From: Candidatus Woesearchaeota archaeon
Lineage (GTDB): Archaea > Nanobdellota > Nanobdellia > Woesearchaeales > B29-G15
Direction: 5' to 3'
Assembly: GCA_003650585.1 (NCBI GenBank)
Contig: QMQS01000001.1
Span: 1-35,775 of the forward strand
DNA: 35,775 nucleotides
Part shown: positions 1 through 35,775 of the stretch, one piece after another
How the letters are laid out: each line of letters begins with the position of its first letter
Position numbering within the stretch: position 1 is the stretch's first letter
Program-made: the position numbers and the translations under genes
Notes under the pieces: model-generated
Database searches by the model: none
What the model was told of the DNA's origin: nothing
The model's input: the letters and a program-made list of their open reading frames with translations, nothing else

Positions 1-40
1 AAATAATACTGTTAAATAAACCAAACTGAGGTGGTTAATT

Positions 41-763
41 GTGAATTTCATTAAGTGTATTGCTGAGGGTAAGGTTGATGAGTTCGCGCATAGGTGCTTT
101 GTGCGATATGGTATTGGTGAATACGAGAAAGAGCCATTGAAGATAATTAGAAGTGGCTCAGGTGTGAAACTGAGTGGTGGTTTTGAGTATGTGAATGCAT
201 TTCACAGGTTTCTTGCTCGACTCAACAATGGTGAGGTAACCATAAAAGGGGTTATCATAACGTCCAAAGAAATAACCTCGCTGCTTAAAACACTTGGTAT
301 AGAACCAATAGACATAAGCCAGCAAAGGATGAAGGGAACTTTCAAGTATGAATTATCACAAGAGGTTAAAGCAGGGGTGTATAAGGAGCTTGTTGAGAAG
401 CTGTATGATTGCTTCCTGCTTCTTAATGTTAGAACAGAGGATGCTAGGGTGCTCAAGGTCAAATCAACCAGCACACCAAAGATAGGCAAACCCACTCCAG
501 GGTTTGTAAGCTTGTTGCTTCTACCAGAGGATTTTGAAATTGTGGTAGCGGAGTTCTTGTTCGATGTGCCATTGGACGAGGCAATGAACGCAAGGAGGGT
601 TGAGATACTCCACACATATATTATTAATGAAATAGAGATACCCAAAGAGTATGAAAACGACCCGAAGATGGCAAGATTGAGGGGTATAAGAAAGGGTGAG
701 ATAAAGCGTAGTGTGAGTTTGGATGGTAAGCTATACCAAAGCACAATCCCTATGGAGGTCTGA
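41..763 (+). CDS. hypothetical protein, 240 aa, no family recognised
   Basis: Uninterrupted 240-codon ORF. GTG start lies 6 nt after GAGGTGG (28-34). The stop is 3 nt before the metG start, so the two are probably co-transcribed. I can assign no catalytic or binding motif. Confidence 0.6.
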   Translation: MNFIKCIAEGKVDEFAHRCFVRYGIGEYEKEPLKIIRSGSGVKLSGGFEYVNAFHRFLARLNNGEVTIKGVIITSKEITSLLKTLGIEPIDISQQRMKGTFKYELSQEVKAGVYKELVEKLYDCFLLLNVRTEDARVLKVKSTSTPKIGKPTPGFVSLLLLPEDFEIVVAEFLFDVPLDEAMNARRVEILHTYIINEIEIPKEYENDPKMARLRGIRKGEIKRSVSLDGKLYQSTIPMEV

Positions 764-765
764 GA

Positions 766-2919
766 TTGAAAAAGGATAGAGTGCTTGTTACATCTGCATT
801 GCCGTATGTGAATAATGTCCCGCATTTGGGTAATCTTGTGTGCGTTATAAGTGCTGACGTATACGCCAGATACCTTAGACTTAAGGGTGAGAATGTTATC
901 TATGTGCTTGGTACAGACGAGCATGGCACTACCACAGAGACAAGGGCGCTCAAAGAGGGGCTCACCCCTAGAGAGGTTTGTGACAAATACGCAAAAATCC
1001 ATAAAAAGATTTATGATTGGTTTGAGTGTAGCCCAGATTGCTGGGGCAGGTCATCCTCCAAGCACAACCATGAGTTAACCAAGGATATCTTTCTCAAGTT
1101 GCTGAGGAATGGTTACATAATTGAGTCAGAAGTGGAGCAGGCATACTGTGAGAAGTGTCAGCGCTTCCTCTCTGACAGATACATATTCGGGGTTTGCCCT
1201 TTCTGCGGTTATGAGAATGCGCGCGGGGACCAGTGTGAGAAATGCGGTAAACTGCTGGAACCGAAGATGCTCTTGCAACCGAGGTGCGAGATATGCAGTA
1301 CTACCCCTGTATTCAAACGCTCAAAGCATCTCTTTATTGACCTGCCGAAGATAGAGCCAAAACTGAGAAAATGGATAGCAAAAAACGAGTCAAAGTGGAG
1401 TCTTAATGCAAGGACAATGACCCATGCATGGCTAAAGGAGGGGTTGCAACCGAGGTGCATTACAAGGGACCTCAAATGGGGCATCCCTGTGCCCTATAAG
1501 GGGTATGAGAACAAGGTGTTTTATTCATGGTTTGATGCGCCAATTGCTTACATATCAATAACAAAAGAGAACAGAACAGATTGGAGGGAGTGGTGGCTAA
1601 ACCCAGAAAGGGTCAACCTTGTACAGTTTATGGGTAAGGATAATATCCCATTCCACACGATACTCTTCCCTGCATCATTGATAGGCACAGGTGACAACTA
1701 CACATTGATGAATGAAATCTCAGTTAATGAGTACTTGAACTATGAGGGTGGTATGTTCTCGAAATCAAAGCATGTGGGTGTGTTTGGTGATGATGCCATT
1801 GATACGGGTATAAAGCCGGACGTGTACAGGTATTATATAATGGTTAATAGGCCCGAGAAAACAGATACAGAGTTTGCATGGGAGGATTTCATGGAGAAAA
1901 ACAACAATGAGCTTGTGGCAAACCTGGGCAATCTTGTTTACAGGACCACATCTTTTGTTTATAGGTTTATGAATGGCTTAGCTCCAAACCCAAAAAAGCC
2001 ATTACCCAAATATGCTCAAGAGTTTGTGAAAGAATGGAAAGCAATTGTTACAAAGATCGATAATGCACTTGCCAAAATCGAGTTGAAGAGGGCCTTGAGG
2101 GGTGTTATGGAACTCTCAAAACTGGGGAACAGATTCTTTCAAGAGCATCAACCCTGGAAGGGAATAAAAGAGAATCCTGATGAGGCAAACACAACCATTT
2201 ACTTGCTTATTAATCTTGTAAAGGATTTGGCCATTCTTGTGGCGCCGTACCTACCTGCAACCTCGTGTGGCATTCAAGAACAACTCAGAATTAGCGGTTT
2301 AAGCTGGGCTTCACTCTGCCAGCTGAGTATTGAGCCAGGGCATACAATAAGCAAGCCAAAGATATTGTTTGAGAAGATAGATAAGGCTAAAGTGGAGGAA
2401 CTTAAAGCCAGGTTTTCTGGTCAAGGCAAAGCTGAACACCCCCTGGCTAAATTAGAGCTTAGGGTTGCAGAGGTTTTGAGCGTGGTGGAGCATCCCAAAG
2501 CAGATAAATTATACATCCTAAAAATCAACCTAGGAAAAGAGCAAAGGCAGATAATTGCTGGTTTGAGGGGCCACATGCCAAAGGAGGATTTGGTTGGCAA
2601 GAGGATAGTTGTGGTTGCCAATCTTGAGCCAGCCACACTGAGGGGCGAAGAGAGCAATGGCATGCTACTTGCAGCAGTGAAGGGAAACCAGCTTAGAGTG
2701 CTTGAGGCTCCTAGGTCAAAACCTGGTATGCGTGTCTATGCTGAAGGTGTTGAGTTCAAAAGCGGGCTTGGTAGGATTACACTCAACGAGCTCAAGGAGG
2801 CAAAACTGGCTGTGGAGCAGGGTATGGTGGTTTCAAGGGCGAATGGCAAGCCCAAACCACTTCGCACCAAACATGAGCCAATCAAGGTGGATATGCCTGA
2901 TGGCTCTTCTGTGGAGTAA
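766..2919 (+). CDS. metG: methionine--tRNA ligase with C-terminal Trbp111/EMAP-like tRNA-binding domain
   Basis: TTG start 6 nt after GGAGGT (754-759). Class I HIGH motif in ALPYVNNVPHLGN and KMSKS variant in GMFSKSKH. Two zinc knuckles (CEKC..CPFC and CEKC..CEIC). The C-terminal LRVAEVLSVVEHPKADKLYILKINLG...ANLEPATLRGEESNGMLLA matches the OB-fold tRNA-binding domain. Confidence 0.95.
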   Translation: MKKDRVLVTSALPYVNNVPHLGNLVCVISADVYARYLRLKGENVIYVLGTDEHGTTTETRALKEGLTPREVCDKYAKIHKKIYDWFECSPDCWGRSSSKHNHELTKDIFLKLLRNGYIIESEVEQAYCEKCQRFLSDRYIFGVCPFCGYENARGDQCEKCGKLLEPKMLLQPRCEICSTTPVFKRSKHLFIDLPKIEPKLRKWIAKNESKWSLNARTMTHAWLKEGLQPRCITRDLKWGIPVPYKGYENKVFYSWFDAPIAYISITKENRTDWREWWLNPERVNLVQFMGKDNIPFHTILFPASLIGTGDNYTLMNEISVNEYLNYEGGMFSKSKHVGVFGDDAIDTGIKPDVYRYYIMVNRPEKTDTEFAWEDFMEKNNNELVANLGNLVYRTTSFVYRFMNGLAPNPKKPLPKYAQEFVKEWKAIVTKIDNALAKIELKRALRGVMELSKLGNRFFQEHQPWKGIKENPDEANTTIYLLINLVKDLAILVAPYLPATSCGIQEQLRISGLSWASLCQLSIEPGHTISKPKILFEKIDKAKVEELKARFSGQGKAEHPLAKLELRVAEVLSVVEHPKADKLYILKINLGKEQRQIIAGLRGHMPKEDLVGKRIVVVANLEPATLRGEESNGMLLAAVKGNQLRVLEAPRSKPGMRVYAEGVEFKSGLGRITLNELKEAKLAVEQGMVVSRANGKPKPLRTKHEPIKVDMPDGSSVE

Positions 2920-2924
2920 TGAGT

Positions 2925-2946
2925 AATAGAAAAATATATATATGTG
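2925..2946 (+). promoter_or_regulatory. A/T-rich TATA-like element upstream of the six-gene surface operon
   Basis: AATAGAAAAATATATATATGTG sits in the 72-nt gap after metG. It is followed by a GAGGT Shine-Dalgarno (2978-2982) 9 nt before the ATG at 2992. Assigned by position and composition only. Confidence 0.4.
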
Positions 2947-2991
2947 GAACCTATTTTAGCAATTTGGATTTAACCCTGAGGTAATCGGGAA

Positions 2992-5130
2992 ATGAAAAGA
3001 AGAGGACAGGTTACAGTATACATTATTATAGCCCTTATAATTCTAATATCATTCTTGGTTCTTATCTACTTGAAGACAGGTATTAGAGGGGAGGAGGGAG
3101 AAGTTAGCACTGCAGTTGAGGAGGTGCCTGTCACATTCAAACCAATACAGCAGTATGTTGAGCACAACCTCCAATTGGCACTCCTCTCGGCAATCAAGAA
3201 TTTAGGCCAGCATGGTGGGTATGTTGACCCCTATACCTTTAGTCCACCCCCCAACTTGGACAACCCTACTGAAGCGATGGCGCTCAAGCCATTCCATTCT
3301 TCGACTAGGATATACCCTTACTGGTACTATATGGAATCCCCAAATTCCTGTGACAGCCATTGTTCCTTTAAAACCCTAATGCCTCCGCTCAGAAGCGAAT
3401 ACAAAGAGGGGGATCTAAGACCAAAGGATGATATGTCTATTGAGGCCCAGATAGATAGATATGTCAAAGCAAAACTCTCTGGCTTGGACTTCACCGATTT
3501 TAAGTTCCAGAACTTTGATGTGGTTAAACTGGCTGGACCAAAGGTCACAACCAGGATAGGCAAGGACAAGGTTTACGCAAGTGTGGTGTTCCCGCTTGAG
3601 GTTTCTAAAGAGGGTACAAGGGTGAGGCTGAGCAGCTTCAAGGCTAGTGTGCCAGTGGAACTCGAGAAAGTGTATGAGCTTGCTGGATTGATAACCAAGC
3701 ATGAACGCGACACACGGTTCATAGAGAGTTTTGTTGTTAACCTCCTGGGCACATACTCTGGCATTAACAAGGAGCGGTTGCCGCCTGTGGGGAGAACAGT
3801 TGAGTTCGGCACAAGCCCGGTGTATTGGCAACTTGATGATGTGAGGAATAAGGTCACAAGAGAGGTGTTGAGTAAGATATCTGGTATAAGTGTTAAGGGC
3901 ACTGCCAATTTCCACAACACAAACAACCAGTTCACAGGTGCAGTGGTCTCGCTTGGCGCCTCTAAGTTTGACGATATTGAGGTTTACTTTACCTTCCCTG
4001 ACACAAAACCATTTTATATGGCTATTAATGACCTCAGTAGTGGGTTTGTGGGTCCAAACACTATAACAAGGAATCTAATATTTTATAACTTTGTAATGAA
4101 TGAATATGCCTTTGCTTATGATCTATCTTTTCCAGTGCTTGTGACATTGAAACTGCCCAATGGGCTCAACAATGAGGATTACTTGTTCCAGTTTGCTTTA
4201 GAGGGTAACATCCGCTCCAATCAACCACTGTTTGAGGGTGCTAGCACCCTTAGCCCTGACACAGGGCACACAATGCTGTGTGATGAGGGACAAGAGCTCA
4301 GTGGTGATGTTGTAATCAGAACTAACACAAACGAGGGTCAACCGGTTGGGGATGTAGACCTCTACTACCATTGCGGTGGTGAGGGTTGCTACATTGGCAA
4401 GACAGACGCTACAGGCGTGCTTCACACAAAACTCCCTGTTTGTATTGGGGGTTTAATAGCTCCACTCAAGCAGCGCTATATAGGTGAGCCCGTGGAGTTT
4501 GATTCCTATCTTGACAAGCCAGGCCTAGTTACACTAACTCTAGATAAGACCAAGGCGTTTAAGCTTGAGGTTAACAAGCTGGTGTTTGAGCCAAGGGAGA
4601 CTTCATTTGGCTACAAATGGCCTCATGAATTGCCAGGGTTTCGTAGCTTGGGTTACACACCCAGGATTGAACCGTTGGAGGATGACGAAGAGGTCTTCGT
4701 TGTATTTAAGAGGATTGGCACGGGTGGCTTGACCACGTACCAATTCCCTGTGCAAGTGAAGGGAAGCGAAGCAGAGCTCCCAGAGGTTTTCCTTGCAGCA
4801 GGTGACTATGAGGTGCAAATGATGCTCATTAAGCACAGAGAGTTGGTCGTACCAGAGAACAAGTGTGGTCCTTTGAGCATAGGGTGCGTGCCCATGAACG
4901 AGACTGTGCTCAACTCTGTACAACTGGGTGGGGGCAATTTGAACGCCAACACTGGGTACTTCAAACTGCCATATGAATTGATGGACTCTGATAAGATTAC
5001 TCTGTATGCAGTTTATTTCAACATCTTTAGCATTCCGCAAGAAAATGTAAAACCAAAGGATTTGGGGGTTATATCAAGACTTGATGATTATTCGATGTAC
5101 TTTAGAAAATACAAACCGGGGTTTAGTTAA
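2992..5130 (+). CDS. large exported protein A1 (712 aa) with prepilin-like class III signal peptide, unknown family
   Basis: N-terminus MKRRG-QVTVYIIIALIILISFLVLIYL is a short basic leader ending in Gly followed by a hydrophobic helix. It is a paralog of 10911-12800, with collinear shared motifs: YV...L......AIK..G..GGY, [FY]PLEV, Y.F.YDL[ST][FY]PV.VT, and GKTD...LP. The segment VVIRTNTNEGQPVGDVDLYY..GKTDATGVL resembles a carboxypeptidase-regulatory-like beta sandwich (tentative). Confidence 0.85.
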   Translation: MKRRGQVTVYIIIALIILISFLVLIYLKTGIRGEEGEVSTAVEEVPVTFKPIQQYVEHNLQLALLSAIKNLGQHGGYVDPYTFSPPPNLDNPTEAMALKPFHSSTRIYPYWYYMESPNSCDSHCSFKTLMPPLRSEYKEGDLRPKDDMSIEAQIDRYVKAKLSGLDFTDFKFQNFDVVKLAGPKVTTRIGKDKVYASVVFPLEVSKEGTRVRLSSFKASVPVELEKVYELAGLITKHERDTRFIESFVVNLLGTYSGINKERLPPVGRTVEFGTSPVYWQLDDVRNKVTREVLSKISGISVKGTANFHNTNNQFTGAVVSLGASKFDDIEVYFTFPDTKPFYMAINDLSSGFVGPNTITRNLIFYNFVMNEYAFAYDLSFPVLVTLKLPNGLNNEDYLFQFALEGNIRSNQPLFEGASTLSPDTGHTMLCDEGQELSGDVVIRTNTNEGQPVGDVDLYYHCGGEGCYIGKTDATGVLHTKLPVCIGGLIAPLKQRYIGEPVEFDSYLDKPGLVTLTLDKTKAFKLEVNKLVFEPRETSFGYKWPHELPGFRSLGYTPRIEPLEDDEEVFVVFKRIGTGGLTTYQFPVQVKGSEAELPEVFLAAGDYEVQMMLIKHRELVVPENKCGPLSIGCVPMNETVLNSVQLGGGNLNANTGYFKLPYELMDSDKITLYAVYFNIFSIPQENVKPKDLGVISRLDDYSMYFRKYKPGFS

Positions 5131-8100
5131 ATGCGCACCAAAACAAGACTAGAGGCGTGGGCATTATGGATAGTTGCTTTTGTGTTGATGTCAGGGGTTG
5201 TTGAGGCCTCTGGCCACTTGTGGGATACAGTTATGTATGGGCAGGACCAGTTGCCCGGGTTCTTGCGTTCGTATGATAATTTCTATGCTGAGACTTATGC
5301 CGAGATTGATGGAGACTCAGAGATTACACCGGACCAGGTACGCTTTGGTCCATTAGAAACTCCGGCAGATATGTGCGTTTCTACCTTGGATGGGTACAAG
5401 TGTACTTTGAGTGTGAGTGACGAGGAATACTTGCCATCCCTTACGACTATACCAGTAAAGCTGTATGACGACTCTGGCCTGCTTGTGAATGAAACATTGT
5501 ATGACATTGTTGTGGACGGTTATGGTCCAGAGGTGGGTTTGTTGCTTGAGTCTGAGTTCACCAATGGGCAGCAGCCAGTGGTGGTAAACTACACTATCTT
5601 TGACACTGCCTTCCCAGATTCAGAGGTGTGCTCGGGCATAGGTGGCATCACAATTTCAATAGTTGGCGAAACAAATGAGACATTTGAGCTTAACCTTGAG
5701 GATTGCTTTGCTGAGGGGTCTGTGGAATTGGAGCTCAGCTCAGATGAGACATCATCTGAGGTGTGTGCTGTTGCCTATGATAGGTTGATGCAATCTGGGG
5801 CTTGGGAATGCGTGACTATTGGCATTGATTCAACCCTGCCTTATATACTCCCTGACTCACTCAGGTTTGAGTTTACTGACACCCCTGCTAACAATACCTT
5901 CCTTGCGCCAGGGGTTGCTTACCATGCTAATGTGTATGTGCGGGTTAATGAGAAGCATTTATCTGCCGAAGGGGTAACAGGCGATTTCTCAGCTGTAAAT
6001 TCGCAACAGAGCTCTTATGTGCTCAATGCAAGCGAGTGCTATCAGGTGGATGTTGATCTGTACGAGTGTGTGTTTGAGAATGTTGAGATTGTGTTGGGCT
6101 CAGAGAGCAATGTGGGGGTAGTAATTCAAGCAACAGACTTGGCAGGCAACACAGCCCAGTCCACGTTGTATTACTTGTTCATGCTGGATAGCACAGGCCC
6201 AGAGCCACTGAGCTTGATTATCAATGGTCAAGTGGGTGAGCCACAGTGGGTTGGCACGAGCATACCACTTGTTGAGGCAGACTTCTTGGAGGAGGGTGTT
6301 GGCTTGGTTGCCTCTCAAGTATACTTGGACCTCTCAAGTTTTGGCCTTGGTGAGGTGGCTGCAAACGATTGTTGGCAGCAAGACCAGGGTGTATGGCGTT
6401 GTACTTGGAATAATATCCAGATTGGAGCATCCACACAAGAGGAGGGTGTGATTGGCATTGGTTTGAGCACCACTGATGCAATCGGTAATCCCCTTGTTGG
6501 TGGGTTAAGCGTTACAGTACTGGTGGATTACTCACCACCAGAAATACTGAGCTTCAATCTCACTCAGCCAGAAGCGCCCTTCGAACTCCCGGACAATATG
6601 TACTTTGAGGGTATTCCTCTGGTGATGCACGCGAAAGTGCTTGAGGATAAGGAGCTTTTGAGTGTGCGCATTGACCCTGCTTGGATTAAGCTAATGGATA
6701 TATATAATGACACGAGTTTGATGGGCGGGCTAAACATCACAGCAAATGTTAGTTTGAATTTCACTGCTGATGTGAGCGAGTCTTGCAGTGCAGTTGGCGA
6801 TGGGATATGGGACTGCACCTATGTGCTAGAGTCTCCAGTGCCAGGGGTTTATGATGCGAGTTATGTGTTTGAGGATGCAGCTAAGAACCAGGTTATGCAA
6901 GAGAGTGACTTTACTGTGGTCGATTTGAGGCAGACAGAAACCCAATACTGGAATCTGGGTGAGGTTGAGAGAATGCCCTCTGCTGTGGATAGAAGCACTG
7001 CCCCATACATAAACCACCAGCTCTTGTTCCTTGTGCCACTTGTTAGGGTTGTTGGAGCAAGCTCAGGCGAATCCCAAGAGAGCTATTCACAACTCGATAC
7101 ACTGAGGGCACAGGGGTTGGACGTCAGCCCACCAGCCACAAGCGTGAGATTGCTTAAGGTATTGCTTGGCAATTGCTCTGGGGATACAAGTTATGTGTTG
7201 AGCAACACCATAGTTGATGGCTCTGATTTGGGCGAGTATCCATACATTGAGACAATACTGAAAAAAATGGAGATGCCATTGCGTGACCTCAATCTAACTT
7301 GCGAGATACAACTCTATTCACTTATCACTGCAGGTGAAGATGTCTGGGTGAATGAGAATCCAGAGGTAAAGTCTGTGGTGATGGAAATCCCCTTCTACGA
7401 TACAGAATTACCTAAAGAGGTTTTAGCCCAGAAGTTCGATGAGATTAAGCAGAGCACTGTTGTTAGGATGACTGACAACGAGTTGTTTAGGTTTGCCACT
7501 CAGATGGTAGAGTGGTCCAAGGTCGCTGCCAAAATGGACAATGCTTTACTACAAATTGCACAGGGATTAGAGGCCTTGGCTGGGTTGTGCCAGGGCTTGG
7601 CTTCTGGAGCAGACATCTGTGCCTTTGTTAGCACATTCTCACAAGGGGCAATGTCGTTACACGAGAGCGTGGCTCCGTTTATAGGTTGGCTCACTTGCGA
7701 TAAGACAATTGTGGGTGAGTTGATGCCTGATAGTGATTGGTACAAGACATGGAAGAACATGGGCATGTTCTTGGGTGGGGACTGGATGCTTGAGCAGGGT
7801 TACACAGAAGAGGAGATAACCAACCCGAAGAGGAGTCTTATAGCAAGCACTGCGATGCTATGCCTGCCGGGTATTGTAGACAACCTCAAACAGATGCGGG
7901 ATATAGAGTGTGGCTATGCATACTGCATACAAGAGGCATCCAAACTTGGAGTGCCATCAGATTATTGTAATGAGATTAGGGATTACGGTTGGTGTGTGGC
8001 TATGGGTGAAGAGGTACTGTACCTCATGCCGCTCCAGCATGTTTATAATGATGTTGCTGCAGCAGCGAACAGCGCCTTTACAAGCCCACTCCATTTGGTT

Positions 8101-8286
8101 GCAGAGGGTGCTGGGCTTATTTGTGAGTGGGGTGGCAATGTCGGGATTATGCAACATGTGTGCAACTTCATACTCATAGGCAAGATGCTCAATGGTGTCC
8201 AGATGGGGCTTGATGTGATTAACAATATGGCTGAGTACACAGCCCCAGTGGATTATTGTGCTCTATTGGAAAATGGTAACCAATAA
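5131..8286 (+). CDS. large secreted protein B1 (1051 aa): Sec signal peptide, about 5 Ig-like modules, C-terminal Cys-rich core; unknown family
   Basis: ATG directly abuts the A1 stop (TAAATG). Sec-type signal MRTKTRLEAWALWIVAFVLMSGVVEA-SG. Repeated domain-boundary motifs VDGYGPEV, IDSTLPYI, LDSTGPEP and VDYSPPEI are spaced about 104-120 aa apart. There are five C-x(8-14)-[WY]-x-C hairpin motifs and many NxS/T sequons. The C-terminal 260 aa is Cys-rich and alignable to B2. Confidence 0.85.
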   Translation: MRTKTRLEAWALWIVAFVLMSGVVEASGHLWDTVMYGQDQLPGFLRSYDNFYAETYAEIDGDSEITPDQVRFGPLETPADMCVSTLDGYKCTLSVSDEEYLPSLTTIPVKLYDDSGLLVNETLYDIVVDGYGPEVGLLLESEFTNGQQPVVVNYTIFDTAFPDSEVCSGIGGITISIVGETNETFELNLEDCFAEGSVELELSSDETSSEVCAVAYDRLMQSGAWECVTIGIDSTLPYILPDSLRFEFTDTPANNTFLAPGVAYHANVYVRVNEKHLSAEGVTGDFSAVNSQQSSYVLNASECYQVDVDLYECVFENVEIVLGSESNVGVVIQATDLAGNTAQSTLYYLFMLDSTGPEPLSLIINGQVGEPQWVGTSIPLVEADFLEEGVGLVASQVYLDLSSFGLGEVAANDCWQQDQGVWRCTWNNIQIGASTQEEGVIGIGLSTTDAIGNPLVGGLSVTVLVDYSPPEILSFNLTQPEAPFELPDNMYFEGIPLVMHAKVLEDKELLSVRIDPAWIKLMDIYNDTSLMGGLNITANVSLNFTADVSESCSAVGDGIWDCTYVLESPVPGVYDASYVFEDAAKNQVMQESDFTVVDLRQTETQYWNLGEVERMPSAVDRSTAPYINHQLLFLVPLVRVVGASSGESQESYSQLDTLRAQGLDVSPPATSVRLLKVLLGNCSGDTSYVLSNTIVDGSDLGEYPYIETILKKMEMPLRDLNLTCEIQLYSLITAGEDVWVNENPEVKSVVMEIPFYDTELPKEVLAQKFDEIKQSTVVRMTDNELFRFATQMVEWSKVAAKMDNALLQIAQGLEALAGLCQGLASGADICAFVSTFSQGAMSLHESVAPFIGWLTCDKTIVGELMPDSDWYKTWKNMGMFLGGDWMLEQGYTEEEITNPKRSLIASTAMLCLPGIVDNLKQMRDIECGYAYCIQEASKLGVPSDYCNEIRDYGWCVAMGEEVLYLMPLQHVYNDVAAAANSAFTSPLHLVAEGAGLICEWGGNVGIMQHVCNFILIGKMLNGVQMGLDVINNMAEYTAPVDYCALLENGNQ

Positions 8287-10117
8287 AGCTATGCTTGGAT
8301 TTGTTGCATTGATTTTGGTAATTGTCAGTGTTTCTATAGTGAGTGCTGAAGCACAAACTTACAATGTTTTGCTTACCCGTGATTCAGGAGAGGTTGTTTA
8401 CCTTGAGGAGGAAATTCAAGAGAACTTTGGTGAGCCAGGGCGGACTATGTACACTTATCGCGACCCTGACAATAGTATGCCTGTGTTCAGCATTGTTGTA
8501 GAGCCAGACGGCAGGGTCTTCTATCCAGGTACTAATGCATACTATGACTCATTTGATGGGGCGATGGCTGCTGCAAAATTACATTTAGAAAGCTACTCCC
8601 ATATTCAACAGATTGGATATTACTCGGCAGCAACTTCTGATATCGATTCAACCCTGCAGGAGGAGCAAACTCAAGCTCCACAAGGGGTGGTTAGTCAGGG
8701 GGAAAGTGCTACCACTACTAATGAGGGGGCTACGGTGGATAATCCAGTTGATGCTTCTGCTGCTTCACAAGCAGATGCTAGCACTACAGCAGGATTAGTG
8801 TGTACTGATGGTTTCTGTTACTTTACTTCACCCCACACGCCCTCTGACCTCAACCTCCCTCACTCCGGAGTAACACTCGATACCGGGTTTACCTTCTCAG
8901 GCGATTTCCAAACAAGGTTTCATTCTGTGCAGTCAATGGAAGAGATACCTGAGGGTGCAGAACGGATTAGCAACACCAATTATTATATTATCGAGAGGCC
9001 TGGTGGGATAGTGGATTATTATATACTCAGTACCGATGAAGAAACAGACCAGTTTGAGCCAGCCCCGGCAGAGGAAATAAACCAGAATGCTGATGTAGAG
9101 CAAACTGGTGCTGCCTCTAACTTGCCTGAAACGATTGAAGCCCAAGGGGTTACATTTATACACACCGAGGGCTCACTCTACAAATATACCACACCCAATG
9201 GTGAGAGCGTGTATTATGATACTGCTGCACAGAAATACTTTAAGCAAGATGGAGAGACACTCACAGAGATATCTGAAGAGAGTGCTATGGCACTAATCAA
9301 TGCCCCTACTACTGTACCACAACCTTTACCAGCCCCCGCTGATCCCTCTCAACCCAATCTTAAGAAGGTGCTTGTGGCATTGAGCCAGGAGTATGCCCCT
9401 GCTGCCTCAGGGTGGCTCTGGCTTTACTCATTGGCAGACCAAAAAGCCGCTCAGGATTTGAGGATGGCCTTCAGTGGTGATATAGGATTGCCCCAAACAG
9501 CAGCAGACTTTTTGTGCCAAGCCACACGGGACATAAACCCCAACCAAAACACAATGTTGGGTTATGATTGGGGTAAGATGCCTACACTCCAGTTACAGGC
9601 GATTAGGAGTACACCTATTGTATATCCCTCAAATAACACTAATGGCTCTGTTTCCACTCAGGGGCTTGTTGTTGAACCCAACCAAACCACTGAGGGAAAG
9701 GTGCTCTATTACACAAAAATCACGCTGAGGTTTGAGAATATACTTAACCCAATTGTGGATGTCAAGGACAAAACTTACGAGGTGTATCTCGCTGGTTATT
9801 CCGAGAGTAAGAAATTTGTGATAGACCTTGATCCCACATCCGAGGCTACCTCTCTAAAACTCAACTTCGGGAGTTTGACAATGGCTGGTAGGGATGCCAT
9901 AATCGAGTACTGGCCTGTGCGACTAGACAAGGTGTGCATAGAGTTCAAAGACCCAGAGCATATACTCAACCCCAAGTTCCTACAAAAGCTGCGCCCAGCC
10001 AACATGTTCTGTACCAAGGTTGTGGAGGTTAAGGATAAGTGGCTCGTGTATCAGCTGATGGGGGCAACAGGGAGTGCTGGTCCGAGTGAAGAGCAGGGCA
10101 ATGTGCTCCAAAGATGA
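8273..10117 (+). CDS. secreted protein C (about 614 aa): signal peptide, Tyr-rich short repeats, low-complexity linker, C-terminal domain homologous to an internal segment of B2
   Basis: ORF runs 8258-10117. I prefer the start at 8273 (MVTNKAMLGFVALILVIVSVSIVSA-EAQ) because it gives a classical n-region, hydrophobic region and AxA-like site; 8258 or 8291 remain possible. It overlaps the B1 stop. The C-terminal half shares MxFSxxIGxP..ATR..NP and PVRxDKVxxE[FW] with B2. Confidence 0.8.
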   Translation: MVTNKAMLGFVALILVIVSVSIVSAEAQTYNVLLTRDSGEVVYLEEEIQENFGEPGRTMYTYRDPDNSMPVFSIVVEPDGRVFYPGTNAYYDSFDGAMAAAKLHLESYSHIQQIGYYSAATSDIDSTLQEEQTQAPQGVVSQGESATTTNEGATVDNPVDASAASQADASTTAGLVCTDGFCYFTSPHTPSDLNLPHSGVTLDTGFTFSGDFQTRFHSVQSMEEIPEGAERISNTNYYIIERPGGIVDYYILSTDEETDQFEPAPAEEINQNADVEQTGAASNLPETIEAQGVTFIHTEGSLYKYTTPNGESVYYDTAAQKYFKQDGETLTEISEESAMALINAPTTVPQPLPAPADPSQPNLKKVLVALSQEYAPAASGWLWLYSLADQKAAQDLRMAFSGDIGLPQTAADFLCQATRDINPNQNTMLGYDWGKMPTLQLQAIRSTPIVYPSNNTNGSVSTQGLVVEPNQTTEGKVLYYTKITLRFENILNPIVDVKDKTYEVYLAGYSESKKFVIDLDPTSEATSLKLNFGSLTMAGRDAIIEYWPVRLDKVCIEFKDPEHILNPKFLQKLRPANMFCTKVVEVKDKWLVYQLMGATGSAGPSEEQGNVLQR

Positions 10118-10932
10118 GTTCCAGAGCGTTCCAAGCTCGTGCATCCAGGTTTCTCATGCTGTTTGCGGTTGAGTGGTTTACCTATGTTTTGATTCTTGGT
10201 GTGTTGAGTTGGTTGGGAAAATCAGCCAGTGTTGTTCTAAATAACATTGCTGTAACCCTAAGGGCAAAAACCACTGAATCAGCGACATCACTTGTGCTTA
10301 GAGAGCTAGCATGGTATGCTATTGCTGGCTTTGTTGCAATGCTGGTTATCTGGGTTCTATCTAGGATAATGGTGTGGCTGATACTAACCAAAACAAGAGC
10401 CAGCTCAAAGGGGATAATCAGACTTTTTCTATTGGGATTGCCCTACACATGCTTTAACTGGCTTTTGCTTGCAGGGGTGTTGTATATTGGTTACAAGGTG
10501 CTGGCTTTAATCGTGTTCATTCAACCCCCTTGGCTCGGTTATATTCTCGCATACCTTGTTTTTCTGGTTTTTCTAGGACCCTTAATGTTTAATATCACTT
10601 GTCTCAATAATCTGGCATACTACAACTATTTTCAGGGCAACCCCAATTGGTTGTTGTTCTACACTGCTCCCTTCCGCTTACGCCCCTTCTTCTCAAAACA
10701 GAAAAATTCAAATACTAAAACTGAATTTTTAAACAAATTGAAGCAGTGGGAGTTTGCCACGCTTGTGGTTTCGACCATCTTTGTGGCACTCAATCTCCTG
10801 TTTCAAGCGTTCAATCACCTTCCCACCACTCTTGGGCTAATGCTCATGCTTTTGTTTTATGTTTTGTTTGTGGTCTGGAGTAAGGTGTACATGGTTTCGG
10901 TGTTGAAAGGATGGCAAAAAGGGGTGCACTAG
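10114..10932 (+). CDS. polytopic membrane protein D (272 aa, about 6 predicted TM helices), unknown family
   Basis: ATGA start/stop overlap with the preceding ORF (10114-10117). The sequence consists of long hydrophobic stretches separated by short basic loops. No recognisable transporter or enzyme motif. Confidence 0.8.
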   Translation: MSSRAFQARASRFLMLFAVEWFTYVLILGVLSWLGKSASVVLNNIAVTLRAKTTESATSLVLRELAWYAIAGFVAMLVIWVLSRIMVWLILTKTRASSKGIIRLFLLGLPYTCFNWLLLAGVLYIGYKVLALIVFIQPPWLGYILAYLVFLVFLGPLMFNITCLNNLAYYNYFQGNPNWLLFYTAPFRLRPFFSKQKNSNTKTEFLNKLKQWEFATLVVSTIFVALNLLFQAFNHLPTTLGLMLMLLFYVLFVVWSKVYMVSVLKGWQKGVH

Positions 10933-12800
10933 CTCAAGTGAGCATTTTTATGGTGATTGCACTAATCATACTAATTGGTATTGGTGTGCTCATCTTTTTG
11001 AAGACTCGTGGTATGCTTGAAATGGGTGGTTCTGAGATACCTAAGGAATTCTTGCCAGTGAGCAAATATGTGGATTCGTGCCTGAGGAGAGTGGGCTTGG
11101 ATGCAATCAAGTTGGTGGGTGTCCAGGGTGGTTATGCAAGGGTACCGGAGGAGATAGCCAACAACCCTGAGGCATACCTGCCTTTGATAGGCAACTTGAA
11201 GATTCCCTTTTGGTATTATAACAACAAGAACCATGTGCCAAGCAAGAGGGATATTGAGCAGAGTATTGCTGAGTATATTGCCACGGAAATTCCAAATTGC
11301 TTGGGCGGGTTCGCGCCCCTGAACCACACATTTATTATAAAGCCCAGTGGTTCACCGAGAGTGAATGTATTTATTAAGGAGGAAGAGGTTGAACTTTCTT
11401 TGGATTATCCCTTGGAAGTTGCTACCCATAGCTCATCAGCAGAGATTAGGAAATTCAAACAGAGCGTGGATGTTAGACTGGGTAGGATACTTAGGCTTGC
11501 CCACGAGATAATGAATGCAGAGAACAGAGAGGCATGGTTAGAGAAGAGAACAATCGACCTTATGGCGACCATGCCTGACCGCGTAATACCCTTCACAAAC
11601 CTTGCCTTCAGTTGCTTGCCACTTGAATGGAAAACATCTGATGTAGAATCAGAACTCAAACAAACTCTGAAATACAATATACCCAGAGTGCGAGTGAAGA
11701 AAACCAAACACCTACCGTTTGAAAAGCCACTCGAATACTACGAGGGCTTAGGCAAAGGGATGGGTGGTGAGATACCAGGTGACATGGCAGAGTATGCAAT
11801 GCTACTATGGGACCCACTGAGTGAGGAGTTCAATGACTTGAGGGTGGGTTTTGTGTATATGCCAGAATGGGGTATGGAGTTTAAGGTTAGCCCATCCTCT
11901 TCAGGGTTGATGAAATCATACCCTGTACAGGGTAGGAGTTTTAAGGGAATAAATCTTGTGGGAACCTGCATACAGTTCTACCATTTTACTTATGACTTAA
12001 CTTATCCAGTGCGAGTTACTATCTTTGATTCGGCTTCTCTTGGAAACAATGGCTATTCCTTTAACTTTGCTTTCCCTGTCATAGTGTATCACAATACTGG
12101 TAAGAGATGGTTTGAGCCGGTGCGAGATGTAAGCTTATACGAGGGTGAGGACTTCTGTTCTGACACCTCTAGTGACAAATTCAGTGTGTTTGTGCAAGAC
12201 GCAACCACATACGAGAAGCTCAAGAATGTGAGCATAGCATTCACCTGCATACGCTATGTGTGTCCTTTGGGTAAAACTGACGAGGAATATGGCAGACTGC
12301 TCACACAGTTACCAGAGGGTTGCTATGGTGGGTTCATTGTGGCAGAGAAGAAGGGCTATCTAAAGGCAAAAAAACAGGTTGAAGGTGAGCAAACAACCAC
12401 TATATACATGCTACCAATGAAAGAAATGAATGTGAGTGTGCTCAAGTACAACAATGCTACGGGTAGCTATTCAGAGCTATCTGGTGAGGAGAAGGCATCC
12501 CTCTACCTTGACCTTGAGTCAGGAGACCATCAGGCATATGTGCTGGTAACACCAGGTACGCAAAGGGAGGTAAGCATAGTTAACTCAAATGTGGAGTATA
12601 TGGTTAACCTCTACCTCTTTGATGGAGAGGCTTTGGTGGGTGGATACAAAGGGGAGTGGGCTATAGAGCCAGCCCAACTCTCAGGCAAATCTATATTGGA
12701 GTTTTATGCGTATTATTTCCCAAACAAGAATCAGAGTGGTGTAATAGCTGCAATAAGCAAATTGCAGAACTCAACCACACTTACACCGAGGGCAAGATGA
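10911..12800 (+). CDS. large exported protein A2 (629 aa) with prepilin-like class III signal peptide, paralog of A1
   Basis: N-terminus MAKRG-ALAQVSIFMVIALIILIGIGVLIFL. It overlaps the D stop by 22 nt. Motifs are collinear with A1 (SKYVDSCLRRVGLDAIKLVGVQGGY, YPLEV, YHFTYDLTYPVRVT, CPLGKTDEEYGRLLTQLP). Confidence 0.85.
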   Translation: MAKRGALAQVSIFMVIALIILIGIGVLIFLKTRGMLEMGGSEIPKEFLPVSKYVDSCLRRVGLDAIKLVGVQGGYARVPEEIANNPEAYLPLIGNLKIPFWYYNNKNHVPSKRDIEQSIAEYIATEIPNCLGGFAPLNHTFIIKPSGSPRVNVFIKEEEVELSLDYPLEVATHSSSAEIRKFKQSVDVRLGRILRLAHEIMNAENREAWLEKRTIDLMATMPDRVIPFTNLAFSCLPLEWKTSDVESELKQTLKYNIPRVRVKKTKHLPFEKPLEYYEGLGKGMGGEIPGDMAEYAMLLWDPLSEEFNDLRVGFVYMPEWGMEFKVSPSSSGLMKSYPVQGRSFKGINLVGTCIQFYHFTYDLTYPVRVTIFDSASLGNNGYSFNFAFPVIVYHNTGKRWFEPVRDVSLYEGEDFCSDTSSDKFSVFVQDATTYEKLKNVSIAFTCIRYVCPLGKTDEEYGRLLTQLPEGCYGGFIVAEKKGYLKAKKQVEGEQTTTIYMLPMKEMNVSVLKYNNATGSYSELSGEEKASLYLDLESGDHQAYVLVTPGTQREVSIVNSNVEYMVNLYLFDGEALVGGYKGEWAIEPAQLSGKSILEFYAYYFPNKNQSGVIAAISKLQNSTTLTPRAR

Positions 12801-15800
12801 TAAGAGCAAAACTCTTCATTGGCATACTACTAATCTTTGTGGTTATGGGCATAGTTGGTGCTACTGCACCACAGATAAGTGATGTGAGGGCAGAGCCACA
12901 CGTATCTTATGTGGGTATTCACTGGAGGACAGATGTGCCTGCAAACAGCAAAGTGGAGTATGGCATAGCAGGGCTTGATTTGAGCAAGTTCAAGCCGGAG
13001 TTTACAACTGTACACAACCTTTACTTAACCAATATCCAATCCAACAAGGAGTATCAGTTTAAGGTGACTTCGTGTAATAATGATGGGTGTACAAGTTCGG
13101 ATGTGGGGAGTTTTAGCATAGCAGTGGCAGACACCACACCACCTGCTTTAACACTTGAACCAGTTGAGGCAGTGGTTTACACCAGCCAAATCGAGCTTAG
13201 GGGTAGTGTTGATGAGCCGTGCAATATATACGCTATTGTTAATGGTAATAAAACCCAGAACATAACCTCTAGCGGGGATTTTACATTAACACTTGAGCTC
13301 AATCAGGGTGAGAATGAGGTTGTGGTGGTTGCTGAGGACCAGAGCGGTAACCCAGCCCAAAAGAGCTTTTCTGTGGTTGCTGATTTCGAACCCACAGAGG
13401 TTTTGGAAATAAACCTGGACGAGCTGGATATGAGCACCAGTGCCAAACAGACATTGGTGGGTATTGTTAGCAAACCAGATGTGGAGATTACAGTGGATGT
13501 TGAGGGGCGCGAGTTTACCACTGTTGCAGACAGTGAGGGGCATTTCAGTGTGGAGATAGAGTTGAATGGCGAGGTTATTGGCACTGGCAGATTGAACCAT
13601 ATCGTGGTTACTGCCAAGGATAAATACGGTAGGGTTGACATGCTGGTTGACGGCTCAATCACCTTTATCAAGTGCGGTAGTGGTTCTGGTTGGACAGCCA
13701 ATTTCTATGACTTAACCCCTACAGAGGTGTTGCCAGACCATCTACTGAACGGAGTTGCCCAATTCGGGTTCAGGATGGACTTTGATTATGTGGGTGGTGG
13801 TAGGAATGCTTACATGGAAATGCTGCCATCATTAACCATACAACCCATGAGTCAAGCGAAGGCAAAGCGTTCAGATGAGGAACTCTTCTCTGGGGCTGTT
13901 GTGGAGTGTAATGAGGCAAGAGACAAGTGTTACTTCCTTGTCACTCTGGCGCCTTGGAGCGGTTCAAGGCAGGAATTATTGAATAAGAGCATGGTGAGGT
14001 TGCCCCTGATGGTTAGGTTGCAGTATGCCCATGAGGTTAATGGGCAGATGGAGCACAGGGTGCAGGAAGAATGCTTGGACATAAACTTGTACCTTGACCG
14101 CCGGCTTATAGATGTTTACAAACCCAACAGGATGCTTAACAGCACTATATCCTTCCTCAATTCAACACTAAGCGCTCTTGAAAGCGTTAGAAAGCCGATT
14201 GAGACTGCGAAATCATTTGTAATTACTGGGTGCTTTGCCCAAACAGTCATTGATTTTGTAACAAGACTAGGCATGCTCACCAAGTGTATGAGTGGCAGGG
14301 CTGAGGCAGAGGAGGCATACACCAGAGGCGATAAAACCTGTCCAGATGATGCGAGTGAGGGTTGCCAGTCATGCTTGGATGCGCTCTGGAGTGTGAGAGC
14401 AAGCGAAGTTGCAAGGAACTGGTTGTGCGATAGACTCTTTTGTCCCAGTGCTCCTACGATTGAGAAGCACAAGCAAACCTTTAGGGACCCAGTAACAAAG
14501 AGGGAGAGCCTCTGCAAGCAGAGCGAGAGCAGCGAGGGGTGTGAACAGGAGTATAAATTCGCTTGGGACACAGCAGGGTTGTTTGTTGATGAATGGGCCA
14601 GGGCAACCAAAGATACCTCAAAGCTAACAGATTTGGATTGGATAATAATGCAGAGCAACCAGTTCTGCCCAGCAATAAAGGGCTTCCCTGCTCAGATTAT
14701 TAAGGTTGGAACCAAGGAATACTTTATTGATGAGGACAAGAGGGTGTGGGAGGTTAGGCAAACCAGGTTTGCCCAGAGCCAGGGTGAGGTAGTTACTGTG
14801 TACAATGAACAATACACCAAGATTAGGGGACCTCTGGAACCTGGTAAGGATATTATCCCACAGCAAATTCTTGAGCTTATTCAGGGAGAGCAAGAGGAGA
14901 ACTATGTGTTTGACCCCACAGCAGGACCGTACGAGGCACTGGTGGGTGGTTGCCTGCCTGCAATAACAGGCTATATATCCCACTGGGAGTCAATCACAGA
15001 GGCAGTTAAGAGGTGCCTCGAGATGGTTAGGCTCAATGGTGAGGGCACTCCAGGGGTATGTAAGGCAGTGCTGAGCTATTATGTTTGTGATGCCATATGG
15101 GACTCACTGAGGTGTCTCGGTGGAGGCTTGACCGCTGGCACTGAAACTGATAGACCACAATCAGGTATGATTCAGTCCCTTTCAAGGATATCACAGGCAG
15201 CGAGTGCAGTGACTGACTCAGTTACAGGAAGATACGGCGAGACAGCAATGTTTGATACAATGTTCAGACAGCGGAAGTTAATACACGGGGCTTGCATTGG
15301 CTTCTTTACAGGTGATATGACCGAGTTTGATCTTAATGCGATGTTCAGTGCTGAAATTGGCATGCCAGCTTTGAGAAGCGAGGGGCTTGTTAGCCCAGCC
15401 ACAAGGCGTTACCTCACCAGCAACCCGTTTAACCAGGGTTGGGCTACCTTTATGTATCATATTGGTTATGCGCTAAATGCAGGGAGTGATTTGAATTATG
15501 AGTTAAAGCTGGTGTGCTCAAACGACCTCAGTTGTCCAGACTCCAACAACGAAGCCAACCCTGGTGCTTGCGATTGTTACACAAGGGGAGAGCAACTCAC
15601 ACGCACAATCGCATCTGGCACGCTCTCAGCAGGGGATATGGCGAATGAGGAGAAGTATATCAAACTAACTGAGCCAGTTAGGTATGACAAGGTGGTGCTG
15701 GAGTGGACCTACACGGACAACACAGGTGAGCAGCGCACAGACCGGATAGTAAGGCCAATAAAGCTTGTGGGTGAGTCACCACCCTCACACTGTGGATTCT

Positions 15801-16876
15801 CAAATGTGTTTGGCGAATACAGGTGTGAGTTTGAGTTGGGAGAGGAGGGAGCTGCTTTCTTCATTGGCACGCCCATGCCATCCCCACCTGCAGGTAGGCC
15901 ACGCCCGGATGTTTTCAGGGTGGGTGACAAGCTCGTTATCACTGGGCAAATAGGTGTGCAAATGCCAGAACAGGGTAGCCCTGTGCCCAGGTTCCTAACT
16001 GTTTTGATGACATCACACAATGGTGAGTTAGTGGCAGACAATACTGTAATGCTTAGCACAACCGGGAGCTACTTGTTGGAGTCCTTCCCGCAACTTTTCC
16101 CCACCATAACTCAAGACAATTTCAGGGACTCGGCTGGTAACCTTGATTGTGATAGGTATGACCTCAATCATCCAGCAACTTGGGATGTTTATGTTGTGAT
16201 ATACAAAGCTGAGCAGAGCGAGAGTGGTGAATGGAAGAGGACAGACGAGGTTGAGTTGTACGAGGGCCAGCCCCAGTACTTCCGACTACCGGTTTATGTG
16301 GCTTGCTCTGAAGAAGAGATTGGTGCACCACAGTGCCCCAACGGAGCCATCTGGGCCTCGCCACAAGAGTGTTGGTGCATGAGCGAGGGTGAAAGGCGAA
16401 TATTTAGCCCCAGTTCCGCTGAAGCCCAGGGCAAGTACTGCTGTAATGGTGTGGTTGCCACTGCGCCATGCGACGAGGCAGCACCAAAGTTCAACAGGGT
16501 GATGATTAGAACATGGGAAGCCCCAGAGAACGAGCCAGGGATATTGAGCAAGTCTGTTGAGCTTAGCCAGCTGCAGGATGGTGCTGTGTTGCTAATGCCT
16601 TACAATAAAGTGGAGTTCCCAGAGATATCTATATCAGACGATAGTGAGATTGAGCTCGAGCTTGTGGTTGATGGAAGCACGAGGGTGGGTGTTGGCTCAG
16701 GAGAGCCACAGCAGATAACCAGCTTTGAGTGGGAGCCAGAGATGGGTGGTGATTCCATAAAAGAGGTTACAATTCAGTTTGAGGCAAGGGATGTAAACGG
16801 CTTGGTTACTAGGTACCCACAGACGCCAAAGAGGGTTGAGCTTAGAAAGACACTTCTGCAGCCTATATCCTCTTAG
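12797..16876 (+). CDS. very large secreted protein B2 (1359 aa): signal peptide, Fn3-like and Ig-like domains, Cys-rich core shared with B1, C-like domain, extra C-terminal region
   Basis: I place the start at ATG 12797, which forms an ATGA overlap with the A2 stop and gives the signal peptide MIRAKLFIGILLIFVVMGIVGA-TA. VGIHWRTDVPANSKVEYG..YQFKV resembles an Fn3 or purple-acid-phosphatase N-terminal type domain. DTTPPALTL and GNPAQKSFSVV resemble Ig-like domain edges. The Cys spacing CLP.I-x16-C-x13/14-C-x8-C is shared with B1. Confidence 0.85.
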   Translation: MIRAKLFIGILLIFVVMGIVGATAPQISDVRAEPHVSYVGIHWRTDVPANSKVEYGIAGLDLSKFKPEFTTVHNLYLTNIQSNKEYQFKVTSCNNDGCTSSDVGSFSIAVADTTPPALTLEPVEAVVYTSQIELRGSVDEPCNIYAIVNGNKTQNITSSGDFTLTLELNQGENEVVVVAEDQSGNPAQKSFSVVADFEPTEVLEINLDELDMSTSAKQTLVGIVSKPDVEITVDVEGREFTTVADSEGHFSVEIELNGEVIGTGRLNHIVVTAKDKYGRVDMLVDGSITFIKCGSGSGWTANFYDLTPTEVLPDHLLNGVAQFGFRMDFDYVGGGRNAYMEMLPSLTIQPMSQAKAKRSDEELFSGAVVECNEARDKCYFLVTLAPWSGSRQELLNKSMVRLPLMVRLQYAHEVNGQMEHRVQEECLDINLYLDRRLIDVYKPNRMLNSTISFLNSTLSALESVRKPIETAKSFVITGCFAQTVIDFVTRLGMLTKCMSGRAEAEEAYTRGDKTCPDDASEGCQSCLDALWSVRASEVARNWLCDRLFCPSAPTIEKHKQTFRDPVTKRESLCKQSESSEGCEQEYKFAWDTAGLFVDEWARATKDTSKLTDLDWIIMQSNQFCPAIKGFPAQIIKVGTKEYFIDEDKRVWEVRQTRFAQSQGEVVTVYNEQYTKIRGPLEPGKDIIPQQILELIQGEQEENYVFDPTAGPYEALVGGCLPAITGYISHWESITEAVKRCLEMVRLNGEGTPGVCKAVLSYYVCDAIWDSLRCLGGGLTAGTETDRPQSGMIQSLSRISQAASAVTDSVTGRYGETAMFDTMFRQRKLIHGACIGFFTGDMTEFDLNAMFSAEIGMPALRSEGLVSPATRRYLTSNPFNQGWATFMYHIGYALNAGSDLNYELKLVCSNDLSCPDSNNEANPGACDCYTRGEQLTRTIASGTLSAGDMANEEKYIKLTEPVRYDKVVLEWTYTDNTGEQRTDRIVRPIKLVGESPPSHCGFSNVFGEYRCEFELGEEGAAFFIGTPMPSPPAGRPRPDVFRVGDKLVITGQIGVQMPEQGSPVPRFLTVLMTSHNGELVADNTVMLSTTGSYLLESFPQLFPTITQDNFRDSAGNLDCDRYDLNHPATWDVYVVIYKAEQSESGEWKRTDEVELYEGQPQYFRLPVYVACSEEEIGAPQCPNGAIWASPQECWCMSEGERRIFSPSSAEAQGKYCCNGVVATAPCDEAAPKFNRVMIRTWEAPENEPGILSKSVELSQLQDGAVLLMPYNKVEFPEISISDDSEIELELVVDGSTRVGVGSGEPQQITSFEWEPEMGGDSIKEVTIQFEARDVNGLVTRYPQTPKRVELRKTLLQPISS

Positions 16877-16891
16877 ATACTTTATCACAAT

Positions 16892-16904
16892 AAAACTTTT
16901 TAAG
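16892..16904 (+). promoter_or_regulatory. BRE/TATA-like element AAAACTTTTTAAG
   Basis: Ends 22 nt upstream of the ATG at 16927. Near-identical elements occur at the same distance from two other start codons: AAAACTTTTTAAAA on the minus strand at 18880-18893 and AAAACTTTTATAA on the minus strand at 23210-23222. The TTTTT run could also serve as an oligo-T terminator for the upstream operon. Confidence 0.5.
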
Positions 16905-16926
16905 CCCTAGTTACATTAATCTGGAC

Positions 16927-17442
16927 ATGGAAAAGCTCGAGAATCAGCCATGTCCGGTGTGTAAAAAAAACACGTGCACATTGACAGAGGAAGAGATGGA
17001 TGTGCCGTATTTTGGTAAGGTTTACATATTCTCAATGCAGTGCTCAAACTGCGGGTTCAAGAAGTCAGATGTTGAGGCAGCTGAGCGCCACAAACCGGTT
17101 AAATGGAGTTTCACTGTTGAAGGGGATGAAGACCTCAGTGTTAGGGTTGTCAAGTCCTCTGAGGCGAAGGTGAAGATTAGGGGCATTGTTGAGATAACAC
17201 CCGGACCTGATTCTGAGGGGTATGTGACCAATGTTGAGGGGCTTTTGAATAGGGTAAAGCACAGGATTGAGGCATCGATAGAGGATGAGGACGATCCTGA
17301 GGTTAAAAAGAGGGCTTGGAAGCATATTAAGAAGCTCAACAAGGTGCTTGTGGGTCGGGAGAAGTTGAGGATAACTATTGAAGACCCTAGCGGCAACTCA
17401 GCCATTATATCAGAGAAGGCAGAGAAGAGCAAACTCAAATAG
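16927..17442 (+). CDS. ZPR1-type zinc finger protein
   Basis: CPVC-x(25)-CSNC zinc ribbon followed by the beta-rich ZPR1-like body (VKWSFTVEGDEDLSVRVVKSSEAKVKI..GIVEITPG). The size of 171 aa is typical for archaeal ZPR1 homologs. Confidence 0.75.
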   Translation: MEKLENQPCPVCKKNTCTLTEEEMDVPYFGKVYIFSMQCSNCGFKKSDVEAAERHKPVKWSFTVEGDEDLSVRVVKSSEAKVKIRGIVEITPGPDSEGYVTNVEGLLNRVKHRIEASIEDEDDPEVKKRAWKHIKKLNKVLVGREKLRITIEDPSGNSAIISEKAEKSKLK

Positions 17443-18379
17443 CTCTAATCTCTATATCTTGTATATCTTGTGTGTAGCTTTGATGCTCGAGAGTGAGCCC
17501 CAGCCCCATACCGAGTTTGAACATACCTTGGCTAAAGAGGCTTGCTAGATTCTCGAAAAATGTGCGCTTTGGAGTGACCCTCACCATCTTGACCTTTGTA
17601 ATGTTGAGCACGCTCTTGAGGTAGTTTTCTACCTCGTCATAGCCACCGAGCATGTCAACCAAACCAACATCTATGCCTTCCTCGCCTGTGAAAAACAAGC
17701 CAGTGGCAATCTGTGCCCTCTGGGCTTGAGTTAAACCGCGATTGGTGCTTATCTCTGAAACAAAGCTGTCATGCATCTTGTCAATCTTACTCTGCAGTAT
17801 AGCCCTCTCTTGAGGTGTTAATGGTTTGTACTTTGTGCCGATATCCTTGTAGTCGCCACCCACAAGCCTCTCGTAACTCACATTGTAGCGCTGCATGAGC
17901 CCATAGTAATCAAGGTAAGAGCCAAGCACACCTATGCTGCCAGTTATGGAGTATTTGCTGGCAAACACCACATCACAGGCACTCGCAACCCAGTACGCAC
18001 CCGAGGTGCCAATGTCCCTAATCAAAGCCACACTTGTTTTGTTTAATCCCTTGATTGCATTGGCAATTGCTTCAGAGGCAACAGGTGTGCCCCCGCCCGA
18101 GTTGATGTCAAACACTATTGCCTTTATGTTGGGTGATTCTGAAGCCCTCTTTATTAACTCGATTGTTTCGTCAGGGTTGACCAATTCTGAGTAGAATGGC
18201 CCAGAGAAGCCTATAAAGCCATGGATGGGTATAACAGCCACATTACCGCCGATGAATTCCTGGTTTAGCCCTAGTCCCAAAAATGTTGAGATTAAATAAC
18301 TTATAACAAGTAAAGTGAAGAGTAGTGAAAGCATGAACCTCCATCTTTGCGTGGGTTTAGGGTAGTAGTTGGGTTTCAT
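17435..18379 (-). CDS. sppA: signal peptide peptidase SppA (S49 family, 36K type)
   Basis: VAVIPIHGFI, IKAIVFDINSGGGTPVASEAIANAI and GTSGAYWVASACDVVFASKYSITGSIGV match the S49/ClpP-fold serine peptidase. The start at 18379 (MKPNYY...) is chosen because AGGTGG lies 6 nt upstream and a basic n-region plus TM helix follows. Confidence 0.85.
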   Translation of the reverse strand: MKPNYYPKPTQRWRFMLSLLFTLLVISYLISTFLGLGLNQEFIGGNVAVIPIHGFIGFSGPFYSELVNPDETIELIKRASESPNIKAIVFDINSGGGTPVASEAIANAIKGLNKTSVALIRDIGTSGAYWVASACDVVFASKYSITGSIGVLGSYLDYYGLMQRYNVSYERLVGGDYKDIGTKYKPLTPQERAILQSKIDKMHDSFVSEISTNRGLTQAQRAQIATGLFFTGEEGIDVGLVDMLGGYDEVENYLKSVLNITKVKMVRVTPKRTFFENLASLFSQGMFKLGMGLGLTLEHQSYTQDIQDIEIRAI

Positions 18380-18857
18380 AATAAACCACCTTTGTTTTGG
18401 AGAGCAACTCAAGCAGTCTCCTGTGCTTGGGGTGGAGCAGGATAAACACTGGCTCAATGAACCACAGTAGTATTAAAGGGAAGATGGGTATGAGAAAGAT
18501 GTTCCTCACCATGGCTTGGAGTAGCCCAAGTTTTGGGCCCTCTGAACGCACATACAACCCGAACAAGAGCTTGCCTAGGGTTTGGTGTATCTTGTACTCG
18601 CAAACAGTAAAGTAAACAAATGAGAGCAAGCCTATGATGAGGTAAACCTGGCTGAGTTGTACTGCCACATTAGGGTTCGACTCGAGGGCAGCATAAACAC
18701 TTGAGAAATCACCCTTTGGTATGATGGACGAGATTAAACTGCGAAAGGGCATCACAACCACAAAGTTTAGCACAAAAAGATCGACCAAGAAAGCAATAAA
18801 TCTCTTGATAATTGGCGCCTCTTTCTCTTTTGTGCTTATGCTCAGTCTCTTTGCCAT
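18357..18857 (-). CDS. RDD-family membrane protein
   Basis: N-terminal IIKRFIAFLVDLFVLNFVV (R..A..D pattern) and 3-4 hydrophobic helices. It overlaps the sppA start by 23 nt, so the two form an operon. Confidence 0.55.
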   Translation of the reverse strand: MAKRLSISTKEKEAPIIKRFIAFLVDLFVLNFVVVMPFRSLISSIIPKGDFSSVYAALESNPNVAVQLSQVYLIIGLLSFVYFTVCEYKIHQTLGKLLFGLYVRSEGPKLGLLQAMVRNIFLIPIFPLILLWFIEPVFILLHPKHRRLLELLSKTKVVYYETQLLP

Positions 18858-18879
18858 TTCTTAATAGAAACTCGGGCAG

Positions 18880-18908
18880 TTTTAAAAAGTTTTGGAAACC
18901 TTTATATA
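18880..18908. promoter_or_regulatory. bidirectional promoter: back-to-back BRE/TATA-like elements
   Basis: The minus-strand element AAAACTTTTTAAAA (18880-18893) lies 22 nt from the RDD start codon. The plus-strand element AAACCTTTATATA (18896-18908) lies 23 nt from the ATG at 18932. The region shares the 14-mer AAAAGTTTTGGAAA with 23214-23227. Confidence 0.5.
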
Positions 18909-18931
18909 CTCTCCCCTCATAAAAAACAATC

Positions 18932-19192
18932 ATGAAACCAGGGTTTGAGAAAAGGCTGGGAGGGTTTGGTTTCTTACTGTGGGTGCTTGGTGTGGTGATA
19001 TTTCAGCTGACACCAAACCTCGTTTGGCTTGGGTGGTGCTTGGTTGTGTTTGCATTGATAGTGTGCTATGTTTCATTCAGAGAGGGCTCAAAGAGGTACC
19101 CTGGCAAGATATACTGGTTGACCCTGTTAGGATTTGTGCTTAGCCTACTCACACTCTTGCTTGGATTGATACGTGTTTTTGTTTCATACTAA
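18932..19192 (+). CDS. small membrane protein (86 aa, 3 predicted TM helices)
   Basis: The ORF is preceded by a TATA-like element at leaderless distance. The product is hydrophobic with basic loops (EKRLGG, REGSKRYPGK). No family assigned. Confidence 0.5.
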   Translation: MKPGFEKRLGGFGFLLWVLGVVIFQLTPNLVWLGWCLVVFALIVCYVSFREGSKRYPGKIYWLTLLGFVLSLLTLLLGLIRVFVSY

Positions 19193-19257
19193 ACCCTAAT
19201 TCGGTATCATTAAAGAATGACAAATAGCCATAAAAACCCCTTATTGACGAAAAAAAC

Positions 19258-19273
19258 CGAAAGTTTTATAAAT
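19258..19273 (+). promoter_or_regulatory. BRE/TATA-like element CGAAAGTTTTATAAAT of the S-layer gene
   Basis: This is the best TATA match in the 211-nt intergenic region. It lies about 130 nt upstream of the ATG at 19404, implying a leader of roughly 105 nt that ends in a GAGGTGA Shine-Dalgarno (19388-19394). Confidence 0.5.
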
Positions 19274-19296
19274 GAATTGGCTATACAACAGGAATG

Positions 19297-19310
19297 CCTG
19301 CGCAAGCAGG
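19297..19310 (+). promoter_or_regulatory. short stem-loop CCTGC-GCAA-GCAGG at the predicted 5' end of the S-layer mRNA
   Basis: A perfect 5-bp GC-rich stem with a GNRA-type tetraloop, read directly from the sequence. It sits about 25 nt downstream of the TATA-like element, where transcription would be expected to start. Confidence 0.3.
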
Positions 19311-19403
19311 TGACTAAGAGCGTTCTAAGAGTGCCTTTACAAGAGAAAAAGGAATGGACTAGATAGCCGAAAAAAACAAAACCTAGCGAGGTGAAATAAG
19401 GCT

Positions 19404-21722
19404 ATGAGAACAAAAGCAGTAATAAAGAAGATAGCTGCGTTGGGTACAGGGATTGCAATGATGGGCGCCACCTTATTCGGCGCAATGGCAGCAGATCTAG
19501 CAGACTACCCAAATATGTTTTTCAAGGACCACAAGTTCAACGCAGCTATAGTAGTGGGTGACGAAGCCGCAGCCTCAGACGTGGTGGGTGCAATTGACCT
19601 TGCAGCGAGCCTACAGTATGCAGCGAAAGAGCAAAAAACCATATCAGTTGGCGGCACCACAACAGTGTCTGCCTCTGAAGGTGTAGAGGTCAAGGCAACA
19701 GGCAACCACCTAACTCTGGGAGAGGCATTGAATGCCGTGGAGGACACCTTTAAGAAGGACGACCTCCCAGTGCTGTTGGCTGACGGGAATGTGATTGATG
19801 ACTCAGAAGACACAGACCACGAGTATTCACAGAAGCTGTTAACCAGCGCTGATGTGGTGAAGTTCGACAACCCTGATTCAGATGTGTTCGGGGACATGCC
19901 AGGGCTTTACCTGGACCAGTCAAGTGGTGTGGCTTACACCGTAGTGATTGACTTTGACACAGCATTGAACGCCACTGCGCTCGACGACAGCGAGAAGATA
20001 GAGATGATGGGTAAGACATTTACCTTTGACCCGAACATGGCTTCAGGCGACAACACCTTGGTGCTGTATGCCTCAGAGAAGACAGAGACGATTAATGTGG
20101 GTGAGACCAAAGAGGTTGAGCTACAGGACGGTTCAAAGCTCACAATTGAGCTTGTGGGAGCCAACTCTGACACAGAATCAGCCACATTGAGGGTTAACGG
20201 CAAGACCTACTCAGTAAACAGCGGAGACACCATTAGCCCAGGTGGGACACAGATATACATCAATGATGTGTTCACCTACAACATTCCAACCCCAGGTGCA
20301 GCAGTAGAGTTCTTTGTGGGCTCAGACAAGATAGAGATAGATGCCTCTGGTGGCTACAATGATGTGGAGATTGATGACGACACCATCACAGGCGTGAAGG
20401 CATCTGTTGGTGGTGGCTTGGAAGCAATTGAGGAGATCAACTTCACAGTAACACCGAGCGAATTCGATGACGACCAATACAAGTACCTGCAGCTTGGAGA
20501 GAGTTTCACAGACCCGTTCTTCAAGACATTCAAGATGGAGTTTGCTGGAGTCACACCAGAGCTCAAGGATTCCTCCAAGACGAAGATTTCCTTGACAAGG
20601 TCTGGTGACGACTACAAACTCAGCTTTGTCAACAAGGACGGGGAGAGCTACGAGTTTACTCTCTTCCACAGCGACTCTGGTAGCGACACAGTCGAGTACT
20701 ATGAGGACTTTGCAGGTGCCACAGACAACCTGACCAAGGACAAGATATTCATCCTCAATGAGGGTGATGTGACCAAGGTCTTTAAGCTCGTGTCTGTTGT
20801 GACCGAGAGTGGCACTGCCAAGGCAAAGATTAAGGACTTGAGTGACAACTCAGAGTTTAAGGTTGAGGTTGGTGATGAGATAGGCGACACAGGTGTGACA
20901 GTGGCTGCACTGAATGATGGTGCAACTGACTGGATGTCGATTGATGACAATACCAGTCTGACTATTACCACGAAGTATGACGGAACCATAACAATAACCT
21001 CAGCCCCAGGTAACGAGAGCATCTACGACTTGACCTTCGAAGAGGGTACGACCAACTTTGACGACTTGGTTGCTGGTAACGCACTCACGATTGAGGTGAA
21101 TGTGACCGGCGATTCCAGCGATGGTGACGAGGATATTACCATTGGCGACATAGACTTCGACAATGCCAACAATGTTAACGAGAAGTCAGACGAGGACAGC
21201 AAGGTTCAGTACGGTGTGTCCAAGTTTGGTACCTACTTCGAGAGAGAACGCGAGAACAACGGTGCCTACCTAGACATCTACTACCCCAAGGAGGAGCAGA
21301 GTTTCCACATCTTCTTCATGCCAGTGAGTGGAGAAGTTAGCACCACTCCAGGGGGCCAGACAATAACCTACTACGAACTCAACCCAATTGAGGTTGGTGC
21401 TGCCAAACTCGCATCAGAGATTGCTGATGTGACTGCGCAGAACCTCATCGTAGTGGGTGGCCCATGTGCGAACTCTGTGGCTTCCAAGTTGTTGGGTAAT
21501 CCCACCAACTGTGCTGAGGGCTTCGAGGAAGGCAAGGCCATTATCAAGTTGATTGAGAATGGCGACAATGTGGCACTGTTGGTTGCTGGTTACAGCGCTG
21601 ACGATACACGCAGAGCCACCACTGTGCTTGCCAACTACGAGGACTATGCCCTTAGCGGGACAGAGATGGTAGTCACCGGTACAAGTCTCACAGATATAAC
21701 TGTGAGCGCACCAACACCCTAA
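19404..21722 (+). CDS. S-layer protein (772 aa, acidic)
   Basis: Sec signal MRTKAVIKKIAALGTGIAMMGATLFGAMA-ADL. The N-terminal DYPNMFF...AAIVVGDEAAASDVVGAIDLAASL and the C-terminal NLIVVGGPCANSVASKLL...ALLVAGYSADDTRRATTVLANY match motifs I know from euryarchaeal S-layer proteins. The product is very rich in D, E and T. The gene has a long leader, a strong SD and a downstream oligo-T terminator. Confidence 0.75.
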   Translation: MRTKAVIKKIAALGTGIAMMGATLFGAMAADLADYPNMFFKDHKFNAAIVVGDEAAASDVVGAIDLAASLQYAAKEQKTISVGGTTTVSASEGVEVKATGNHLTLGEALNAVEDTFKKDDLPVLLADGNVIDDSEDTDHEYSQKLLTSADVVKFDNPDSDVFGDMPGLYLDQSSGVAYTVVIDFDTALNATALDDSEKIEMMGKTFTFDPNMASGDNTLVLYASEKTETINVGETKEVELQDGSKLTIELVGANSDTESATLRVNGKTYSVNSGDTISPGGTQIYINDVFTYNIPTPGAAVEFFVGSDKIEIDASGGYNDVEIDDDTITGVKASVGGGLEAIEEINFTVTPSEFDDDQYKYLQLGESFTDPFFKTFKMEFAGVTPELKDSSKTKISLTRSGDDYKLSFVNKDGESYEFTLFHSDSGSDTVEYYEDFAGATDNLTKDKIFILNEGDVTKVFKLVSVVTESGTAKAKIKDLSDNSEFKVEVGDEIGDTGVTVAALNDGATDWMSIDDNTSLTITTKYDGTITITSAPGNESIYDLTFEEGTTNFDDLVAGNALTIEVNVTGDSSDGDEDITIGDIDFDNANNVNEKSDEDSKVQYGVSKFGTYFERERENNGAYLDIYYPKEEQSFHIFFMPVSGEVSTTPGGQTITYYELNPIEVGAAKLASEIADVTAQNLIVVGGPCANSVASKLLGNPTNCAEGFEEGKAIIKLIENGDNVALLVAGYSADDTRRATTVLANYEDYALSGTEMVVTGTSLTDITVSAPTP

Positions 21723-21726
21723 ACCC

Positions 21727-21749
21727 TTTTCTTTTTTTTAATTAATTTT
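21727..21749 (+). terminator. oligo-T tract terminator (TTTTCTTTTTTTTAATTAATTTT)
   Basis: Starts 5 nt after the S-layer stop codon. It contains T4 and T8 runs, consistent with archaeal intrinsic termination at oligo-T. Confidence 0.55.
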
Positions 21750-21755
21750 AACCCT

Positions 21756-21769
21756 AAACCTTAAATATT
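21756..21769 (+). promoter_or_regulatory. BRE/TATA-like element AAACCTTAAATATT
   Basis: Ends about 22 nt upstream of the ATG at 21791. Confidence 0.45.
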
Positions 21770-21790
21770 GCCAAAGTAATTCTTTTTGCT

Positions 21791-22003
21791 ATGGTAGACT
21801 ACAAGGTGGTGCAGTGCCCCTTTTGTGGTTTTATACAGCTATCCACTGCCAAATCTGTGTTCAAATGCCTTAGATGTAGCAGAACCAGACGCATCACAAC
21901 TTCAAAAGGCATCCCAAGCATAAGAATAATCAGGGTGTTTGCTGATTTCAAGAGGGCAAATGCCTTCATTCAAGAATACAAACGCTTACAGGGCTTTTCC
22001 TAA
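21791..22003 (+). CDS. small zinc-ribbon protein (70 aa), DUF1922-like
   Basis: CPFCG-x(13)-CLRC zinc ribbon followed by a short helical tail. The layout resembles the archaeal DUF1922 (MTH1184-type) family as I recall it. Confidence 0.5.
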   Translation: MVDYKVVQCPFCGFIQLSTAKSVFKCLRCSRTRRITTSKGIPSIRIIRVFADFKRANAFIQEYKRLQGFS

Positions 22004-23185
22004 GTATATATTGTGCTTTGTTCTAATTATCTTGAAAGTAACCCAACCACTGCGCTTTGGGGTTATTACAGTGATGTTGCGCTCTCTTGCAGCCACTATC
22101 ACCTCATTCTTGTACCTCCCAGGGCAGATTATTTTTGCCTTGACCACCTCGCCAAGCTTGAACACTTTGGGTAATGATCTAGCTGGTCTAATATTGAAAT
22201 GCTTTGGTGTTAGCTTTAGCTTGATGTCAAACTCTTGCTCGAGTTGACTCAACCTCTTGTAAAACTCTTTCCAACTCAGTTGCTTCACCGGCCTCCTACC
22301 ATGCTTGTATTCAAGAAAGTTCTGTATTGCCACAACTGCACCCAATTCTTTACCGAGTTGGATTATTTTGGATATCTCAGAGTCATTGTAGCCAGGTAAG
22401 AGCACAGGTGCTAGCACCAACCGGGCATTGGTCGAGGCAATATATCTTGCCACATCTAGAACTTGCTTCACTGGATAACCTGTGCCAGCCATCTCGTTTG
22501 CAATTCTCTGGTCGAGAGCGTTTAGAGAGATGTTGAATTGGTTCATCCCTGCATCAATTAGCTGCTTTGCCCTCTCTCTGTTTAAGAGCACACCATTTGT
22601 ATCGATTGAAATCCTGCTTACCCTTGGAATCTTTGATAGCTGGCTTACCAATGCGGTTAGCTCAGAGTAGAGCATGGGCTCCCCCTGGCTGTTTATGTGG
22701 AGCTCCACATCTTCTATGTCTTTAAACTCAACAATTCGCCTGACTTCTCTAACCAAATAGTCCTGCTCCACAACAAAATCATGGCTTGTTGAAGAGAGCC
22801 CCTCGCTCACAGAGCAGTATATACAATTGAGGTTACATGATGTTAATGGCTTGACCTCAAGCAAGCTCGTGCCCCTGTCAATCACCCCAAAACTAATATT
22901 GCCAACCAAGGGTATGCCTGAGTTGGCATGTATGTATGTGGCTGGGTTGTTCGTGATTCTGTTCCTCAGCCCAAGCACACCTTTGCTGAGAAGAAACAAA
23001 AGCTTTCTTCTGGCTACACTCTCACTCAGGGTTGGAAACTCTATCGCTTTCCTATTAAACTTAAACTCACCCAATTCGTGGAGTTCTCTTTTGTCTAGTT
23101 CGAACTCAAAAATATTGTAGAGCAAAACACCAAGCTTCTCGCCTTTGTCCTTGAACTCAATCTCTTCAAATTCTAACCTTGCCAT
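21986..23185 (-). CDS. radical SAM protein (399 aa)
   Basis: CNLNCIYC is a CX3CX2C cluster motif in the context PLTSCNLNCIYCSVSEG, followed by the GEPMLY SAM-binding motif. There is a C-terminal beta-rich extension. Confidence 0.85.
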   Translation of the reverse strand: MARLEFEEIEFKDKGEKLGVLLYNIFEFELDKRELHELGEFKFNRKAIEFPTLSESVARRKLLFLLSKGVLGLRNRITNNPATYIHANSGIPLVGNISFGVIDRGTSLLEVKPLTSCNLNCIYCSVSEGLSSTSHDFVVEQDYLVREVRRIVEFKDIEDVELHINSQGEPMLYSELTALVSQLSKIPRVSRISIDTNGVLLNRERAKQLIDAGMNQFNISLNALDQRIANEMAGTGYPVKQVLDVARYIASTNARLVLAPVLLPGYNDSEISKIIQLGKELGAVVAIQNFLEYKHGRRPVKQLSWKEFYKRLSQLEQEFDIKLKLTPKHFNIRPARSLPKVFKLGEVVKAKIICPGRYKNEVIVAARERNITVITPKRSGWVTFKIIRTKHNIYLGKAL

Positions 23186-23209
23186 GTTGGGTTTGGTGCT
23201 GGGTTGTTG

Positions 23210-23237
23210 TTATAAAAGTTTTGGAAAGATTTAAAAA
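23210..23237. promoter_or_regulatory. bidirectional promoter: back-to-back BRE/TATA-like elements
   Basis: The minus-strand element AAAACTTTTATAA (23210-23222) lies 24 nt from the radical SAM start. The plus-strand element AAAGATTTAAAAA (23225-23237) lies 35 nt from the ATG at 23273, with GGGGGGT SD at 23262-23268. The region contains the same 14-mer AAAAGTTTTGGAAA as 18885-18898. Confidence 0.5.
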
Positions 23238-23272
23238 TTAGGAAACCCAAATCAAATTATTGGGGGGTCTGA

Positions 23273-23908
23273 ATGGATAATGTGCAAGAAATAAATGTGA
23301 GTCTGGAAACCCTTTTTGAGATGCTTAGGTTGGAGAAGAAGCGTGGTGAAATCCAGCCACTGCCACCCACTTTCTTACAGGACCTCCGGGCTTATATACA
23401 GAAAAAGCGCTCTATAATTCAAAACTCAACCGGGGTTTCCCAAGAGACAGTAGACAGGGCAAGGAGACAGCTTGAGAATGTGTTTAGAATAATCGAAGAA
23501 TTGTTTGGGGTGAGGGAAAAGAAAGTGATTGAGCTTGCCAGACTTAAAGCCAACCGTTCCATGGAAGCTTTAGAGGGGCTTGGTTTGATTGAGGAAGAGG
23601 TTGAGTTGTATCGACAAATGACCCAAGTGCTAAAGAGTTTTCGCCATAATCTAGTCACCAAAATCAAGCAGAGTGATACAAGCAAGCCCCACGATGCCCA
23701 AACCATTCAACCAAAGCCAGAGCCAAAAATCCCCGTTAACAAAGGCACTATGAGAGTGTTACTACTCAAGCCCCTTCCGAGGTTTGTGGGTGAGGGGTTT
23801 AAGGTATACGGACCATATAATGAGGGCGATAGCGTGGAACTCCCTAGCAACATTGCTGAGCTGTTGATTAAGAAAGGGCATGCCAAGGAGTTTAGCGCCA
23901 ATAACTAA
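23273..23908 (+). CDS. GINS-family DNA replication complex subunit (Gins51/Gins15-like), tentative
   Basis: The N-terminal helical region (LETLFEMLRLEKKRGEIQPLPPTFLQDLRAYI ... VREKKVIELA) and the C-terminal small beta domain (VLLLKPLPRFVGEGFKVYGPYNEGDSVELPSNIAELLIKKGHAKE) follow the pattern I associate with archaeal GINS (COG1711). Confidence 0.5.
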   Translation: MDNVQEINVSLETLFEMLRLEKKRGEIQPLPPTFLQDLRAYIQKKRSIIQNSTGVSQETVDRARRQLENVFRIIEELFGVREKKVIELARLKANRSMEALEGLGLIEEEVELYRQMTQVLKSFRHNLVTKIKQSDTSKPHDAQTIQPKPEPKIPVNKGTMRVLLLKPLPRFVGEGFKVYGPYNEGDSVELPSNIAELLIKKGHAKEFSANN

Positions 23909-23921
23909 ACCAGGTTCTACC

Positions 23922-23940
23922 AAAATCTATTTAAATATAA
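23922..23940 (+). promoter_or_regulatory. BRE/TATA-like element AAAATCTATTTAAATATAA of the ribosomal-protein operon
   Basis: TTTAAATATA ends 19 nt upstream of the ATG at 23959 and there is no SD, implying a leaderless transcript. Confidence 0.5.
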
Positions 23941-23958
23941 CCCTTTTCCAAACTCCTA

Positions 23959-24276
23959 ATGAAAATACCCAAAGTCATTCGAAGGTTTTGTCCTTACTGT
24001 AAGAAATACACAGACCATAAAGTCAAGAGCGCGAGGAAAGCCACCCCTGGCTCAGCCCACCCCATGTCATATGGCTCAAAGGTTAGGCAGAAGTTGCGCG
24101 GTGTCAACAGGGGGTTTGGGAATAAGGGGAGATACTCTAGAAAGCCAGTCGGGGCTCGAAAAAGAACAGGCAGGAAAACAACAAAGAAAACAGACCTCAG
24201 GTTCGAGTGTGTTGAGTGTAAGAAGGAGCACACCCAATCAAAGGGTATAAGGACGAAAAGGTTGGAGATAAAATGA
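23959..24276 (+). CDS. rpl44e: 50S ribosomal protein L44e (eL42)
   Basis: CPYCKKYTDHKV ... CVECKK zinc ribbon in a highly basic 105-aa protein, matching the eL42 layout. Confidence 0.9.
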   Translation: MKIPKVIRRFCPYCKKYTDHKVKSARKATPGSAHPMSYGSKVRQKLRGVNRGFGNKGRYSRKPVGARKRTGRKTTKKTDLRFECVECKKEHTQSKGIRTKRLEIK

Positions 24277-24452
24277 ACAAGAAACGAGATTCAAGGTTCA
24301 TCAAGGTTAGGTGCAATAAATGCAAGAACGAGCAGGTCATTTTTGGAAAATGCTCCACTATTGTGCGCTGCCTTGTCTGTGGGAATGAGTTGGCTTACCC
24401 CACTGGGGGTAAGAGCGATGTTCGTTCCAGTATCTTGGAGGTGCTGGATTAA
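24273..24452 (+). CDS. rps27e: 30S ribosomal protein S27e (eS27), 59 aa, absent from the ORF track
   Basis: Read by hand: MNKKRDSRFIKVRCNKCKNEQVIFGKCSTIVRCLVCGNELAYPTGGKSDVRSSILEVLD. It has a C4 zinc finger (CNKC..CLVC). There is an ATGA overlap with the L44e stop, and its TAA is immediately followed by the aIF2-alpha ATG. Confidence 0.9.
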   Translation: MNKKRDSRFIKVRCNKCKNEQVIFGKCSTIVRCLVCGNELAYPTGGKSDVRSSILEVLD

Positions 24453-25235
24453 ATGCTACTGAGAAGAGAGGGGCTGCCTGAAGAGGGCGAACTCCTCCTT
24501 TGTGAAGTCAAGAAGGTCCACTTTCATTCTGTTTTTGTCAAGATATTGGAGTACAGGATAGAGGGTATGATTCACATATCTGAGATTGCCCCTGGGCGTA
24601 TTAGGAACATAAGGGACTATGTCCGAGAGGGTAAGTACATAGTGTGCAAGGCACTCAGAGTTAACAAAGAGAAGCGACAGGTTGATTTGAGCTTGCGTAG
24701 GGTGAATGAGCGTGAGCGTAGAGAAAAGACCAATCAGATCTCTTTAGAAAAGAGGGCAGAGAAGATAGTGGAGCTTGCAGCAGAGGAGCTGAAGATGGAT
24801 GTTAAGCAACTCTATTCTGCCATCACCCAAAAACTCTTTGAAGAGTACGAGTATCTGTATGATGCCTTTGTGGATGTGGTTGAGGGTAGGCTCGAGCTTA
24901 GCAAGCTTGGGTTGGACAAGAAGATAGTTACGGTTTTGGAGAGGCTCATTAAGGAGAAGATAAAGCCACCAAGAATATCCATTAGGGGACACCTAAAATT
25001 AACCACATATTTGCCAGATGGGATTGCCCTGATTAAGGAGAGTTTCAAGAGGGTTAGGGAAGAGGTTCCGGGCGATTATGAAATTAAGTATGAGGGCGGC
25101 GGAGCTTACAGTGTTAAGATTACTGGCAAGGAGTATGAGACATGCGAGAAGATATTGAAGAGTATGATTGCAAAGTTTGAAGAGCTCTTTTCTAAGAACG
25201 AGGGTAGTGTGTCATTTGCACGGGTTGAGGATTAA
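24453..25235 (+). CDS. eif2a: translation initiation factor aIF2 alpha subunit
   Basis: N-terminal S1 domain (GELLLCEVKKVHFHSVFVKILEYRIEGMIHISEIAPGRIRNIRDYV...VDLSLRRV), followed by helical and alpha-beta domains. 260 aa. Confidence 0.9.
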   Translation: MLLRREGLPEEGELLLCEVKKVHFHSVFVKILEYRIEGMIHISEIAPGRIRNIRDYVREGKYIVCKALRVNKEKRQVDLSLRRVNERERREKTNQISLEKRAEKIVELAAEELKMDVKQLYSAITQKLFEEYEYLYDAFVDVVEGRLELSKLGLDKKIVTVLERLIKEKIKPPRISIRGHLKLTTYLPDGIALIKESFKRVREEVPGDYEIKYEGGGAYSVKITGKEYETCEKILKSMIAKFEELFSKNEGSVSFARVED

Positions 25236-25236
25236 T

Positions 25237-25413
25237 ATGGCTAAGCATATTCTCAAGTGCCAGGAATGTGGGGCTTACACACTCACTGAGCAGTGCAAGT
25301 GTGGGGGTGTGGCCGTGCCAGCCAAACCACCCAAGTATTCTCCTGAAGACCCGTATGGTGATTACAGGAGGCGTGCCAAGGAGGAGTATTGGAGGAGCAT
25401 TGGGCTGCTTTAG
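25237..25413 (+). CDS. nop10: H/ACA RNP protein Nop10
   Basis: MAKHILKCQECGAYTLTEQCKCGGVAVPAKPPKYSPEDPYGDYRRRAK carries the Nop10 zinc ribbon and the P-x-(K/R)-(Y/F)-SP-x-D motif. The start at 25237 lies 1 nt after the aIF2-alpha stop. Confidence 0.9.
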   Translation: MAKHILKCQECGAYTLTEQCKCGGVAVPAKPPKYSPEDPYGDYRRRAKEEYWRSIGLL

Positions 25414-26648
25414 TATCGTGCATGGAGCCAGAAATCTGTCTCTCTACCACTCCTGTAAAATATTGTTGCAATGTAAAGCTTCTCGGTGCCAACCATTCTG
25501 ACTAATTGCTCTTTTGACAACTTCGGTGTCATCTCATTTGCCACAACAACAGCAACCTCATCTGGGTTGGCTCTCCTGCTCTGGAGTTGGAACTCTTTAC
25601 CCAGCCCCTTGGTAATCAGCCCGAACTCTACACCATCACCCTGTGCTGGTTGCTCAAATTCATCCCCACTTGCATCATTTCTCTTCTGCTGTATCCATTC
25701 GAGTTTTGGCAAGCTTCTAAAGTACTCGACAAATGGTACAGCTGGGGTGCTTATACCTATACCCAGTTCCTCGAAATGATGGTCTGGCCAGATTGCATAA
25801 ACAATGTCTGGTCTTAAAGCAAACTCCTTATAGAACAACCTGGCTAGGGCAAACCCTGCTAGTAGGAGCTGGTTTGGTGTGTAAACCCCACGGTTTGTGT
25901 CCAAGCCAATGCTTGCCCTGCTTCCTAATATTATCTCATAGAGGCGCTCACAGCCCTTTAATTGGCTCTTGTATAATATCTGTGCTTCTGTCTCATCAGC
26001 TGGGACATCATTTAGCTCATAGCACTGTATCTTCCAGTCCCTAACCGCCTTCTCAATCTGAGCATCTATTGTCCTCACATAAATCAGCCTTGGCTCGAGC
26101 CAGGGGTTGAGCAGAATGGCCCTTGGGAATTTAACCGAGTCAACCAAGAAGTCGAGTTTGAGTTGCTCCAAGCCCCGCTCTTCAAAGAATCTCTTGGTTG
26201 CCCTTGCTGTCTTGCCCTCATCAATCAGGTCCTCAACCACCACAGCCCAGGTGTTTTCATTTATGGTTCCATTCTCAACATAACCCTCCAATCCAATGAT
26301 CCTTGTTTGCTCTATTGTTTGGTGTTGACCTAGGTAGGTTTCACCTATATAGGGTATAAACCTCGGTGGCTTAAGCCCGTTTGCCTTTGCGTAACTCTTG
26401 AAGTAAGGATAGAGTGCATAGAAATAGAAGTAAGCCCCTCGCCCTGGTACAAGGAACACATCTGGTAGTGCCTCTCTTCTTCTTATCTCCTCACCACGCA
26501 AATAGAGAAACCTATCAAACATCCTTGGTGCCACATCCACAACCGATTGCGCATCAGCATATATCCTCCCATCAGGCATCCTCCTCATATGGTTACCGAA
26601 CTCATCTTCGGTCCTTGTGACACCCTTGGGCCGGCTTATTGTTTTCAT
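25410..26648 (-). CDS. phosphoribosyltransferase-motif protein with about 230-aa C-terminal extension, function unknown
   Basis: AVVVEDLIDEGKTA closely matches the type I PRTase PRPP-binding loop (hydrophobic x4, acidic pair, then G-x-T). Upstream VFLVPGRGAYFYFYAL resembles the PRTase core strand and loop. The start at 26648 (MKTISRPKG) is chosen because a minus-strand AAAAGTTATAAAAC element lies 20 nt upstream of it. The ORF itself extends to 26714. Confidence 0.65.
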   Translation of the reverse strand: MKTISRPKGVTRTEDEFGNHMRRMPDGRIYADAQSVVDVAPRMFDRFLYLRGEEIRRREALPDVFLVPGRGAYFYFYALYPYFKSYAKANGLKPPRFIPYIGETYLGQHQTIEQTRIIGLEGYVENGTINENTWAVVVEDLIDEGKTARATKRFFEERGLEQLKLDFLVDSVKFPRAILLNPWLEPRLIYVRTIDAQIEKAVRDWKIQCYELNDVPADETEAQILYKSQLKGCERLYEIILGSRASIGLDTNRGVYTPNQLLLAGFALARLFYKEFALRPDIVYAIWPDHHFEELGIGISTPAVPFVEYFRSLPKLEWIQQKRNDASGDEFEQPAQGDGVEFGLITKGLGKEFQLQSRRANPDEVAVVVANEMTPKLSKEQLVRMVGTEKLYIATIFYRSGRETDFWLHARY

Positions 26649-26668
26649 ATGGGTAATGTGTGAAAAAT

Positions 26669-26682
26669 GTTTTATAACTTTT
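26669..26682 (-). promoter_or_regulatory. BRE/TATA-like element AAAAGTTATAAAAC (minus strand)
   Basis: Lies 20 nt upstream of the ATG at 26648 and inside the longer ORF version, which argues for the shorter CDS. Confidence 0.45.
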
Positions 26683-26714
26683 GCTGTTTGGCAAACTTTC
26701 AATACCATGAACAC

Positions 26715-26727
26715 AAAATATATAAAG
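26715..26727 (+). promoter_or_regulatory. TATA-like element AAAATATATAAAG
   Basis: Ends 22 nt upstream of the ATG at 26750 (PAC2 gene). Confidence 0.45.
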
Positions 26728-26749
26728 TTTTGAGGATTGAGGAGAGAGC

Positions 26750-27520
26750 ATGGGATGGCAGGTTACCCAGCTAAATAAGGTTCCTAAGTTATGCAATAGC
26801 GTGCTGGTTGAGGGGCTGCCAGGCATAGGCAATGTTGGTAAGATTGCTTTGGATTTCATAATAGAGCAGATTAAGCCGGTTGAGATTTATGATTTCTACT
26901 CTCACTCGATGCCTCACTCAGTTTTTGTTAACCAGGACAATCTTGTGGAATTGCCAAAGCTCAGATTGCTTGCATTGAGGCGGGCGAGGAAACCGAGCTT
27001 GGTCTTCCTGGCAGGAGATATCCAGCCAGTTGATGAGGTATCTTCTCATGAGTTTGTTGAGACCCTCTTAGACATGGCTGACAGTTTGGATATAAAAAGG
27101 ATTGTCACACTGGGTGGCATAGGCATGTCCCGTCTTCCAAGAGAGCCAAAGGTTTATGTTACAGGAAATTCAAAGGATGCAGTAAAGGAGTTTTCTGATA
27201 ACACCACAAAGAGGAATCTTGTTGGTGTTGTGGGTCCAATTGTGGGTGTTACAGGGCTGCTCCCGGGTTTGGCTGCAAAACGTAACATACCAGCTGTGGC
27301 TTATCTTGTTGAGAGTTTTGCCCATCCCTTGCATGTGGGTATAAAAGAGGCAAGGGTGCTGCTCAAATTGCTCAATAAGAAACTCAATCTTGGCATAAAA
27401 CTTGAGAGTTTTGATAAGGGTATTCGGGATTTAGAGAAGACTCTGCGCTTGAAGACTCGGGAGATAAAGGCTGCTCCCAAGCCGATTAGTTCTGTAAAAG
27501 AGACAAGTTATATAGGGTGA
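26750..27520 (+). CDS. PAC2-family proteasome assembly chaperone (COG1938-type)
   Basis: N-terminal LVEGLPGIGNVGKIALDFI is the hallmark G-x-P-G-x-G-x-VG motif. 256 aa. Confidence 0.8.
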   Translation: MGWQVTQLNKVPKLCNSVLVEGLPGIGNVGKIALDFIIEQIKPVEIYDFYSHSMPHSVFVNQDNLVELPKLRLLALRRARKPSLVFLAGDIQPVDEVSSHEFVETLLDMADSLDIKRIVTLGGIGMSRLPREPKVYVTGNSKDAVKEFSDNTTKRNLVGVVGPIVGVTGLLPGLAAKRNIPAVAYLVESFAHPLHVGIKEARVLLKLLNKKLNLGIKLESFDKGIRDLEKTLRLKTREIKAAPKPISSVKETSYIG

Positions 27521-27521
27521 G

Positions 27522-28766
27522 ATGAGAATGGTGGACTATGTTATTAGAAGGTGCTTCGCAAGAGAGGTCCTTGACTCACGGGGTAACCCCACTGTTGAGG
27601 TTGAGATGCACACAAGGTCTGGCTACGCAACAGCAATGGTGCCCTCTGGTGCCTCAACTGGCAAACACGAGGCATTGGAATTGCGGGATAACAATAACCG
27701 CTATATGGGTAAGGGCGTGAGAAGGGCAATAGCAAATGTTGATTTGATTGCTAAAAAGTTGGTGGGGAGTGATGTTAGAGAGCAGCGCTGTATTGACCAA
27801 CTCATGATTAATATGGATGGCACACCAAACAAATCAAAGCTTGGAGCGAATGCCATTCTTGGGGTTAGTATGTGTGCAGCCCGGCTTGCAGCCCAACTAT
27901 CAGGCAAGCCACTTTACCAATACCTAGCAGAGTTCTCAGAGCGAGAGCCAAAAATGGCAGTACCTTTTGCAAACATAATAAATGGTGGTGCTCATGCGGG
28001 CAACCACTTGAAAATCCAGGAGTTTATGATTGTGCCACAAGCAGAAACATTTGCAGAGAACATGAGGATTGTTTCAGAGGTATACCACACTCTGAAGAAA
28101 ATCTTGAAAGAGGAGTATGGCTTGGGTGCTACAAATGTTGGGGATGAGGGAGGGTTTGCCCCGCCAATAGCAACAGCCGATGAGGCACTTGGGCTAATAG
28201 AGAGGGCTATAGAGGACTCAGGTCATGCAGACAGGGTTAAGTTGGCTATAGACGCAGCTGCATCTTATTTCTACATTGATGGCAAATACGAGCTTGAGCA
28301 AACCCTAACACCACAACAATTGGCGGATTACTGGGAGCAATTGGTTGCAGAGCATAACCTAATCTCGCTTGAAGACCCTTTTGCTGAGGACGATTATGAT
28401 GGGTTCCAGCTCCTTATGCAGAGATTGGGCAACCGGCTCCAGATAGTTGGTGATGACTTGTTGGTAACCAATGTAAAGAGAATAAAGATGGCTATCACAA
28501 AGAACCTCTGTAACGCGCTCCTCTTAAAATTGAATCAGATTGGCACTGTTACAGAGGCGATTGAGGCAGCCCACTTAGCATTTGCCAATAATTGGGGGGT
28601 GATGGTGTCTCACCGCTCTGGCGAGACTGAGGACACATTTATTGCAGACCTGGCTGTTGCCCTTGGGTGTGGTCAGATTAAGCTCGGAGCGCCATGCCGC
28701 TCTGAAAGGACTGCCAAATACAACCGTTTGCTGAGGATCTCAGAGCAGTTGTCTAACTCAAATTGA
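27522..28766 (+). CDS. eno: enolase (phosphopyruvate hydratase)
   Basis: AREVLDSRGNPTVEVE, LLLKLNQIGTVTEA and SHRSGETEDTFIADLAV are enolase signatures. The alternative start at 27528 has better spacing (7 nt) from the GGGTGA SD. Confidence 0.95.
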   Translation: MRMVDYVIRRCFAREVLDSRGNPTVEVEMHTRSGYATAMVPSGASTGKHEALELRDNNNRYMGKGVRRAIANVDLIAKKLVGSDVREQRCIDQLMINMDGTPNKSKLGANAILGVSMCAARLAAQLSGKPLYQYLAEFSEREPKMAVPFANIINGGAHAGNHLKIQEFMIVPQAETFAENMRIVSEVYHTLKKILKEEYGLGATNVGDEGGFAPPIATADEALGLIERAIEDSGHADRVKLAIDAAASYFYIDGKYELEQTLTPQQLADYWEQLVAEHNLISLEDPFAEDDYDGFQLLMQRLGNRLQIVGDDLLVTNVKRIKMAITKNLCNALLLKLNQIGTVTEAIEAAHLAFANNWGVMVSHRSGETEDTFIADLAVALGCGQIKLGAPCRSERTAKYNRLLRISEQLSNSN

Positions 28767-28788
28767 GGTTTCATAGCACCAAATAAAG

Positions 28789-29481
28789 ATGGATTATTCA
28801 ATTTTAAAACTCAAAGGGCTTCTGGAATGGCACATTGAAAGGAGACCAGAGATGAGGGTGCAAGATGTCTATAAACTGCTGTACCAAGGTGTGTTTGGGC
28901 CAAAACATTCTCTTGGTCTTAATGTGAGAGAGGCATTGCTGGAGGAGATTGCTCAATTGGGTCATACTTCGAGTCATGTGACGGGTGAGGAAGAGACAAT
29001 AGAGAGAGTATCCCCTGACGGTTTAGTGATTCGGGTTAATCTACGCCCACTGTTGGTTTATAATCGAGCAGAGATAGATGACGAGCTCTACGAGAGAAAA
29101 CTTGATGCACTAGTGGAATGCTTAATAATATCAGCAGAATCCACAAGAGGCTCGTTGGAAGAGTTTCTACAGATGTGGAGTGACTTTAAGATGCTTGCCG
29201 TGAGTTACCCTAAATGGGGCTTTGGTGTTAGAGAAATAGAAGAGTTCGAGGCAAGTGTTAAGGCTAAAGACTACCCACCTGTTCACCATTCTGATGTTTA
29301 TGTTGAGCTATATAAACCAGCTTACAGGGTTATGCTAGCAGGAGTGTTTAATGGCATATACTCTGAGGTAGGGCTATCATATTTAGAGGAGGAACTTAGG
29401 GGGATAAGCAGATCTCTAAAAGAACTTGAAAATTTTGCGGATGAAGTAGAGGAAGAGATAAAAAGGTTTAGCCGCAAATAG
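28789..29481 (+). CDS. conserved-looking hypothetical protein (230 aa)
   Basis: Clean ORF 22 nt downstream of eno. It contains VQDVYKLLYQGVFGPKH and HHSDVYVELYKPAYRV motifs that I cannot place in a named family. Confidence 0.6.
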   Translation: MDYSILKLKGLLEWHIERRPEMRVQDVYKLLYQGVFGPKHSLGLNVREALLEEIAQLGHTSSHVTGEEETIERVSPDGLVIRVNLRPLLVYNRAEIDDELYERKLDALVECLIISAESTRGSLEEFLQMWSDFKMLAVSYPKWGFGVREIEEFEASVKAKDYPPVHHSDVYVELYKPAYRVMLAGVFNGIYSEVGLSYLEEELRGISRSLKELENFADEVEEEIKRFSRK

Positions 29482-29500
29482 AGCATGATAGGTGATACAA

Positions 29501-29977
29501 ATGCTCAGCAAGAGGGATTTGAGCATACTTAGCAATTTGAGGAAAAACTCAAGGTTAAAGCTGACCACAATGAGTAAACTCACGCATATACCAACCAGCA
29601 CAATCTTTGATAGGATGAGGGTTCACGAGCAACGAGTTATTAAACGCTACACAAGCTTGCTGAATTATGAAAAACTTGGCTACGAGATAAGGGCGAACAT
29701 ACTCATCAAGGCAAGCCAAGAATGCAAGCTAAAACTTAGCGATTACCTAAAATCAAACCCATATGTGAACTCATTGTTCAAACTAAATAACGAGTATGAT
29801 TTTATTGTGGATGTTGTGTTTAGGAATAGGAGAGCTATGGAGGGGTTTTTGGCAAGGATTAAAGAGGGGTTTCAGCTTGAGGTGATTGAGGTGCTTCCTG
29901 TGGTTGAGGAGGTAAAGCGAGAGGGGTTTCTTGCTGAGCCCTCCATTGTAGAATTTTTTGCTTATGCAGGCAATTAA
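29501..29977 (+). CDS. Lrp/AsnC-family transcriptional regulator
   Basis: HTH region (LSKRDLSILSNLRKNSRLKLTTMSKLTHIPTSTIFDRMRV) followed by a RAM-like alpha-beta domain (GYEIRANILIKA ... YDFIVDVVFRN). ATG 29501 lies 5 nt after GGTGA. The ORF track version starts at GTG 29492. Confidence 0.8.
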   Translation: MLSKRDLSILSNLRKNSRLKLTTMSKLTHIPTSTIFDRMRVHEQRVIKRYTSLLNYEKLGYEIRANILIKASQECKLKLSDYLKSNPYVNSLFKLNNEYDFIVDVVFRNRRAMEGFLARIKEGFQLEVIEVLPVVEEVKREGFLAEPSIVEFFAYAGN

Positions 29978-29983
29978 TCCACC

Positions 29984-29999
29984 AAAACCTTTATATAAG
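29984..29999 (+). promoter_or_regulatory. BRE/TATA-like element AAAACCTTTATATAAG
   Basis: Ends about 21 nt upstream of ATG 30020, supporting that start for map over TTG 30008. Confidence 0.5.
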
Positions 30000-30019
30000 C
30001 TTGCCATTTGGTTTTGGGC

Positions 30020-30922
30020 ATGATTCTTAAAGAGGCAACCCCTGAATTGGTTAAGGCATGCCGGATTGCTGCCCAGGTGCGTGACTATGGTGCCGAGTTG
30101 GTGAAAAGTGGGACCTCATTACTGGAGATAACTGAGAGGCTTGAGCAGAGGATAAAACAACTTGGTGGCTCGCCTGCTTTCCCCCCACAGATATCACTCA
30201 ACCACATTGCTGCCCACAACTGTCCTGATTCTGGTGACACCACTCTGCTGAAGGACGACCTGGTTAAGATTGATATAGGTGTTCATGTGAATGGCTACAT
30301 AGGTGACACAGCACGCACTGTCGACCTCTCTGGCAGGTATGCCAAATTGGTTGAGGCAGCCAATGCCGCTTTGGATGCTGCTGTTAAGCTTGCTAAGCCA
30401 GGTGTGGAGGTGCGTGAACTCGGCAGAGCAATCCAGAGCGAGATTACAAAGCGTGGGTTCTCGCCAATACGCAACCTCTCTGGGCATGGCTTGGGCTTGT
30501 TTGAGGTTCACACATCCCCAACTATACCAAATTACGATGACAACAGCCATCGCAGATTAGAGAAGGGCGAACTCATTGCAATTGAGCCATTTGCTACCAA
30601 TGGAGTCGGGATTGTGCAGGAGGGCAACTACCCAACACTATTCTCATTGGTGGATGATGGAAGAAAGAGTGTGAGGTTACCAAAGAGCAGGGAGGTCCTT
30701 AAGTTCATTGCCACCCATTACGGTAAACTTGTGTTTGCCAAGCGCTGGCTTAAGGCACACTTCAAGCCGTACGAAGTGGAGTTTGCTATACGAATGCTTC
30801 TAAAAGCAGGGCTACTCCGGGGTTACCCTCCACTTGGAGAGCAGCAGAAGGGCATGGTTGCACAGGCAGAACACACTGTTCTTGTTTGGAACCCGCCTAT
30901 GGTTTTAACAAGAAATGAGTAG
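30020..30922 (+). CDS. map: type 2 methionine aminopeptidase
   Basis: Metal-ligand contexts DLVKIDIGVHVNGYIGDTARTV, GHGLG..FEVH, IAIEPF and AQAEHTVLV. About 300 aa, the archaeal MetAP2 size. Confidence 0.9.
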   Translation: MILKEATPELVKACRIAAQVRDYGAELVKSGTSLLEITERLEQRIKQLGGSPAFPPQISLNHIAAHNCPDSGDTTLLKDDLVKIDIGVHVNGYIGDTARTVDLSGRYAKLVEAANAALDAAVKLAKPGVEVRELGRAIQSEITKRGFSPIRNLSGHGLGLFEVHTSPTIPNYDDNSHRRLEKGELIAIEPFATNGVGIVQEGNYPTLFSLVDDGRKSVRLPKSREVLKFIATHYGKLVFAKRWLKAHFKPYEVEFAIRMLLKAGLLRGYPPLGEQQKGMVAQAEHTVLVWNPPMVLTRNE

Positions 30923-30923
30923 T

Positions 30924-33116
30924 TTAAACACCATGCACTATCTGTGATGTTTGTAGGATGGTGGAAGCAATTATGTTGAATATAAGGATGACCACAAATG
31001 TGATAATGCAGTAAAGCAGTGTGCTTTTGGTGAGGTGCTGCCCCTTGAGATAATTCTCTGAGAGCTTATCAGCACCATTCTCTATACCGTTCACCAGTAT
31101 GGTCATAACCCAAACAATCTCCACCACATAAAGCCCTACGATAATCTGGAAATGGTAAGCAGGCACGCCATCACCGAACATCGAGAGTACGCCCATGCCA
31201 CCCTGACCAAGGGCGGTTGTGCTGTCTATATTCTTTATTGATTCACGGAGTTGCGAGAGAATATTGACTATCATAGACGTAATCCCTATCACTATACCAG
31301 AGATTACTGGCGCCATGAAGTTTATCTGCTGCTTCATGCTTGAGATTATGTCCGCCATAAGGTCTCTGAGGCGTTCATTCACCCTGTGAATCTCCTTTAT
31401 GTATTCTGCCACGGTTAGCAGTGTACGAGAGGCAATCTGGGGTCCCTTCTTTGAACTCTCCAGAAGCACCTTCATTGAACTCTTGATTACATTGGATGGG
31501 AAGTACACCAAAGCCCCATTCTTTTTGTTAAAGATTGCGTCCCTAACATTCATTCCAGTGTTGGTGATGTTGTTGGCAACAATCCTAAAAAAAGCCCCAC
31601 TCTTGGTGTCCTTCATTACCTCAGCGACATTTTGGAATGCTATTTCAGTGGGTATCCCGTCCCCAATCCTGTTGCCCAGTTGGAACAAGCCAGAGGCGAA
31701 CTCTGTCTCGAGTTGTTTTGTGTCTTCCCTTATCTTTATCACATTCTTGGAGCGCAGCATGTAGTAGATTCCTACGCCTAAACCAACCCCTGCAGTTAAG
31801 AATAGGCTCATCAATACAGCACCAAGCCCGTATGGACCTATAACCCTAGTGTTGGTCATGTCCATCTTGTAGCCAAATATCTTGAAGTTCATAAACAGAG
31901 GCTTCTCGCTAAGGAGAACTGACTCAGGCACCATAAAGTGGTATAGCCAAGGGTAGAGCCCAATCAGAGCAAGCGTCATACCTATTGCGAGGGCTATATA
32001 GAGTGGGTTGATTTTAAACTCATACTTGCCAAATTTCAACAGCACATACTTGTATTTGTTGTATTCCGGAAATTCACTGCTTATGTCTGTCTCCCCATAA
32101 CCAGTGGGTCTTTTGGTCAGTATTACCCTTCCAAATATGTAAACTATTATTGGTAGGGTTATATTATAGAGTACTGCAAGATACAAAGCAACCCGCCCAG
32201 GTGGTAGGTTCTCAGAGGTCATGAAGCTGGTTACCATTGGCAGAATCACAAGCCCAAGGATTGGTAGAATGATACCGAGCATGTGGAGTATTGTTATTGG
32301 TGATTTCAACTCATGAGTGTAGTGGAGCATCTTCTCGTAGGTTTCGTTTAGAATTACCTCTAAGGCTTTCTCTATTAGTGCCAATCTGCGCTCTTCAGAT
32401 GGTTCGTAAAGAGAGGACTCAATGAGATGGAATGCCTCAATGAACTCCAAATTCCATTTGCGCCAGGTTTCTAAGTATGCATCAAGGCTTTCTTTAATGG
32501 AGTCGTATTTGCCTGTCTCCACATCCCAAAGCACCTTCCTTAGGTCTAGAGAGAGGGGCGGGCTTAGGTGCTCGGCAGCAAACTCTATTGCGTTCTCAAA
32601 ATTGCTTGTGTGCCTCATGTATGTAACAACATAGAATATGCACTGTACCATCTGGTTGCTTGCCTTTAATCTCCATGAGTTAGCAAAGAGGTATGGCAAC
32701 CTCTTTAAAAGAAGCATGAGCAGCAAACCAACGAGTGCAAAGTAAAGCACAAAGAACAGGGATTGGAACATTGCATAGCCCAGAAGCCCGCCAAACACAA
32801 TAACCAGAATTGGACCGAGATACGAAAGGGCTACAACCCCTTCTGGATTTACCTCTAGGTGGGATATTGTGATTGCCTCAAGGAGGTTGCTCCTCTCTGG
32901 CTCACCAGGTTTAATCTTGAGTACCCTCTCAGCAATATTACACGCTTTCTCATAGATGCTAAGGGGCTTTGGCAGGAATCTGCGTTTGAACTCTTGGTAC
33001 TCTTGTGTTGTTATCTTCCTTGTGAGCTGTCCCTGTGTGTCCTCTTTACCCAATAACTCAGAAGCAATCCTTCGTTTGTATTTCTCTATTATGTCCTCTT
33101 CATTGACACCTGGCAT
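30924..33116 (-). CDS. FlaJ/TadC/PilC-like polytopic membrane platform protein of an archaeal type IV pilus-like system (730 aa)
   Basis: Starts 1 nt after the stop of the upstream secretion ATPase. It has two cytoplasmic helical T2SSF-like regions (AIEFAAEHLSPPLSLDLRKVLWDVETG and FRIVANNITNTGMNVRDAIF) interleaved with about 8-9 hydrophobic helices. Confidence 0.8.
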   Translation of the reverse strand: MPGVNEEDIIEKYKRRIASELLGKEDTQGQLTRKITTQEYQEFKRRFLPKPLSIYEKACNIAERVLKIKPGEPERSNLLEAITISHLEVNPEGVVALSYLGPILVIVFGGLLGYAMFQSLFFVLYFALVGLLLMLLLKRLPYLFANSWRLKASNQMVQCIFYVVTYMRHTSNFENAIEFAAEHLSPPLSLDLRKVLWDVETGKYDSIKESLDAYLETWRKWNLEFIEAFHLIESSLYEPSEERRLALIEKALEVILNETYEKMLHYTHELKSPITILHMLGIILPILGLVILPMVTSFMTSENLPPGRVALYLAVLYNITLPIIVYIFGRVILTKRPTGYGETDISSEFPEYNKYKYVLLKFGKYEFKINPLYIALAIGMTLALIGLYPWLYHFMVPESVLLSEKPLFMNFKIFGYKMDMTNTRVIGPYGLGAVLMSLFLTAGVGLGVGIYYMLRSKNVIKIREDTKQLETEFASGLFQLGNRIGDGIPTEIAFQNVAEVMKDTKSGAFFRIVANNITNTGMNVRDAIFNKKNGALVYFPSNVIKSSMKVLLESSKKGPQIASRTLLTVAEYIKEIHRVNERLRDLMADIISSMKQQINFMAPVISGIVIGITSMIVNILSQLRESIKNIDSTTALGQGGMGVLSMFGDGVPAYHFQIIVGLYVVEIVWVMTILVNGIENGADKLSENYLKGQHLTKSTLLYCIITFVVILIFNIIASTILQTSQIVHGV

Positions 33117-33117
33117 C

Positions 33118-35406
33118 TTATTCTTGTTTTAGTTTCTCAACAGTCTTTTTGAGCCAATCGTCCCAGAGTAAGAATATCCTCTTGCTATCCAAGCGGCCCC
33201 TCTCAGCCGCAACCTTCTCGCATATACGGTGGAACTCGTCATTGCATTGTATCACAAACTCTGCTTCGAGTAGTTCAGGCATCTTTTCTCTGTCTGAAAC
33301 CTCTACCAGCCTTTCCTTTACCTTGGCTCTAAGAAGGATGTTGTCCCAAACAGCATCCCAGTCCCCTGCCCACTCTTTAACATTCTCAGCAATCTTCTTT
33401 AAGACCTCTACCTCGCCCTCTAAGAGGTCCTTTGTGGGTTTGAGTTTATCTTCCTTTGCATCGTATTTCATGAGGTCAACAAACCCATGCTCCCGCAATG
33501 GGTCTTCTTCCCATTCTTTGCGTATCTCAGAAATCTGGGTTACCCTGCGCCATTTGTGGAGCCCGTCTGGGCTCTTGATTGGGTTACACACAACCACAAT
33601 GTCTGTTGCTTTGAATGAGGTCTTTGGCACTCCCAGGTCATTCACAACCCTGTCATAAACACCGTAGGGAGAATCACCATGGATAGTGCCTGCCACAACA
33701 TTTGCCATTGCACCCACTCTCATGGCTTCATACAAAGCCAATGCCTCAGTGCTTCGCACCTCACCTATGATTAAACATGAATCCCCAAGACGCAATGTTG
33801 TCCTCAACCCCTCATCAGCAGGCACCTCTGAGGTGCCCTTAGTCATGGCTGAGGCAACCTTCATGTGCTGTATATTGTAGTTCATCTCCCGCAGTGCCTC
33901 AGTGGGAAGCTCTAGCGTATCTTCTATAGTAATAATCCTATACTTTCTCATAATCTCTGTTAATAAAGCGCCCAGTAAACTCGTTTTACCAGCAGACCTT
34001 GTACCTGCAATCAGTATTGTCCTGGCGCCATCAATAAGAAAGCTTAGTAGCCCTGCAGCAAGCGGAGTAAGCATCCTGTTTTTTATAAAGAGTGGGAGTG
34101 TCCATGGCTTATCACGATGGCGTCTGAATGCAAAGGCAAGCCCGCTTGGGTTGAGTGGTTTGGATATCACTGCCACTCTTGCTTTTGCTCCAGGGAGGAT
34201 TATGCCTGTGTCCAAGATGGGGTTTGCCTCATCAAGAGGTCTCCCAGAAATCATCCTGAGTTTGGTTGCCCAGGATTCCACTTCTGTGGGTGTTGGTATG
34301 ATATTGGTCTTGCACTCACCGTAAATCTCATGCACCAAGAAAATAGGGGATTGACCTGTGGGTGAGTTTATGGTGATATCTTGAACCCTCTGATCTTGGA
34401 GCAATACCTCTATGAGCCCAAACCCAACAGTATAGCGCACAAGTATCCTTGCCAACTGGTTCTTCTCCTCTTCTGTTAGCTTGATGTTGTTGTACTCTGC
34501 AAGTTCCTCGATTAGGTCATGCCCCACATTTAAGAAGACTTGCCTCATCCTCTTTGGGTCAACGAACTCCTGTTCACTGGGTTCATGCGCAGAGAGGATC
34601 TTCTTTGCCTGATCAAGCAATTCGTATTTCTCTTCAGAGAGGTTGAACTCTGGAGGTATCACATGGTAGAGGTAAAGCACAGTGTCTTTGAGTTTGAATA
34701 TGCTAACCTCGGTCTCCTCATTTATCTTGTAGGTGTCTATCTCTTCTGCCCCTGATGGGAATGTGGACATGAGTTTGGTGTACATGAAGTCGGGCTTTAT
34801 CGTGGGAGTGAATATCTTTCTATAAACGTCTCTCTCACCCAGCTTGTAACCCGGCAGGTATGGCTTAGCAAGTTTTATGAGCTTGGTTCTACCAAGCTCT
34901 CTCTCAATCACACCCAGCATGCCAATATAATTCTGGATACACTGTGCCCTGTTGGGGTCGCTTTCCTTGTCTAGCTCTATCTTTGCCAACCTTATTAAGC
35001 GTCTAACCTTCACATAAGCCCCAATTGGGTCCTCTTTTATTAACTCGAACAAGATTTTTTTAATCTGCATATAGAAAGCACTGGCGAGACGGGCACATCC
35101 AGGGAGGTTGAGCTTCTCTATATTGAAACTCTCTTTGTCCTTTATCAGCATTGAATAAACTCTGGCTATCTCCTTCAACAGTTCGGTTTGTTCTGTGTCG
35201 TATTCATAGTTTCTCTTCTGCGAGAAAACAAGCTTGGTGGTCGCCTTTGCTTCACTTAGACGCTCAATCACCTGTGCCATACAAACTTTGTTGTCTTCTA
35301 TCGACGGTGAATAAGAGCACTTGTTGCAATTGAACACGAGGATGGTCTCTTCTCCCTCGTGCTCTATAGAATAAGGGCACACCTCCTTTTTTTCATCACC
35401 CACCAT
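33118..35406 (-). CDS. FlaI/PilB/VirB11-like type II/IV secretion ATPase with long N- and C-terminal extensions (762 aa)
   Basis: Walker A GTRSAGKTSLLGALL, Asp/Walker B region RIITIEDTLEL and CLIIGEVR, and His box VAGTIHGDSP. The N-terminus has four Cys (CPY..CNKC..C). About 150 aa of helical sequence follows the ATPase core. Confidence 0.9.
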   Translation of the reverse strand: MVGDEKKEVCPYSIEHEGEETILVFNCNKCSYSPSIEDNKVCMAQVIERLSEAKATTKLVFSQKRNYEYDTEQTELLKEIARVYSMLIKDKESFNIEKLNLPGCARLASAFYMQIKKILFELIKEDPIGAYVKVRRLIRLAKIELDKESDPNRAQCIQNYIGMLGVIERELGRTKLIKLAKPYLPGYKLGERDVYRKIFTPTIKPDFMYTKLMSTFPSGAEEIDTYKINEETEVSIFKLKDTVLYLYHVIPPEFNLSEEKYELLDQAKKILSAHEPSEQEFVDPKRMRQVFLNVGHDLIEELAEYNNIKLTEEEKNQLARILVRYTVGFGLIEVLLQDQRVQDITINSPTGQSPIFLVHEIYGECKTNIIPTPTEVESWATKLRMISGRPLDEANPILDTGIILPGAKARVAVISKPLNPSGLAFAFRRHRDKPWTLPLFIKNRMLTPLAAGLLSFLIDGARTILIAGTRSAGKTSLLGALLTEIMRKYRIITIEDTLELPTEALREMNYNIQHMKVASAMTKGTSEVPADEGLRTTLRLGDSCLIIGEVRSTEALALYEAMRVGAMANVVAGTIHGDSPYGVYDRVVNDLGVPKTSFKATDIVVVCNPIKSPDGLHKWRRVTQISEIRKEWEEDPLREHGFVDLMKYDAKEDKLKPTKDLLEGEVEVLKKIAENVKEWAGDWDAVWDNILLRAKVKERLVEVSDREKMPELLEAEFVIQCNDEFHRICEKVAAERGRLDSKRIFLLWDDWLKKTVEKLKQE

Positions 35407-35495
35407 TTTTATATCACTTTACTATGGCAACAAAAGTTATTTATTTCAGTGTCTCTGGATAGAGTTGTGCTTGTATATAAATATGTCGGTGAAAA

Positions 35496-35775
35496 ATGAT
35501 GGAGCAACCCAAAGGTCTGTTCGGGAAACCAAAGGGTGGAAGCCTTAGTGGCTCAGCCGGAACAACCCCACCCATTGATGCATCAACCCTGGCAAACCTG
35601 AATCGCAGAATGAGGATGCTAGAAGAGCGTGTCTTTAATCTACAGAGAAAGCAACAGGTGACAGAGGAAAACCTTGTTGAGACAACAAAGGACTTTGGTT
35701 CAGAGATAAAGATGCTTAACCAAGAATTGGCAGAAGTCAAGTCAAATTTTATTGACCTTAGAGACAGGCTTGAGA
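35496..35775 (+). CDS. partial CDS (5' end only): coiled-coil protein, unknown function
   Basis: Open from ATG 35496/35499 to the window edge: MMEQPKGLFGKPKGGSLSGSAGTTPPIDASTLANLNRRMRMLEERVFNLQRKQQVTEENLVETTKDFGSEIKMLNQELAEVKSNFIDLRDRLE. GGTGA lies 3-6 nt upstream. A heptad-like helical region follows a G/S/P-rich head. It is transcribed divergently from the ATPase gene. Confidence 0.5.
   Translation, partial: MMEQPKGLFGKPKGGSLSGSAGTTPPIDASTLANLNRRMRMLEERVFNLQRKQQVTEENLVETTKDFGSEIKMLNQELAEVKSNFIDLRDRLE

Follow-up and report, generated by a model that had tools for sequence, protein, structure and literature searches.

A conserved six-gene operon of exported and membrane proteins in Woesearchaeota, probably encoding a cell-contact apparatus

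What could be the function of an operon whose products, with the exception of Ig-like domains in one of them, match no family in Pfam or NCBIfam? The question is raised by six plus-strand ORFs at 2992-16876 of the window, the window being a whole contig of 35,775 nt from a Candidatus Woesearchaeota (DPANN) archaeon. The ORF list and hydropathy profiles agree with the original prediction that all products are exported or membrane-bound: A1, B1, C, A2 and B2 each have a single N-terminal hydrophobic segment and the profile of D is polytopic. The operon covers 13,885 of the 35,775 nt, i.e. 38.8% of the window (39 percent had been predicted), with the following features:

2925..2991, + strand: putative upstream control region, read in the sequence; TATA-like, A/T-rich run aaaaatatatatatg; Shine-Dalgarno-like GAGGT, 9 nt 5' of the A1 ATG
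2992..5130, + strand: A1, 712 aa, pilin-like anchor protein (ORF)
2992..3072, + strand: A1 N-terminus, MKRRG↓QVTVYIIIALIILISFLVLIY; arrow, putative prepilin-peptidase site, with a hydrophobic helix behind it
5131..8286, + strand: B1, 1051 aa, Sec-secreted (AF2 model, family alignment)
7813..8025, + strand: B-core in B1, residues ~895-965, four-Cys motif (conservation profile, HMM)
8273..10117, + strand: C, 614 aa from ATG, Sec-signal protein; the ORF is also open from GTG 8258
10114..10932, + strand: D, 272 aa, polytopic (~6 TM) membrane protein (hydropathy)
10911..12800, + strand: A2, 629 aa, A1 paralog (BLASTP)
12797..16876, + strand: B2, 1359 aa from ATG, Sec-secreted; the ORF is open from GTG 12656
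14951..15103, + strand: B-core in B2, residues ~719-769 (B1-family HMM alignment, motif alignment)

The observation behind the original prediction is confirmed and its interpretation, a multi-subunit extracellular structure, is partly supported. All six ORFs and junction strings lie exactly where they had been placed: TAAATG at the A1-B1 junction (5128-5133), overlaps of 14 nt between B1 and C (8273-8286) and of 22 nt between D and A2 (10911-10932), and ATGA overlaps for C/D (10114-10117) and A2/B2 (12797-12800). The predicted TATA-like element and Shine-Dalgarno site are seen upstream of A1. The families are indeed unrecognisable: Pfam and NCBIfam gave zero matches for A1, B1, C, D and A2, and the PDB sequences gave none for the six proteins except for the Ig-like domains of B2. 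The claim that 4,700 codons encode no enzyme is true for the window, where the total is 4,637 codons, but relatives occupying the position of B2 carry SLT or glucosaminidase-like domains. NxS/T sequons, described as abundant, show no more than a modest enrichment (0.62 per 100 aa versus 0.41 in the window's cytoplasmic proteins), with a single one in A1.

The operon is confirmed as a real, co-inherited and translationally coupled unit. Dozens of Woesearchaeota/Nanoarchaeia genomes have the genes in the order A1-B1-C-D-A2-B2, mostly 3' of the MetRS gene and usually with ATGA-type overlaps; gene order, couplings and protein families are kept in about 80 genomes. A1 is followed by B1 in 59 of 70 loci and A2 by B2 in 19 of 20, so that the A-B adjacency, named in the original prediction as a refutation test, is strongly conserved; D is followed by A2 in 19/27, and MetRS lies upstream of the cluster in 26/43. 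C precedes D in 28 of 40 loci, a count that is partly circular: the HMMs for the two families derive from candidates chosen by position in 17 loci, and 11 of the 28 are independent. The commonest A1-B1 junction is a 4-nt ATGA overlap (28/62), and 80-90% of loci have tight junctions at B1-C, C-D and A2-B2 (B1-C is coupled in 23/26). The spacer from MetRS to A1 has a median of 77 nt in relatives, and internal junctions overlap. With dN/dS values of 0.12-0.33, all six genes are under purifying selection. This conservation, far beyond chance, effectively refutes the reading of the ORFs as mobile or viral cargo or as non-functional, which has only the lack of annotation in its favour and seems scarcely conceivable: MetRS synteny is kept in many species, GC content is even along the window, no repeats, tRNAs or Rfam elements were found in it, and PHROGs gave no match in the operon proteins apart from an Ig-like stretch in B2.

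As predicted, the genes form two diverged A-B modules. A1 and A2 are clear paralogs (BLASTP, 2e-29, 27% identity), and A1 has at least 343 genomic relatives; none of 25 A1 family members has a Pfam match. The most conserved part of A is its N-terminal segment, K-R-G↓Q-I-T-V-F-I-I-I, and 81 A1-type and 25 A2-type homologs have the family motif K[KR][GA]Q[IV][TS][IV]F[IM]II, which is otherwise nearly absent from the neighbourhood. With G at -1 and Q at +1, A1 is the sole strict FlaFind-type match in the window, and the A2 N-terminus, MAKRG-ALA-QVSIFMVIALIILI, departs from the motif by a three-residue insertion (KRG-ALA-Q). The prepilin-like signal that had been predicted for A is supported by this family-wide conservation. 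The same -1/+1 residues are found in the true pilin of the lineage (KKKA↓QAAMEFLMTYGWAIL or KKKA↓QAAMEF), the small pilin that close relatives encode beside T2SSE and two T2SSF-like genes. The short, basic N-terminus of A, with the highly conserved hydrophobic helix behind it, therefore looks like a class III (prepilin) signal that may be processed. In the A1 model (AF2, pLDDT 82.3), this signal and the TM helix lead into a novel alpha/beta domain (~47-410); three beta-sandwiches (~430-660) follow, and a helix forms the C-terminus. The model does not have the pilin arrangement of an unbroken alpha-1 helix lying on a sheet, and a low-confidence linker (28-42) parts the TM helix from the next helix. 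Foldseek relates it only to generic beta-sandwich stalks, including the CarboxypepD_reg-like NTE domain 9hfj; the predicted beta-sandwich content is borne out by AF2 models and Foldseek. At 630-850 aa, A proteins far exceed ordinary pilins in size, so A might instead be simply anchored by its signal.

Proteins in which a class III signal and hydrophobic helix precede functional domains are known. The modular pilins PilB/PilC of Streptococcus sanguinis and the Sulfolobus bindosome proteins carry bulky domains in this position; no sequence or fold relationship between them and A was detected, and A, built of a novel alpha/beta domain and three beta-sandwiches, has no lectin, vWA or solute-binding module. 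The bindosome was proposed for Sulfolobus sugar-binding proteins, and archaeal non-pilus proteins with class III signals have precedent. It might be imagined, by analogy, that A1 and A2 organise secreted binding proteins for substrate scavenging, on which DPANN archaea rely, with muralytic relatives freeing wall fragments for uptake. This seems improbable: neither a fold nor a family of substrate-binding proteins was found among A to D, the conserved neighbourhood contains no ABC transporter genes, and D matches no transporter family.

Another parallel is the priming/tip complex of bacterial type IV pili, composed of minor pilins and the large non-pilin adhesin PilY1. Here too, prepilin-type proteins are co-encoded with a large Sec-exported partner that has no anchor and that they would hold at the surface. 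A is, however, 3-5x larger than those minor pilins, and B, as judged from the AF2 model of B1, has neither a beta-propeller nor a vWA domain. Unlike type IV pilus systems, the conserved cluster includes no ATPase, platform protein or major pilin. A PilY-like adhesin is mentioned for archaeal subsystem 4A/B, and the archaeal filament "system 1", with one ATPase and two platform genes, has been reported in DPANN (bioRxiv 10.64898/2026.04.22.720090). The class III signal of Epd-type pili, the "system 1" of Methanococcus and DPANN, shares with A the Q at +1; the QxxxE[FY] pilin motif is absent from A.

The proposal that the products are assembled by the type IV pilus-like motor at 30924-35406 found no support. 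Of this locus, only an ATPase of 762 aa is recognisable (T2SSE 3.4e-15), with no T2SSF match in its 730-aa membrane partner, and no link between the locus and the operon was found. The filament locus adjacent to the operon in the closest relatives is a different one, resembling "system 1": it comprises two platform genes together with those of a 485-aa ATPase and of a small QxxxEF-type pilin, and is located 5' of hyp240-MetRS-A1. Its counterpart here would lie beyond the left edge of the window, which itself encodes no prepilin peptidase or small pilin. Genes transcribed divergently or independently lie between this set and the operon, and an adjacent filament ATPase is confined to the window's own subclade (three loci and the P0002 contig); in most lineages none adjoins the operon. 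The complex may depend on type IV filament machinery.

In the AF2 model (pLDDT 81.7) of the second partner, B1, five Ig-like domains (28-600), which bear paired Cys and D..GN motifs, precede a beta domain (601-756); residues 762-1047 form an all-helical, Cys-rich domain. The family has invariant Cys and Asp columns. It comprises 2,354 representative clusters with an E cutoff of 1e-3 and 970 with one of 1e-30, almost all of them full-length. Family alignments reveal no catalytic-looking conserved residues in A or B1. The top Foldseek PDB matches of the B1 model are A2M, A2ML1, C3/C4/C5, TEP1 and CD109 (E ~1e-14 to 1e-11), and there is a superficial likeness of overall plan, with some six beta-sandwiches and a helical domain of ~290 residues. 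B1 could hence be taken for an alpha-2-macroglobulin/TEP-like protease trap or defence protein, anchored by A and protecting the cell surface. Such a role is very unlikely. TM-scores are ~0.1 with an rmsd >50 A, and the tandem-Ig proteins PirB and DSCAM, as well as phage Ig/Fn3 proteins, score equally well. The thioester motif C[GASL]EQ occurs in 5 of 60 family members and is missing from the window B1. The domain order also differs, the helical domain of B1 being C-terminal, with helices of 28-39 residues, and not nested in a CUB domain. Moreover, a profile search of PDB sequences found no relative of B1, macroglobulins included.

Conservation of B1 peaks, within the helical domain, in a four-Cys motif of ~60 residues (C-x-x-G ... 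C ... C ... C), here termed the B-core. BLASTP detects no similarity between B1 and B2, and their relationship appears at the profile level (hhalign of the B1 family against B2: probability 92%, E 6e-7, B1 427-959 with B2 162-768). Positions 850-928 of the B1-family HMM align to residues 688-768 of B2, and in four further B2-type proteins to the corresponding site. B2 begins with Fn3/Ig-like domains (Pfam Glucodextran_B 9.5e-10; weak Big_13, Pur_ac_phosph_N and Ca_tandemer), followed by a Cys-rich region that includes the B-core and by a beta-rich C-terminal part. An ortholog, P0180, has 53% identity.

The B-core is also common to giant secreted proteins of Woese-/Pacearchaeota (1,700-3,400 aa), which fill the position of B2 in relatives. 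In the metagenome loci, the B1-core HMM matched 80/80 giant proteins and 0/1,157 other ORFs. It also matched B2-type proteins. An A-like gene lies directly 5' of the giant gene in 49 of 52 cases, mainly with an ATGA overlap; an HMM of these partners matches A2 (2e-71) better than A1 (1e-48). At the C-terminus, giants bear SLT (1e-19, 1e-12), a glucosaminidase-like domain or DUF1615, and several of them have peptidoglycan-lytic domains. Such giant lytic-transglycosylase proteins of Pace-/Woesearchaeota (the "murein-like lytic transglycosylase" fam00969 of PMC8204110; also PMC9723730) have been proposed to serve in attachment to bacterial walls; no mention of the pilin-like partner, C or D was found in these two papers. 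The giants are secreted and lineage-restricted like B1 and B2. They differ in size, 1,700 aa or more against 1051 and 1359 aa, and in their SLT, glucosaminidase and DUF1615 domains, which are absent from the window B1 and B2. Outside the B-core, similarity is weak: among the window proteins, the giant-family HMM matches B2 only (E 7e-4). The shared B-core and the A-giant adjacency indicate a general module in which a Cys-core exoprotein is paired with a pilin-like anchor, and the operon contains it twice. The muralytic domains of the B2-slot relatives sharpen the reading towards contact with host cell walls, to which B1 and B2, having no such domain, would be linked by family relationship alone.

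The pairing of pilin-like anchors with secreted relatives of giant cell-wall-cutting proteins makes it probable that the operon encodes a cell-contact apparatus of these tiny symbiotic archaea. On balance, it is best regarded as a lineage-specific surface complex of Woesearchaeales-type DPANN archaea, with two copies of the A+B module, that may serve in cell contact or attachment. A, once exported, would by its hydrophobic helix stay in the membrane or join a type IV filament at its base or tip, displaying its alpha/beta domain and beta-sandwich stalk. B, translated from the overlapping next gene and Sec-exported without an anchor of its own, would be held on the cell by A, probably through the B-core; it is gene adjacency and coupling that point to physical binding of the two. 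The remainder of B, Ig-like arrays here and peptidoglycan-lytic domains in the giants, may project outward through the S-layer, and the likely task would be contact with, or attachment to, other cells or their walls.

In the first module, C may be the exposed specificity subunit and D a candidate membrane base. C combines a hypervariable, partly low-complexity N-part with a conserved C-terminal domain of ~220-270 aa, the only part that can be aligned among positional homologs of 359-1200 aa. D forms a family of its own, with no match in Pfam or PDB searches; its 18-member alignment has few conserved polar residues, and the window copy has no aspartate at all.

That the cluster is found almost universally beside a housekeeping gene agrees equally well with a structural function in the envelope and with a role in contact. 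A to D might be constitutive envelope scaffolding (S-layer anchoring or spacing, pseudo-periplasm organisation), A being a simple membrane anchor with neither a contact role nor a filament pathway. A core trait would be expected to occur, as this cluster does, order-wide and beside MetRS, GINS and L44e. No filament ATPase adjoins it in most lineages. B1 keeps its architecture, domain number and length over 970+ clusters, while adhesins typically vary their repeat number. The A model weakly matches the S-layer anchor SlaB (8qox_B, E 2e-4), and a gene for an S_layer_C protein lies 2.5 kb downstream in the window and directly adjoins A in locus L001; S-layer adjacency is, however, limited to L001 and L002 and is loose in the window. 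Scaffolding nevertheless appears the less likely role. G/A at -1 and Q at +1 are kept in >100 A proteins, more than a plain anchor requires, and the A plus B-core design bears muralytic domains directed against bacterial peptidoglycan, which archaea do not have. The rates of change also point towards contact. Between loci L004 and L006, identity falls from MetRS (96%) through A1 (87%), A2 (79%), B2 (73%), B1 (69%) and D (66%) to C (55%), the fastest-evolving of the six genes (dN/dS 0.33). C and the Ig parts evolve fast, and cluster dS reaches up to 5x that of MetRS within the same genome pair, as is typical of surfaces exposed to interaction.

Six plus-strand open reading frames occupy positions 2992-16876 of the window. 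The original prediction, which saw in them a translationally coupled operon of exported or membrane proteins, stands with three small corrections concerning the codon total, the sequon enrichment and the similarity between B1 and B2. The genes are:

2992-5130, +, A1 (NCBI DRJ48_00015), pilin-like putative anchor protein
5131-8286, +, B1, Sec-secreted partner of A1
8273-10117, +, C, variable secreted protein
10114-10932, +, D, polytopic membrane protein
10911-12800, +, A2, pilin-like putative anchor protein
12797-16876, +, B2, Sec-secreted partner of A2

ORF calling recovered all six frames. The five quoted junctions were each located exactly where they had been placed (TAAATG for A1-B1, ATGA for A2-B2), and the upstream element is present as a TATA-like A/T run and GAGGT 5' of A1. 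The products sum to 4,637 codons, not 4,700. The operon is flanked by archaeal housekeeping genes (MetRS, ZPR1, GINS51, L44e, eIF2-alpha, PAC2, enolase and others), GC content is even along the window, and scans of the window for tRNAs, Rfam families and tandem repeats found none.

By hydropathy, D has about six hydrophobic segments and each of the other five proteins has one, at the N-terminus, in agreement with the claim that every product is exported or membrane-bound. That the proteins belong to no recognisable family holds in Pfam, NCBIfam and PHROGs, which are blank for the six proteins with the exception of Ig-/Fn3-like stretches at the N-terminus of B2. No relatives were found in PDB by sequence searches with the single proteins, by profile searches with the families of A, B1 and D, or with just the N-terminal part of A. 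N-glycosylation sequons, described as abundant, are indeed enriched, but only about 1.5-fold, and A1 has just one. The operon is undescribed in the publications found by literature searches; its six families may be among the 51 families of 'module 98', reported for these phyla, that lack annotation.

A word-indexed search with the A family returned 27 proteins, all unannotated, and those named are from Woesearchaeota. A pattern search in which each GTDB species was represented by one genome yielded 343 confirmed A relatives, from which 80 loci were retained. These are titled Woesearchaeota, Nanoarchaeia or Nanoarchaeota, together with TPA MAGs labelled 'uncultured Methanosarcinales' with the same gene content. 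ORFs were called in each locus and labelled by phmmer followed by family HMMs; the C and D models were built from 17 of the 28 loci with C and D, so that 11 are independent.

Gene order in the retained loci
A1 followed by B1: 59 of 70 loci with sufficient downstream DNA
C then D after A1-B1: 28 of 40 loci
D followed by A2: 19 of 27 loci; the remaining 8 end after D, as a four-gene variant
A2 followed by B2: 19 of 20 loci
MetRS no more than four genes upstream of A1: 26 of 43 loci

The A-B adjacency is thus conserved for both pairs, and publicly available gene calls for contigs from relatives, both close and distant, agree on the gene order. The most frequent A1-B1 junction is a 4-nt ATGA overlap (28 of 62 loci), and tight junctions prevail between B1 and C (23 of 26), C and D (21 of 26) and A2 and B2 (18 of 20). 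The D-A2 junction is looser (median +27 nt) and MetRS and A1 are separated by a true spacer (median +77 nt); set against the tight internal junctions, this points to an operon of two sub-units, A1-B1-C-D and A2-B2. Upstream of MetRS, a 240-aa protein gene (41-763, +) keeps its position in at least six relatives; it shows only weak Peptidase_S49 similarity (E 0.05), and a genuine gene for an S49 signal peptide peptidase follows shortly after the operon (17435-18457).

Nei-Gojobori dN/dS between close genome pairs is low in every gene of the operon: 0.12-0.14 for A1, 0.13-0.17 for A2, 0.19-0.24 for B1 and B2, 0.22-0.24 for D and 0.33 for C, compared with 0.08 for MetRS. All six are therefore functional genes, and the ranking of constraint is A > B ~ D > C. 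Synonymous divergence was also followed from MetRS to B2 (window 766-16876) between two of the loci, L004 and L006: dS is 0.22 in MetRS, 0.40 in the 240-aa protein, 0.53 in A1, 0.91 in B1, 1.10 in C, 0.94 in D, 0.72 in A2 and 0.88 in B2. In this pair the operon is far more diverged at synonymous sites than its housekeeping neighbour MetRS, a pattern suggestive of recombination, exchange of alleles or allelic lineages of long standing, with C at the centre.

A1 and A2 are paralogs (BLASTP 2e-29, 27% identity across about 530 residues). The N-terminus of A1, MKRRG/QVTVYIII (the slash separates positions -1 and +1), matches the class III FlaFind-type pattern of a short basic N-terminus, G or A at -1 and a hydrophobic stretch of about 20 residues. 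The motif K[KR][GA]-Q-[IV]-[TS]-[IV]-F-[IM]-I-I is retained in 81 A1-type and 25 A2-type homologs, and residues 1-27 are the best-conserved segment of the protein (majority-residue fraction 0.57 vs 0.27-0.48 elsewhere). The A2 of the window (MAKRG-ALA-QVSIF, 10911-10991) has three extra residues at the presumed peptidase site and does not match the strict pattern. An AF2 model of A1 (25-sequence alignment, pLDDT 82.3) has a TM helix at 4-30, a low-confidence linker at 28-42, a helix at 47-73 and an alpha/beta domain to about residue 410, followed by three beta-sandwich domains and a C-terminal helix. This 650-residue multidomain body is not the canonical pilin 'lollipop', in which a continuous alpha-1 is packed on a beta-sheet head, typically in less than 250 aa. 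Foldseek against PDB returned only generic beta-sandwich stalks with TM-scores of about 0.1 (Gram-positive pilins, SdrD, the B. anthracis TIE protein, the SusC NTE domain and, as a weak local beta-sandwich match, SlaB with E 2e-4 and TMq 0.13), so the A N-domain is without a match. A Pfam/NCBIfam scan of 25 A-family members gave nothing useful; conservation falls on structural residues (G, W, Y, P, C), among which no catalytic constellation was seen.

In three of the loci (L003, L006, L007) a T2SSE ATPase and two T2SSF-like genes adjoin the operon upstream. The same set occurs on the contig of one further homolog (P0002) and on no others, a filament ATPase being missing from all other loci with enough upstream sequence; the adjacent filament locus is confined to the subclade of the window. 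Loci with one ATPase and two platform genes have been assigned to archaeal filament 'system 1' of Methanococcales and DPANN (bioRxiv 10.64898/2026.04.22.720090). Beside the ATPase, the three loci encode a small pilin which starts MVMKKKA/QAAMEFLMTYGWAIL, with G/A at -1 and Q at +1 as in A; two motif scans of the operon neighbourhoods found no other small pilin. The conserved N-terminal motif, and the -1 and +1 residues shared with this small pilin of the lineage, lead us to read A as a putative class III-signal protein, with the caveats that the model has no canonical pilin head and that A2 carries the ALA insertion in its site. No peptidase A24-type (prepilin peptidase) gene was found within the window.

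The link which had been proposed between the operon and the type IV pilus-like motor at the far end of the window was not recovered. The T2SSE gene there (33118-35406) is 14 kb from the operon and on the opposite strand. Its region (30924-35406, -) encodes a long T2SSE-type ATPase of 762 aa, in which the Pfam domain covers residues 449-605 only, and, one base away, a 730-aa polytopic membrane protein. The latter matches neither T2SSF nor any other family, and its assignment as a T2SSF platform is unsupported. In relatives the ATPase encoded beside the operon has 485 aa; the window pair looks like a separate, second ATPase system of atypical kind, serving secretion or a filament.

Word-indexed searches returned only five matches for B1 and three for B2, and an exhaustive profile search was needed to reveal the B1 family: 2,354 representative clusters at E<=1e-3 and 970 at 1e-30, nearly all full length at 1,000-1,100 aa. 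The AF2 model of B1 (60 sequences, pLDDT 81.7) comprises five Ig-like domains that each carry D..GN / D...P motifs and an invariant pair of Cys, a beta domain and, at the C-terminus, a Cys-rich domain of 290 residues built only of helices, the longest with 39 residues. The Ig-like domains are visible solely in this model and not by Pfam/NCBIfam. This is not the plan of PilY1 or Neisseria PilC, whose C-terminal beta-propeller (Neisseria_PilC in Pfam) and frequent N-terminal vWA domain have no Pfam match in B1 or B2. The top Foldseek matches are alpha-2-macroglobulin and complement proteins (TM about 0.1, rmsd >50 A); plain tandem-Ig proteins score as well as macroglobulins, and the PDB and BFVD matches are generic tandem beta-sandwiches. 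An alpha-2-macroglobulin/TEP identity was rejected: the thioester C[GASL]EQ occurs in 5 of 60 members and not in the window protein, the helical domain of the model is C-terminal and not nested in a CUB domain, and no macroglobulin was found in the B1 profile search of PDB sequences.

BLASTP is blind to the similarity of B2 to B1, so the two diverged A-B copies of the original prediction hold at this level for A alone and for B by profile. Positions 850-929 of the B1-family HMM align with B2 688-768, at one collinear place in five B2-type proteins, and an hhalign comparison of the B1 family with full-length B2 sequences yields a probability of 92% (E 6e-7, B1 427-959 / B2 162-768). Because of this collinear HMM match and the hhalign result, B2 is probably a divergent paralog of B1 with extra N-terminal Fn3/Ig domains and a beta-rich C-terminal extension. 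Of the bacterial Ig-like repeat families Big_13, Glucodextran_B and Ca_tandemer, only Glucodextran_B passes its cut-off, at B2 residues 121-197 (38.7 bits vs 27); the remaining matches lie below theirs.

The best-conserved stretch of B1 (residues ~895-965) is a four-Cys motif, here called the B-core, and it connects the operon to a family of giant proteins. The most distant A homolog (P0027) is followed, after a 4-nt overlap, by a gene for a 2,190-aa secreted protein with a C-terminal SLT domain, and at a second locus (L080) an A-like gene precedes a 3,029-aa protein with SLT and DUF1615; both giants carry the B-core. Scanning metagenome contigs with the shared central region of the giants gave 156 relatives, of which 80 loci were retained. 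Where at least 2.2 kb of upstream DNA was available, 49 of 52 giants are directly preceded by an A-like gene of 607-648 aa with the same N-terminal motif, mostly through an ATGA overlap. The B1-core HMM matches 80 of 80 giants (E 4e-10 to 4e-5) and none of 1,157 other ORFs, and the B2 core (719-769) is matched by the giant-family HMM as well as by that of B1. The C-termini of the giants vary: SLT (in L084 and L080), a glucosaminidase-like domain just under the Pfam cut-off (L087), DUF1615, or nothing recognisable. Neither B1 nor B2 of the window has a lytic transglycosylase (SLT/GH23) or other muralytic domain in Pfam. The A-like partners of the giants are nearer to the window A2 (2e-71) than to A1 (1e-48), the giant-family HMM matches only B2 among the window proteins (E 7e-4), and giant loci adjoin GINS and L44e, both of which also lie a few kb from the window B2. 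Pace- and Woesearchaeota are known to have a specific family of giant 'murein-like lytic transglycosylase' proteins that reach 3,000 aa and for which binding or degradation of bacterial walls has been proposed (PMC8204110, PMC9723730); neither paper was found to mention a pilin-like partner gene.

C has a Sec-type signal, an N-terminal part that varies from about 100 to 950 residues, and conservation confined to its last ~220-270 residues. Profile comparison showed no relation to the A, B or D families. In five B2-type proteins the C HMM matches at a consistent offset after the core, but the profile-profile match of C to B2-type proteins covers only 25 columns with an hhalign probability of 36%. 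A short beta-hairpin-like motif is also common to the C family, B2-type proteins and giants, at a constant ~165 residues after the B-core; it hints, on weak statistics, that B1 and C together may equal a B2-type protein. It lies at ~475-510 in C (Y-K-I-T ... Y-E-V-Y-L-A-G) and at ~882-918 in the window B2 (nt ~15440-15550; F-M-Y-H-I-G-Y-A ... Y-E-L-K-L), and reads Y-K-V-F-Y-H-I-Y-A-G ... F-R-V-Y-L-K-G in giants. D has about six TM segments and few conserved polar residues, with no family or structure match, including in a Pfam/NCBIfam scan of 18 D-family members. The possibility that it is the prepilin peptidase was rejected, since the window copy contains no aspartate and D matches no family.

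A Cys-core exoprotein gene placed directly after an A gene and translationally coupled to it is a general and ancient design of the lineage. The window holds two such A plus Cys-core modules, the first extended by the variable secreted C and the polytopic D. The logic resembles that of known pilin-plus-adhesin arrangements. A and B would form 1:1 complexes, with the class III-type helix of A serving either to anchor it or to polymerise it; B, having no anchor of its own, would be held via the B-core. The variable parts (Ig arrays, the C head and the muralytic domains of relatives) would face outward through the S-layer. The muralytic cargo of the sister module, the gradient of conservation and the extracytoplasmic nature of all products together make contact with other cells or their walls the likely function. 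The main rival is a constitutive envelope scaffold, a reading that the order-wide presence of the operon, the fixed architecture of B1 and the proximity of an S-layer gene all fit. That gene (S_layer_C, PF05124; 19404-21722, +) is separate and lies 2.5 kb downstream of B2, and none of the six operon proteins has an S_layer_N or S_layer_C Pfam match. In a distant relative (L001, GCA_016928155.1) an S-layer gene (7069-9477, -) directly adjoins A in divergent orientation.

Beyond a role in contact, a more specific and rather doubtful proposal is that A, D and the B-core constitute a previously undescribed, DPANN-specific two-partner system for the export and display of very large extracellular proteins. 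Each cargo, whether B1, B2 or a 3,000-aa muralytic giant, would be synthesised together with its own pilin-like carrier in a coupled 1:1 ratio; the carrier would dock on the four-Cys core of the cargo and thread it through the S-layer, either as a new type IV filament branch or independently of any filament ATPase. If this is true, the system would be what Woese- and Pacearchaeota use, on the symbiont side, to grip their hosts and, in some lineages, to cut into them.

Few uncultivated archaea are as abundant as Woesearchaeota and Pacearchaeota. We know of no established mechanism by which they attach to or exploit hosts and, to our knowledge, the giant lytic-transglycosylase proteins are the sole candidates named to date. 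These giants are now tied to a wider, previously unnoticed design in which a pilin-like partner gene is coupled to Cys-core exoproteins. A typical Woesearchaeon spends a 14-kb operon, conserved across the order, on two such modules, a variable subunit and a membrane protein. Named families are thereby supplied for roughly 4,600 'hypothetical protein' codons per genome, the variable C subunit becomes a possible host-range marker, and the manner in which these abundant archaea engage their hosts is made directly testable.

Several lineages carry additional genes in or near the operon. Paired small cytoplasmic ORFs, of ~190 and ~140 aa or of ~150 and ~170 aa, interrupt the operon between B1 and C in L028, L032, L034, L037, L042, L059, L060 and L068, and after D in L018. 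Judged by eye, they look like winged-helix + HEPN and nucleotidyltransferase + HEPN toxin-antitoxin cassettes; being cytoplasmic and HTH/HEPN/nucleotidyltransferase-like, the pairs between B1 and C were rejected as pilins. In one subclade (L017, L024, L033) a gene between B1 and C encodes a protein of 250-310 aa whose N-terminal region is rich in Q and P and precedes a TM helix; the protein may be an extra membrane component. Additional A copies occur in L010, L022, L029, L053 and L061. The records of many TPA MAGs with a Woesearchaeota-type operon, L005, L007 and L009 among them, bear the title 'uncultured Methanosarcinales archaeon', and one B1 homolog (P0036) is labelled 'Pseudomonadota bacterium'; these labels look like taxonomic mislabels or mis-binning. 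Finally, L036, L073, L076, L078 and L085 contain an extra module in another order (B1-like, small ORF, D-like, A-like of 790-905 aa), located upstream of, or apart from, the canonical A1-B1-C-D.

Follow-up and report, generated by a model that had tools for sequence, protein, structure and literature searches.

Paralogous woesearchaeal surface proteins with prepilin-type N-termini resemble pilin-style holders for cell contact more than giant pilus subunits

The window, that is the whole stretch of 35,775 nucleotides analysed here, derives from the genome of a Candidatus Woesearchaeota archaeon and includes a cluster of six genes on the forward strand, A1, B1, C, D, A2 and B2. The cluster is a probable operon that would start at a TATA-like box ahead of A1. 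The features of the window to which the text refers are as follows.

2930..2943, + strand: A/T-rich TATA-like box, AAAAATATATATAT, 5' of A1, read from the sequence and with a putative role.
~2979-2983, + strand: GAGGT ribosome-binding-like motif between the TATA-like box and A1.
2992..5130, + strand: A1, 712 aa, MKRRGQVTVYIIIALIILISFLVLIYLK..., an A1-type member of the family, from the open reading frame and an AlphaFold2 model.
2992..3006, + strand: A1 leader MKRRG, with a predicted prepilin-peptidase cut after G5 (R at -2, G at -1).
3007..3072, + strand: A1 hydrophobic helix Q6-L27 (QVTVYIIIALIILISFLVLIYL), a pilin-alpha1N-like H-domain.
3073..3126, + strand: A1 linker, residues 28-45, variable and acidic.
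3127..4266, + strand: A1 ectodomain 1, residues 46-425, alpha/beta, from a domain model.
4267..5127, + strand: A1 C-terminal beta-sandwich domains (CarboxypepD_reg/Ig-like) and terminal helix, from the model and structure matches.
5131..8286, + strand: B1, 1051 aa, Sec-type signal, 25 Cys, cognate to A1, its start codon abutting the A1 stop.
8258..10117, + strand: C, 619 aa, likelier from ATG 8273, Sec-type secreted, in the same operon.
10114..10932, + strand: D, 272 aa, polytopic membrane protein, its ends overlapping C and A2.
10911..12800, + strand: A2, 629 aa, MAKRGALAQVSIFMVIALIILIGIGVLIFLK..., the A2-type paralogue, from the open reading frame.
10935-11000, + strand: A2 helix Q9-L30, behind the leader MAKRGALA and the family-conserved site LA/Q9 (here and below, a slash marks a predicted cut).
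12797..16876, + strand: B2, ~1359 aa from ATG 12797, cognate to A2.
30924..33116, - strand: 730-aa polytopic membrane protein that follows the ATPase.
33118..35406, - strand: FlaI/PilB-family type IV filament ATPase, 762 aa (Pfam T2SSE 3.4e-15).

The A1 and A2 reading frames were both present as described in the first-pass annotation, which had regarded them as paralogues with prepilin-type starts, and the two products aligned in BLASTP with an E-value of 2e-29 and 27% identity across 529 columns. The motifs that had been noted as collinear in the two proteins (YV..L..AIK..G..GGY, [FY]PLEV, YDL[ST][FY]PV.VT and GKTD..LP) all fall within this alignment. The duplication is old, as had been supposed: an A1-type and an A2-type gene occur together at 13 related loci. 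The family to which both proteins belong, the A family, comprises 9,332 clusters at 50% identity, was encountered here only in genomes of Woesearchaeota, Pacearchaeota and 'Nanoarchaeota', and has no match in Pfam or NCBIfam.

The FlaFind-type rule for class III signals, reportedly from Szabo et al. 2007, is said to demand a charged residue (K, R, D or E) at -2 and G or A at -1 of a site near the N-terminus that is followed directly by ~20 uncharged hydrophobic residues. When a FlaFind-like rule was applied to every open reading frame and start codon of the window, A1 alone was picked, at R4-G5, as the prediction of a class III signal had anticipated; a looser rule selected A1 and A2 together with Sec-type or internal segments. 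The pattern [KR][KR][GAS]-Q-[IV]-T-x-F followed by ~22 uncharged residues is present at the N-terminus of 157 of the 158 full-length representatives of the family. The site has K or R at -2 in 151/157 (96%), G, A or S at -1 in 155/157 (99%) and Q at +1 in 157/158, and the uncharged stretch after it spans 21-29 residues (median 22). The leader is 3-40 residues long, with a median of 7, and is unconserved upstream of -3. Among 146 aligned sequences Q at +1 is invariant (146/146), T occupies +3 in 128 and G occupies +9 in 131, and the +5 residue is F in 129 and Y in 14, not Glu. Mean pairwise identity amounts to 0.60 from -3 to +5, 0.46 in the helix, 0.16 in the linker and 0.33/0.27 in the ectodomain, and the strongest conservation in the family falls on mature residues 1-13, Q[IV]TxFII[I]G[I]x[L]L. 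As the FlaFind-like rule picks A1 alone and the pattern is kept family-wide, the N-terminal pattern is not a product of chance. The reading of these N-termini as class III (prepilin-type) signals gains further from the near-invariance of [KR][GAS]/Q in a huge and otherwise divergent family.

The class III signal domain of EppA-type substrates, the Epd pilins, is known as DUF361. The sites KGQV, KGQL and RAQI of Methanococcus Epd pilins have been studied experimentally, and EppA requires Q at +1 (PMC4371748). The A family shares with the Epd pilins of M. maripaludis the -2/-1/+1 signature [KR][GA]/Q and, directly behind it, [IV][ST] (PMC4371748). Because the A-family site matches the KGQ sites of the Epd pilins, A-family proteins are likely to be processed by a prepilin peptidase. 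However, Glu is reported at +5 of EppA substrates (PMC4371748), where the A family has F or Y. Epd pilins are also small, with genes inside or close to a pilus operon, unlike the A proteins with their 600-800 aa or more.

No pilin or class III profile of Pfam or NCBIfam was reported for the N-termini when these were scanned alone at E<=10, the Pfam scan giving no family of any kind, and full-length A1 and A2 matched no curated profile of this kind in the two databases. The missing pilin profile, together with the lack of a peptidase gene in the window, would suit an uncleaved type II signal anchor, oriented N-in/C-out and untouched by peptidase, with A serving as a membrane stalk for B in the manner of SlaB/SlaA; a helix, a flexible linker and an ectodomain are also a generic anchor layout. 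We consider this possibility somewhat unlikely, as it explains neither why Gln is invariant after G/A/S and K/R when the leader before them is unconserved and varies in length, nor the top conservation of the first 13 mature residues. Moreover, the substitutions at -1, which are G, then A, then S, follow the spectrum of prepilin peptidase sites.

For A2, the prepilin-like start that had been described holds, whereas the site read there, KRG/ALAQ, does not: the family-conserved site is ...LA/QVSIF. At the upstream KRG/A site the -2 and -1 residues fit and Q at +4 breaks the FlaFind-type rule; at the family-conserved site L7 and A8 precede Q, in departure from the -2 rule. Orthologues of A2 read KRGVKG/Q or KRGRKG/Q at the same site, so this A2 has lost its basic -2 residue.

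No prepilin peptidase gene was found within the 35.8-kb window. On a Pacearchaeota contig (L066), a bona fide Peptidase_A24 gene (Pfam 3.9e-13) sits 6 kb away from an A-B pair. This gene has 619 homologues at E<=1e-5, those with a named source being from Pacearchaeota or unclassified archaea, and none among the matches listed carries the tag DRJ48 of the present metagenome-assembled genome. The possibility that D encodes a cryptic prepilin peptidase was ruled out, its protein having zero Asp residues; D has no family match in Pfam or NCBIfam scans and is present in only three sources.

The AlphaFold2 model of A1 (pLDDT 92.4) consists of a helix at residues 4-33, a low-confidence linker (pLDDT ~53 at residues 34-46; the median linker length in the family is 18 residues) and globular domains. 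The best-conserved motifs of the ectodomain, YD.SFPV.V and FALEGNIRNN, fall in ectodomain 1, for which a domain model was obtained with a pLDDT of 94.8 and a pTM of 0.92. A structure search with residues 44-425 returned nothing significant (best PDB E 0.026, best BFVD E 0.004), and Foldseek with the full A1 model gave generic beta-sandwich adhesin matches alone, with TM<=0.15. The C-terminal region matched adhesin, Gram-positive pilin and SlaB-type structures in Foldseek (the last being 8qox_B, E 9.6e-5), and locally the beta-sandwich domain of carboxypeptidases N and D (PDB 2nsm, 3mn8). The sole match in a PDB sequence profile search was an irrelevant designed protein. Of 147 sequences, 137 have the Cys pair C59/C165, both residues being gone from the same 10, and 145 have the pair C430/C466 of the C-terminal beta-sandwich region; these conserved pairs point to an extracellular ectodomain.

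Neither the whole A1 chain nor residues 44-425 had a pilin or pseudopilin fold among the Foldseek matches. An extended alpha-1 helix had been proposed as a feature to look for; in the model the helix ends at residue 33 and is succeeded by the linker and a separate domain, with no packing of alpha-1 on a beta-sheet. The suggestion of giant pilin subunits is not supported, as PDB searches gave no pilin fold, no curated profile matched and linkage to pilus genes is not consistent. The second possibility raised in the first-pass annotation, that of surface proteins with a pilin-like N-terminal anchor, agrees with the helix, the variable linker of ~18 residues and the large globular ectodomain. That A is a major structural pilin, a 'giant pilin' building thick filaments as their shaft subunit, is barely credible: the one attraction of the idea is the class III-like N-terminus, and it sits poorly with an ectodomain of 70-80 kDa on a flexible linker, with the missing pilin fold and with a 1:1 gene coupling to a still larger partner. 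Bulky adhesive modules on a pilin-type N-terminus also characterize modular or large minor pilins of bacteria (S. sanguinis PilB/PilC, GspK, CofB/TcpB), for which a role as tip or adhesion subunits has been suggested (PMC8179133). These bacterial proteins keep a complete pilin module, with alpha-1 packed on a beta-sheet, and a pilus operon, whereas the A family shows neither.

The SlaB match (8qox_B) lends some weight to the uncleaved anchor discussed above. SlaB and SlaA, which make up the two-component S-layer of Sulfolobales, resemble A and B in that a beta-sandwich-rich, membrane-anchored protein is encoded beside a far larger secreted partner. However, the anchor of SlaB is a helix at its C-terminus, SlaB is without a class III motif and lacks sequence homology with A and, unlike the SlaB/SlaA arrangement, the window includes a separate S-layer gene of the S_layer_C type. 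S-layer genes adjoin the A/B module both in the window and at locus L001, a further point in favor of an uncleaved anchor.

A B-family gene lies directly 3' of the A gene in 59 of 74 evaluable cases, mostly with a 4-nt overlap, and other giant secreted reading frames come next after several of the remaining A genes. The pairing is cognate: A1-type genes are coupled to B1-type genes in 35/37 cases and A2-type to B2-type genes in 12/12. The proteins of the B family have Sec-type signals and a median of 29 Cys. In the window, the B2 start overlaps the A2 stop as ATGA, and B2 possesses a Sec-type signal, Ig-like and Glucodextran_B domains, beyond which Pfam and NCBIfam reported nothing, and 40 Cys. 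The same scans of B1 and C gave nothing useful, and inspection by eye showed no membrane anchor in B1. B1 and B2 have no BLASTP match to one another and were linked by jackhmmer and transitive BLAST. Gene C is weakly similar to the corresponding gene of L001; its candidacy as a further class III protein was ruled out by a Sec-type VSA/E site. The translationally coupled giant partner genes B1 and B2 are the main element of context that was absent from the first-pass annotation. Gene coupling and co-diversification, the two lines of evidence on this point, suggest that A and B proteins would bind physically.

In relatives, an SLT domain (L003) or a Glucosaminidase domain (L066) occurs in B2-type partners, and a third family encoded downstream of B carries SLT domains (L012, L020, L017, L007). 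No muralytic or hydrolase domain was recognisable in the B1, B2 and C proteins of the window, and A1 and A2 likewise are without a hydrolase domain. The fam00969 of Castelle et al. 2021 (PMC8204110) comprises large proteins of the murein-like lytic transglycosylase kind from Woesearchaeota and Pacearchaeota. It occurs in the same lineages as A and B and, in relatives, in the same gene clusters, with SLT in the B2-type protein of L003 and in the third family. The passages of PMC8204110 that match a term search make no mention of the A family and its prepilin-type signal.

About 14 kb separates the end of the A1-B2 operon from the ATPase gene and the putative platform gene beside it, which lie further downstream on the opposite strand. 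The 762-aa ATPase scores 8e-40 against the NCBIfam FlaI profile, which is under the curated cut-off, and has 249 relatives at ~60% identity. The 730-aa protein, encoded adjacent to the ATPase in 72 of 80 loci, has no Pfam and no PDB sequence match and is weakly similar to a T2SSF protein (hhalign E 2e-4, probability 47%). The 730-aa protein is possibly a divergent platform protein of the TadC/FlaJ-like kind, and the ATPase is a possible assembly motor for A1 and A2. A pilus ATPase gene is found within 10 kb of an A gene in only 2 of 67 sources. At L093 an A-family gene is ~6 kb from the same ATPase/membrane protein pair, and in a close relative (L004) T2SSE and two T2SSF genes are situated 4-10 kb upstream of the A1 orthologue. 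The window and L004 are syntenic as far as the left end of the window, which suggests that a T2SSE/T2SSF locus lies just past that end. Small class III-like reading frames adjoin the FlaI-like ATPase of the lineage, and no small major pilin was found in the A/B cluster.

The ATPase and putative platform in the window and the arrangements at L093 and L004 would accord with A1 and A2 being true type IV filament subunits, that is tip or minor pilins built by a PilB/PilC-type machine and presenting or pushing out B, in the way of bacterial GspK or PilY1-associated minor pilins and modular pilins. The conservation that runs past the site to +13, with G at +9, is likewise expected for helix packing or platform recognition. 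Even so, this proposal is clearly unlikely. A variable, low-confidence linker parts the helix from the ectodomain in place of a continuous alpha-1 on a beta-sheet, searches returned no pilin or pseudopilin fold, operon linkage to ATPase or platform genes is not conserved, and the cluster is without a small major pilin.

Overall, A1 and A2 appear less like giant pilus subunits than like pilin-style holders in an apparatus for cell contact. With moderate confidence, we regard them as two ancient paralogues of a very large, undescribed cell-surface family, encountered here only in DPANN archaea, and as bindosome-like, pilin-anchored holders of a host-contact surface complex. The A protein would be made with an archaeal class III signal, comprising a short basic leader, [KR][GAS]/Q and a 22-residue hydrophobic helix, and would insert N-in/C-out. 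Cleavage directly ahead of the invariant Gln, most likely by an A24 prepilin peptidase, would then remove the leader. Mature A would stay attached via its pilin-like N-terminal helix, either as a membrane stalk or as part of a short bindosome- or pseudopilus-like assembly. The flexible linker of ~18 residues would bear the disulfide-bonded ectodomain, in which a domain for which searches found no structural relative is followed by beta-sandwich domains, and this ectodomain would hold the cognate giant Cys-rich Sec-secreted protein encoded next, A1 with B1 and A2 with B2. Together, A and B may make up a complex on the cell surface that contacts other cells, presumably hosts; in some relatives this complex would bear peptidoglycan-degrading domains.

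The Sulfolobus bindosome involves sugar-binding proteins such as GlcS and AraS, which have class III signals, undergo PibD processing and depend on Bas assembly (PMC4371748). As in the bindosome, the A family combines a prepilin-type leader, helix and flexible linker with a large non-pilin ectodomain several times the size of a pilin, and the genes are located outside a pilus operon (PMC4371748). Unlike bindosome proteins, the A ectodomain has no substrate-binding protein family match in Pfam or NCBIfam, the site has Q at +1 in contrast to PibD-type sites, A is coupled to a giant Cys-rich secreted partner, and no Bas system was identified; a BasE profile match reached 7e-17 and 61 bits against a cut-off of 1000.

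Counted against the holder model were Leu at -2 in A2, F or Y at +5, and the finding of a pilus ATPase gene near the module in only 2 of 67 sources. Also on that side were the lack of a prepilin peptidase in the window, the lack of a curated N-terminal profile, and B1 and B2 of the window being themselves without a muralytic domain.

A bolder construction, which we consider very unlikely, is that the A-B modules and the class III-like SLT giants ('AKG/LVS') of relatives serve as the functional end of a pseudopilus that is either type II secretion-like or bindosome-like. Processed A would be assembled by the FlaI-like ATPase and platform of the lineage, and would carry or push giant Cys-rich effectors and adhesins, muralytic in some cases, across the S-layer to bacterial host cells. 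If true, this would be a pilin-based machine for host attack and attachment that only these DPANN archaea possess.

Woesearchaeota and Pacearchaeota are abundant, uncultured and presumably host-dependent archaea. The A family, unannotated and usually present twice per locus, has thousands of clusters and is among their most widespread surface components. As holders of surface complexes, the A proteins would widen the range of non-pilin proteins that apparently use the archaeal class III route. The prepilin-type signal, the pairing with giant Cys-rich secreted proteins and the giant lytic transglycosylases in the clusters of relatives, which had been proposed earlier to target bacterial walls, amount to a testable model of a contact apparatus. 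An N-terminal peptide of the form pyroGlu-[IV]T.FIIIG offers a handle for metaproteomics.

Two paralogous putative surface proteins with prepilin-type N-termini, A1 and A2, are encoded on this Candidatus Woesearchaeota contig with giant Cys-rich partners, B1 and B2, in a single tightly packed plus-strand cluster ordered A1-B1-C-D-A2-B2. A1 is preceded by a TATA-like box and a GAGGT motif. Both A genes begin exactly at the starts assigned in the first-pass annotation. A gene for SppA is located elsewhere in the window.

Features of the window
2992-5130, plus: A1, ORF of 712 aa, database entry DRJ48_00015; its stop abuts B1
5131-8286, plus: B1, 1051 aa, Sec-type signal
8258..10117, plus: C, after B1 in the cluster, 619 aa, Sec-type signal
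10114..10932, plus: D, after C in the cluster, 272 aa, polytopic membrane protein
10911-12800, plus: A2, ORF of 629 aa
12797-16876, plus: B2, ~1359 aa from ATG 12797; ATGA overlap with the A2 stop
19404-21722: S_layer_C-type S-layer gene, 2.5 kb downstream of B2
25410-26714, minus: 434-aa ORF between eIF2-alpha and a PAC2-like gene; only match a sub-threshold phosphoribosyltransferase (E 0.007)
30924-33116, minus: polytopic membrane protein, 730 aa, following the ATPase gene
33118-35406, minus: FlaI/PilB-family ATPase, 762 aa, long N-terminal extension

A1 and A2 matched no Pfam or NCBIfam model. The paralogy and collinear motifs proposed earlier were corroborated by BLASTP (27% identity, 529 columns, E 2e-29), as all of the quoted motifs are present in the alignment. 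A profile of 22 homologs searched against 1.84 billion cluster representatives retrieved 9,332 proteins with an E cut-off of 1e-3 and 1,876 with one of 1e-30; with few exceptions, they are 600-850 aa long and align over their whole length. Species-representative genomes yielded 63 A-family loci, the titles of which are nearly all Woesearchaeota, Pacearchaeota, 'Nanoarchaeota' or Nanoarchaeia. The A family is a major, lineage-specific family without annotation. Nineteen loci titled 'uncultured Methanosarcinales' and one titled Aminicenantes probably bear a wrong taxonomic label or derive from misbinning. TPA titles of 'uncultured Methanosarcinales archaeon' are attached to loci L006, L007, L012-L014, L018, L019, L027, L028, L031, L035, L038, L039, L045 and L052; L036 is titled 'Aminicenantes bacterium'. 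All of these carry the Woesearchaeota/Pacearchaeota-specific module. A1-type and A2-type genes are both present in 13 loci, mostly 5-8 kb apart. In related loci L001 and L002 an S_layer_C-type gene (L001 7069-9477) is divergent and right upstream of A. This association was not seen in most loci, possibly due to the fast divergence of S-layer proteins.

The N-terminus was assessed in 158 full-length representatives, and position identities in a 147-sequence alignment. In 157 of the representatives, Gln is followed by 21-29 uncharged residues, and the leader preceding it is unconserved (3-40 residues, median 7). Relative to the predicted prepilin-peptidase cut, denoted here by a slash, position -1 in these 157 proteins is Gly (101), Ala (40) or Ser (14), with Lys or Arg at -2 in 151 and at -3 in 137. 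Gln at +1 is invariant in the alignment (146/146), accompanied by Thr at +3 in 128 sequences, Phe at +5 in 129 and Gly at +9 in 131. Averaged over sequence pairs, identity is 0.60 for -3 to +5 and 0.46 for the 22-residue helix, compared to 0.16 in the linker, 0.33 in the first ectodomain and 0.27 in the C-terminal part. Constraint on the protein is thus strongest at the putative processing site and over mature residues 1-13. Type IV pilins show this conservation pattern, and generic membrane anchors do not. The main rival explanation, an uncleaved signal anchor, does not account for a G/A/S-Q junction that is invariant although the leader before it varies, and processing of A-family N-termini by a prepilin peptidase is considered probable. 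The A-family site is the same as that in M. maripaludis Epd pilins (KGQV, KGQL, RAQI). EppA, the peptidase dedicated to Epd pilins, requires Gln at +1 and its substrates reportedly possess Glu at +5 (PMC4371748), whereas the A family has Phe or Tyr at the latter position. Curated pilin or class III profiles produced no match to isolated A-family N-termini even at E<=10. Of every ORF and possible start in the window, a FlaFind-like rule selected A1 alone. A2 is atypical: its orthologs read KRGVKG/Q and KRGRKG/Q, but the window protein reads KRGALA/Q, and the basic -2 residue has therefore been lost at the family-conserved site. The cut KRG/ALAQ suggested for A2 previously is retained as an alternative, although the orthologs place the family site at KRGALA/Q.

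No prepilin peptidase gene is present within the 35.8-kb window. D was rejected as an aspartyl peptidase because its sequence is devoid of Asp. When ORFs of related loci were searched with the FlaK sequence (PDB 3S0X), a Pacearchaeota contig, L066, was found to encode a 286-aa Peptidase_A24 protein (Pfam 3.9e-13) with a GGGD motif; an A gene (NKKA/QITFF) and its 2286-aa partner are located 6 kb away. This peptidase has 619 homologs at E<=1e-5; among the matches listed, those with a source name are from Pacearchaeota or unclassified archaea. Thus, the lineage has an A24 enzyme.

The window's ATPase and 730-aa membrane protein are a conserved pair in 72 of 80 metagenomic loci (L067-L146), and 249 metagenomic stretches carry the pair at ~60% identity. 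Pfam gave no match for the membrane protein, which is linked only weakly to T2SSF by hhalign (E 2e-4, probability 47%). Small class III-like ORFs (KRG/QGLS..., KKG/DISM...) follow the pair in a few loci:
L129, 18413-18790: small class III-like ORF
L143, 13360-13731: small class III-like ORF
In L093, an A-family gene is located 6 kb from the pair, and a T2SSE ATPase is within 10 kb of A in only two of 67 A-centered sources. In the closest relative, L004 (127-kb contig, A1 55% identical), the A1 ortholog is preceded at 4-10 kb by T2SSE and two T2SSF genes, and the gene order is 240-aa ORF, MetRS, A1, B1. As window positions 1-2919 are syntenic with L004 1-9633 up to the contig end (240-aa ORF, 55% identical; MetRS; A1), a locus with T2SSE, two T2SSF and an 834-aa TPR-protein gene is probably situated just beyond the left end of the window. 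The two-platform-gene layout of L004 is the one reported in a 2026 preprint (10.64898/2026.04.22.720090) for 'system 1' (Epd-like) and, in some DPANN archaea, for subsystem 4A. These observations are suggestive of a tie between the A family and type IV filament machinery, albeit not a conserved operon link.

A1 was modeled with AlphaFold2 from the 147-sequence alignment (pLDDT 92.4):
residues 4-33: helix
residues 34-46: low-confidence linker
residues 46-425: alpha/beta domain
after residue 425: two beta-sandwich domains and a C-terminal helix

Family-wide, the linker has a median of 18 residues and varies in both length and sequence. Foldseek searches of the PDB with the whole model returned only tandem beta-sandwich proteins (Gram-positive pilins and adhesins, SlaB; TM<=0.15), with carboxypeptidases N and D matching locally through their beta-sandwich domain. 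Domain 44-425 remodeled separately (pLDDT 94.8, pTM 0.92) had no significant match (best E 0.026 in PDB, 0.004 in BFVD). Neither the A1 model nor its structure-search matches include a pilin or pseudopilin fold, and the helix at the N-terminus is not prolonged by one packed on a sheet. The 'giant pilin' subunit envisaged in the first-pass annotation is not supported by this model, and a 'giant major pilin' is disfavored. The pairs C59/C165 (137/147 sequences, including A2) and C430/C466 (145/147) are likely disulfides, which fits an extracellular ectodomain. C59 and C165 are lost together in the ten A1-clade members and in no others, the signature of a dispensable disulfide; Asn and Leu replace them at A1 residues 59 and 165 (3166-3168, 3484-3486).

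Class III signals are already known from large non-pilin proteins, including bindosome subunits and many FlaFind positives. If the A proteins are processed, the helix, variable linker and large non-pilin ectodomain, together with the absence of operon linkage, favor the bindosome-like, pilin-anchored surface protein that was offered initially as an alternative over a filament subunit. The mature helix is deeply conserved, which keeps a role as a tip or pseudopilus component in play. The downstream partners were surveyed in ORFs from 67 sources. A B-family gene is immediately downstream of 59 of the 74 evaluable A genes, most commonly with a 4-nt overlap; several others are followed by different giant Cys-rich ORFs with Sec signals (1021-2943 aa). 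B1 and B2 show no likeness by BLAST, but an iterated B1 profile recovers B2, and a shared Cys-rich region (CLPxI...C...C), seen by iteration only, joins the two transitively. Partners are cognate: A1-type genes go with B1-type genes in 35/37 cases and A2-type with B2-type genes in 12/12. B proteins possess Sec-type signals, and their median Cys count is 29. No membrane anchor was seen in B1 on inspection by eye and therefore B proteins, if retained at the surface, would need some holder. The strict, co-diversifying coupling suggests that A may hold its giant secreted partner at the cell surface.

The B2-type partner in L003 (11842-18414) has a terminal SLT lytic transglycosylase domain (1e-19) and that in L066 (9796-16653) a terminal Glucosaminidase domain (GH73-type, 2.7e-14); Pfam and NCBIfam scans detected no muralytic domain in B1, B2 or C of the window. 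The domains in relatives suggest that an A-B complex could contact bacterial cells and, in some lineages, attack them. The A family, the two cognate A-B modules and the association with DPANN giant muralytic proteins are not described in any of the literature found. A third family recurs downstream of A-B pairs:
L012, 6153-11273
L020, 15594-22001
L017, 9150-14849
L007, 12445-15960
L016, 16450-18912
and others

By description, this family matches the giant DPANN transglycosylases (Castelle et al., 2021, PMC8204110; see also Vigneron et al., 2022, PMC9723730), for which an action on bacterial walls has been proposed; the parts of the former report drawn on here make no mention of a prepilin-like N-terminus. 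The third-family N-terminus (...NKTAKG/LVSLITIIVLLSSILATSIYYxNNITANV) is a second flavor of class III-like site with Leu or Ile at +1. Members range from 148 to 2135 aa, and SLT domains are present in L012 (4e-27), L020, L017 and L007, with the domain near the N-terminus in several members.
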